From the NCBI GenBank assembly GCA_027335685.1, contig DAHWHN010000046.1:1-44657 (forward strand): a stretch of DNA of 44,657 nt. Reading direction: 5' to 3'. The stretch's first letter is position 1, and each line of letters starts with the position of its first letter. Shown piece by piece: positions 1 to 44,657 of the stretch. Position numbers and translations under genes: made by a program. Below the pieces are notes generated by a model. The model made no database searches and had not been told where the DNA came from. It saw only the letters and a program-made list of their open reading frames with translations. Source of the DNA: Acidimicrobiaceae bacterium. GTDB taxonomy: Bacteria; Actinomycetota; Acidimicrobiia; Acidimicrobiales; Bog-793.

Positions 1-1
1 G

Positions 2-454
2 CGCCTCGGCGAGATGGGCACGAGGCTCGTGCTCGAGCTCTTGGCGCGCGGCCCGTACGGGCTCAAAGGTGCCGTCGCGCAGCGGGGCGAGGCCACCTAT
101 GCGTCCAAGCTCGCGGCATCCGAGCTCCAGCTCGACTGGTCGGCCAGCGCGCAGCACTGCCACCGGGTCGTCCGGGTCGGACGAGCCTGGACGACCTTTC
201 GCGGCAGGCGTCTCGTCGTCCGGCGCGCAGCGATGGCCCCACGGGCCGACGGCGGTCCTGACGGCACCGGGACCGCAGTGCCCGGGAGCCTCCATGGCCG
301 TCTGGTGACGACGGGTGACGGGCTTCTCGAGCTCCGAGAGGTCCAACCGGAGGGCCGAGCCCCGCTCGCTTTCGAGAGCTGGGCCCTCGGGGCGCGGCCC
401 GTGCCCGGGGAGCTACTCGGCCCGGTGCGCAGCGGCGGGGCCGGGCACGGGTAG
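2..454 (+). CDS. fmt: Methionyl-tRNA formyltransferase, C-terminal part (truncated by window start)
   Basis: Formyl_trans_C-like motifs ATYASKL..LDW, AWTTFRGRRL, LVTTGDGLLELREVQPEGR; frame is open to the window edge; fmt-rpe order is typical of Actinobacteria. Confidence 0.9.
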   Translation, partial: RLGEMGTRLVLELLARGPYGLKGAVAQRGEATYASKLAASELQLDWSASAQHCHRVVRVGRAWTTFRGRRLVVRRAAMAPRADGGPDGTGTAVPGSLHGRLVTTGDGLLELREVQPEGRAPLAFESWALGARPVPGELLGPVRSGGAGHG

Positions 455-463
455 CCTCCCCGC

Positions 464-1195
464 ATGCCCGCTCCACGCGAGGTGACGATCGCCCCCTCGA
501 TTCTTGCTGCCGACTTCGGGAACCTCGCCTCGGCGGCCGGCGAGGTGGCTTCCGCGACGAGCTGGCTGCACGTCGACGTGATGGACGGCCACTTCGTGCC
601 GAACATCTCGATCGGGCCACCCGTCATCGCGTCGTTGCGCCGCCACAGCGGGGCGTTCTTCGACTGCCATCTCATGATCTCCGAGCCGCTCCGCTACATC
701 GAGGCGTTTGCCCGCGCCGGGGCGAGCTCGGTGACTGCGCACGTGGAAGTGGGCCGGACGGCCGAGGTGATTGCGGCAGCCCGTTCCCTCGGGGTCGGTG
801 TCGGGCTCGCCTGCAATCCCGACACGGCCTTCGGCGAGGTCGAGCCGTTCCTTGCCGACATCGACCTGCTGCTCGTGATGTCGGTCTTCCCTGGCTTCGG
901 CGGGCAGTCCTTCATGGCGGAGGTTCTCCCGAAGCTCGCTGCGGCCCGGGCGGCGATCGACAGGCTCGCGCTCGACGTCGCGCTCGAAGTCGACGGCGGC
1001 ATCGACGAGCGGACCGCGCCGCTCGCTGCGCGCGCGGGAGCGCGCGTCCTCGTCGCGGGGAGCGCGGTGTTCGGCGACCCCCGGCCGTGGGACGCGGTCG
1101 AGCGCATCCGCAGGGCGGCCGAGGGCGGGCTGCCGGCAGGCTCGCCGGGTGCAGCAGGCTCGTCTGGCGCAGACGGGGCCGCTGGGCCACGATAG
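464..1195 (+). CDS. rpe: Ribulose-phosphate 3-epimerase
   Basis: IAPSILAADF, LHVDVMDGHFVPN, DCHLM, MSVFPGFGGQSF, EVDGGI, VAGSAVF. Confidence 0.97.
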   Translation: MPAPREVTIAPSILAADFGNLASAAGEVASATSWLHVDVMDGHFVPNISIGPPVIASLRRHSGAFFDCHLMISEPLRYIEAFARAGASSVTAHVEVGRTAEVIAAARSLGVGVGLACNPDTAFGEVEPFLADIDLLLVMSVFPGFGGQSFMAEVLPKLAAARAAIDRLALDVALEVDGGIDERTAPLAARAGARVLVAGSAVFGDPRPWDAVERIRRAAEGGLPAGSPGAAGSSGADGAAGPR

Positions 1196-1198
1196 GGG

Positions 1199-2074
1199 AT
1201 GCTCCGACTCGTCCTTCCGAAAGGCTCGCTCGAGCGTCCGACGCTCGAGCTGTTCGCCGCAGCCGACCTCGCCGTCCAACGGGGGTCCGACGTCGACTAC
1301 CGCGCGTCGGTCGACGACCCCCGCCTCGACGAGGTGCGGATCCTGCGCCCGCAGGAGATCCCCGTCTACGTCGCCGAAGGGATCTTCGACATCGGCGTGA
1401 CGGGACGCGACTGGATCGAGGAGACGGGTGCCGACGTCGTCTCGCTCGGCGTGCTGCCGTACTCGAAGGCGACGACGCGTCCGATCAAGGTCGTGCTTGC
1501 GGTCGACGACACGTCGCCGTGGAGCTCGCCGGCGGACCTCCCGGCGGGCGTGCGCGTCTCGACCGAGTACCCGAACCTGACGGCCCGCTACCTCGCCGGG
1601 CACGGCGTGCAGGCCGACGTCCGGCTCTCCCACGGGGCGACCGAGGCGAAGATCCCCGACATCGCCGACGCCGTCGTCGAGATCACCGAGACCGGCCGGG
1701 CGATCCGTGCGGCCGGCCTGCGGATCGTCGCGACGATCCTCGAGTCCTACACCGAGCTCGTCGCGAACCGTGACGCCGTCGCCGATCCCGCGAAGGCGCA
1801 CGCGATGCGCCAGATCATGAAGCTGCTCCAGGGGGCTCTCGAGGCGCGCGGCAACGTGCTCGTCAAGCTCAACGTCGCCGACGCGGACCTCGAGAAGGTC
1901 ATCGACGTCCTGCCCTCGATGCGCTCGCCGACGGTCGCGAAGCTCTTCGGCGACGGCGGCTACGCCGTCGAGACGGTCGTGGCGAAGTCGACGATCAACG
2001 TCTTGATCCCCGAGCTGAAAGACCGCGGAGCGACCGACATCCTCGAGATCGCGCTGCAGAAGATCGTCCACTGA
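1199..2074 (+). CDS. hisG: ATP phosphoribosyltransferase (long form with C-terminal regulatory domain)
   Basis: LPKGSL, LRPQEIP, DIGVTGRDW, TEYP, GATE, EITETGRAIRAAGL; 291 aa. Confidence 0.95.
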   Translation: MLRLVLPKGSLERPTLELFAAADLAVQRGSDVDYRASVDDPRLDEVRILRPQEIPVYVAEGIFDIGVTGRDWIEETGADVVSLGVLPYSKATTRPIKVVLAVDDTSPWSSPADLPAGVRVSTEYPNLTARYLAGHGVQADVRLSHGATEAKIPDIADAVVEITETGRAIRAAGLRIVATILESYTELVANRDAVADPAKAHAMRQIMKLLQGALEARGNVLVKLNVADADLEKVIDVLPSMRSPTVAKLFGDGGYAVETVVAKSTINVLIPELKDRGATDILEIALQKIVH

Positions 2075-2418
2075 TGGCGCGCGACGACGGCGCGGGGCCC
2101 GCGGATCCCGCCGGCCGGGCAGGGCTCGCCGGGCCAGCGCGAGCCGGCAGTGGCCCGTCCGGTCCGGCGAGGCTCGGACGTCTCGGCGGTCCCTGGTCCG
2201 GCCGCGTGGCCTGCTTCGACGACGCCGCGGGCCGCGGCATCGTCGAGGTGGCGAGCGGCGAGCGGTTTGGCTTCCACTGCACGTCCCTCGCCGACGGGAG
2301 CCGCCACGCCGAGCCGGGCGCGCAGGTCGTGTTCGGCTTGTGGCCCGGCAGCGGCGGCGAGATCGAGGCGGTCCGGATCGTGGACGCGCCCGCTGGGGCC
2401 TCCGGGGCGCAGCCCTAG
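2074..2418 (+). CDS. Small cold-shock/OB-fold-like protein
   Basis: GRVACFDDAAGRGIV...FGFHCTSLADGSR..PGAQVVF follows the CSD strand pattern; start coupled to the hisG stop (TGATG). Confidence 0.65.
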   Translation: MARDDGAGPADPAGRAGLAGPARAGSGPSGPARLGRLGGPWSGRVACFDDAAGRGIVEVASGERFGFHCTSLADGSRHAEPGAQVVFGLWPGSGGEIEAVRIVDAPAGASGAQP

Positions 2419-2888
2419 CTCTCGGCGCCCTCGCCCGTGTCGCCGGCACGGGCGACCCCGGCGATCTGGACGAACGCGAGCCGGATCTGGGCGAGCCCGT
2501 CGCGAAGCGCCGCCGCCGACTCCCCGAGGCGGTCGCCGAGCGTCTCGACGACAGCGCCGAGGGCGTCGATGGCCAGGCGGGCGTCGTCGAGACGCGGCGG
2601 GGACTGCCCGAGATGGAGCGCGCCGAGCTGGAACAGCCCGTAGCAGTGGTTCGCCACGACGTCGCGAGCCGGCGCGCTGGCGAGCTCCTTCTCGATCGCC
2701 GCGATCTCCTCGGCGAGCGCCTCGCGGTCCGGCGCGGCGCCCGGCTCGTCCGGGGGCGGAGCCGACACCGGCGGGCCGGTCGGCTCGGCTGGGCGGCGCG
2801 CGTGCGGCTCGGCGGCACCGCCCGGTGCAGCGACGCCGTCGCCTCGCGGCACGCGGTGCTCGCCCTCGGGTGTCCAAAGGCTGCTCAC
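2415..2888 (-). CDS. Conserved hypothetical protein (DUF1844-like), divergent from infC
   Basis: GTG start (VSSLWTPEGEH) 7 nt after TAGGAT; helical core LFQLGALHL...LDDARLAIDALGAVVETL...LRDGLAQIRLAFV; position opposite infC as in other Actinobacteria. Confidence 0.75.
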   Translation of the reverse strand: MSSLWTPEGEHRVPRGDGVAAPGGAAEPHARRPAEPTGPPVSAPPPDEPGAAPDREALAEEIAAIEKELASAPARDVVANHCYGLFQLGALHLGQSPPRLDDARLAIDALGAVVETLGDRLGESAAALRDGLAQIRLAFVQIAGVARAGDTGEGAES

Positions 2889-2891
2889 GGC

Positions 2892-2901
2892 TGATATCCT
2901 A
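2892..2901. promoter_or_regulatory. Overlapping bidirectional -10 elements
   Basis: + strand TGaTATCCT (extended -10, 2892-2900) facing infC; - strand TAGGAT (2901-2896) 7 nt before the GTG at 2888. Confidence 0.6.
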
Positions 2902-2906
2902 CGGCC

Positions 2907-3095
2907 AAAACGAATAGGGGAAAGCGGAGACGCGTCGTGGTGCGACTCCCACCCGGTCGCCTCGAGAGCTGCGCAAGGTCGCAGCGGGCAGAGCGCGCAC
3001 CGGGTACTCGGTGGTCGAGCCGTGAGGCGTCGCGTTCCCGTGCAGGCTGGCAAGGCGCTCGCCGGCGCGGTTCCCACCGAGAGGAGTGATGCCAG
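2907..3095 (+). promoter_or_regulatory. Structured infC-rpmI-rplT leader (L20-leader-like)
   Basis: AAGCGGAG...CTCCCACC (2922-2953); stems 2951-2957/2999-3005, 2968-2973/2980-2985 and 3007-3014/3074-3081, the last abutting SD GAGGAG. Confidence 0.5.
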
Positions 3096-3782
3096 ATCTC
3101 CACCGCCCCAACGCTCAACGAGCCCCGGATGAACGACCGGATCCGAGCTCGTGAGGTTCGCCTCGTCGACCCCGACGGCAACCAGCTCGGGATCAAGCTG
3201 CTTCCCGAGGCGTTGTCGATCGCACGCCAGATGGACCTCGATCTTGTCGAGGTGGCGCCGCTCGCGTCGCCTCCCGTCTGCCGGATCATGGACTACGGCA
3301 AGTTCAAGTTCGACGAGGCGCAGCGGGCCAAGGAGTCACGCCGGAAGGCGAGCAACGTCGGCATCAAGGAGATGAAGTACCGGCCGAAGATCGGCCAGGG
3401 AGACTTCGACACCAAGCCGCGCCAGGTGGCCCGGTTCCTCGGCGAGGGTCACAAGGTGAAGGTGACGATCATGTTCCGGGGCCGGGAGGTCTTCCACCCC
3501 GAGCTCGGCAAGAAGATCCTCGACCGTATCGCCGAGCAGGTCGACGGGACGGCAAAGGTGGAGTCGGAGCCCCGGCTCGACGGTCGCAACATGGTGATGG
3601 TGCTCGCGCCCGACAAGCGCGCCCGCCAGTCGCAGGCGGCCCGCGTGGCGCCCGGCGACGAGCACGGCGCGCCCGGTGCGGCGAGCGCCGCGAACGGCGA
3701 GACGCCGGCTCCAGGTGGAGCCGGGCAGGATGGCGGCGCGCACGGCGCGCCCGATGAGTCGGACACGACGAAGGAAGGCTGA
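3096..3782 (+). CDS. infC: Translation initiation factor IF-3 (probable ATC start; first ATG at 3129)
   Basis: [46 protein letters not shown]; SD GAGGAG at 3081-3086, in-frame TGA at 3087, in-frame ATC at 3096. Confidence 0.95.
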
Positions 3783-3786
3783 GACG

Positions 3787-3981
3787 ATGCCGAAGATGAA
3801 GACGGACCGCGGTGCCGCCGCGCGGTTCCGGGTGACCGGGAGCGGGAAGATCATGCGCCGCCAGGCGAACCGCGGCCACCTGCTCGAGAAGAAGTCCTCG
3901 GTGCGCACGCGCCGGCTCGGTCGGTCGGTCGAGGTGTCGAGCGGCGACCGCCGCCAGGTCAAGCGCCTGCTCGGCATCTAG
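3787..3981 (+). CDS. rpmI: 50S ribosomal protein L35
   Basis: [24 protein letters not shown]...HLLEKKSS; 64 aa. Confidence 0.97.
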
Positions 3982-3992
3982 CTCGCAGCGAC

Positions 3993-4040
3993 AGCGGCCA
4001 CCCGCGGGTGGCCGCTCGGCGCCGGCTCGATCCCGGCGCC
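3993..4040. repeat. Two adjacent inverted repeats between rpmI and rplT
   Basis: Perfect 24-bp palindrome AGCGGCCACCCGCGGGTGGCCGCT (3993-4016), then GGCGCCGG-N7-CCGGCGCC (4018-4040). Confidence 0.75.
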
Positions 4041-4101
4041 CTGCCAGGTGGCGCGAGCCCCTGGCGCGCAGCCACGTCAGACCACGTCGAAAGGAGCACC
4101 C

Positions 4102-4566
4102 ATGGCCAGGGTCAAGCGCGCCGTCCATGGCAAGAAGCATCGTCGGGCAGTACTCGAACGTGCCAAGGGCTACTACGGGAACAAGTCCCGCTCGTACCGG
4201 GCGGCCAACGAGCAGGTCATGCACTCGCTCCAGTACGCCTACCGTGACAGGCGGGCGCGCAAGGGCGACTTCCGCAAGCTGTGGATCCAGCGGATCAACG
4301 CCGCGGCGCGCCTCGAGGGGATGAGCTACTCGCGGCTCATCGCGGGCCTGCACCGTGCCGGGGTGACCGTCGACCGCAAGAACCTCGCCGACATCGCCGT
4401 GCGTGACCCGCAGTCCTTCGGGCGCATCGTCGCGATCGCACGCGACGCGCTCGGTGACGACGTCGCAGGTGACGACGAGGTCGCGGCGGCCGAGGCGGCT
4501 GCGGACGCGGCCGACGACGCCGTCGTCGTCGAGGAGAGCGACGAGTCGGCGGAGGTCGCCTCCTGA
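4102..4566 (+). CDS. rplT: 50S ribosomal protein L20 with acidic C-terminal tail
   Basis: [48 protein letters not shown]; SD AAGGAG. Confidence 0.97.
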
Positions 4567-5432
4567 CCGACGAGGCCCTCGGACCGCGGCACCAGCGGGT
4601 GCAGCGGCTCCGCAGGCTGCTGCGCCAGCGCAGCGCGCGGCGGGCGGACGGTGCCTTCGTCGTCGAGGGCGTGAAGGTCCTCGCCGCAGCGCTCGACGCG
4701 GGGGCTCCGGTCGAGGCCGTCTACTACGGACCCGAGGCGCTGCGCGCCGCGGTCGCCGTGGCGTTCCTCGAGCGGGCCCGCGCGTCGGGCCTGCGGGTGT
4801 TCGCCCTCCAGGCCGGCGTCGTCGAGCGGGTCGCGGACACGACGACGCCCCAGCCTGTGCTCGCCGTCGTCGGCAGGGTCGACGTCGAGCTCGAGCCGCT
4901 CCTCGATCCAGCCCCGGCCGACTACCCGGCGCCCGTCGTCGTCTGTGTCGACGTCCGGGACCCGGGCAACCTCGGCTCGATCGTCCGCAGCGCGGACGCC
5001 TCGGGTGCGGCGGCCGTCGTCTGTTGCGACGGCAGCGCGGACCTCTACAACCCGAAGACCGTGCGCGCCTCGGCCGGGTCGCTGTTCCACGTCCCGCTCG
5101 TGGCCGAGCGCACCGCCGCGGAGGTCCTCACGGCCCTCGGGCGCGCGCGCTATCTCCGTGTCGGCACGGCAGCGCGCGACGGTGCCGACTACGCCGCCGC
5201 CGAGCTCGGCGGGCGGGTCGCGCTCGTGCTCGGGAACGAAGGGCACGGTCTCGACGACGCCCTGACGCCGTCGATCGACGCGTTCGTCTCGATCCCGATG
5301 GCCGGCCGGGCCGAGTCGCTCAACGTCGCGATGGCGGCGACGGTCCTGTGCTTCGAGCTGGCCCGCCGCCGGCGCCTCCGCGGCACCGATACGGCGCCCC
5401 GCGTGCCGCTCGCGGACCTGCGCCTACGATGA
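4563..5432 (+). CDS. TrmH/SpoU (TsnR-like) RNA 2'-O-methyltransferase (probable CTG start; first GTG at 4599)
   Basis: [50 protein letters not shown]; lies between rplT and pheS. Confidence 0.92.
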
Positions 5433-5437
5433 GCGCG

Positions 5438-6490
5438 ATGGAGCACGTCGCAGCCCCGGACCCGTCTCAGGTCGAGGCGTTCGCCCTGGAGGCGGAGCGT
5501 CGCGTTGTGGCGGCAGCGGACCTCGAGTCGCTCGAGTCCGTCGCGGCAGAGCTGTCGGGCAAGCGCTCGCCGTTCGTGGCCTGGAAGCGCTCGCTCGCCA
5601 CCGTCGACCACGAGGGTCGCCGCGCGCTCGGCCAGGTGCTGAACGGCGCCCTCGCCCGCGTCTCGGCGGCCGTCGAGAGCCGGCGGGCGATCCTCGAGCG
5701 AGCCGCGCGCGACGAGCTCGTCGCGGCCGACCGCCTCGACCTGACCGAGGTCGTGCCGGCCCCGGGAGCGGGCCACCTCCACCTCGTCACCCAGGTGAGC
5801 GAGGAGCTCGAGGACGTCTTCGTCGGGATGGGCTACGAGATCGCGGACGGTCCCGAGGCCGAGACCGAGTGGTACAACTTCACGGCCCTCAACGTGCCTC
5901 GCGACCATCCGGCGCGCAGCATGCAGGACAGCTTCTACCTCGCCGCGGGCGACCGGGAGTCGTACCTGCTGCGGACCCAGACGTCGCCGGTCCAGGTCCG
6001 CCTCCTCGAGCGAGGCGTGCTGCCGCTCTACGCGGTCGCCCCCGGGCGCGTCTACCGGCGCGACACCGCGGACGCGCGCCACCTCCCCGTGTTCCACCAG
6101 ATCGAGGGGATCGTCGTCGACCGCAACGTGACCTTCGGCGACCTCGCGGGCACGATCGACACCTTCGTCACGGCCATCTTCGGCACCGGGATCGAGTCCC
6201 GCCTGCGCCCGGCCTACTTCCCGTTCACCGAGCCGTCCGCGGAGTTCGAGGTCACCTGCACGATCTGCCGGGGTGCCGGCTGCCGCACGTGCAGCCAGAC
6301 GGGTTGGATCGAGCTCGGGGGCTGCGGGCTCGTGCACCCTGCGGTGCTCGAGGCGAGCGGCGTCGACCCCGAGCAGTGGAGCGGCTTCGCGTTCGGCTTC
6401 GGCATCGACCGGTTGGCGATCATGCGGCACGAGATCGAGGACATCCGCAGCTTCGTCGAGAACGACGTCCGCTTCCTCGCGCAGTTCTGA
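5438..6490 (+). CDS. pheS: Phenylalanine--tRNA ligase alpha subunit
   Basis: NFTALN..DHPARSMQDSFY, LRTQTSPVQ, PGRVYR, FHQIEG, YFPFTEPS, GFAFGFGIDRL; ATG 5438 sits 7 nt after TACGAT (alternative ATG at 5429). Confidence 0.97.
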   Translation: MEHVAAPDPSQVEAFALEAERRVVAAADLESLESVAAELSGKRSPFVAWKRSLATVDHEGRRALGQVLNGALARVSAAVESRRAILERAARDELVAADRLDLTEVVPAPGAGHLHLVTQVSEELEDVFVGMGYEIADGPEAETEWYNFTALNVPRDHPARSMQDSFYLAAGDRESYLLRTQTSPVQVRLLERGVLPLYAVAPGRVYRRDTADARHLPVFHQIEGIVVDRNVTFGDLAGTIDTFVTAIFGTGIESRLRPAYFPFTEPSAEFEVTCTICRGAGCRTCSQTGWIELGGCGLVHPAVLEASGVDPEQWSGFAFGFGIDRLAIMRHEIEDIRSFVENDVRFLAQF

Positions 6491-6555
6491 GCGTCGTCTG
6501 TCGGTCCCGCTGACGGTCGGCCAGCCGGCCTCCACATCTACAAGGAAGGGGTGAC

Positions 6556-9147
6556 GTGCGCGTCCCGCTGTCGTGGTTGCAGGATTTCGTACCGGTCCCG
6601 ACGTCGCCGCGGGACGCCGACGCCGTGCGGGAGCTCGGTCGGGTCCTCGACTCGCTCGGCCTCGTCGTCGAGTCCGTCGAGCACGTCGGGGGTGGCCTCG
6701 ACGGCGTCGTGCTCGCCCGTGTGCTCGAGATCCGCCCGATCCCCGGTGCCGAGCGCATCCGCCAGGTCGTCGTCGACGCCGGGGGAGCCGACCCGCAGGA
6801 GATCGTCTGCGGTGCGACGAACTTCGCGGTCGGCGACGTCGTGCCGCTCGCCCGCGTCGGCGCGGAGCTGCCCGGCGGGTTCGTCATCTCCCGGCGCACG
6901 CTGCGCGGGGTCGTGTCCGACGGCATGCTCTGCTCGGCGCGCGAGCTCGGCCTCGGCGGCGACGGCGCGGGCCTTCTCGTGCTCGCCGCGACGGGCTCGC
7001 CGGAGGGGCCCCTGCCCGCCGGCGTCGAGACCGGGATGGCTCTCGCGGACCACCTCGGGATCGTGCCCGACGCGGTGTTCGACATCGCCGTCGAGCCGAA
7101 CCGGCCCGACTGCCTGAGCGTTGCCGGGATCGCCCGGGACCTCGCCGCGCGCCTGCGCCTGCCGTTCGCCGTTGAGGTGCCGGCAGTCGCGCGCTCCGGG
7201 CAGGGCGCAGGCGAGCTCGCGTCGGTGAGGATTGGCGCGCCAGAGGCCTGCCAGCACCTTCTCGGCCGGGTCGTGAGCGGGCTCGTGCCGATGTCGTCGC
7301 CGCCCGAGGTCGCACGCCGGCTCTTGCTCGCCGGGATGCGCCCGATCGGCGCGGTCGTCGACGCGTCGAACTACGTGATGCTCGAGCTCGGCCAGCCGAG
7401 CCATCCCTACGACCTCGACGCGCTCGGCGCGCACGGGCTCTCGGTCCGCTTCGCGCGCCCGGGCGAGCAGCTCGTCACCCTCGACGGCACGGCGAGGGTG
7501 CTCGGGCGCCACACGGACGTGCTCGGACGGACGGCGGACGTGGACGACCTGGTCGTCTGCGACGCGACCGACGCCGTCGTCGGCCTCGCAGGCATCATGG
7601 GCGGAGCCGTGACCGAGGTCGGCGAGGCGACGACGAGGGTCTTGCTCGAGGTCGCCCAGTTCGACCCGGTCGTCGTCGCCCGGACGGCGAAGCGCCAGGG
7701 GCTGCGGACCGAGGCCTCCGCGCGCTTCGAGCGCGGCGTGGACCCGGACGGGTTGGCCCGGGCCGCGGACCGCGTCTGCGCCCTCGTCGCCGAGGCGGCC
7801 CGGCTCCAGGGCGCGCCGTCCCCGGTCGTGGCGCCCGACGACGTCGACGACCACCCGGTGCTCACGCCACGGCGCCACGTGCGCGTCCGCGTCGGGCGCG
7901 TGAACGCCCTGCTCGGTACGTCGCTCTCGACCGGCGACGTCGTCGGCCTGCTCGCGCCGATCGGCTTCGTCGCCACTGCCGAGCCCGACGCGGGCGGCGG
8001 GAACCCGGCCGGCGACGGCGCGGCCGGCGTGCTCGACGTCGTCGTCCCGTCCTACCGACCTGACACCCTTCGTGAAGTCGACGTCGTCGAGGAGGTGGCC
8101 CGCCACGTCGGCTACGAGACGATCACGCCGACGACGCGCCGGTCGCCGTTCGTCGGCAGGCTCGGCGCGCGCAGCACGAGCAGGCGGCGGCTCCGGCGCG
8201 TCCTCGCGGGCCTCGGAGCCCACGAGGCGTGGACGAGCTCGATCGTCGACCCGTCGTCGCTCGCGCGCGCCGGGACCGCGCATCCGGTGGTCGAGATCGC
8301 GAACCCGATGGTCCGCGAGGAGTCCGTGCTGCGCGCCCACCTGCTTCCCGGGCTGCTCGGCTCGCTGCGCCACAACGTCGCGCACCGCAACCCGGCCGTG
8401 CGGATGTTCGAGATCGGGCATGTCTTCTCGCCGTCGGCCGACGACGGCCTGCCCGTCGAGAGGGAGCACGCGGGCGTGCTCTTCGCTGGCCCGGGAGACG
8501 ACGCGGCCAGCGCCGTGCACGGGTTCGAGGTCGTCGTCGAGCAGATGGGCAAGGCGCGCGGCGCCCTCGTGCTCGACCAGCACGTCGGGGCTTCCGAGCC
8601 GGTGCTCGCCCTCGGGACGCACCCGAGCCGGCGCGCCCTTCTGCGTGCGAGCGCCGACCGGGCGGGAGCCGTCGGCTCGTCCCTCGTCGACGTGGCGACA
8701 GCCGGCACCACCGGCACGGTCGTCGGCGTCGTCGGCGAGGTCGACCCGCGCGTGCTCGAGGCCTACGGGATCCCGGGCGACCGCCGGGTCGGCTGGCTCG
8801 TGCTCGACCTCGACGCGTTCGACGACCTGCCGGAGCTCGATCGCCGTGCTCGGCCGGTGAGTCGGTTCCCCTCGAGCGACGTCGACCTGTCGTTCCTGCT
8901 CGACGCCGCGGTCGCCGCGTCCGAGCTCGAAGAGGTGCTGCGCGCGAGCGGAGGGGCGCTGCTCGAGTCCGTGCGGCTCCTCGAGGCGTACCGCGGGCCG
9001 GGCATTGGCGCGGACCGCAGGAGCCTCACCTACCGGCTCCGCTTCTGCGCGCTCGACCGGACGCTCACCGACGCCGACCTCGCCGATCTACGCGCCAGGT
9101 GCATCGCGGCGGCACAGGCGGCACTGCCCGCCACGCTGCGCGCCTGA
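6556..9147 (+). CDS. pheT: Phenylalanine--tRNA ligase beta subunit
   Basis: MRVPLSWL, IVCGATN, GVVSDGMLCSARELG, PNRPDCLS, SARFERGVD, PSYRPD, C-terminal FDX-ACB (DLSF...SLTYRLRF..RTLTD). Confidence 0.97.
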   Translation: MRVPLSWLQDFVPVPTSPRDADAVRELGRVLDSLGLVVESVEHVGGGLDGVVLARVLEIRPIPGAERIRQVVVDAGGADPQEIVCGATNFAVGDVVPLARVGAELPGGFVISRRTLRGVVSDGMLCSARELGLGGDGAGLLVLAATGSPEGPLPAGVETGMALADHLGIVPDAVFDIAVEPNRPDCLSVAGIARDLAARLRLPFAVEVPAVARSGQGAGELASVRIGAPEACQHLLGRVVSGLVPMSSPPEVARRLLLAGMRPIGAVVDASNYVMLELGQPSHPYDLDALGAHGLSVRFARPGEQLVTLDGTARVLGRHTDVLGRTADVDDLVVCDATDAVVGLAGIMGGAVTEVGEATTRVLLEVAQFDPVVVARTAKRQGLRTEASARFERGVDPDGLARAADRVCALVAEAARLQGAPSPVVAPDDVDDHPVLTPRRHVRVRVGRVNALLGTSLSTGDVVGLLAPIGFVATAEPDAGGGNPAGDGAAGVLDVVVPSYRPDTLREVDVVEEVARHVGYETITPTTRRSPFVGRLGARSTSRRRLRRVLAGLGAHEAWTSSIVDPSSLARAGTAHPVVEIANPMVREESVLRAHLLPGLLGSLRHNVAHRNPAVRMFEIGHVFSPSADDGLPVEREHAGVLFAGPGDDAASAVHGFEVVVEQMGKARGALVLDQHVGASEPVLALGTHPSRRALLRASADRAGAVGSSLVDVATAGTTGTVVGVVGEVDPRVLEAYGIPGDRRVGWLVLDLDAFDDLPELDRRARPVSRFPSSDVDLSFLLDAAVAASELEEVLRASGGALLESVRLLEAYRGPGIGADRRSLTYRLRFCALDRTLTDADLADLRARCIAAAQAALPATLRA

Positions 9148-9148
9148 C

Positions 9149-9736
<588 letters not shown>

Positions 9737-9866
9737 CGGCCCTCCGTCGCCTCGTGACCGGCACCCGGGCCGGTCCTGCGGTCTCGGGAGCGCTCCGTCC
9801 GGCGCGTCGCGCTCCGATCCGCCGCGGAACCTAGGGCGACGGCCTACCGCGGGAGCACCCGGCGTG

Positions 9867-10898
9867 CTACTGGCCGACGAGGCGCGCGAAGGTGCGGGCG
9901 ATGACGGTGTAGCCGGCGTCGTCGGGGTGGATGTCGGCCGGGCGCGCGGAGCCCGACGGCGGGCACATCCACGTCCAACGGCAGATGTACGCGACGTCGG
10001 CGGGCAGGACGTGGCCGTCGTAGGTCAGTGCCGGTGCCACCTGGCCGGTGTGGAACGCGCCGGCGACGTCCGCCATCGGCACGCCGGCGTGGTGGTAGAC
10101 GCCGGCGAGGAGCGTGTTGAAGCCGTCGGCGAGCAGGACCGAGAGCGCCGCGTCGGCGTCGCCCTTCACGCCACCGGGCTGGTAGGCGACGGCGAGCAAC
10201 GGGTCGTAGTAGTTCATCGCGACGACGTGCGCGCCGGGGTCGTCGACGGCGAGAGCGCTGCGGAGCGCGCCGAGGATGCGCGGGAGCTCGGTCGACACCG
10301 CCGTGCGCGCGCGGCCGAGGCAGGCGAGGTCGACGTGCGCGAGCGAGAGGCAGCCGTCGACGTCGTTCGCCCCGATGTCGATCGTGACGAGGCGCACGAG
10401 GCCGCGGTGGCGAGCGAGGTAGGCGCGTGCCGCCTCGAGCTGCGAGGTCGCGCCGAGCTCGGCCCGGTAGGTCGCCGCGCAGGCAGGCTGCGCGGGAGTC
10501 GCGCTCATCGAGGTGATCGTCTCGCCGGGGCACGCGAGGTCGACGAGGCCGAGGCCGAGCGTGTGGGCGAGGTCGGCGGGGTAGCTGTGCGGATAGCCCT
10601 GGTCCCGGAAGCCGGTGGCGGGGTCGACCGGAGGCGGCGTCGTCCCGTCCGCCGGCTGGTAGCCGGACGCGAGGGAGTCGCCGAGGGCGAGCAGGACGCG
10701 TGCCGGTGCCGCCGCGGACGCCGGCCGGTCGGCCGGGCTCTTGGTCGCGAGACCGCCGGTGGCGCGACCTCTGGCACCAGGGCCACGGGCTGGTCCGGCC
10801 GCGGCCGTCGTCGTGACGGCGAGGCTCGCGCCGAGGACGGCGAGCACGCCGAGGACGCGGCGCCAGGCGGCGTGGCGAGGCGGGTGGGCAGTCGGCAT
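9867..10898 (-). CDS. Secreted SGNH/GDSL-family hydrolase
   Basis: Signal-like N-terminus (WRRVLGVLAVLGASLAV..AAA); blocks LALGDSL, ACPGET, IGAND, DIHP. Confidence 0.9.
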   Translation of the reverse strand: MPTAHPPRHAAWRRVLGVLAVLGASLAVTTTAAAGPARGPGARGRATGGLATKSPADRPASAAAPARVLLALGDSLASGYQPADGTTPPPVDPATGFRDQGYPHSYPADLAHTLGLGLVDLACPGETITSMSATPAQPACAATYRAELGATSQLEAARAYLARHRGLVRLVTIDIGANDVDGCLSLAHVDLACLGRARTAVSTELPRILGALRSALAVDDPGAHVVAMNYYDPLLAVAYQPGGVKGDADAALSVLLADGFNTLLAGVYHHAGVPMADVAGAFHTGQVAPALTYDGHVLPADVAYICRWTWMCPPSGSARPADIHPDDAGYTVIARTFARLVGQ

Positions 10899-10930
10899 GG
10901 CGCCGATGCTCGCACGGCGGGCCCGCGCCG

Positions 10931-12583
10931 TCACGTCGCTCCCGGGGCCCGGCCGTGGCGTTCGGCCTCGAACTTGCGGCGGAGCAGAGCGCGCCGCTCC
11001 TGGATCTCGCGGTAGGAGAGTCGGTCGGTCTCGGGCGCGACGCCGAGCGACGAGCGCACCGAGTCGAGGTCGGTGGGCCGCTCGCGCGGGTCGATGCCGA
11101 TCTCGGACGCGATGCGGCCCCCGTGTCGGCTCGCGAAGTAGGCGGAGATCGAGGCGACCTCGCCGAGCAGGTCGATGTCCGGTGCGAGCGTCGCGACCGC
11201 GCCGTCGAGGAACAAGATGTCCTTCACGAACAGCATCAGCTCCTTCGGCATCTTCGCGCCGTAGCCGAGGAGCTGCTTGGTCAGGTCGCGGAGCTGCCTG
11301 GTGAGCTCCTCCGCGCTCATCTCGACGACGTCCTGCGGCGGCGCGTCGAGGCCGAGGTCGGCGATGACCTGCTCGATGTCGGCATGGGGGTCGAGGGCGC
11401 CCAGGTCGCGCAGCGCCTGGACCTGGGCGCGGACGTCGTTGAGCGTCCCGCCCATGACGAGACGGAGGAACGCGACCCGGCGCTCCTCGACGAGCCGCCC
11501 GGTGATCCCGAAGTCGAGCAGCGCGACACGCCCGTCGGGCTGGACGAGCAGGTTCCCGCCGTGCAGGTCGCCGTGGAAGACGCCGTAGAGCATCGCGCCC
11601 TCGAGGAAGGAGACCACCCCGGCGCGCAGCACCTCCTCGGTCTTGATGCCCGCCGCCCGCATCCCCGCGACGTCGTCCCAGGCAAAGCCGTCGAGCCGCT
11701 CCATGACGAGGATGCGCGGGGTGACGAGGCGGGGATGCGGGCGGGGGACGACGATCGCCCGCTGGTCGCTCGCCGCCAGCACGCTCGCGATGTCGAGCAT
11801 GTTCTCCGCCTCGAGCCGGAAGTCGAGCTCCTCGACGATCGTCTCGGCGAACAGCTCGATCAGCGCCGGCGGGTTCGCGAGCACGGCGATCGGGATGCGT
11901 CCGACGAGGAACGGGGCGAGGTAGCTCATGATCGCGAGGTCCCTGCGTACGAGGGTGGCGATGTCGGGCCGCTGGACCTTGACGACCACGGGCTCGCCCG
12001 TGACGAGCTCGGCGCGGTGGACCTGCGCGATCGACGCGGCGGCGAGCGGCTCGGTCGCGAACTCCCGGAAGACCTCCGCGAGCGGCCGGCCGAGGTCCGA
12101 CTCGACGATCTCGCGCACGACGCCGAACGGCTCGGGGGGCACCTTGTCGCGCAGCTGGCGGAACTCCCCGACGAGCTCGGGCGGGAAGATGCCCTCGCCC
12201 GAGGAGACGATCTGGCCGAGCTTGATGTAGGTCGGCCCGAGCTCTTGGAACGCGACCCGCAGGCGGTGCGCGAGGCCGGCTCGCGAGGCCGGCCCGCCGC
12301 GACGGCGCTCCCGCACGTACCACATCCCGAGCGCCCACCCGAGCGTGGCGGCGACCTTGACGATGCGCCGCCCGGGCGGGATGCGCCGACGGCGCGTGAG
12401 CAGCGGGACCGCGGCATGCGTCCGCTCCCGGACGAGGTCGAGGCCGAGCTTCCAGGGCACGTCGTCGAGCTCGACGATCCAGGGCGGATCGTCGCTGAAC
12501 GCGCCGACGGCGAGGTCAGCAGGACCACTCGCGAGGTCGTCGCTGGTCGGGGGGGTCCCCGACGCAGCCGTGTCGTCGGAGAT
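10931..12583 (-). CDS. ABC1/UbiB-family atypical kinase (start uncertain: ATC 12583 or GTG 12460)
   Basis: GPTYIKLGQ (KxGQ), AAASIAQVH, VVVKVQRP, FHGDLHGGN, DFG. Confidence 0.9.
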   Translation of the reverse strand: MSDDTAASGTPPTSDDLASGPADLAVGAFSDDPPWIVELDDVPWKLGLDLVRERTHAAVPLLTRRRRIPPGRRIVKVAATLGWALGMWYVRERRRGGPASRAGLAHRLRVAFQELGPTYIKLGQIVSSGEGIFPPELVGEFRQLRDKVPPEPFGVVREIVESDLGRPLAEVFREFATEPLAAASIAQVHRAELVTGEPVVVKVQRPDIATLVRRDLAIMSYLAPFLVGRIPIAVLANPPALIELFAETIVEELDFRLEAENMLDIASVLAASDQRAIVVPRPHPRLVTPRILVMERLDGFAWDDVAGMRAAGIKTEEVLRAGVVSFLEGAMLYGVFHGDLHGGNLLVQPDGRVALLDFGITGRLVEERRVAFLRLVMGGTLNDVRAQVQALRDLGALDPHADIEQVIADLGLDAPPQDVVEMSAEELTRQLRDLTKQLLGYGAKMPKELMLFVKDILFLDGAVATLAPDIDLLGEVASISAYFASRHGGRIASEIGIDPRERPTDLDSVRSSLGVAPETDRLSYREIQERRALLRRKFEAERHGRAPGAT

Positions 12584-12617
12584 CGCGCAGCCTCGGCTCT
12601 CGGTCGGTGGAGCCGGC

Positions 12618-13835
12618 TCAGCCGCGCGCGGCCGCGTCGGCGACGGGCGCGATGACCAGGCAGCCGTTGTGGCCACCGAAGCCGAAGCTGTTCGACAGCA
12701 CCGGCCCGGGCACGAGTCGGCGCGGGGCACCCGTCACGACGTCGAGGTGGATCGCGGGCTCGAGGTCCTCGAGCCCCGCGGTCGGCGGGATGACGCCCCG
12801 CTCGATCGTCAACGCGACGGCGACGGCCTCGAGGGCTCCCGCCGCGGCGAGCGCGTGGCCGGTCACGCCCTTGATCGAGGTGACCGGAGGTCCGAGGGAG
12901 CCGAAGACCTTCTCGATCGCCTGCGCCTCGGCGAGGTCGCCGACCGGCGTCGAGGTCCCGTGCGCGTTGATGTGGGTGACGTCTGCCGGCGAGATGCCGG
13001 CATCGTCGAGGGCGAGCTCCATGCACGAGCGCGCGCCCGCTCCCTCGGGTGCCGGCGCGGTGATGTGGTAGGCATCCGCTGTCGAGGCTGCGCCGAGAAG
13101 CTCGCCGTAGACGTGGGCGCCGCGAGCGCGCGCTCTGTCGAGCTCTTCGAGCACGAGGGCCGCACCGCCTTCGGCCAGGATGAACCCGTCCCGTCGGACG
13201 TCGAAGGGGCGGGACACCCCCGAGCTCGACAGGGCTGTCATGTTGCCGAACGCGACCGCACCGATGGCTGGCCGCTCGCCGACCGGCTCCATCGCGGCCT
13301 CGGCCCCCCCGGTGATCACCGCGTCGCAACGGCCGTAGGCGACGAGCCGGTAGGCGTTGCCGATCGACTGGGTGCCGGCGGCGCACGCCGTGACGATCGT
13401 CTCGCACGGCCCGCGCCAGCCGAAGCGCATCGAGATCGCCGCGGCACCCGCGTTGCCCATGATCATCGGCACGAGGAACGGCGAGACGCGGCGCGGGCCG
13501 CGCTCGACGAGCACGGTGATCTGCTCCTGCAGGGTCGAGAGCCCCCCGACGCCGGTGCCGAAGACGACGCCTGCCCGATCGGGGTCCACGGCGATCTCGC
13601 CAGCGTCCTCGACCGCCATCGACGCGCTCGCGAGCGTGAGCTGCGCGAAGCGGTCCGTGCGCCGGGCCTCCTTGGCCTCGAACCAGTTGCCGGGGTCGAA
13701 GCCCACCACCCGGCGCTCGCGCTCGGGCGCGGGACCGCAGATCCCGTCGAAGAACGCGTCGGCTCCGATCCCGACGCACGACGCGACGCCGATCCCGGTG
13801 ATCGCCACCCGGCGCTTGGCCAGACCAGCCGGCAT
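12618..13835 (-). CDS. fabF: Beta-ketoacyl-ACP synthase II
   Basis: RRVAITGIG, RVSPFLVPM, TACAAG (Cys), NAHGTST, SIKGVTGH, SNSFGFGGHN. Confidence 0.95.
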   Translation of the reverse strand: MPAGLAKRRVAITGIGVASCVGIGADAFFDGICGPAPERERRVVGFDPGNWFEAKEARRTDRFAQLTLASASMAVEDAGEIAVDPDRAGVVFGTGVGGLSTLQEQITVLVERGPRRVSPFLVPMIMGNAGAAAISMRFGWRGPCETIVTACAAGTQSIGNAYRLVAYGRCDAVITGGAEAAMEPVGERPAIGAVAFGNMTALSSSGVSRPFDVRRDGFILAEGGAALVLEELDRARARGAHVYGELLGAASTADAYHITAPAPEGAGARSCMELALDDAGISPADVTHINAHGTSTPVGDLAEAQAIEKVFGSLGPPVTSIKGVTGHALAAAGALEAVAVALTIERGVIPPTAGLEDLEPAIHLDVVTGAPRRLVPGPVLSNSFGFGGHNGCLVIAPVADAAARG

Positions 13836-14074
13836 CAGAGCTTGGCGGTCACGAGCTCGTAGGCCTGCGCCACGGTCTCCACCCCCTCGAGCTCGGACTC
13901 CTCGACGGTGATGTCGAAGGACTCCTCGAGCGCCATCACGAACTCGACGAGGTCGAGGCTGTCCGCGTCGAGGTCGTCGCCGAAGCGTGCCTCGGGCACG
14001 ACCTTCTCCGCTGGCACCTGGAGGACCTCAACAGCGCAGGCCCGGAACTTCTCGAAGGTCGCGTCGTCTGCCAC
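13835..14074 (-). CDS. acpP: Acyl carrier protein
   Basis: DDLDADSLDLVE phosphopantetheine site; 79 aa, acidic; SD GAGGAGG. Confidence 0.96.
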   Translation of the reverse strand: MADDATFEKFRACAVEVLQVPAEKVVPEARFGDDLDADSLDLVEFVMALEESFDITVEESELEGVETVAQAYELVTAKL

Positions 14075-14205
14075 GTCCCTGCCTCCTCGGTATCGGCCGG
14101 GCGGTCCCGGTCCAAGCTGGTTGTCTTAGCGTGCCGGACGGCCCGGCGCCACACGAGGCCCGACGGAGCGACGTGGCTGCCCGCCGTCGTGGGCCTCCCT
14201 CCGCC

Positions 14206-14937
14206 TCAGTAGCCCATGCCGAGCCCGCCGTCGACGGCGAGCACGGCGCCGGTCACGTAGGCCGCCTCGGGTGACACGAGGAACTCTACGGCGGCTGCGA
14301 CCTCGTCGGGGTCCCCGACCCGGCCGAGGGGGACACGCTCGGCCATCGCGCCGGTCCGCTCCTCGCCGAGCGCGGCGAGCATGTCCGTCGCGACGAGCCC
14401 GGGGCTCACGACGTTGACCGTGACGGTGCGGCTCGCCACCTCCCGGGCGAGCGATCGCGCGAAGCCGACGAGGCCTGCCTTGGCGGCGGCGTAGTTGGTC
14501 TGCCCGGGGTTGCCGAGGAACGCGACGACGGACGAGACGAGCACGATGCGGCCCGAGTGCGCCTTGAGCATCGACGGCAGGGCGCGCTTGACCGTGCGGT
14601 AGCAGGCCGTGAGGTCCGTCTCGATGACCCGGTCCCACCGCTCCTCGCTCATGCGCAGGAGCAGGGCGTCGTCGGTGATGCCCGCCGAGCACACGAGGAC
14701 CTCGACGGGTCTTCCCGTCCGCTCGATCTCGGCGAACGCGGCCTCGACCTGGTCGGGCTCGGTGACGTCGCAGCGGAGCGGACGGATGGGCACGGCTCCC
14801 TCGCCAGGTGGTGGCAGCGACGGCGTCTCGGTCCGGTACGTCACCGCGACGTCGTCGCCGCGGCGCTGCAGGCGCGTCGCGACGGCGAGGCCGATGCCCC
14901 GCGAGCCGCCGGTGACGAGCACGACGCGCCCGCTCAT
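14206..14937 (-). CDS. fabG: 3-oxoacyl-ACP reductase
   Basis: TGGSRGIG, AGITDD, GQTNYAAAKAG, VDGGL. Confidence 0.94.
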   Translation of the reverse strand: MSGRVVLVTGGSRGIGLAVATRLQRRGDDVAVTYRTETPSLPPPGEGAVPIRPLRCDVTEPDQVEAAFAEIERTGRPVEVLVCSAGITDDALLLRMSEERWDRVIETDLTACYRTVKRALPSMLKAHSGRIVLVSSVVAFLGNPGQTNYAAAKAGLVGFARSLAREVASRTVTVNVVSPGLVATDMLAALGEERTGAMAERVPLGRVGDPDEVAAAVEFLVSPEAAYVTGAVLAVDGGLGMGY

Positions 14938-15872
14938 CGGGCGAGCCCCCTGCGTCCCCAGCGCACCACGGCGCTTGCCCAGGTCATCCCCGCGCCGAAG
15001 CCCGAGAGCAGGACCGTGTCGCCGTCATTCAGCCGGCCGGCGTCGGCCGCCTCCGCGAGGGCGAGCGGTATCGACGCGGCGGAGGTATTGCCGGTCCGGT
15101 CGAGGACGATCGCCGTCTTGTCCATCGAGAGCCCGAGGCGCTCGTTGACCGCCTCGATGATCCGGACGTTGGCCTGGTGGGGGACGAACAGGTCGACGTC
15201 GTCCGGCCCGATCCCGGCGTCGGCGAGCACCCGCTCGATCGAGGTGATCTCTGTCCGCACGGCACGGCGGAACACCTCGCGGCCTTCCATGTGGATGTGG
15301 CCGCCGTGCTCCGCGTAGAGCAGCGAGGTCGCGGAGCCGTCGACGCCGAGGTCGTAGGCAAGGATGAGGTCGTCCGTGGCTCCCGCCTCGACGACGATCG
15401 CGGCCGCACCGTCGCCGAATAGCACGGCGGTCGAGCGGTCGTCCTGGTCGGTGACGCGCGAGAGCGTCTCGGAGCCGATGACGAGCGCACGTCGGTGACC
15501 GGCGCGCAGGAGCGCGTCGGCCGTCACGAGGGCGTAGACGAAGCCCGCGCACGCAGCGTTGAGGTCGAAGGCGCCGCCCCGGCATCCGAGGGCGTCGTGC
15601 ACGGCTGCGGAGGTCGCGGGGATCGCCTGGTCCGGAGTCGTCGTCGCGAGGATGACGAGGTCGACGTCGGCGCCGACCAGGCCCGCCCGATCGAGCGCGG
15701 CGCTGCCCGCCTCGACGGCGAGCTTCGACGTCGTGCTGCCCATCCGCCGCTCGTGGATCCCCGTCCGGGCGACGATCCACTCGTCGCTCGTGTCGAGGCG
15801 CGCCGCGAACTCGTCGTTCGTCACGATCCGCTCGGGCAGCGCCTCGCCCCAGCCGGTGATCGCAGATCCCAT
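14934..15872 (-). CDS. fabH: Beta-ketoacyl-ACP synthase III
   Basis: DTSDEWIVARTGI, AACAGF, FGDGAAA, PHQAN, GNTSAASIP, GFGAGMTW; SD AGGAG 6 nt before ATG 15872. Confidence 0.95.
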   Translation of the reverse strand: MGSAITGWGEALPERIVTNDEFAARLDTSDEWIVARTGIHERRMGSTTSKLAVEAGSAALDRAGLVGADVDLVILATTTPDQAIPATSAAVHDALGCRGGAFDLNAACAGFVYALVTADALLRAGHRRALVIGSETLSRVTDQDDRSTAVLFGDGAAAIVVEAGATDDLILAYDLGVDGSATSLLYAEHGGHIHMEGREVFRRAVRTEITSIERVLADAGIGPDDVDLFVPHQANVRIIEAVNERLGLSMDKTAIVLDRTGNTSAASIPLALAEAADAGRLNDGDTVLLSGFGAGMTWASAVVRWGRRGLAR

Positions 15873-15974
15873 GGAAGGCTCCTGTCCGCTGTCGGTCAAC
15901 TGTGGGCTGCGCCGGGGCCCGGGCCGGGCGACGTTGCAGCCGTGCCGGCCGGGGCGGGGCCTGACCTGCGGTGG

Positions 15975-17354
15975 CTAGCCCGGCCCGCTCCGCGTGCCGG
16001 GCTCGTGTCCGTCGCCCGTCTCGACCCGCAACCACGCCACCGGTTGTCCCGAGACGACGCGCTCGCCGGGCAGGACGATGATGCCCTCGAGGCTGCCGGC
16101 GAACGACGAGCGTATCTCGGTCGCGCCCGCCCACCCGACGAGATCCCCGACGCGGATCTGGATCGGCGACTCCGCGTCTCCCGCGTCGCCCACCTCGCCG
16201 GACCCGCCAGCTGGAGCCGGAGCTGTGCCGTCGGCACGGGGGGCGGTGGCGGCCGGGGGGGCGGTGCCCGGGCGCGCCCGTGCGCTCTGCGCTCGTCCGG
16301 GAAGCGTCGGGACGGCCGGCAGGCACCGAGGCGCGGGCGTGAACGGGCCCGTCGCCGGCGAGACGACGAGGCGCTCGGTCATCTTGTAGCGCTCGCCGAC
16401 CGCCGAGATGCCCGGCGAGGCCGCCCGGGACGGGCGGGCGAGCGACTCGACGAGCTCCTCGAGCTCGACCGGGGTCGCGACCGACGCGGTGACGGTGCCG
16501 TCGCGTGGCAGCGTCCGCTTCGCGAGGCCGGTCAGCACGCCGCCGGGTCCGAGCTCGACGAAGGTCCGCGCGCCGGCCGCGTAGAGCGTGTCGAGGCTCT
16601 GGCGCCAGCGTACAGGCCCGCAGAGCTGGGCCGACAGCAGTCCCGGCCAGTCGGCCGGTTCCATGTGGGCGCGCGCGTCGACGTTGGCGACGACGGCCGG
16701 GCTGGGCTCCCGGAAGGTCGCCGCGGCGAGCGCCTTGCGGAGCCGGTCGCGGGCCGGGGCCATGTACGGGGTGTGGAACGCCCCGCCGACGACGAGGGTG
16801 GTCACGCGCTTCGCGCCGAGGGTGCGCGCGACGGCCGCAGCCGCCTCGAGCGCCGCGGGCGAGCCGGCGATGACGACCTGACCGGGTGCGTTGTAGTTGG
16901 CGACCCAGACGTCGTCCTCGGCGCGCAGGCACGCGGCCTCGACGTCGTCGTCGCCGAGGCCGAGCACCGCCATCATCGTGCCCTGGGAGTGCTCGGCTGC
17001 GTCCCGCATCGCCGCCCCGCGCTCGGCGACGAGGTGGAGGCCGTCCTCGTAGCCGATCGCTCCGGTCGCGACCAGGGCGGTGTACTCCCCGAGGCTGTGC
17101 CCGGCGGCTGCGGCGGGCTCGAGCCCGAGCCGCTCGGTGGCGTCGAGCACGACGAGGCTCAGTACGAACGTCGCGAGCTGGGCGTTCGCTGTTCGGGTCA
17201 GCGTCGCCTGGTCGGCGTCGAGCAGGAGGTCCGCGACGTCGACGTCGACGACGTCGCTCGCGTGCTCGACCAGCTCCCACGACGGGTGGTCGACCCACGG
17301 CGCGCCCATCCCAGGTCTCTGGGATCCTTGACCTGGAAAGGTGAACGCAAGCAC
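15975..17354 (-). CDS. fabD: Malonyl-CoA:ACP transacylase fused to a C-terminal biotinyl/lipoyl-like domain
   Basis: FPGQGSQ, GHSLGEY, ANYNAPGQVVIAG, GAFHTPYM, PVRW, ELGPG; GTG start after AAGGGAG; 459 aa including ~140 extra C-terminal residues. Confidence 0.93.
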   Translation of the reverse strand: MLAFTFPGQGSQRPGMGAPWVDHPSWELVEHASDVVDVDVADLLLDADQATLTRTANAQLATFVLSLVVLDATERLGLEPAAAAGHSLGEYTALVATGAIGYEDGLHLVAERGAAMRDAAEHSQGTMMAVLGLGDDDVEAACLRAEDDVWVANYNAPGQVVIAGSPAALEAAAAVARTLGAKRVTTLVVGGAFHTPYMAPARDRLRKALAAATFREPSPAVVANVDARAHMEPADWPGLLSAQLCGPVRWRQSLDTLYAAGARTFVELGPGGVLTGLAKRTLPRDGTVTASVATPVELEELVESLARPSRAASPGISAVGERYKMTERLVVSPATGPFTPAPRCLPAVPTLPGRAQSARARPGTAPPAATAPRADGTAPAPAGGSGEVGDAGDAESPIQIRVGDLVGWAGATEIRSSFAGSLEGIIVLPGERVVSGQPVAWLRVETGDGHEPGTRSGPG

Positions 17355-17502
17355 CCATTCGCTCCCTTCGGCCGGCTCGGGTCCTGGCCGCGCTGCACGC
17401 GCCCGGACACGGCCCCACCGCCTTTCGACTCCGCAGCGGCGTCGAGGGTTACTCTTCGGCGTGTCCAGAGACCGATCGCCCGTTGGTCGGGCAGGGTAGC
17501 CC

Positions 17503-18825
17503 ATGGTCGGTCCTGGTCGTCGGGGGACGGGCCGGACGGCCGTGTCCCGGGCGCTCGTCGTGACGAAGGTGGTGAGCCGCAGGGTTGCCGCGACGGCGCG
17601 CGGCCGCCTCGGCGGCCGGCGCGGCGGGCTGCCGCACGAGCTGCGCGAGACGCTCGCCGAGCTCGGGCCGACCTTCGTCAAGCTCGGTCAGGTGCTGTCG
17701 ACGAGGCCGGACATCGTGCCGCCGCGCTACGAGGTGGAGCTCGCGACCCTGCAGGACAGCGCGCCGCGCATCCCGGCCGATGCCGTGCGTCGGGCGCTAC
17801 GCCGCGAGCTGGGCCGCGAGCCGTCCGAGCTCTACGTGCGCTTCGACGACGTCCCGATCGCCGCCGCGTCGATCGGCCAGGTCCACGGGGCGACCCTTGC
17901 CGACGGGCGCGAGGTGGTCGTCAAGCTGCGGCGCCCGGGGGTCGTCTCGACCGTCGAGGAGGACCTCGACGTCCTCGCCCTCGGCGCGGCCGCCGTCGCG
18001 CGCGTGCCTGGCCCCCTGCGCCGCGTCGACGTCGTCGGCTTCGTCGAGCAGTTCGCCGAGACGCTCCGTGGCGAGCTCGACTACGTCGCGGAGGGGCACA
18101 ACGCGGACCGGGCGCGTGCGGACCTCGCTGCGCTCCCCGTGCACATCCCCTACGTGGTCTGGGAGGCGACGACCCACGGGGTGCTCACCCTCGAGCGCAT
18201 CGTCGGCGTGAAGATCGACGACCTCGCCGGACTCGACGGGGCCGGCGTCGACCGGCCCGCCCTCGCGCGGACCCTCGCGTACGTCTACTTGTCCATGGTG
18301 TTCTCCCACGGCTTCTTCCACGCGGACCCGCATCCGGGCAACCTGTTCGTCGAGGCCGGCGGCCGGCTCGCGATGGTCGACTTCGGGATGGTCGGGACGG
18401 TGCCGACCCGCGTGCGGGACGCTCTCGTCGAGATCCTCCTCGCGCTCGTCACCCACGACACGCGCCGCACGGTCGCGGCGATGCGGGGGCTCGGCGTCGC
18501 ACCGGACGCCGTCGACGAGGACTCGTTCGTCACCGAGCTCGACCGCCTGACCGCAGCCTCCATCGAGCAGCCTCTCGGCGAGCTCCGGCTCGCGCCGCTC
18601 GTCGCGGACCTCATGACGGTCAGCAGGCGGCACCGCCTGACGTTCCCGCGGGAGCTCGCCCTGCTCGTGAAGACGGTCGTCATGTGCGAGGGCCTCGCCG
18701 CCCAGCTCGATCCCGACTTCGCCCTGCCGGAGGTGCTCGTCGTCTTCGCAGCCGACGCGTTCGGGAGCCGGGGGGCGCACGAGACGGGCACGGACCCGGG
18801 CGCGCAGCCGCCCCCCCTCGGTTGA
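17503..18825 (+). CDS. Second ABC1/UbiB-family atypical kinase
   Basis: GPTFVKLGQ, LQD, AAASIGQVH, VVVKLRRP, ELDY, FHADPHPGN, DFG. Confidence 0.92.
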   Translation: MVGPGRRGTGRTAVSRALVVTKVVSRRVAATARGRLGGRRGGLPHELRETLAELGPTFVKLGQVLSTRPDIVPPRYEVELATLQDSAPRIPADAVRRALRRELGREPSELYVRFDDVPIAAASIGQVHGATLADGREVVVKLRRPGVVSTVEEDLDVLALGAAAVARVPGPLRRVDVVGFVEQFAETLRGELDYVAEGHNADRARADLAALPVHIPYVVWEATTHGVLTLERIVGVKIDDLAGLDGAGVDRPALARTLAYVYLSMVFSHGFFHADPHPGNLFVEAGGRLAMVDFGMVGTVPTRVRDALVEILLALVTHDTRRTVAAMRGLGVAPDAVDEDSFVTELDRLTAASIEQPLGELRLAPLVADLMTVSRRHRLTFPRELALLVKTVVMCEGLAAQLDPDFALPEVLVVFAADAFGSRGAHETGTDPGAQPPPLG

Positions 18826-19244
18826 CGGCCGATCCGCTCGGCCGGCCCCTCCGGGTCGGTCGCTCGCTCGTGCCGGCCGACGAGCTCGACTGGCGGTTCA
18901 GCGGCAGTGGCGGCCCGGGCGGCCAGCACGCCAACACGGCGAACACGCGCGTCGAGCTGCGCTTCGACGTTGCAGCCTCGCCGTCGATTGGCCCACGCCA
19001 GCGGGAGCGCCTCCTCGAGCGGCTCGGGCCGACCGTGCGCGTCGTCGCCTCGGACGAACGGTCGCAGCTGCGCAACCGGGAGATCGCCCTGCGGCGGCTC
19101 GAGGAGCGCATCGCGGACGCGCTCCGCGTCGAGGTGGAGCGCCGGGCGACGCGCCCGACCCTCGGGTCGAGGGAGCGCCGCCTGCAGGCCAAGCGCCTGC
19201 TCGCCCAGCGCAAGCGGGACCGCCGGGCCACCGACGACATCTGA
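18822..19244 (+). CDS. arfB: Alternative ribosome-rescue factor B (peptidyl-tRNA hydrolase)
   Basis: FSGSGGPGGQHAN, ERSQLRNR, basic tail RRATRPT..SRERRL..K; TTG start overlapping the upstream stop (TTGA). Confidence 0.93.
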   Translation: MTADPLGRPLRVGRSLVPADELDWRFSGSGGPGGQHANTANTRVELRFDVAASPSIGPRQRERLLERLGPTVRVVASDERSQLRNREIALRRLEERIADALRVEVERRATRPTLGSRERRLQAKRLLAQRKRDRRATDDI

Positions 19245-19268
19245 GCACACGCCGCGCGGCTCGTCGCG

Positions 19269-19351
19269 TGCCCGGAGCGGGACTCGAACCCGCACGCCCT
19301 TTCGGACAGCGGCTTTTGAGGCCGCCGCGTCTGCCATTCCGCCATCCGGGC
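19269..19351 (-). tRNA. tRNA-Leu(CAA), CCA not encoded
   Basis: GCCCGGA/TCCGGGC acceptor stem, TGGCGGAATGGCAGACGC D-arm, GCGGC-CTCAAAA-GCCGC anticodon arm, long variable arm, GGTTCGAGTCC. Confidence 0.97.
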
Positions 19352-19381
19352 CGGGAGGTCCTGCCGTGCCCCGGTCGGAGC

Positions 19382-19405
19382 AGGTTACCGCTCCGGCGGT
19401 AGCGT
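19382..19405. promoter_or_regulatory. Divergent -10 boxes for tRNA-Leu and the OSBS gene
   Basis: - strand TAACCT (19387-19382); + strand TAGCGT (19400-19405) 7 nt before GTG 19413. Confidence 0.55.
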
Positions 19406-19412
19406 CACGCAG

Positions 19413-20528
19413 GTGAAGGTCCTCGCCGCGGAGATCGTGCGCCTCGAGCTCGATCTCGTGCGCCCGCTCGGCACGAGCGGCGGGACCCACGACCGCCGGC
19501 CGGTCGTTCTCGTGCACCTCGAGACCGACCAAGGCCCAGGCTGGGGGGAGTGCGCGGCACTCGTCGCGCCCCACTACAGCTGCGAGTACGCCGACGGCGC
19601 CGAGCACGTGCTCCGGGAGTGGCTCCTGCCGCCGCTGCTCCGCCCCGACGCCGTCTTCGGCGCCACGTCGGACGCCCTCGTCGCGCTCGGCGGCGTGCGT
19701 GGCCACCCGATGGCGGTCGCCGCGGTGGAGATGGCACTGCTCGACGCCGAGCTCTCGAGCGCGGGCCGCTCGCTCGCGAGCTTGCTCGGCGCGACACGGC
19801 GGCGCGTGCGCGCGGGCGCCGCGATCGGCTTCGGCGATCCCGACGCCGTGGTCGCCGGCGTCGCCGCGGCCCGGTCGGAGGGGTTCAACCAGGTCAAGTG
19901 CAAGGTCGTGCCGGGTCGCAGCCTCGAGGCGGTCCGGGCGGCGCGCGCGAGCTTCCCCGACGTCGCGCTCGCGGTGGACGCGAACGGCGCGTACCGTCGG
20001 AGCGACCCGGCGGCGTGGCGCGAGCTCCGGGACCTCGACGCCTGCGGTCTCGTCGCGATCGAGCAGCCCTTCCCTGCGGACGATCTCGTCGCCCACGCCG
20101 AGCTCCGGCGCCAGCTCGTCACGCCGGTCCTGCTCGACGAGTCGATAACCGGGCTCGGGGCGCTCGACGCGGCGATCGCTCTTCGGGCGTGCGCGGGCAT
20201 CTCGTTGAAGGCCGCGCGCGTCGGCGGGCTGCTGGCTGCGCGCCGGCTCCACGACCGCTGCGTCGAGTCCGGCCTGCACGTCTTTGCCGGGGGGATGCTC
20301 GAGGCCGGTCTGGGCCGGGCGTGCGCGCTCGCAGTGGCCGCCCTGCCCGGCGTCGATCTCGGGGGCGATATCGGACCGAGCAGCCGCTACTTCGACCCGG
20401 ACATCACGGCGCCCCACCTCCTTCTCGGCGACCAGGTCGCGGTGCCGGACGGTCCGGGGATCGGCGCCCGGCCGCGCGCCGAGGCCCTGCGTGCAGCGAT
20501 CCGCACGACGTCGCTGCGGCCCGGCTGA
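19413..20528 (+). CDS. menC: o-succinylbenzoate synthase / N-acylamino acid racemase (enolase superfamily)
   Basis: GWGEC, GHPMA.AAVEMALLD, KCK, VDAN, IEQP, LDES, K..RVGGL, GGMLE. Confidence 0.85.
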   Translation: MKVLAAEIVRLELDLVRPLGTSGGTHDRRPVVLVHLETDQGPGWGECAALVAPHYSCEYADGAEHVLREWLLPPLLRPDAVFGATSDALVALGGVRGHPMAVAAVEMALLDAELSSAGRSLASLLGATRRRVRAGAAIGFGDPDAVVAGVAAARSEGFNQVKCKVVPGRSLEAVRAARASFPDVALAVDANGAYRRSDPAAWRELRDLDACGLVAIEQPFPADDLVAHAELRRQLVTPVLLDESITGLGALDAAIALRACAGISLKAARVGGLLAARRLHDRCVESGLHVFAGGMLEAGLGRACALAVAALPGVDLGGDIGPSSRYFDPDITAPHLLLGDQVAVPDGPGIGARPRAEALRAAIRTTSLRPG

Positions 20529-20712
20529 TCCCGCAGGTCGGCTCCTTGTGGCCCGGCCTCTTGTGGCCCGGCTCGCGCCGGCCGACCCTGGGCAGGGGCT
20601 CGGGCGCCGTCGAGCTGCGGTGACCCGTCCAGGGCGGCACGGGTCATACGGCCACGGGTCATGCGGGAGGAGGCGGGCGAGAGGGGGCCGGGGTCGCCTC
20701 TACACTGATTGG

Positions 20713-21015
20713 GTGCGACACGGGATCTCGGACAGCCGCCAGCGCGTCGAGAGGCGCTTGTTCGACGTGCACGCCCGGCTCGAGCGGGCCCGAGCCGAGC
20801 TCGCGCTGGCCGAGGAGCAGCTGAGCGCCTTCGAGGAGACGGCTGCCGACCTGCGGACGCGGATGCTCGTCTCCGAGACGCCTCTCGCGGACAGGGAGTG
20901 GAACGAGGCGCGCCGCCACGCCGAGGTGATGCAGCGGAGCAGGGACGCGGCTCGGCAGGCCGTCGTCGAGCTCGAGCGTGCCCAAGACGAGCTGCTCTCT
21001 CGGCTCGTCGTCTGA
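20713..21015 (+). CDS. Small coiled-coil hypothetical protein
   Basis: GTG 6 nt after TACACT; heptad-like 100 aa (VERRLFDV..RLERARAELALAEEQL...RMLVSETPLADRE). Confidence 0.75.
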   Translation: MRHGISDSRQRVERRLFDVHARLERARAELALAEEQLSAFEETAADLRTRMLVSETPLADREWNEARRHAEVMQRSRDAARQAVVELERAQDELLSRLVV

Positions 21016-21035
21016 TCGGGAGCGAGGAGACCGTC

Positions 21036-21641
21036 GTGGCAGGCAGAGTCGTCATCGCGGAGGACGAGGCGATCGTCCGCCTCGATCTGCGCGAGATCCT
21101 CGAGGAGGAGGGCTACGAGGTCGTCGGCGAGACGGGCCGCGGCGACGAGGCGGTGGCGCTCGTCCAGGCCCACCGGCCGGACCTCGTCATCCTCGACATC
21201 AAGATGCCCGGGATGGACGGTCTCGCGGCAGCGCGTGCGATCAACGCCGAGCGGCGCTCGGCCGTCCTCATCCTCACGGCTTTCAGCCAGCGTGACCTCA
21301 TCGAGCAGGCCCGCGACGCGGGCGCCCTCGCCTACCTCGTCAAGCCGTTCCAGAAAGAGGAGCTCCTCCCGGCGATCGAGGTGGCTCTCGGACGCTACGC
21401 CGAGATGCAGGCGCTCGAGGCGGAGAACCTCGCCCTGTCCGACGACAAGCGCGGCCTCGAGGACCGGCTCGAGACGCGGCGGTGGGTGGACCGCGCGAAG
21501 GGCCGGCTCATGGACGACCACGCGATGACCGAGTCCGCGGCGTTCGGCTTCATCCAGCAGACGGCGATGAACAGGCGGAGCACGATGCGCCAGGTCGCGG
21601 AGGAGATCGTCGAGGGAACGCTGGTCGTCCCCGGCAGCTGA
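21036..21641 (+). CDS. pdtaR: ANTAR-domain response regulator (PdtaR type)
   Basis: REC domain (IAEDEAIVRLDL, LDIKMPGMDG, LTAFSQ, YLVKPF) plus ANTAR (LETRRWVDRAKGRLM..MTESAAF..IQQTAM); SD GAGGAG. Confidence 0.92.
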   Translation: MAGRVVIAEDEAIVRLDLREILEEEGYEVVGETGRGDEAVALVQAHRPDLVILDIKMPGMDGLAAARAINAERRSAVLILTAFSQRDLIEQARDAGALAYLVKPFQKEELLPAIEVALGRYAEMQALEAENLALSDDKRGLEDRLETRRWVDRAKGRLMDDHAMTESAAFGFIQQTAMNRRSTMRQVAEEIVEGTLVVPGS

Positions 21642-21760
21642 CGGCTCGACCAGCGCGGCGGCGCTGCGCACCGGTGCGGGGCTGGTCGTGTGCCGGACGT
21701 CGCAGGCCAGACGTGTGCAGCCAGACGTCGGGAGACGGGCGTGCTGGGCCGTGTCGTTCG

Positions 21761-22432
21761 TCAGTCGTCGGTCACGAAGATCTGCGCGCACATGGCGGTC
21801 CCGACTGCCGCGGACCGCGCCGTGTCGCCGTCGCCGAGCCTGAGCATGACCGTCCCGTCCGGCGCCCGCGCGACGACGGACGCCCGGCATCCGGGGACGA
21901 GGCCGTTCGCGTCGAGGTACGCGAGCGCCTCGCCGTCCATCTCGACCTGCTCGGTGATGCGGGTGATGCGGACGTGCTCGCCGGCGGGGACTCCGGACAG
22001 CGGGCGTTGCGGCGTGGGGTCGACCGGCGCCCCGGGGATCGGGTTGCCGTGGGGGCAGGTCGCCGGGTTGCCGAGGATCGCGACGAAGCGCGCCTCGACC
22101 TCGTCGGAGATCACGTGCTCCCACCGCCCGGCCTCGAGGTGCGCTCTCGACCAGGGGAGCCCGACGACGTCGACGAGGAAGCGCTCGGCCAGCCGGTGGC
22201 GGCGGACGACGCTCGCTGCGAGCTTCGCACCCTGGTCGGTCAGCGTCACGCCCCGTCCGGTGCGCGTGAGGTAGCCGTCGTCGGCCAATCTCCGGACCAT
22301 CTCGGAGACGGCCTGGGGGCTGTGCCCGAGCCGCTCGACAAGGCGGGCCTGGATGACGTCCACACCCTCCTCGACAAGCGCGTGGATCGTCTCGAGGTAT
22401 TCCTCGAGCGGCGGGTGGAATCCGTCCGCCAT
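21761..22432 (-). CDS. DtxR/IdeR/MntR-family metal-dependent regulator with FeoA/SH3 domain
   Basis: EEYLETI, HS..AVSEMVRRL, VRRHRLAERFL, EAGRWEH, CPHGNPIP. Confidence 0.92.
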   Translation of the reverse strand: MADGFHPPLEEYLETIHALVEEGVDVIQARLVERLGHSPQAVSEMVRRLADDGYLTRTGRGVTLTDQGAKLAASVVRRHRLAERFLVDVVGLPWSRAHLEAGRWEHVISDEVEARFVAILGNPATCPHGNPIPGAPVDPTPQRPLSGVPAGEHVRITRITEQVEMDGEALAYLDANGLVPGCRASVVARAPDGTVMLRLGDGDTARSAAVGTAMCAQIFVTDD

Positions 22433-22440
22433 CACGGCCC

Positions 22441-22476
22441 AGCGTACCGGAGGCTCGGGCTCGGAGCGCTTAGCAT
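22441..22476. promoter_or_regulatory. Divergent leaderless-type -10 boxes (DtxR-like gene / polA)
   Basis: - strand TACGCT (22446-22441) 5-8 nt before GTG/ATG; + strand TAGCAT (22471-22476) 7 nt before GTG 22484. Confidence 0.6.
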
Positions 22477-22483
22477 CGGCCCC

Positions 22484-25231
22484 GTGGCCACCTACGTCGT
22501 GCTCGACGGGCACTCGCTCGCGTTCCGGGCCTGGTTCGCGCTCCAAGAGGCGGGGATGGCGACGTCGTCGGGCCAGGAGACCCAGGCCGTCTACGGCTTC
22601 GTGTCGATGACGACGAAGCTCCTCGCCGATCTCGCGCCGGACGCGATGGCCGTGGCGTTCGACCGCCCGGGTCCGACGTTTCGCGACGAGATCGCCGACG
22701 ACTACAAGGCCGGCCGGCCGCCGATGCCCGAGCCCCTCGTCGAGCAGATCGAGATCATCCGCCAGCTCGTCCTCGCGCTCGGTGTGCCCGCCGTCGACGC
22801 CGAGGGCTACGAGGCCGACGACGTGATCGGCACGCTCGCGACGGTGCTGCGCGACCGGGGCGACGACGTCGTGGTCGTGACCGGCGACCGCGACGCGTTC
22901 CAGCTCGTCGAGGATCCCCACGTCAAGGTGCTCTACAACCGCCGGGGCGTCTCCGACTACGTGCTCTACGACGAGGCGGGCATCCTCGAGCGCACAGGCG
23001 TGCGGCCGGCCGCGTACCCGCTGCTCGCCGCGTTGCGGGGCGATCCGTCGGACAACCTGCCCGGTGTCCCCGGCGTCGGGGAGAAGACGGCGGCGAAGCT
23101 CGTCAACACCTACCGCGACCTCGACACGCTCTACGCGCACCTCGAGCAGTGCACGCCGAAGCTGCGGGAGTCCCTCGCGCTGCACGAAGAGCGCGTGCGC
23201 AGGAACTTCCTGCTCACTCCCATCGTGCGGGACGTGCCGCTCGACGTCGACCTCGCGTCGATGATGCTCGGCCACGCCGACAGACAGGCGCTCGACCAGC
23301 TCTTCTCCCTGCTCGAGATGCGCACGCCGCGTGACCGCCTCGTCGAGGTGCTCGACCGCTACGACGCGTCGGCGGACCCGCCGGACGCGACCGCCGCACA
23401 CGCGGTGCCCGGTCCGGCGCGCGCCCGACGTGACCTCGACGACGTCGCGACCGCAGCCGAGTGGCTGGACGGCCTCGCCGCCGCAGCCGGCAACCTCGCC
23501 GTCGAGCCGTGCTGGTCCGGCGCGCCGGGGCGGTCGGCTCTCGACGGGCTCGCGATCGCCTCGGAGGCCGGCGCGGAGGTCGCGTGGCTCGGTGGGGACC
23601 TCGTCGCCGAGCCGGCCGTCGCGGACCGGCTCGGGCGCCTGCTGGCGGCCCGCGACGAGGCGCCACGAGTCGACGGCCATCGCGTGAAGGAGCTCATGCG
23701 GGCCCTGCTCGCCTCGGGCATCGACGTGACCGGCCTCGACCTCGACACGTCCGTCGCGGCGTACCTGCTCGACTCCGGCGCAGGCCAGCCGAGCCTCGAG
23801 CAGCTCGCGCAGCGCTTCGGCGTCGCCCTCGGCAGTGCCGTGGCGCGCGACGGTGGGGGCCAGCTCGGCTTCGACCTCGACGACGGCGACGACGGCGACG
23901 GCGGTGACGGCGCGCCCCGTCGCGCCGATGTGGCGGCGCAGCGGGTCGCGGCGATCGGCCAGCTCGCGCCGCGCCTGCGTGCCGAGCTCGAGCGCGCCGG
24001 CGCGCGGGCGCTCTACGAGGAGGTCGAGCGGCCGCTCGTGCGCGTGCTCGCGAAGATGGAGGTCGTCGGCATCGGCGTCGACGCCGACCGGCTGCGGGAG
24101 ATCAACGCCGAGCTGACGGCGGAGGCACGCCAGCTCGAGGCCGACATCCGGCGCATCGCAGGCGAGGACCTCAACGTCAACTCGACCCCGCAGCTGCGGC
24201 GCGTCCTCTACGACAAGCTGAAGCTGAGCCCGGGTCGCAAGACCAAGACCGGGTACTCGACCGACGCTGCGGCGCTCGAGAAGCTGCGCGCGAGCGACGA
24301 GACCGGCATCGTCGAGGCACTGCTTCGCTACCGCGAGGTCGAGAAGCTCCGGTCCACCTACGGCGACGGGCTCCTCGGCGAGATCGCGCCGGACGGGCGC
24401 ATCCACGCGACGTTCAACCAGACCGTCGCCCGGACCGGCCGGCTCTCCTCGGACCAGCCGAACCTGCACAACATCCCGGTGCGGACCGCGGAGGGCCGGC
24501 GCTTTCGCGAGGCCTTCGTCCCGCGGTCGGGGTCCGGGCTGCTCGTCGCGGACTACAACCAGATCGAGCTGCGCGTCATCGCCCACCTCTCGGGCGATCC
24601 GGGCCTCGTCGGGGCCTTCGCGGAGGGCCGGGACATCCACACGGCGACCGCGGTGCGGGTCTTCGGCGTGGAGCCCGGCTCGGTGACCCCGGCGCAGCGG
24701 TCGAAGGCGAAGATGATCTCCTACGGCCTCGCCTACGGCATGGAGGCCTACGGCCTCGCGCAGCGGCTGGGCGTGCCGGTCGAGGAGGCGGCGGAGATCC
24801 TCGCCCAGTACTTCGCCGCGTTCCCGAGCGTGCGCGCGTACATGGACGCGACCGTCGCCGACGCGCGCCGGCGCGGCTACACCGAGACCCTGACCGGGCG
24901 TCGCCGCTACATCCCCGAGCTCGCCTCGACGAACTTCCGGCTGCGCCAGGCGGCCGAGCGCCAGGCGATGAACGCCGGCATCCAGGGGCTCGCCGCCGAC
25001 TTGTTCAAAAAGGCCCTCGTCCGCCTCGACGGCTCGCTCGAGCAGGCGGGCCTCGGCGCGCGCATCGTGCTCCAGGTCCACGACGAGGTGCTGGTCGAGG
25101 CGCCCGACGGCGAGCGCGCCGAGGTCGAGGCGCTGACGCTCGAGGCGATGCGCAACGCCGAGCAGCTCGACGTCCCGCTCGAGGTCCACTGCGCATGGGG
25201 TAGGAGCTGGGCGGACGCGAAGCAGGCGTAG
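22484..25231 (+). CDS. polA: DNA polymerase I
   Basis: LDGHSLAFRA, YEADDVIGTL, GDPSDNLPGVPGVGEKTA, TGRLSS..PNLHNIP, ADYNQIELR, AKMISYGLAYG, LQVHDE. Confidence 0.97.
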   Translation: MATYVVLDGHSLAFRAWFALQEAGMATSSGQETQAVYGFVSMTTKLLADLAPDAMAVAFDRPGPTFRDEIADDYKAGRPPMPEPLVEQIEIIRQLVLALGVPAVDAEGYEADDVIGTLATVLRDRGDDVVVVTGDRDAFQLVEDPHVKVLYNRRGVSDYVLYDEAGILERTGVRPAAYPLLAALRGDPSDNLPGVPGVGEKTAAKLVNTYRDLDTLYAHLEQCTPKLRESLALHEERVRRNFLLTPIVRDVPLDVDLASMMLGHADRQALDQLFSLLEMRTPRDRLVEVLDRYDASADPPDATAAHAVPGPARARRDLDDVATAAEWLDGLAAAAGNLAVEPCWSGAPGRSALDGLAIASEAGAEVAWLGGDLVAEPAVADRLGRLLAARDEAPRVDGHRVKELMRALLASGIDVTGLDLDTSVAAYLLDSGAGQPSLEQLAQRFGVALGSAVARDGGGQLGFDLDDGDDGDGGDGAPRRADVAAQRVAAIGQLAPRLRAELERAGARALYEEVERPLVRVLAKMEVVGIGVDADRLREINAELTAEARQLEADIRRIAGEDLNVNSTPQLRRVLYDKLKLSPGRKTKTGYSTDAAALEKLRASDETGIVEALLRYREVEKLRSTYGDGLLGEIAPDGRIHATFNQTVARTGRLSSDQPNLHNIPVRTAEGRRFREAFVPRSGSGLLVADYNQIELRVIAHLSGDPGLVGAFAEGRDIHTATAVRVFGVEPGSVTPAQRSKAKMISYGLAYGMEAYGLAQRLGVPVEEAAEILAQYFAAFPSVRAYMDATVADARRRGYTETLTGRRRYIPELASTNFRLRQAAERQAMNAGIQGLAADLFKKALVRLDGSLEQAGLGARIVLQVHDEVLVEAPDGERAEVEALTLEAMRNAEQLDVPLEVHCAWGRSWADAKQA

Positions 25232-25340
25232 AGCCGCGGTGTACGCTCTAGCGTCCACGTCCGTGGCCGGCGGCGAGGGTGAGCGTGCCGCGCTCGCACG
25301 AGCAGCCGGCCGTCCTCAGTGCTAAGGCGACCACCACTCC

Positions 25341-26783
25341 ATGTCCGACGACATCTCCACGAACCAGCAGGACCCGGCTGCAGCAGCGGGAGCCACGATG
25401 GTGGCCAACCGGTCCGAGCCGATGGGCACCTTCGACGCCAACGGCGTCTACACCCCGCGCGCGATCGTCGAGGACGATCTCGGCTCGCTCTCGTTCGACG
25501 ACGCGGTCAACCGGACGATCGTCGAGTTCGAGGACGGCGACATCGTGAAGGGCACCGTCGTCAAGGTCGACAAGGACGAGGTGCTGCTCGACATCGGCTT
25601 CAAGTCCGAGGGCGTCATCCCCTCGCGGGAGCTGTCGATCCGCCACGACGTCGACGCCCACGAGATCGTGTCCCTCGGTGACGAGGTCGAGGCGCTCGTG
25701 CTCCAGAAGGAGGACAAGGAGGGCCGCCTCGTCCTGTCGAAGAAGCGGGCGCAGTACGAGCGCGCCTGGGCGGACATCGAGAAGATCAAGGACTCGAGCG
25801 GAGTCGTGCGCGGCCCGGTCATCGAGGTCGTCAAAGGTGGCCTCATCCTCGACATCGGCCTGCGCGGCTTCCTGCCGGCGTCGCTCGTCGAGCTCCGGCG
25901 GGTCCGCGACCTCCAGCCCTACGTCGGCAAGGTCATCGAGGCCAAGATCATCGAGCTCGACAAGAACCGCAACAACGTCGTGCTGTCCCGGCGAGCCTGG
26001 CTCGAGGAGACCCAGAAGGAGCAGCGCGGCGAGTTCCTCGTGAACCTCAAGCCCGGCGAGGTCCGCAAGGGCGTCGTGTCGTCCGTCGTCAACTTCGGTG
26101 CCTTCGTCGATCTCGGGGGGATGGACGGCCTCGTCCACGTCTCGGAGCTGTCGTGGAAGCACGTCGACCACCCGTCGTCGGTGGTCGCCGTCGGCGACGA
26201 GGTCACGGTCCAGGTCCTCGACGTCGACCTCGACAAGGAGCGGATCAGCCTGTCGCTCAAGGCGACGCAGTCCGACCCCTGGCAGGAGTTCGCCGGCGCC
26301 CACCGCATCGGCGAGCTCGTCTACGGGCGGATCACCAAGCTCGTGCCCTTCGGCGCGTTCGTCCAGGTCGGGGACGGCATCGAGGGGCTCGTCCACATCT
26401 CGGAGATGGCGGCGCACCACGTCGACCTGCCCGAGCAGGTCGTCTCGCCGGGCGAGGAGCTGTGGGTGAAGATCATCGACATCGACCTCCAGCGCCGCCG
26501 TATCAGCCTGTCGATCAAGCAGGCGGCCGAGGGTGGCGAGGTCGCCGAGGAGTACCGCGAGGCCTTCGGCGAGCACGCCTACGACGCCGAGGGCAACTAC
26601 ATCGGCAACTTCGACTACGCGGCTGCCGAGTTCACGCCCGAGACGGAGGCCCAGGCAGCCTGGGCGGACTTCGCGGTCGAGGCGGCCGCGCCCGGCGGGC
26701 CGGCCCATGCCGACGCCGAGGCGGGCGCGTCAGCCGAGGACGCGGAGCCGGGCGCGTCTGCCGAGGCGACCGACGAGTCCTGA
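25341..26783 (+). CDS. rpsA: 30S ribosomal protein S1 (four S1 domains)
   Basis: VLLDIGFKSEGVIP, GGLILDIGLRGFLPASLVE, FGAFVDLGGMDGLVHVSEL, FGAFV..GIEGLVHISE. Confidence 0.97.
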   Translation: MSDDISTNQQDPAAAAGATMVANRSEPMGTFDANGVYTPRAIVEDDLGSLSFDDAVNRTIVEFEDGDIVKGTVVKVDKDEVLLDIGFKSEGVIPSRELSIRHDVDAHEIVSLGDEVEALVLQKEDKEGRLVLSKKRAQYERAWADIEKIKDSSGVVRGPVIEVVKGGLILDIGLRGFLPASLVELRRVRDLQPYVGKVIEAKIIELDKNRNNVVLSRRAWLEETQKEQRGEFLVNLKPGEVRKGVVSSVVNFGAFVDLGGMDGLVHVSELSWKHVDHPSSVVAVGDEVTVQVLDVDLDKERISLSLKATQSDPWQEFAGAHRIGELVYGRITKLVPFGAFVQVGDGIEGLVHISEMAAHHVDLPEQVVSPGEELWVKIIDIDLQRRRISLSIKQAAEGGEVAEEYREAFGEHAYDAEGNYIGNFDYAAAEFTPETEAQAAWADFAVEAAAPGGPAHADAEAGASAEDAEPGASAEATDES

Positions 26784-26817
26784 GCCGAGCGCGTCGCGCG
26801 CCTCCGGCGCGCCGGGG

Positions 26818-27460
26818 CTGGGCCGGCCCCGCTTCGTCGCGGTCGGCTGCACGGGCGGGATCGGCGCGGGTAAGTCGACGGTGTCGCGCGTCCTCGGCGA
26901 CAATGGCGCGCTCGTGCTCGACGCCGACGAGATGGCCCGCGGCGCCCTCGCCCCCGGCACGCCCGGAGCACGGGCGGTCCGGGAACGCTTCGGGGACGGC
27001 GTCGTCGGCGAGGACGGAGCGCTCGACCGGGCGCGCCTCGCCGCAGCCGTGTTCGCCGACACCAGCGCCCGCAGCGCGCTCGAGGCGATCGTCCACCCGG
27101 TCGTCCACGCGTCCACGACAGCCGCGCTCGAGCGCGCGCCGCGCCGGAGGCGTCGTCGTGCTCGACTCGCCCCTGCTCGTCGAGACCGACGGGCGCAGGC
27201 GGTACGGCCTCGACGCCGTCCTCGTCGTCGACGCCCCCGACGAGCTGGTCGTCGAGCGGCTCGTGCGGCGCCGCGCGATGTCGGTCGATGAGGTCCGCGC
27301 GCGCCTCGCGGCGCAGGCGACGAGGGGCGAGCGCGTCCGCGCCGCGGACTACGTCATCGTGAACATCGGCACCTTGGACGAGCTCGTCGCAATGGCCGAG
27401 GAGGCGTGGCGGTGGATCGCACGGCTCCCGGGGGACGCGGCGCCCGGCCGCTCGCCCTGA
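26818..27460 (+). pseudogene. coaE: Dephospho-CoA kinase split by a +1 frameshift near 27142 (possibly a sequence error)
   Basis: N-half (GCTGGIGAGKST, DAD, LDRARLA..VF, LEAIVHP) is in one frame; C-half (VVLDSPLLVE, VLVVDAP, RL..R, AQ, ADYVIVN) is in the next frame; no canonical start codon before the P-loop. Confidence 0.85.
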
Positions 27461-27539
27461 CAGCGGCGCGGCGAGGCGGCGTTGCCGTGCCGCCGTGACC
27501 GCCGGAGCCGCGCGCGCACCCTCCCGGTACGATGGGGCA

Positions 27540-29612
27540 GTGCCACCGTTCAAGGTCGTCTCCGAGTTCGAGCCCGCGGGCGACCAGCCGAAGGCGATCG
27601 CGACCCTGAGCGCGGGGCTCGACCGCGGCGAGCGCTACCAGACCCTGCTCGGCATCACGGGGAGCGGCAAGAGCGCGACGATCGCGTGGACGATCGAGCA
27701 CGCGCAGCGCCCGACCCTCGTGCTCGCGCCCAACAAGTCCCTCGCCGCCCAGCTCGCCGGCGAGTTCCGCGAGTTCTTCCCGGACAACCGCGTCGAGTAC
27801 TTCGTCTCGTACTACGACTACTACCAGCCCGAGGCGTACATCCCGACGACCGACACCTACATCGAGAAGGACTCGTCGATCAACGACGAGATCGACCGGC
27901 TGCGGCACTCGACGACCGCGAGCCTGCTGACGCGGCGGGACGTCATCGTCGTCGCGTCGGTCTCGTGCATCTACGGCCTCGGCTCCCCCGAGGAGTACCA
28001 GGGCCGGATCGTCGTCGTCCATCCCGGCGAGACCCACGACCAGCGGGCCCTGCTCCGCCAGCTCGTCGAGCTCCAGTACGAGCGGAACGACGCGAACCTC
28101 GTCCGGGGGAGGTTCCGAGTCCGGGGTGACACGATCGAGCTCCATCCCGCCTACGAGGAGACAGCCGTGCGCGTCGAGCTCTTCGGCGACGAGGTCGAGC
28201 GGATCACGCGCTTCGACGCGCTGACGGGGGAGATCATCGGCGAGCTCGAGGAGCTCGTCGTGTTCCCGGCCACCCACTACGTCGCGGGCGACGAGCGGCT
28301 CCGGCGCGCGATCGGGACGATCGAGGCCGAGCTCGGGGAGCGTCTACGCGAGCTCGAGGGCGAGGGCAAGCTCCTCGAGGCCCAGCGCCTGCGGATGCGG
28401 ACCGAGCACGACCTCGAGATGCTCGCCGAGGTCGGGCACTGCTCGGGCATCGAGAACTACAGCCGTCACCTCGACGGTCGCCGTCCGGGCGAGGCGCCGT
28501 TCACCCTGCTCGACTACTTCCCGAAGGACTGGTTGCTCGTCCTCGACGAGAGCCACGTCTCGGTACCTCAGCTCCACGGCCAGTACGCGGGCGACCGCTC
28601 GCGCAAGGAGATGCTCGTCGAGCACGGCTTCCGCCTGCCCTCGGCGATGGACAACAGGCCGCTTCGCTTCGAGGAGCTCGAGGAGCGGATCAACCAGTGC
28701 ATCTTCATGTCCGCGACGCCGTCGCCCTACGAGCTGTCCGTCTCGACCGTCGTCGCCGAGCAGATCGTCCGGCCGACCGGGCTCGTCGACCCCGAGGTCG
28801 TCGTGAAGCCGACCAAGCACCAGATCGACGACCTGATCGTCGAGATCGAGAAGACGACGGCGCGCAGCGAGCGCGTGCTCGTCACGACGCTCACGAAGAA
28901 GATGGCCGAGGACCTCTCGGACTACCTGCTCGAGTCGGGGCTGAAGGTCCGCTACCTCCACTCGAACGTCGACACGATCGAGCGGATCGAGATCGTGCGC
29001 GACCTGCGCCTCGGGGAGTTCGACGTGCTCGTCGGGATCAACTTGCTGCGCGAGGGGCTCGACCTGCCCGAGGTCTCGCTCGTCGCGATCCTCGACGCTG
29101 ACAAGGAAGGCTTTCTCCGCTCCTCGACCTCGCTCATCCAGACGATGGGCCGGGCCGCGCGCAACGTCTCGGGGCGGGTCGTGCTCTACGCCGACACGAT
29201 CACGGACTCGATGCGCGCGGCGATGTCGGTGACCGAGCGGCGTCGGGAGGTCCAGCGCGCGTACAACCTCGAGCACGGCATCGACCCGCAGACGATCCGC
29301 AAGGCCGTCACGGACCTCGTCGCCCAGTTCCGCTCGGCCGCGGGCACGGGCGACCTCGTCGGCGAGCCGGGCGCGCCGCTGCCGGCGGCTCGCTCGGACC
29401 GGTCGCGCCGCGCGGGCCGCCGAGCGGCCGAGCACGCGGGGGCCGCCCTTCCCGAGCGTCCGGGGGATCTGCCCGCCGACGAGCTCGGCCGGCTCGTCGC
29501 GACGCTCGAGGCCGAGATGCACCAGGCAGCGGCCGAGCTGCGCTTCGAGTACGCAGCTCGGCTGCGCGACGAGGTCAAGTCGTTGCGACGAGAGCTGCGG
29601 GAGGTCTCCTGA
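27540..29612 (+). CDS. uvrB: Excinuclease ABC subunit B
   Basis: [46 protein letters not shown]-terminal UVR domain; GTG 6 nt after TACGAT. Confidence 0.98.
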
Positions 29613-29623
29613 GCGCCGCCAGG

Positions 29624-32470
<2,847 letters not shown>

Positions 32471-32476
32471 TCCGCG

Positions 32477-32734
32477 GTGTCGAAGCTCCAGCTCGACCTC
32501 CACGACGTCTACAACCGCGGCCACGACATCGACCGGGCGCTGCGTGCGGTCATGGACGAGGCCGTGCGGATCCACGCGACGACGGTCGAGATCATCCCCG
32601 GCAAAGGGTCCGGTCAGTTGAAAAAGCACGTCCTGCGCTTCCTCGCGCAAGACGACATCCGCCCGCTGTACCACCGCGTCGAGAAGGACTCGCGCAACTG
32701 GGGGCGGCTCGTCGTCCACTTCCGCTGGAGGTAG
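32477..32734 (+). CDS. Standalone Smr (small MutS-related) domain protein
   Basis: LDLH...VEIIPGKGSGQLKKHVLRFL...NWGRLVVHF; 85 aa. Confidence 0.85.
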   Translation: MSKLQLDLHDVYNRGHDIDRALRAVMDEAVRIHATTVEIIPGKGSGQLKKHVLRFLAQDDIRPLYHRVEKDSRNWGRLVVHFRWR

Positions 32735-32806
32735 CGCCGGACCCGCGCCGGCGAGCGCGCGGGTCCGACCCGGTCCGGAGACCGGGCGCAGTACCCTTTG
32801 GGTGCC

Positions 32807-34687
32807 GTGTTGGAGCGCCCGCAGGCCATCCCCGATGCTCCGGGGTCCTATCAGTTCAAAGATGCCGACGGCAGGATCATCTACGTCGGCAAGGCGCGCT
32901 CGTTGCGCAGCCGCCTCTCGAGCTACTTCCAGCAGCCCGGCGCGCTCCACCCGCGCACCGCCCAGATGATGGAGCGTGCGGCCTCGGTCGAGTGGATCCA
33001 GGTGCGCAGCGACGTCGAGGCGCTCATGCTCGAGTACAACCTCATCAAGACGCACCGGCCGCGGTTCAACGTCCGGCTCGTCGACGACAAGAGCTACCCC
33101 TTCCTCGCCGTGACGGTCGAGGACCCGTGGCCGCGGGCGACGGTCATGCGGGGCGCGAAGCGCAAGGGCACCCGGTACTTCGGCCCGTACGCGCACGCCT
33201 GGGCGATCCGCGAGACGCTCGACCTGCTGCTCCGGTCGTTCCCGATCCGCACCTGCTCGGACGCGAAGATGCGGCGCCACGAGCGTCTCGGCCGACCGTG
33301 CCTGCTCCACCACATCGAGCGGTGCTCGGGCCCGTGCGTCGGCGCGGTCGACGCAGAGGAGTACCGCCGGGCGGTCGAGGAGCTCATGGCCTTCCTCGAC
33401 GGCGACACGGCGCCGATCGTCTCCCGGCTCGACGAGCAGATGCGGCAGGCGTCGGACGCGCTCGAGTACGAGCGGGCCGCTCGGCTTCGCGACCAGCTCG
33501 CCTCGGTGCGGCTCGCGAGCGAGCGCCAGGAGATGGTCGCCGACTCGGGCGAGGACATCGACGTCGTCGGCGTCGCGGAGAACGAGCTCGAAGCGGCCGT
33601 CCAGGTGCTCCACGTCCGCCGCGGGCGCGTCGTCGGCCGCCAGGGCTTCGTGCTCGAAAAGGTCGAGCCGCTCGAGCCGGCCGGGCTCGTCGCTCGCATC
33701 CTCGAGCAGCAGTATCTCGAGACGCCGCTCGGCTACCCGCGCGAGGTGCTCGTGCCCGCCCTGCCCGACGAGCTCGCGACTTACGAGGCCTTCCTCGCCG
33801 AGCGTCGGGGTGGGCGGGTCGCGGTGCGCGTCCCGTTGCGCGGCCGGCGCCGGGCGCTGCTCGACGTCGCACGGGCCAACGCCGCCGAGCAGCTCCAGCG
33901 GCATGCGATGCGGCGGGCGAGCGACCTCACGACACGGGCGTCTGCCCTCGAGGAGCTGAAGGGCTACCTCGGGCTGCCCGACGCGCCGCTGCGGATCGAG
34001 TGCTACGACATGAGCCATCTCCAGGGGAGCGACTATGTCGGCTCGATGGTCGTCATGGAGGACGGCCTGCCGAAGCGGACCGACTACCGGCGCTTCAAGG
34101 TGACGGCCGTGCAGGGCAACGACGACTACGGCGCGATGCACGAGGTGCTGACGCGGCGGCTGAAGCGCCTCGACGAGGCACCGAGGCCCTCGGCCGAGGG
34201 TCGCCCGACGCGCTTTGCCTACCCGCCGCAGCTGCTGCTCATCGACGGCGGCAAGGGCCAGCTCGGCGTGGGCGTCGAGGTGCTCGCCGAGCTCGGCCTG
34301 ACCGGGCGCGTCGAGCTCGCCGCGCTCGCGAAGCAGTTCGAGGAGGTCTTCCGGCCGGGGCGGGAGGACCCGATCCGCATCCCGCGCGACAGCGCCGCGA
34401 TCTACCTGCTCCAGCAGCTGCGGGACGAGGCGCACCGCTTCGCGATCACCTACCACCGCGAGCTGCGCCGCCGGCGCACGCACGAGGCGGCCCTCGAGGG
34501 CATCCCGGGTCTCGGCCCCGCCCGCCAGCGCCGTCTGCTCGCCGAGCTCGGCAGCGTCGCGAAGGTGCGGGCGGCGAGCCTCGCCGAGCTCGAGGCGCTG
34601 TCCTGGATGCCCGCGCCGGTCGCCTCGGCCGTCTATGCACACCTGCACCCGACGACCGCACGGTCCCCGGCGGAGCTCGCGCGGTGA
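32807..34687 (+). CDS. uvrC: Excinuclease ABC subunit C
   Basis: GIY-YIG (PGSYQF..IIYVGKARSLRSRLSSYF), Cys cluster, UVR domain, RIECYDMSH, IDGGKGQL, RDEAHRFAITYHR, HhH; start could also be 32798 or 32810. Confidence 0.97.
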   Translation: MLERPQAIPDAPGSYQFKDADGRIIYVGKARSLRSRLSSYFQQPGALHPRTAQMMERAASVEWIQVRSDVEALMLEYNLIKTHRPRFNVRLVDDKSYPFLAVTVEDPWPRATVMRGAKRKGTRYFGPYAHAWAIRETLDLLLRSFPIRTCSDAKMRRHERLGRPCLLHHIERCSGPCVGAVDAEEYRRAVEELMAFLDGDTAPIVSRLDEQMRQASDALEYERAARLRDQLASVRLASERQEMVADSGEDIDVVGVAENELEAAVQVLHVRRGRVVGRQGFVLEKVEPLEPAGLVARILEQQYLETPLGYPREVLVPALPDELATYEAFLAERRGGRVAVRVPLRGRRRALLDVARANAAEQLQRHAMRRASDLTTRASALEELKGYLGLPDAPLRIECYDMSHLQGSDYVGSMVVMEDGLPKRTDYRRFKVTAVQGNDDYGAMHEVLTRRLKRLDEAPRPSAEGRPTRFAYPPQLLLIDGGKGQLGVGVEVLAELGLTGRVELAALAKQFEEVFRPGREDPIRIPRDSAAIYLLQQLRDEAHRFAITYHRELRRRRTHEAALEGIPGLGPARQRRLLAELGSVAKVRAASLAELEALSWMPAPVASAVYAHLHPTTARSPAELAR

Positions 34688-35541
34688 GCGCCGACCCGAG
34701 GGACCCGGGGGCTGCCGAGCGGCTCGCGGTCTGGGAGCGCCACGCCGACTGGTGGCGGGAGACCTTCACCGGCGGGGCGGACCCGGAGTACGAGAACGAG
34801 ATCCTGCCGAGCATCGCGGCGGAGCTCTCTCGCGCGACGCGGGTCCTCGACCTCGGCTGCGGGGAGGGCCAGGTCGCCCGCTACGTGCTCGCGTCGGGGC
34901 TCGCGGCCTGCGGGCTCGTCGGCTGCGACCGGTCGGCGGCCCAGCTCGCGAACGCCCAGCTCGCCGATGCCCAGCTCGCGGGCTCCCCGGCGCCGGTCTA
35001 CGTCCGCGGGGAAGGGGAGCGCCTGCCGTTCGCGGCCGGGAGCTTCGACGCGGTGCTGTGCGCGCTCGTCATCGAGCACGCCGAGGACGTCGACGCCGTC
35101 CTCGGCGAGGTCGCCCGGGTGCTCGCGCCCGGTGGGCGCTTCGTGCTCCTCGTCAACCACCCGCTCCTGCAGGGATCGGGGAGCGGGATCGTCGACGACC
35201 GGATCCTCGGCGAGACCTACTGGCGGGTGGGGCCGTACCTCGACGAGGTCGTGACGTGGGAGGACGTCGACGCGGGCGTGAGGATCCCGTTCGCGCACCG
35301 GCCGCTGTCGCGCTATGTCAACCCGCTCGCCGAGCGCGACCTTGTCTGCACCCCCATGCTCGAGCCCGCGCCGCCCGCGGAGCTGCTCGCGGGCTCGGTC
35401 GACCCCGACCTCGAGCGGGCCATCCCCCGGCTGCTCGTCATGCGCTTCGAGCACCGGCCCGCGCTTCCGGTTGCGCCGGCGGCGAGCTGCGCGCCCGACG
35501 CGTGCGATGATCAGGAGGGGAGGTCGTCGCGTCGTGGCTGA
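34684..35541 (+). CDS. Class I SAM-dependent methyltransferase
   Basis: VLDLGCGEGQ, LPFAAGSFDAV, EVARVLAPGGRF..NHP; GTGA overlap with the uvrC stop. Confidence 0.88.
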   Translation: MSADPRDPGAAERLAVWERHADWWRETFTGGADPEYENEILPSIAAELSRATRVLDLGCGEGQVARYVLASGLAACGLVGCDRSAAQLANAQLADAQLAGSPAPVYVRGEGERLPFAAGSFDAVLCALVIEHAEDVDAVLGEVARVLAPGGRFVLLVNHPLLQGSGSGIVDDRILGETYWRVGPYLDEVVTWEDVDAGVRIPFAHRPLSRYVNPLAERDLVCTPMLEPAPPAELLAGSVDPDLERAIPRLLVMRFEHRPALPVAPAASCAPDACDDQEGRSSRRG

Positions 35542-36388
35542 GTACCTGATCGTCACGGGTCTGTCGGGCGCGGGCCGATCCAGTGCGGCAGCCGACCTCG
35601 AGGACCTCGGCTGGTTCGTGATCGACAACCTCCCGCCGGCGCTCGTCGGCAAGCTGTCCGAGCTGACGTCCGGTCCGGGCGCCGACCTCGACCGCTTCTG
35701 CTTCGTCGCCGGCCGGGGCGGCGCGGACACCGTCGGGGAGTGGTCGACGGCGATCGCGTCCCTGCGCGCCAGCGGCGCGCGCGTCCGGGTGCTGTTCCTC
35801 GACGCGTCCGACGACGTGCTCGTGCGCCGGTTCGAGGGGACGCGGCGGCGTCACCCCGTCGAGGCCGACGGGGTGCTCGGCGCGATCCGCAGCGAGCGTC
35901 GCCTGCTCGGGCCGATGCGCGACGACGCCGACATCGTCCTCGACACGACCGAGATGAACGTCCACGAGCTGCGGACACGGCTCGTCGAGCTCGTCGCCGG
36001 CAGCGAGGCGGCCGGTGCGATGGAGACGTCGGTCGTGTCGTTCGGCTACAAGCACGGGATCCCGCTCGACGTCGACCTGGTGCTCGACTGCCGCTTCCTG
36101 CCCAACCCGCACTGGATCCCGGACTTGCGTGAGCACACCGGGCTCGACGACGACGTGCGGCGCTACGTCCTCGACCAGCCCGAGGCGGCCGAGTTCCTCG
36201 CGCGCCTCGAGGACCTGCTCACGTTCCTGCTCCCCGCGTACGCCCGGGAGGGCAAGTCCTACCTGTCGATCGCGATCGGCTGCACGGGCGGCCACCACCG
36301 CTCGGTCGCGGTCGCCGAGGAGCTCGCGTCGCGCATCCGCCGGCACGGGTTCGACCCGGTCGTGCACCACCGGGACATCGGGCGGTGA
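35534..36388 (+). CDS. rapZ: RNase adapter RapZ-like P-loop protein
   Basis: VTGLSGAGRS, DNLPP, RRRHP, SFGYKHGIP, DCRFLPNPHW, IGCTGGHHRSV. Confidence 0.95.
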   Translation: MAEYLIVTGLSGAGRSSAAADLEDLGWFVIDNLPPALVGKLSELTSGPGADLDRFCFVAGRGGADTVGEWSTAIASLRASGARVRVLFLDASDDVLVRRFEGTRRRHPVEADGVLGAIRSERRLLGPMRDDADIVLDTTEMNVHELRTRLVELVAGSEAAGAMETSVVSFGYKHGIPLDVDLVLDCRFLPNPHWIPDLREHTGLDDDVRRYVLDQPEAAEFLARLEDLLTFLLPAYAREGKSYLSIAIGCTGGHHRSVAVAEELASRIRRHGFDPVVHHRDIGR

Positions 36389-37260
36389 ACGACGGCGGCC
36401 CCGCCGTCGTCGCGATCGGCGGCGGGCACGGGCTCGCCGCGACCCTGACGGCGGTCCGCTGCTACGCGTCGGCGGTCACGGCGGTCGTGTCGGTTGCCGA
36501 CGACGGCGGCTCGAGCGGGAGGCTCCGGCAGCTGCTCGGCATCCCCGCGCCCGGCGACCTGCGCAAGTGCCTCGGCGCGCTCGTCGCCGAGCGCTCGATC
36601 CTCGCTGACGCGCTCGAGCACCGGTTCGCGGGTGCGGGCGAGCTCGACGGGCACGCGTTCGGCAACCTACTGATCGCCGCCCTCGCGAGCACCGCAGGCA
36701 GCTTCGTCGACGCGATGCGCGAGGCGTGCCGCCTGCTCGGCACCGTGGGCCCCGTGCTCCCCGCGACGACGGTGCCGGTCGTGTTGACGGCCGAGGCGGC
36801 CGGTTGCGAGCTCGAGGGCCAGGTCCGGATCATGGCCAGCTCGGGCATCACCCGCGTCTCGCTCGTGCCGGAGGACGCCGAGGTGCCCGAGGCGGTGACC
36901 GCGGCGATCGCCTCGGCCGACCAGGTCGTCGTCGGTCCGGGCTCGCTCTACACGAGCGTGCTCGCCGCGCTCGCGCCCGCGCCGATCCGCCACGCGCTCC
37001 GATCGAGCGGCGCGCGCGTCGTCTACGTCTGCAACCTGCGCGAGCAGCCGCCCGAGACGGCGGGCTACGACGTCGGCGACCACCTGCGCGCGTTGCGCGC
37101 GCACGGCGTCGACCCGGACTGGGTCGTGGCGGACCCGGAGGCGATCGCGGTCGGCGAGCTCGCGGGCGGCCCCCGGTTGTGGACCGGTCGCCTCGCCGCG
37201 CCCGGCGGTGCCGTGCACGACCCGGTCCTGCTCTGCGGGGCGTTGCGCAGCTGCGACTGA
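36385..37260 (+). CDS. yvcK: YvcK/GlmR (CofD-like) UDP-GlcNAc-binding protein
   Basis: IGGGHGL, VSVADDGGSSGRLR, PGDLRKCL, GHAFGNL, GPGSLYTSV, HDP. Confidence 0.93.
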   Translation: MNDGGPAVVAIGGGHGLAATLTAVRCYASAVTAVVSVADDGGSSGRLRQLLGIPAPGDLRKCLGALVAERSILADALEHRFAGAGELDGHAFGNLLIAALASTAGSFVDAMREACRLLGTVGPVLPATTVPVVLTAEAAGCELEGQVRIMASSGITRVSLVPEDAEVPEAVTAAIASADQVVVGPGSLYTSVLAALAPAPIRHALRSSGARVVYVCNLREQPPETAGYDVGDHLRALRAHGVDPDWVVADPEAIAVGELAGGPRLWTGRLAAPGGAVHDPVLLCGALRSCD

Positions 37261-37464
37261 GCCTCGGTTGGCTCTGCCCAGGCGGTCGGCCACCGCTGGC
37301 CGCCACCGCTGGCCGCCACCGCTCGGTCGGCCACAAGGTGACGCCGGGAGCCGGGAGCCGGGTTGCGTATCGCGGCCCGCGTGGGCGAGATTGTCTGGGC
37401 CGGTGCGGGGGCTGGCACGGGGCGCGTCGCGCGCCGCGTCCGACGAGATCGAGGTGGTGTCGGT

Positions 37465-38481
37465 ATGACCGTGCGTGTCGCAGTGAACGGATTTGGCCGG
37501 ATCGGACGGAACTTCCTGCGGGCCGCGCGGGGATCGGGTGCCGACGTCGAGATCGTGGCGATCAACGACCTCGTCTCGGTCGAGGCGAACGCGCACCTGC
37601 TCCGCTACGACTCGACGCACGGACGCTTCGGCGGCGAGGTCGCGGTCTCCGAGCGCGGCCTCGTGGTCGACGGCCGGGAGATCGCCGTCTACGCGGAGCG
37701 CGAGCCTGCGAAGCTGCCCTGGGGCGACTTGGGTGTCGACGTCGTGATCGAGTCGACGGGTCGCTTCACCAAGCGGGCCGCCGCCGCAGCGCACCTCGAC
37801 GCCGGGGCGGTGCGTGTCATCGTGTCGGCACCGTCCGACGACTCCGACGCGACGTTCGTCGTCGGGGTGAACGACGACACCTACGACCCCGCGAAGCACG
37901 TGATCGTCTCGAACGCGTCGTGCACGACGAACTGCTTCGTCCCGATGGTCAAGGTCCTCGACGACGCCTTCACGGTGCGCCACGGACTCATGACGACCGT
38001 GCACGCCTACACCAACGACCAGGAGCTGCTCGACCTCGCGCGGGACAACCTCCGACGGGCGCGCGCCGCTGCGGTCAACATCGTGCCGACCTCGACGGGC
38101 GCGGCGCGCGCGACAGGGCTGGTCCTGCAGGCCATGCGGGGCAAGCTCGACGGGACGTCGCTGCGGGTCCCGGTGAAGGACGGCTCGATCACGGACTTCA
38201 CCGCGATCGTCGGGGCGGAGGTCGACGCCGCGGCGGTCAAGGCCGCCTTCAAGGCGGCGGCGACGGCAGGACCGCTCGCGAAGGTCCTCGACTACAGCGA
38301 CGAGCCGCTCGTCTCGAGCGACATCGTCGGCTCGCCGGCGTCGTGCACCTTCGACGCCGAGCTCACGATGGCCCTCCGGCTCGGCGACGGCACGACGCTC
38401 GTCAAGGCCTTCGGCTGGTACGACAACGAGTGGGGCTACGCGAGCCGGCTGGTCGACCTCGCCGTCACGATGGGCGCCTGA
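37465..38481 (+). CDS. gap: Glyceraldehyde-3-phosphate dehydrogenase
   Basis: VNGFGRIGR, ESTGRF, SNASCTTNC, PTSTGAA, WYDNEWGY; SD GAGGTGG. Confidence 0.98.
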   Translation: MTVRVAVNGFGRIGRNFLRAARGSGADVEIVAINDLVSVEANAHLLRYDSTHGRFGGEVAVSERGLVVDGREIAVYAEREPAKLPWGDLGVDVVIESTGRFTKRAAAAAHLDAGAVRVIVSAPSDDSDATFVVGVNDDTYDPAKHVIVSNASCTTNCFVPMVKVLDDAFTVRHGLMTTVHAYTNDQELLDLARDNLRRARAAAVNIVPTSTGAARATGLVLQAMRGKLDGTSLRVPVKDGSITDFTAIVGAEVDAAAVKAAFKAAATAGPLAKVLDYSDEPLVSSDIVGSPASCTFDAELTMALRLGDGTTLVKAFGWYDNEWGYASRLVDLAVTMGA

Positions 38482-39644
38482 TGGGCACCCGCCTGCCACT
38501 GCTCGAGGACCTCCCGGACGTCGCGGGCAAGAAGGTCCTGCTGCGCGCCGACTTCAACGTCCCGGTCGCAACCGCGCCGGACGGCTCGCAGACCATCACG
38601 GACGACTACCGGATCACCTCGACGCTCCCGACGATCGAGTGGCTGCGCAGCCACGGCGCGGACGTCACGGTCTGCACGCATCTCGGCCGCCCCGAGGGCC
38701 GGCCGGACCCCGCCTTCTCCCTCGACCCGGTGCGCGCGCGCCTCGAGGAGCTCGCGCCGGGGGTCCGGCTGCTCGAGAACCTGCGGTTCTCGCCAGGCGA
38801 GGAGGCCAACGACCCGGCCTTTGTCGACATGCTCGTCGAGGGCCAGGACCTGTACGTCAACGACGCGTTCGCGGTCTCGCACCGCGCGCACGCGTCGGTC
38901 GTCGGCCCGCCCGCGCGCCTGCCGTCGGCGGCGGGTCGTCTCCTCGCGCGCGAGGCCGAGGTCCTCTCGGGGCTCCTCGACGCGCCGGAGCGGCCATTCG
39001 TCGCGATCGTCGGGGGCGCGAAGATCGGCGACAAGCTCGGCGTGCTGCGCGCGCTGTCGGCCAAGGTCGACGTGCTCGTCGTCGGCGGTGGCATGAGCTA
39101 CACGTTCTTCAAGGCGCTCGGTCACGAGGTCGGCGCATCGCTGCTCGACGAGCGGCACCTCGCCTCCTGCGCCGAGCTGCTCGCCGGTGACGTCGAGGTC
39201 CTGCTCCCGCTCGACGTCGTCGCCCTGGCCCCGGGGTCGCACATCCACCGCGGCCAGCCGGCGCCCGACGGCGAGCGCACGGAGGTCTACGGCCGCGACA
39301 TCCCCGACGGCTGGGAGGCGGCCGACATCGGGCCGGAGACCCGCCGCCGCTACGCGGAGGTGATCGCGACGGCGCGCACCGTGCTGTGGAACGGGCCGAT
39401 GGGTGCGTTCGAGGACGAGCGGCTGTCGGCCGGGACCCGCGCCGTCGCCGAGGCGGTCGCCGCGTGCCCGGGCTTCACGGTCGCCGGTGGCGGGGACTCG
39501 GTCGCCGCGATCAACAGCTACGGGCTCGCGGACCGCATCGACCACGTCTCGTCCGGGGGAGGCGCCTCACTCGAGCTGATCGAGCTCGGCGACCTCCCGG
39601 GGCTCGCGGCCCTGCGCGCCGCGTCGAACGCGCCGCGCGCGTGA
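38481..39644 (+). CDS. pgk: Phosphoglycerate kinase
   Basis: RADFNVP, HLGRP, LLENLRF, VNDAF..HRAHAS, GGAKI.DK, WNGPMG.FE, GGGDS, GGGASLE. Confidence 0.97.
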   Translation: MGTRLPLLEDLPDVAGKKVLLRADFNVPVATAPDGSQTITDDYRITSTLPTIEWLRSHGADVTVCTHLGRPEGRPDPAFSLDPVRARLEELAPGVRLLENLRFSPGEEANDPAFVDMLVEGQDLYVNDAFAVSHRAHASVVGPPARLPSAAGRLLAREAEVLSGLLDAPERPFVAIVGGAKIGDKLGVLRALSAKVDVLVVGGGMSYTFFKALGHEVGASLLDERHLASCAELLAGDVEVLLPLDVVALAPGSHIHRGQPAPDGERTEVYGRDIPDGWEAADIGPETRRRYAEVIATARTVLWNGPMGAFEDERLSAGTRAVAEAVAACPGFTVAGGGDSVAAINSYGLADRIDHVSSGGGASLELIELGDLPGLAALRAASNAPRA

Positions 39645-39654
39645 CGGCCGCGCG

Positions 39655-40452
39655 ATGAGCCCCGCGGCGGTGTCCGATCCCGGCCGGACCGTGCTTGTGA
39701 GCGGTAACTGGAAGATGAACGAGAACCACTTCGAGGCTCTCCGGCTCGTCCAGGAGCTCGCCGCGATGCTGCGCGTCTCGGGCGTGCCGGACGGCCGCGA
39801 GGTGAGCATCCACCCGCCGTTCACCTCGCTCCGCACGGTGCAGACGGCCGTCGAGACCGACAAGGTGCCGGTCGCGCTCGGTGCGCAGAGCTGCCACCAC
39901 GAGATGCGGGGCGCGTTCACCGGCGAGGTGAGCGCGGAGATGCTCGCGAAGCTCAACGTCGCCTACGTCATCGCCGGGCACTCCGAGCGCCGGATGCACT
40001 GCGGCGAGACCGACGCCCTCGTCCGGGCCAAGGTCGACGCGATCCTCGTCCAGGGGATGCGGCCGATCGTCTGCGTCGGCGAGGTGCTCGAGCAGCGCCA
40101 GAGCGGCCAGGCCGAGCCCCACGTCCGCCGCCAGGTGCTCGACGCGCTCTCCGGGCGTTCGGCCGAGACGATCGGCAGCGTCGTCATCGCCTACGAGCCG
40201 ATCTGGGCGATCGGGACCGGCGAGACGGCGAGCGTCGAGGACGCGGAGCAGATGTGCGCGGTCATCCGCGACGAGGTCGCGAAGCTCGCCGGGCCCGGTG
40301 CCGCGGCGTCCGTGCGCATCCAGTATGGCGGGTCCGTGACGCCGGAGAGCGCGGGAGGCCTGCTCGACGCGGACAACATCGACGGCCTGCTCGTCGGCGG
40401 TGCGAGCCTCGACGCGGAGCGGTTCGTCTCGATCGTGCGGGCCACGAGGTGA
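39655..40452 (+). CDS. tpiA: Triosephosphate isomerase
   Basis: GNWKMN, GAFTGEVS, GHSERR, AYEPIWAIGTG, YGGSV, LVGGASL. Confidence 0.98.
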   Translation: MSPAAVSDPGRTVLVSGNWKMNENHFEALRLVQELAAMLRVSGVPDGREVSIHPPFTSLRTVQTAVETDKVPVALGAQSCHHEMRGAFTGEVSAEMLAKLNVAYVIAGHSERRMHCGETDALVRAKVDAILVQGMRPIVCVGEVLEQRQSGQAEPHVRRQVLDALSGRSAETIGSVVIAYEPIWAIGTGETASVEDAEQMCAVIRDEVAKLAGPGAAASVRIQYGGSVTPESAGGLLDADNIDGLLVGGASLDAERFVSIVRATR

Positions 40453-40565
40453 GCACGCCCCGGCTCGCAGGGCGAGGACGGCGCCGGGAGCGGGGCTGCT
40501 AGCCTGCGTCGGTTGTCCGGCGCCCGGGGGGTCGACGCGCCGGCGCCGTCTCGGGAGGTGACGCC

Positions 40566-40796
40566 GTGTTGACCGACATCCTTGTGGGCATCGAAGTGGC
40601 TTCGTCGTTCGGGCTCGTGCTGCTGATCCTGCTCCACAGCGGTCGCGGCGGCGGGCTCTCGGACATGTTCGGGTCCTCGGTCGGCTCCGCGGCTGCGGGG
40701 TCGACCGTGGCCGAGCGCAACCTCGACCGGCTCACCGTCACCGTCGCCGTCGTGTTCGCCTTCACGTCGGTCATCATCGGCCTGCGGTGGGGCTGA
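40566..40796 (+). CDS. secG: Preprotein translocase subunit SecG
   Basis: LILLHSGRGGGLSDMFG...AERNLDRLT, two transmembrane segments; follows tpiA; SD GGAGGTG. Confidence 0.95.
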   Translation: MLTDILVGIEVASSFGLVLLILLHSGRGGGLSDMFGSSVGSAAAGSTVAERNLDRLTVTVAVVFAFTSVIIGLRWG

Positions 40797-42685
40797 GCCG
40801 CCGCCTCTTTGCCCTAGCGCTGGCCTGGGCGCTTCTTCTCGGCGGCTCCGCCGGTGTCGTCGCGCTCACGGCGTCGACGACAGCCGGCGCGGCATCGGTG
40901 TCCGCACCGCGTGGCGGACCCGGAGCCGCGTCGACGACGACGGACCCGGCTCCTCGTGGCGCGGTGGTCGGGAGTGGCAGCGTCACCTCGGGGTCCGGCA
41001 GCACGGTGACGATCGCGGTCCCGAGCATCCCGGCGAGCTTCGACGACCTGACACCGGCCGGCAGCGGGCGGGTCGCGCAGATGATCACCGAGCAGGTGCT
41101 GCCGCGCCCGTTCGTCGTCGGCCCGAGCCTCCAGCCGATCCTCGACTCGAACTTCGTCACCTCCGCGTACCTGACCTCGCTCAGCCCGCAGACCATCGTC
41201 TACACCATCGCTTCGGGGGCCCGGTGGTCCGACGGCTTGCCGGTCACCGCGTCCGACTTCTCCTACTTCTGGCACGCCCAGCTCGCTGCTGGTGCGACGC
41301 TGCCGGCGGACGACCCGGTGACGGGCTACCAGGACATCGCGTCGGTGACCGGGTCGAACGGCGGCCGGACCGTCACGGTCGTGTTCACCCAGCCGTACTC
41401 GGACTGGGAGGCGCTCTTCGCCGGCCTGTTGCCGGCGCAGGTCGCCGAGAGCAGCGGTCCAGCGGCCTTTGCGGCGTCGCGCCGGGCCGGCTATGTCTCG
41501 GCGGGGCCCTACGAGATCGCGTCGGTCGTGCCGGGCGTCGAGGTCGTGCTCGAGCGGAACCGCGCGTACTGGGGCCCACCGGCCCACGTGCAGACGATCG
41601 TGTTCCGGGTCGTGCGTGGCGACCGTGCCGTGCTCGCCGCGCTCGGGAGCGGCGCGGTCGACATCGGCCAGGTGACGCCGGGTCGGGCGGAGTCGAGCCT
41701 CGTCGGGGACGCGGCGGGGGCCCTGACGTCCGAGACGGCGCTCGGCCCGGTGCTCTGGCAGCTCGTGTTCAACCTCGCGCGCCCGGCACTCGCGCCGCCC
41801 GCCGCGCGCCGCGCGATCGGCACGGCGATCGACCGCAACGAAGTGCTCGCGGACAGTGCCGGCCTGCTGTTCGCCGACACCCCGCGCAGCGACAACCGCC
41901 TCTACGCCGCAGGCGAGGCGAACAGCGTCGGGCACGGTGCCGCGTACCGGTACGCGAACGGCTCGGAGGCCGACAGCATGCTCTCGACGCTCGGCTACAC
42001 GGTCGCCACGAACGGCATGCTGCTCACGCCGGCCGGCAAGCCGTTCGTGCTCACCCTCGACGTCCCGTCGGGCAACCCGACGATCGCGACGGCCGCCGGG
42101 CTCATCCAGGCCGAGCTGCTCCAGGCGGGCATCGCCGTCGTCCTACGGCAGGTGGCGGAGTCGCAGCTGCTCGGCAGCGTCCTGCCGAGCGGCGGCTACG
42201 AGATGGCCCTCGCTCCCTACCCGGTGCTCGCCTTCCCGTCCGAGACCGAGATCCTCTACACCGACCCGGTGGGGCCGACTCCGCTCGAGTCGGCGGTCCC
42301 GGGTGCGGCGACACCGACGACCCTGCCCGGAACGCTTCCCGCGGCGACGAAGGCGGTCGATGCCGAGAGCGGCGCGGTCGTGTCGGGCACGGTGAGCCGG
42401 GACGTGCTCGGCTTCAACGACCCGGTCGTGACGGCGCTCTACGGCCGAGCCATCGCCCAGCAGGCGCCCCTGCCGGCGGCGAGCGCCTACAACGCCGTCG
42501 ACGCGCGCCTGTGGTTCGACCTCCCGACCCTCCCGTTGTTCCAGATGCCGGTCACGCTCGTCTCGAGCTCCGACATCATCGGCGTCGCGAACACCGACAC
42601 GCCCGTCGGTCCGCTCTGGAACGCCCAGGACTGGGTCGTCGAGACCGTGACGCCGTCGGTGACGTCGACGGCCGGGACCAGCTGA
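40787..42685 (+). CDS. Family 5 (OppA/DppA-like) extracellular solute-binding protein
   Basis: Hydrophobic N-terminus; ARWSDGLPVTASDF, SAGPY, LERN..YWG, LVFN, RRAIGTAIDR, IQAELLQAGI. Confidence 0.88.
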   Translation: MGLSRRLFALALAWALLLGGSAGVVALTASTTAGAASVSAPRGGPGAASTTTDPAPRGAVVGSGSVTSGSGSTVTIAVPSIPASFDDLTPAGSGRVAQMITEQVLPRPFVVGPSLQPILDSNFVTSAYLTSLSPQTIVYTIASGARWSDGLPVTASDFSYFWHAQLAAGATLPADDPVTGYQDIASVTGSNGGRTVTVVFTQPYSDWEALFAGLLPAQVAESSGPAAFAASRRAGYVSAGPYEIASVVPGVEVVLERNRAYWGPPAHVQTIVFRVVRGDRAVLAALGSGAVDIGQVTPGRAESSLVGDAAGALTSETALGPVLWQLVFNLARPALAPPAARRAIGTAIDRNEVLADSAGLLFADTPRSDNRLYAAGEANSVGHGAAYRYANGSEADSMLSTLGYTVATNGMLLTPAGKPFVLTLDVPSGNPTIATAAGLIQAELLQAGIAVVLRQVAESQLLGSVLPSGGYEMALAPYPVLAFPSETEILYTDPVGPTPLESAVPGAATPTTLPGTLPAATKAVDAESGAVVSGTVSRDVLGFNDPVVTALYGRAIAQQAPLPAASAYNAVDARLWFDLPTLPLFQMPVTLVSSSDIIGVANTDTPVGPLWNAQDWVVETVTPSVTSTAGTS

Positions 42686-42819
42686 CCGGTGCCGAGGTGC
42701 TGCGGCACCGCCCCGGCGCGTGGTGGCGGCGCGGGGGGACGGCGTGTCCCCGGCGGCGCGGGGCGTCCCCGGCGGCGCGCTAATCTCCGTGTGCTCGATC
42801 GGCACGACCGATGGAGCTG

Positions 42820-44325
42820 TCACGTCGGAGTGGCGGAATAGGCAGACGCGCTAGCTTGAGGGGCTAGTGCCCGAAAGGGCGTGGGGGTTCGAGTCCCCCC
42901 TCCGACACCAGCAATCTGCGACTGTCGTCCACCGAGCCCCACCTCGTCGAGCCGGACGTTGAGCGAGGGCACGCCGTGGATGCGAACCTCCAGGTGGTCC
43001 GGGCAGACGACGACCGCCTCGACCAGCTCCTCGACGAGGACGCGCCGCTCCGCATCGGTGGCGCCGTCCCACATCACGTCGAGGTCGAGCTCGCGTAGAA
43101 GAGCGGCGGCCTGCTCGAAGCGCTCGGCCAGCTCGTTCGCGTGGCTTGCTTCGCTCGCGACACCTGCCACCTCGGCGCGCACGGCCTCGATGCTGCGCGT
43201 GAGGGACTGCTCCTGCTCCCCGAACAGCTCGGCACTGATCCTGTCTGCGTAGTACAGCTCGAGGAGCTTGCGTCGCCGTTCCGTAAGATCGGCGAGCGCG
43301 GCCGCCGGCCGTTGTCCGGGCGAGCGACGGCCCTGGCGGTCCGTCCGCTCGCCCTGGACCAGCTGTCGACGGATCGCATCCCGTAGCTCGTCGTCACGGG
43401 AGACGAGTCGCAGCCCGAGCCGCGCAGCGCGGTGCAGCCCGATGTTCGTGCGTCTCGGCTGAGCACAGCCACGACCACGTGAGCGGCACCGGTACATGGA
43501 TCGCCCGTCGCCGTTCGTCTCGATGGCCATGCGCTTGCCGCACAGGCCGCACAGCACACGACCTGACAGGAGGTCGCCGCCGCGTCGTCGACCGGGCACG
43601 TGTCCCCGGTGCGCGGCATCGAACTCCTCGGACGTGACGAGTGCCTCGTGGTGACCGGGGAACCACTCGCCGTTGAGCACGACCTCGCCGAGGTAGATGC
43701 GCGAGTCGAGGATCGCTCCGACGGTCGAGTACTTGATCCCGGTGCGCTCCTCGATGCGGCGCTGGCTCAATCCCTCGGCCCGCAACCGGAAGACCTCGCG
43801 GACGAGGGGAGCATCGCTGTTCGCGACGAGCTCGCCCTCGACGAGGTCGTAGCCGGTCTTCGGTCGGTTCAACCACTTGCCCTCGCGTACCGCCTGGTGC
43901 ATGCCCATGCGAACGTTCTCGGCGAGCTGCTCCCGATAGAACTGGGCGAAGGATCCGAGGATGTTGTAGAACATCCGCCCAGTCGCTGACGAGAGGTCGA
44001 TCTTCTCCGTGAACGAGTGCAGCGCGACCCCGGCCGCACCGAAGGTGTCGGCGAGCTCGATCAAGTCGCCAAGGTTGCGCGAGAGCCGGTCGAGCCGCCA
44101 AGTGAGCACGTGAGCGACGTGGCCGGCTCGGACCATGGCGAGAAGCTGCTGCAGACCCGGGCGGTCGGTGTCCTTGCCTGACCGGCCGGGATCGGCGACG
44201 ACCGTGACCGGCCCGAGCTCATGGAGCTCCGCGTAGCTCCTGAGCTTGTCCGCCTGGCCCTCTATCGAGAAGCCCTCCGCCGCCTGCTCCTCGGTCGAGA
44301 CCCGGCAATAGGCCACGGTCAGCAT
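42820..44325 (-). CDS. Large serine recombinase (integrase)
   Basis: YCRVSTEEQ (catalytic Ser), SGK..RPGL, RLDRLSR, recombinase domain (GYDL..IYLG), zinc ribbon LLSGRVLCGLCG..YRC..GC, coiled coil; SD AAGGAG. Confidence 0.95.
   Translation of the reverse strand: MLTVAYCRVSTEEQAAEGFSIEGQADKLRSYAELHELGPVTVVADPGRSGKDTDRPGLQQLLAMVRAGHVAHVLTWRLDRLSRNLGDLIELADTFGAAGVALHSFTEKIDLSSATGRMFYNILGSFAQFYREQLAENVRMGMHQAVREGKWLNRPKTGYDLVEGELVANSDAPLVREVFRLRAEGLSQRRIEERTGIKYSTVGAILDSRIYLGEVVLNGEWFPGHHEALVTSEEFDAAHRGHVPGRRRGGDLLSGRVLCGLCGKRMAIETNGDGRSMYRCRSRGRGCAQPRRTNIGLHRAARLGLRLVSRDDELRDAIRRQLVQGERTDRQGRRSPGQRPAAALADLTERRRKLLELYYADRISAELFGEQEQSLTRSIEAVRAEVAGVASEASHANELAERFEQAAALLRELDLDVMWDGATDAERRVLVEELVEAVVVCPDHLEVRIHGVPSLNVRLDEVGLGGRQSQIAGVGGGTRTPTPFRALAPQASASAYSATPT
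42824..42910 (+). tRNA. tRNA-Leu(GAG) with encoded CCA
   Basis: GTCGGAG/CTCCGAC acceptor stem, CTAGC-TTGAGGG-GCTAG anticodon arm, long variable arm, GGTTCGAGTCC, ACCA end; TAATCT -10 at 42781. Confidence 0.97.
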
Positions 44326-44416
44326 CACGGCTCTCCTTCTCCGCTCGTCCTCCGGTCAGCCGGAGCGCGATCCGCACGAGGATGTCGGCGACGCGACCGT
44401 AGTCCGGCTCGGTCAC
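44219..44416 (-). CDS. Small hypothetical ORF (65 aa) overlapping the integrase start
   Basis: GTG overlaps the stop of the upstream ORF (GTGA); amphipathic helix YGRVADILVRIALRL. Confidence 0.4.
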   Translation of the reverse strand: MTEPDYGRVADILVRIALRLTGGRAEKESRDADRGLLPGLDRGAGGGGLLDRGPGGQAQELRGAP

Positions 44417-44655
44417 CGGATCGCGTCCTGTCGTCGACGTGCAGCCACCCGGGACGCGAAAGCCTCGCCGCGCTCTCGCTCGTAGCCCTTCAGATGCCTC
44501 GCAAGCGCACTGCATGCTGCATCGGGACTTTCGTTGCCCGTGAGCGCAGCGAAGGCGACGACGTAGCCGTTGAGCGCCGGCATGAGCTTGCGCAGCGATC
44601 CGGCGACCTTGCCCGCGTAGACGCGCTCGATCCCGGCTCGGTCCTCCGCGATGCG
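44413..44655 (-). CDS. C-terminal 80 aa of an element-encoded protein (possibly a replication initiator), truncated by window end
   Basis: Open frame RIAEDRAGIERVYAGKVAGSLRKLMPALNGYVVAFAALTG...ERGEAFASRVAARRRQDAIR*, read by hand and absent from the ORF track; function is a guess. Confidence 0.6.
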   Translation of the reverse strand, partial: RIAEDRAGIERVYAGKVAGSLRKLMPALNGYVVAFAALTGNESPDAACSALARHLKGYERERGEAFASRVAARRRQDAIR

Positions 44656-44657
44656 TG

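Follow-up and report, generated by a model that had tools for sequence, protein, structure and literature searches.

The Integrase Gene and the tRNA-Leu(GAG) Gene

The window, the whole 44,657-nt stretch of DNA analysed here, is a contig from an Acidimicrobiaceae bacterium, and towards its end a tRNA-Leu(GAG) gene on the plus strand is overlapped along its full length by the 3' end of a large serine recombinase (integrase) gene on the minus strand. The features of the locus are the following:

42820..44328, minus strand: large serine recombinase (integrase) ORF (ORF list, Pfam, AlphaFold2)
42820..42822, minus strand: TGA, the stop codon at which the read-through form ends, lying 1 nt upstream of the tRNA 5' end
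42824..42910, plus strand: tRNA-Leu(GAG), complete with encoded CCA (ARAGORN)
42889..42891, minus strand: codon CGA (Arg480) on the T-loop; the plus-strand G at 42891 decides between read-through (CGA) and the usual stop (TGA)
42893..42908, minus strand: 16-nt core common to the tRNA 3' end and the integrase 3' end (core scan, 80 loci)
42912..42924, minus strand: outer half-site motif of the P arm, 13 nt, within the integrase codons ...QSQI...
44413..44655, minus strand: 3' end, truncated by the contig end to 80 codons, of a gene conserved directly upstream of the integrase (tblastn)

The integrase ORF encodes 502 residues from a GTG start, or 501 from the ATG at 44323–44325. It contains a resolvase domain (PF00239, E 4.2e-39, residues 5–152), a recombinase domain (PF07508), and a zinc ribbon (Zn_ribbon_recom, PF13408) with a coiled coil, which is the domain composition of a large serine recombinase. 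The catalytic region, with ...YCRVSTEEQ... and RLDRLSR, is invariant or nearly so among 89 sequences, in which Cys260, Cys263, and Cys288 are also invariant and Cys281 is at least 90% conserved. In the AlphaFold2 model (mean pLDDT 86.4), two long helices (341–360 and 366–413) are followed by three strands up to residue 459, and the pLDDT falls below 50 for residues 472–502; the fold is thus predicted to end near residue 463, and everything after residue 472 is predicted to be disordered.

The initial annotation of this DNA had described the integrase ORF as open antisense through all 87 nt of the tRNA, and the ARAGORN and ORF coordinates reproduce this exactly in the window; the remaining two antisense frames close inside the tRNA, at 42851 and 42864. 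It had also predicted termination of the protein at VGGGT if the T-loop were TTCAA. This proved correct, as an A at 42891 gives TGA directly after ...GVGGGT, the position at which 76 of 120 homologue clusters end. The T-loop of the window reads TTCGA, so the stop is missing and the frame stays open until 1 nt past the tRNA 5' end, which adds 23 residues. The same tRNA follows the same substrate-binding-protein gene in two genomes of the same genus (G001 and G002).

Gene Content of the Element

The gene directly upstream of the integrase was matched by tblastn in 59 of 80 loci, and probably encodes a rolling-circle replication initiator. This assignment is suggested by the ESM-Atlas clusters nearest to a full-length relative, which carry Rep_trans (PF02486, score 0.98), and by locus L079, in which RepSA occupies the same place upstream of the integrase. 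The fragment in the window matched no Pfam, PHROG, or NCBIfam family; the full-length relatives matched nothing in Pfam and NCBIfam and gave one weak “endonuclease” match in PHROGs (E 8.6e-6), and a profile search of PDB sequences with this gene returned chance-level matches only. Among 38 ORFs scanned in nine elements, neither a tyrosine integrase nor an FtsK/Tra transfer family was found. No directionality factor was recognised. With no transfer module among the scanned ORFs, the elements fall outside the definition of AICEs and are better called small integrative, and probably replicative, islands. Their G+C content (0.58–0.64) lies below that of the right flank in nine of nine cases.

Relatives of the Integrase and Their Attachment Sites

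At least 555 relatives of the integrase are present in genome contigs, mostly of Acidimicrobiia, with further family members in Mycobacteriales and Frankiales MAGs (L028, L032, L035, and L037); the locus counts given here refer to 80 loci fetched among these relatives. In 48 of the 80 loci, a full tRNA-Leu gene on the opposite strand comes after the core at the integrase 3' end; these comprise 27 intact integrases with the T-loop stop, 16 broken copies, four integrases that read the tRNA in another frame (L038, L039, L053, and L061), and one odd case. The 27 intact integrases (25 identified by sequence pattern, plus L031 and L032) overlap the tRNA by 22 nt and stop at the T-loop TGA. A stop at attL, as in the BPs type of arrangement, is therefore supplied by the T-loop TGA in these relatives and is replaced by CGA in the window.

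The 16-nt core is the antisense of the T-stem 3' strand, the acceptor 3' strand, and the discriminator. A duplicated 3' fragment of the tRNA, which the initial annotation had proposed to look for, was found in relatives and not in the window's assembly: at nine loci (L004, L006, L013, L021, L036, L046, L054, L079, and L042), copies of the tRNA 3' end in the same orientation lie 4.8–7.2 kb upstream of the integrase stop and have a non-tRNA right flank. Each integrase was paired by choice with the nearest suitable distal core; several cores are present in L006 and L013. Core nt 1–11 (42898–42908) set the bounds of the crossover, with the distal copies diverging from the tRNA from core nt 12 on. 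The 13-nt P-arm motif within the integrase codons is the inverted-repeat partner of a motif at the far end of the related elements.

The attP sites reconstructed from the relatives are imperfect palindromes of about 50 bp, centred in the acceptor stem within the common core. The nine reconstructed sites have 8–14 of 17 arm matches, and the palindrome score over 22 attP-like sites peaks at 6.95, compared with 5.27 ± 0.20 (maximum 5.91) for shuffles; the centre falls between 42900 and 42899, with the profile peak after core nt 9. In the relatives, these are the features of a large serine recombinase attP of about 50 bp with imperfect inverted repeats. Identity between attB and attP extends over 10–19 nt in the relatives, an unusual length that follows from the need to restore the tRNA end. 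At 13 further sites the integrase runs straight into non-tRNA DNA; these showed no consistent palindrome centre and are not counted as proven attP sites, most of them being junctions with other elements in tandem arrays rather than the integrase's own attP.

Neither attL nor attR is an expected target of large serine recombinases, and the tandem arrays of elements at these sites sit awkwardly with this expectation. None of the element-bearing genomes yielded a clean empty site. In the genome of L013 (G041), the host flank past a 57-kb array was recovered in 5 of 25 relatives, always beside the arm of another element and never beside a bare tRNA.

The Window's Own Element

The contig stops 330 bp upstream of the integrase and thereby truncates the element in the window. 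Its far end is unassembled, so that the integration of this copy is deduced from the relatives only. Within the 153-contig assembly (G000), no attR or P' arm of the element was found: blastn-short searches with the tRNA region returned other tRNA genes only, a core scan allowing up to two mismatches and a tblastn search with the P0122 tail returned nothing, and the 128 nt that lie downstream of the tRNA in G002 have no partner contig. An exact 39-mer spanning the integrase/tRNA junction had no matches in metagenome contigs and none in viral contigs. On the integrase side, Logan contigs did not branch at the core, and they contained no joint of attP or attB form of this element; such contigs drop rare variants, so that this result has no bearing on excision. 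The integrase is absent from both G001 and G002 (P0122 query), and in G002 the tRNA (with TTCAA) is followed by non-integrase DNA close to a contig end, which probably represents an empty site cut by that end. The earlier proposal that attP lies within the integrase 3' end and that the tails depend on the state of the element thus holds in the relatives, through the distal cores, the palindromes, and the tails of all nine reconstructions, while the far end that would extend it to the window's copy is absent from the assembly.

Proposed Mechanism of Integration

The locus is very probably the attL junction of a small integrative element that has entered the tRNA-Leu(GAG) gene's 3' end, with an attP that straddles the end of the integrase ORF. 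The tRNA-Leu(GAG) gene at 42824..42910 is the B' side of this attL, and its 3' end is common to the element. The element, 5–7 kb long in the relatives, would consist of a probable rolling-circle Rep gene and the large serine integrase, together with cargo that varies. About 12 codons at the end of the integrase (...S-Q-x-x-G-V-G-G) would constitute the P arm plus the core, and strand exchange would take place within the 11-nt stretch of the acceptor-stem 3' strand and T-stem junction. The sequence past about codon 476 would then come from the P' arm in the free circle and from the antisense strand of the host tRNA once the element has integrated. The tRNA is restored because the element carries identical 3'-terminal bases, and the T-loop, which is TTCAA in nearly all hosts, reads TGA in the antisense direction, so that the integrated gene ends in ...GVGGGT. 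The layout of the window, the arrangement across the family, the direct repeats, the palindromic attP, the differing tails, and the 478-residue form of other assemblies are observations; we infer that the integrase catalyses the insertion, and likewise the exact crossover dinucleotide, the base at 42891 in other assemblies, and the form of the window's own attP. On this view the integrase belongs to a large family, found mainly in Acidimicrobiia with some members in Mycobacteriales and Frankiales, that is specialised for tRNA-Leu(GAG).

Exchange of the Integrase Tail

In all nine reconstructions the tail of the excised form differs from that of the integrated form and is 7–38 residues longer. 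The chances are about even that this overlap is a neutral by-product of an attP that abuts the gene, the frame simply remaining open to the first chance stop in DNA of 60–73% G+C and yielding a functionless tail. The predicted end of the fold near residue 463 and the disorder past residue 472 are consistent with such a by-product, as are the variable sequences and lengths of the tails (0–46 residues and more), the four integrases that read the tRNA in another frame, the decay of 16 of the 48 tRNA-adjacent copies, and the conserved ...GVGGGT ending, which is fully accounted for by the tRNA sequence. Chance does not, however, predict the enrichment of -AA and -VA endings among the tails, nor a motif that is held in the integrase frame over four spacings with a compensating shift in L038.

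A competing explanation, which gives specific form to the switch proposed in the initial annotation, is that the tail swap is a built-in regulatory device: a C-terminal extension made by the free, replicating circle, either an ssrA-like degradation tag (...LAA, ...VA) or a Trp-containing motif, would be cut off at the host T-loop stop, altering the stability or directionality of the integrase. This remains a tentative reading. Tails extend past the T-loop position in 42 homologue clusters, of which 15 end in AA and 21 in [AV][AV], compared with background frequencies among reading frames of 1.1–2.0% and 2.1–3.5%, respectively. Across 59 distinct P'-type sites, 9 of 50 tails in the integrase frame end in AA, against 1 of 58 and 3 of 55 in the other two frames. 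The tmRNA tags of relatives, which were used because a tmRNA search in the window's assembly (G000) found none, end in ...LALAA or ...LLAA, and one tail family similarly ends in ...QALAA. A frame-blind search located R-hydrophobic-x-P-W motifs whose distance from the core is 33, 39, and 42 nt, always in the integrase frame, and 32 nt in L038, where the integrase frame is likewise shifted by one; in the tail family that carries this motif, differences at codon positions 1/2/3 number 256/133/241, the second position being the least variable. The predicted disorder of the tail region is also what is seen in tags. A precedent exists in integration-dependent immunity, in which an ssrA-like tag is stripped from the repressor by a stop at attL, and the integrases of those phages likewise end in -AA, according to the available text of PMC8092301 and PMC6109161.

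Other features of the tails argue against a switch. The tails fall into several unrelated families, and the D-W-R...P-W family, which is most likely cognate to the P arm of the window, does not end in AA. Seven P'-arm sites carry TGA at the place where the tRNA has it, so that nothing changes on integration. All three tail families show only a weak excess of changes at third positions, eight of the nine AA-ending sites in the loci come from a single family, and the conservation is partly that of a DNA motif whose reading frame differs between classes. In addition, most of the tails derive from junctions that are only putatively attP. The -AA and -VA endings of many non-integrated tails, which resemble the hosts' ssrA tag (…ALAA), hint at an integration-dependent removal of a tag. 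It is possible, though doubtful, that across the whole family a tag on the free element's integrase (...LAA/...VA in several subfamilies, a Trp motif in another) is swapped for ...GGGT and the host T-loop stop, and that stability or directionality is thereby reset.

Reliability of the Read-Through Base

The 87-nt read-through rests on one base inside a repeat shared by many organisms and is not to be trusted without reads. In the protein collection, the 478-residue form ending in GVGGGT occurs on seven contigs (six Logan contigs, P0001, and one ENA contig, P0123), whereas the 501-residue read-through form (P0121) occurs on one contig, that of the window itself. Full read-through, as initially annotated, is present in the window sequence but is the exception and probably not the main allele. 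Logan contigs from four runs of four studies were compared with the window, and the integrase-side contigs each begin at 42882–42884 and contain exactly one differing letter near that end (42882–42914); as the comparison lists no differences near contig ends, the letter at 42891 itself is not displayed. A 4229-nt Logan contig, which extends 2.4 kb past the end of the window, is the source of the 478-residue protein, and this protein length together with the single difference suggests that other assemblies have TGA at 42889–42891. Sampled words of the window were complete in no run, the best share being 0.98.

It is unlikely that the 502-residue read-through protein is a real product, with a host tRNA that truly has G57 and 23 extra residues that matter. 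tRNAs normally have a purine at this T-loop position, and the G is present in the window sequence itself. The tRNA of L040 also has TTCGA, and one natural full read-through occurs elsewhere in the protein set, P0007 (529 residues, on a 649-kb contig), which reads through its own tRNA in the same frame. Against such a product stand the seven contigs with the 478-residue form, the single differing letter in four of four runs, and the incomplete recovery of the sampled words in every run. The T-loop of the tRNA-Leu beside or near the integrase is TTCAA in 54 of 55 cases (TTCGA only in L040), the tRNA-Leu(GAG) genes of further relatives have TTCAA in 18 of 18, and the tRNAs of the same genus carry it as well. 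The tail is predicted to be disordered, and the depth of the tRNA interior is 100- to 500-fold higher owing to other organisms, which invites consensus errors. The G at 42891, which is unique to the window contig, is best explained as a minor allele or as a consensus error inside a tRNA common to many organisms in the sample.

A chimera, in which the assembler joined the host tRNA to the integrase element of another organism through the common tRNA sequence, is very improbable: Logan contigs do break on both sides of 42850–42881, a stretch common to many organisms with a depth of 1000–8000, and the window contig ends soon after the integrase, but the host-side and integrase-side depths co-vary in four runs of four studies (8.98/7.91, 17.9/15, about 8.8/7.2, and about 10/9.6), which fits one genome, and integrase and tRNA are adjacent in 48 of 80 loci, many of them on contigs of 0.1–5 Mb.

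Significance

Serine integrases are the tools chiefly used to insert large DNA, and the control of their direction is a central question. Since attP overlaps the integrase's own gene and the stop is supplied by the host tRNA, the free and the inserted enzyme would differ, which makes this family a natural case of an enzyme that changes between its two states. If the tails are degradation tags or activity motifs, the integration-dependent switch would extend from mycobacteriophage repressors to an integrase, and to one of the serine class; if the switch is true, the need for a separate directionality factor may be reduced. The short attB, the 3' end of tRNA-Leu(GAG), occurs across Acidimicrobiia and some Actinomycetes, and together with a small Rep–Int module it could give integration vectors for poorly tractable Actinomycetota.

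Comparison with Known Systems

To our knowledge, attP lies outside the integrase ORF in the characterised phage serine integrases. The integrase described here shares with those of phiFC1, Bxb1, and phiC31 the domain order of resolvase domain, recombinase domain, and zinc ribbon with coiled coil, and the att sites are similarly built from a short core within imperfect inverted repeats that span about 50 bp; in contrast, the best identity of the window integrase to sequences in phage and plasmid collections is below 38%. A literature search, which left most subscription journals outside its reach, found no serine integrase with attP inside its own ORF. Known serine integrases mostly target protein-coding genes, according to the accessible text of PMC6109161, and the accessible text of PMC8092301 contains no account of an arrangement that combines a serine integrase ORF, attP, and a tRNA stop.

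Serine-recombinase AICEs of Mycobacterium integrate in a tRNA-Leu gene, and integration of serine recombinases into tRNA genes is rare, as described in the available part of Ghinet et al. 2011 (PMC3218068). The elements resemble these AICEs in that a large serine recombinase targets tRNA-Leu in Actinobacteria, the likeness to their eight recombinases being one of published description and not of sequence. The available part of PMC3218068 does not mention an overlap between attP and the integrase ORF or a host-supplied stop. The elements described here also differ in being 5–7 kb long, with no transfer gene among 38 scanned ORFs.

The Int protein of Myxococcus phage Mx8 belongs to the tyrosine recombinases, and the part of the protein that it exchanges is longer. 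In contrast, the enzyme described here is a serine recombinase that exchanges only a disordered tail beyond the fold and takes its new stop from the antisense strand of a tRNA T-loop. What the two share is the position of the site, since the attP of the Mx8 intP/intX system lies within the integrase coding sequence and integration gives a new 3' end, as far as the accessible text of PMC6070905 goes.

In phages of the BPs/Brujita type, attP lies near the 3' end of a gene whose free form carries an ssrA-like -AA tag, the product is shortened by a stop codon at attL, and the end of a tRNA gene (3') whose transcription runs toward the truncated gene can serve as attB, as set out in the available sections of PMC8092301 and PMC6109161. 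Their system pairs a repressor gene with a tyrosine integrase, whereas here the gene affected is that of the serine integrase itself, and an -AA ending, a candidate tag, is found in only some subfamilies. With these differences, the arrangement is close to Mx8 int, to the integration-dependent immunity of the BPs type, and to the mycobacterial serine-recombinase elements in tRNA-Leu.

The integrase–tRNA-Leu junction

The window is one whole contig (C148) of an assembly of 153 contigs (2.39 Mb, 72.7% G+C). Only 330 bp separate the integrase start from the contig end upstream of it, and the remainder of any element is absent.

Features of the window used in this section
19268–19351, minus strand: tRNA-Leu(CAA) (ARAGORN)
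42820–44328, minus strand: integrase ORF, 502 aa (ORF list)
42824–42910, plus strand: tRNA-Leu(GAG) (ARAGORN)
42889–42891, minus strand: T-loop codon CGA in the integrase frame
42893–42908: 16-nt core at the integrase 3' end, antisense of the T-stem 3' strand, acceptor 3' strand and discriminator
42912–42924: 13-nt motif inside the integrase gene, 3 nt before the core
44413–44655, minus strand: 80 codons at the right end, matching the C-terminal end of a gene product of about 360 aa

The initial annotation described a serine recombinase ORF that continues through the antisense strand of tRNA-Leu(GAG), and this ORF, with the tail quoted there and with CGA at the T-loop, is real as written in the window sequence. 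Its product carries Resolvase (E = 4.2e-39), Recombinase and Zn_ribbon_recom domains, and both catalytic motifs (...YCRVSTEEQ... and RLDRLSR) are found. The G at 42891 (plus strand) is the base that chooses between CGA and TGA, and neither of the other antisense frames through the tRNA is open.

On the host side (36700–42685), the ORFs follow the order expected for gap, pgk, tpiA and secG; the secG-like ORF is followed by a 632-aa secreted substrate-binding-like protein whose gene ends 140 nt before tRNA-Leu(GAG), all of these being named from translations. The stretch 42000–42915, comprising the 3' part of this last gene and the tRNA, has 78% DNA identity in two genomes of the same genus (G001 and G002). 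The spacer between them (42686–42823) contains a near-repeat of GGCGGCGCGGGG..GTCCCCGGCGGCGCG, and in two runs a Logan contig, one per run, carries 2 extra nt after 42761.

A tRNA-Leu-specific integrase family

A protein search scored 8000 candidates, of which 794 matched at E ≤ 0.001. Identity to the window integrase is 62–100% for the 120 best cluster representatives, which are mostly 475–479 aa long; 76 of the 120 end at the T-loop position (...GGGT, ...GGGI or ...GEGT), 42 have other tails, and two were not parsed by the pattern. No close relative was found in phage and plasmid collections, where every match was below 38% identity. With one genome scanned per species, the relatives number at least 555, and the 80 best loci were kept for locus analysis; almost all are Acidimicrobiia MAGs, with a few from Mycobacteriales, Frankiales and Microthrixaceae.

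Arrangement at the integrase 3' end in the 80 best loci
Core, then a full tRNA-Leu on the opposite strand: 48
Of these 48, intact, stop at the T-loop TGA, 22-nt overlap: 27 (including L031 and L032)
Of these 48, broken by frameshifts or premature stops: 16
Of these 48, tRNA read in another frame: 4 (L038, L039, L053, L061)
Of these 48, odd: 1 (L072)
Integrase of intact length, core without a full tRNA after it: 19
Broken integrase, core without a full tRNA after it: 4
ORF runs off the contig: 6
No core found: 3

Of the 55 tRNA-Leu genes listed for these loci, 54 have a T-loop that reads TTCAA, the exception being that of L040 (TTCGA); all 18 tRNA-Leu(GAG) genes of further relatives also have TTCAA. 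The initial annotation had remarked that a TTCAA T-loop would end the protein; these counts indicate that the remark describes the normal state in the relatives.

attP across the end of the integrase gene

Copies of the core in the same orientation lie 4.8–7.2 kb upstream of the integrase stop in nine loci (L004, L006, L013, L021, L036, L042, L046, L054 and L079), each distal core being flanked by host-like DNA on its left and a conserved arm on its right. This right arm is an inverted repeat of the 13-nt motif inside the integrase gene, and the enclosed DNA has a lower G+C content than the right flank in all nine (0.58–0.64 versus 0.62–0.70). The distal core paired with each integrase was the nearest suitable one, chosen by the analyst, and L005 was left out of attP rebuilding because the locus was too short. 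Beginning at core position 12, distal cores often no longer match the tRNA (CC for GG), which bounds the exchange to core positions 1–11 (42898–42908).

When 22 attP-like sites were pooled (13 contiguous and nine rebuilt by script), complementary arm positions peaked for a centre after core nucleotide 9, between window positions 42900 and 42899, at 6.95 of 17 compared with 5.27 ± 0.20 (maximum 5.91) in 200 shuffles. The nine rebuilt sites have 8–14 matches of 17, and the 13 contiguous sites taken alone showed no consistent palindrome centre. To judge from its sequence, the palindrome around the core has the anatomy of a serine-integrase attP. In the relatives, the distal cores and the palindrome support the placement of attP in the integrase 3' end, and the tRNA 3' fragment is duplicated. 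The 153 contigs of the window's assembly contain no further copy of the tRNA 3' end.

The single base behind the read-through

The 90% cluster of the window integrase has four members: P0001 (478 aa; six Logan contigs, the longest 4229 nt), P0123 (478 aa; one ENA contig), P0121 (501 aa; only on the 44657-nt contig that is the window) and P0122 (a 114-aa fragment from another assembly). The 478-aa forms end in ...GVGGGT, which requires a stop codon where the window has CGA. Within this cluster, read-through of the full tRNA is seen in the window sequence only, the shorter form occurring on seven contigs and the longer on the window's.

The window stretch was found in 20 public runs from eight studies (mine drainage, tailings and sediment); the best run contained 0.98 of the sampled words, and none of the 20 contained the full set. 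Logan contigs from four runs of four studies were compared over 41800–44657. In all four, host-side contigs stop at 42848/42849 and integrase-side contigs begin at 42882–42884, each of the latter differing from the window by exactly one letter, which must sit near this end since no difference is listed further in. The 32 nt between the two sets have a depth of about 1000–8000, compared with 7–18 in the flanks; the middle part of the tRNA is common to many organisms in the samples. The depths of the two sides co-vary across the four runs, which is evidence against a chimeric join. We infer that the base at 42891 in the other assemblies is A, giving TTCAA and TGA. TGA is thus probably the main allele, with the window's G a minor allele or a consensus error; that the G, although written in the window, is real in this population seems rather unlikely. 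Antisense translation of the whole tRNA is an exception that rests on one doubtful base.

Integrated and free forms of the integrase

In the integrated form, with the integrase gene at the tRNA, the host TGA stops translation two residues past the exchange region. In nine of nine cases, translation across the rebuilt attP, as in an excised circle, yields a tail unlike the integrated one and 7–38 aa longer; for these relatives, the claim that the two states encode different tails is supported. P0122 is 87% identical to the window integrase over its first 98 residues and, after ...GVGGGT, has a 21-residue tail ending in ...QVA, so that the same ORF end exists in at least three versions: the T-loop stop, the tRNA read-through and another tail. 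An AlphaFold2 model of the window integrase (89-sequence alignment; mean pLDDT 86.4) is folded up to about residue 463 and has scores below 50 for residues 472–502; everything encoded by the P arm, on the integrase side of the core, and beyond is predicted to be a disordered appendage. Sequence comparison gives good support to the general picture of an integrase family specific to tRNA-Leu, with attP inside the ORF and a host T-loop that supplies the stop codon.

There is an even chance that the tail is a neutral by-product. At least six unrelated tail families exist, and the family D-W-R...P-W, the best guess for the window element from P-arm similarity, has no AA end. Seven right arms have TGA at a T-loop-like position, which would leave the tail unchanged. 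Eight of nine AA-ending sites in the loci come from one family, the excess of third-position changes in tails is weak, the DNA motif ACTGGCG is conserved across right-arm classes in different frames, and most tails come from junctions inside tandem arrays rather than from proven circles.

A regulatory role of the tail, proposed as a switch in the initial annotation, has suggestive but mixed support and is a tentative hypothesis, rather less likely than a neutral tail. Among 42 longer homologue tails, 15 end in AA and 21 in two residues from {A, V}, compared with backgrounds of 1.1–2.0% and 2.1–3.5% (all stop-terminated frames of the window's assembly and the 80 loci). The loci have 59 distinct right arms that are not tRNA; of their in-frame tails with a length of 7 aa or more, 9 of 50 end in AA and 14 of 50 in [AV][AV], and the other two frames give 1/58 and 3/55 for AA and 3/58 and 4/55 for [AV][AV]. 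In the same genus and family, tmRNA tags have the sequence AEPQLALAA, and one tail family ends in ...QALAA, others in ...PLAA, ...LPAA, ...EVAA and ...WVA; ARAGORN found no tmRNA gene in the window's 82%-complete assembly and found one in eight of eight relatives searched. A frame-blind DNA search found the motif R-hydrophobic-x-P-W 33 nt from the core in 12 sites, 39 nt in four and 42 nt in two, without exception in frame with the integrase; in two sites of L038 the distance is 32 nt, and there the neighbouring integrase is itself one base shifted. In this motif family the second codon position is the least variable (256/133/241 differences at positions 1/2/3).

Element content and core arrays

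The gene of about 360 aa that the window's right end matches has a counterpart in 59 of the 80 loci, ending about 90–100 nt before the integrase in nearly all of them. It matched no Pfam or NCBIfam family, had one weak PHROG match, and gave nothing above chance in a profile search of PDB sequences. Its nearest ESM-Atlas clusters carry Rep_trans (PF02486; score 0.98, the ten best being of one family or clan), and in L079 this position is occupied by a RepSA initiator (E = 5.8e-116); on these grounds the gene is read as a candidate rolling-circle replication initiator, which we regard as a lead. Cargo varies between elements and includes an N6/N4 DNA methylase, an FkbM methyltransferase, an IS transposase, a Na+/H+ exchanger, an ion channel, Mrr, a HEPN protein and a RAMA-domain protein. 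The 38 ORFs scanned included no tyrosine integrase and no FtsK-like transfer protein, the latter pointing to small integrative islands, probably replicative, rather than full AICEs. The cargo of L004, L042 and L046 is defence- or restriction-like (N6/N4 methylase, Mrr, HEPN RiboL-PSP protein, RAMA-domain protein), and small islands of this kind may be defence carriers.

Several genomes have arrays of same-orientation cores downstream of tRNA-Leu(GAG), such as the following.

G041:C3, 555771–613124: five cores over 57 kb (L109–L112)
G043:C12, 141717–160021: five cores over 18 kb (L113–L114)

The arrays contain at least six right-arm classes, which indicates that several element lineages use one tRNA site. 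Serine integrases are not expected to target attL or attR.

Individual loci show further variation. L038 has cores at 2182, 6865 and 11410, spaced by about 4.6 kb; the integrase 3' ends in front of two of these read the core one base out of frame, the right arm is one base shorter, by which a W-R-L-R-P-W motif is kept in frame, and the adjacent tRNA is Leu(AAG) by ARAGORN, not Leu(GAG). At L054:11418–11500, the integrase stops in the T-loop and the tRNA beyond is cut at the anticodon loop and followed by unrelated DNA, as if a second element, targeting the anticodon loop, had inserted and displaced the 3' half of tRNA-Leu. In L006, an arm consisting of the core and then TCGGTACAA..CTCCACG recurs three times (540, 2829 and 3673), and the similar GTACGG..CCCCACGCG lies directly downstream of the tRNA in L095, L096 and L099; the two may be ends of a further element family at the same site. 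L010:11336–11470 has the T-arm and acceptor segment duplicated inside the tRNA (two cores 49 nt apart), beside a decayed integrase.

Comparison with known systems

Mx8 Int is a tyrosine recombinase. In Mx8, attP lies inside int, which acquires a new 3' end on integration (PMC6070905). In integration-dependent immunity, as described in PMC8092301 and PMC6109161, the repressor gene contains attP; an ssrA-like -AA tag is present on the free form, and a stop codon at attL truncates the repressor; the integrases also end in -AA. The portion of PMC8092301 consulted does not describe a serine integrase with its own attP in the ORF, and a literature search, thin on subscription journals, found no description of one. 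As far as found, an attP-containing ORF with a T-loop stop has not been described for serine integrases. The initial annotation had recognized a real and unusual junction and largely inferred its logic correctly. Eight Mycobacterium elements have serine recombinases and reside in one tRNA-Leu gene (Ghinet et al., PMC3218068), a paper that calls serine-recombinase integration in tRNA genes rare and cites phiRSM1 in tRNA-Ser. The present family is likened to these Mycobacterium tRNA-Leu elements by enzyme class and target.
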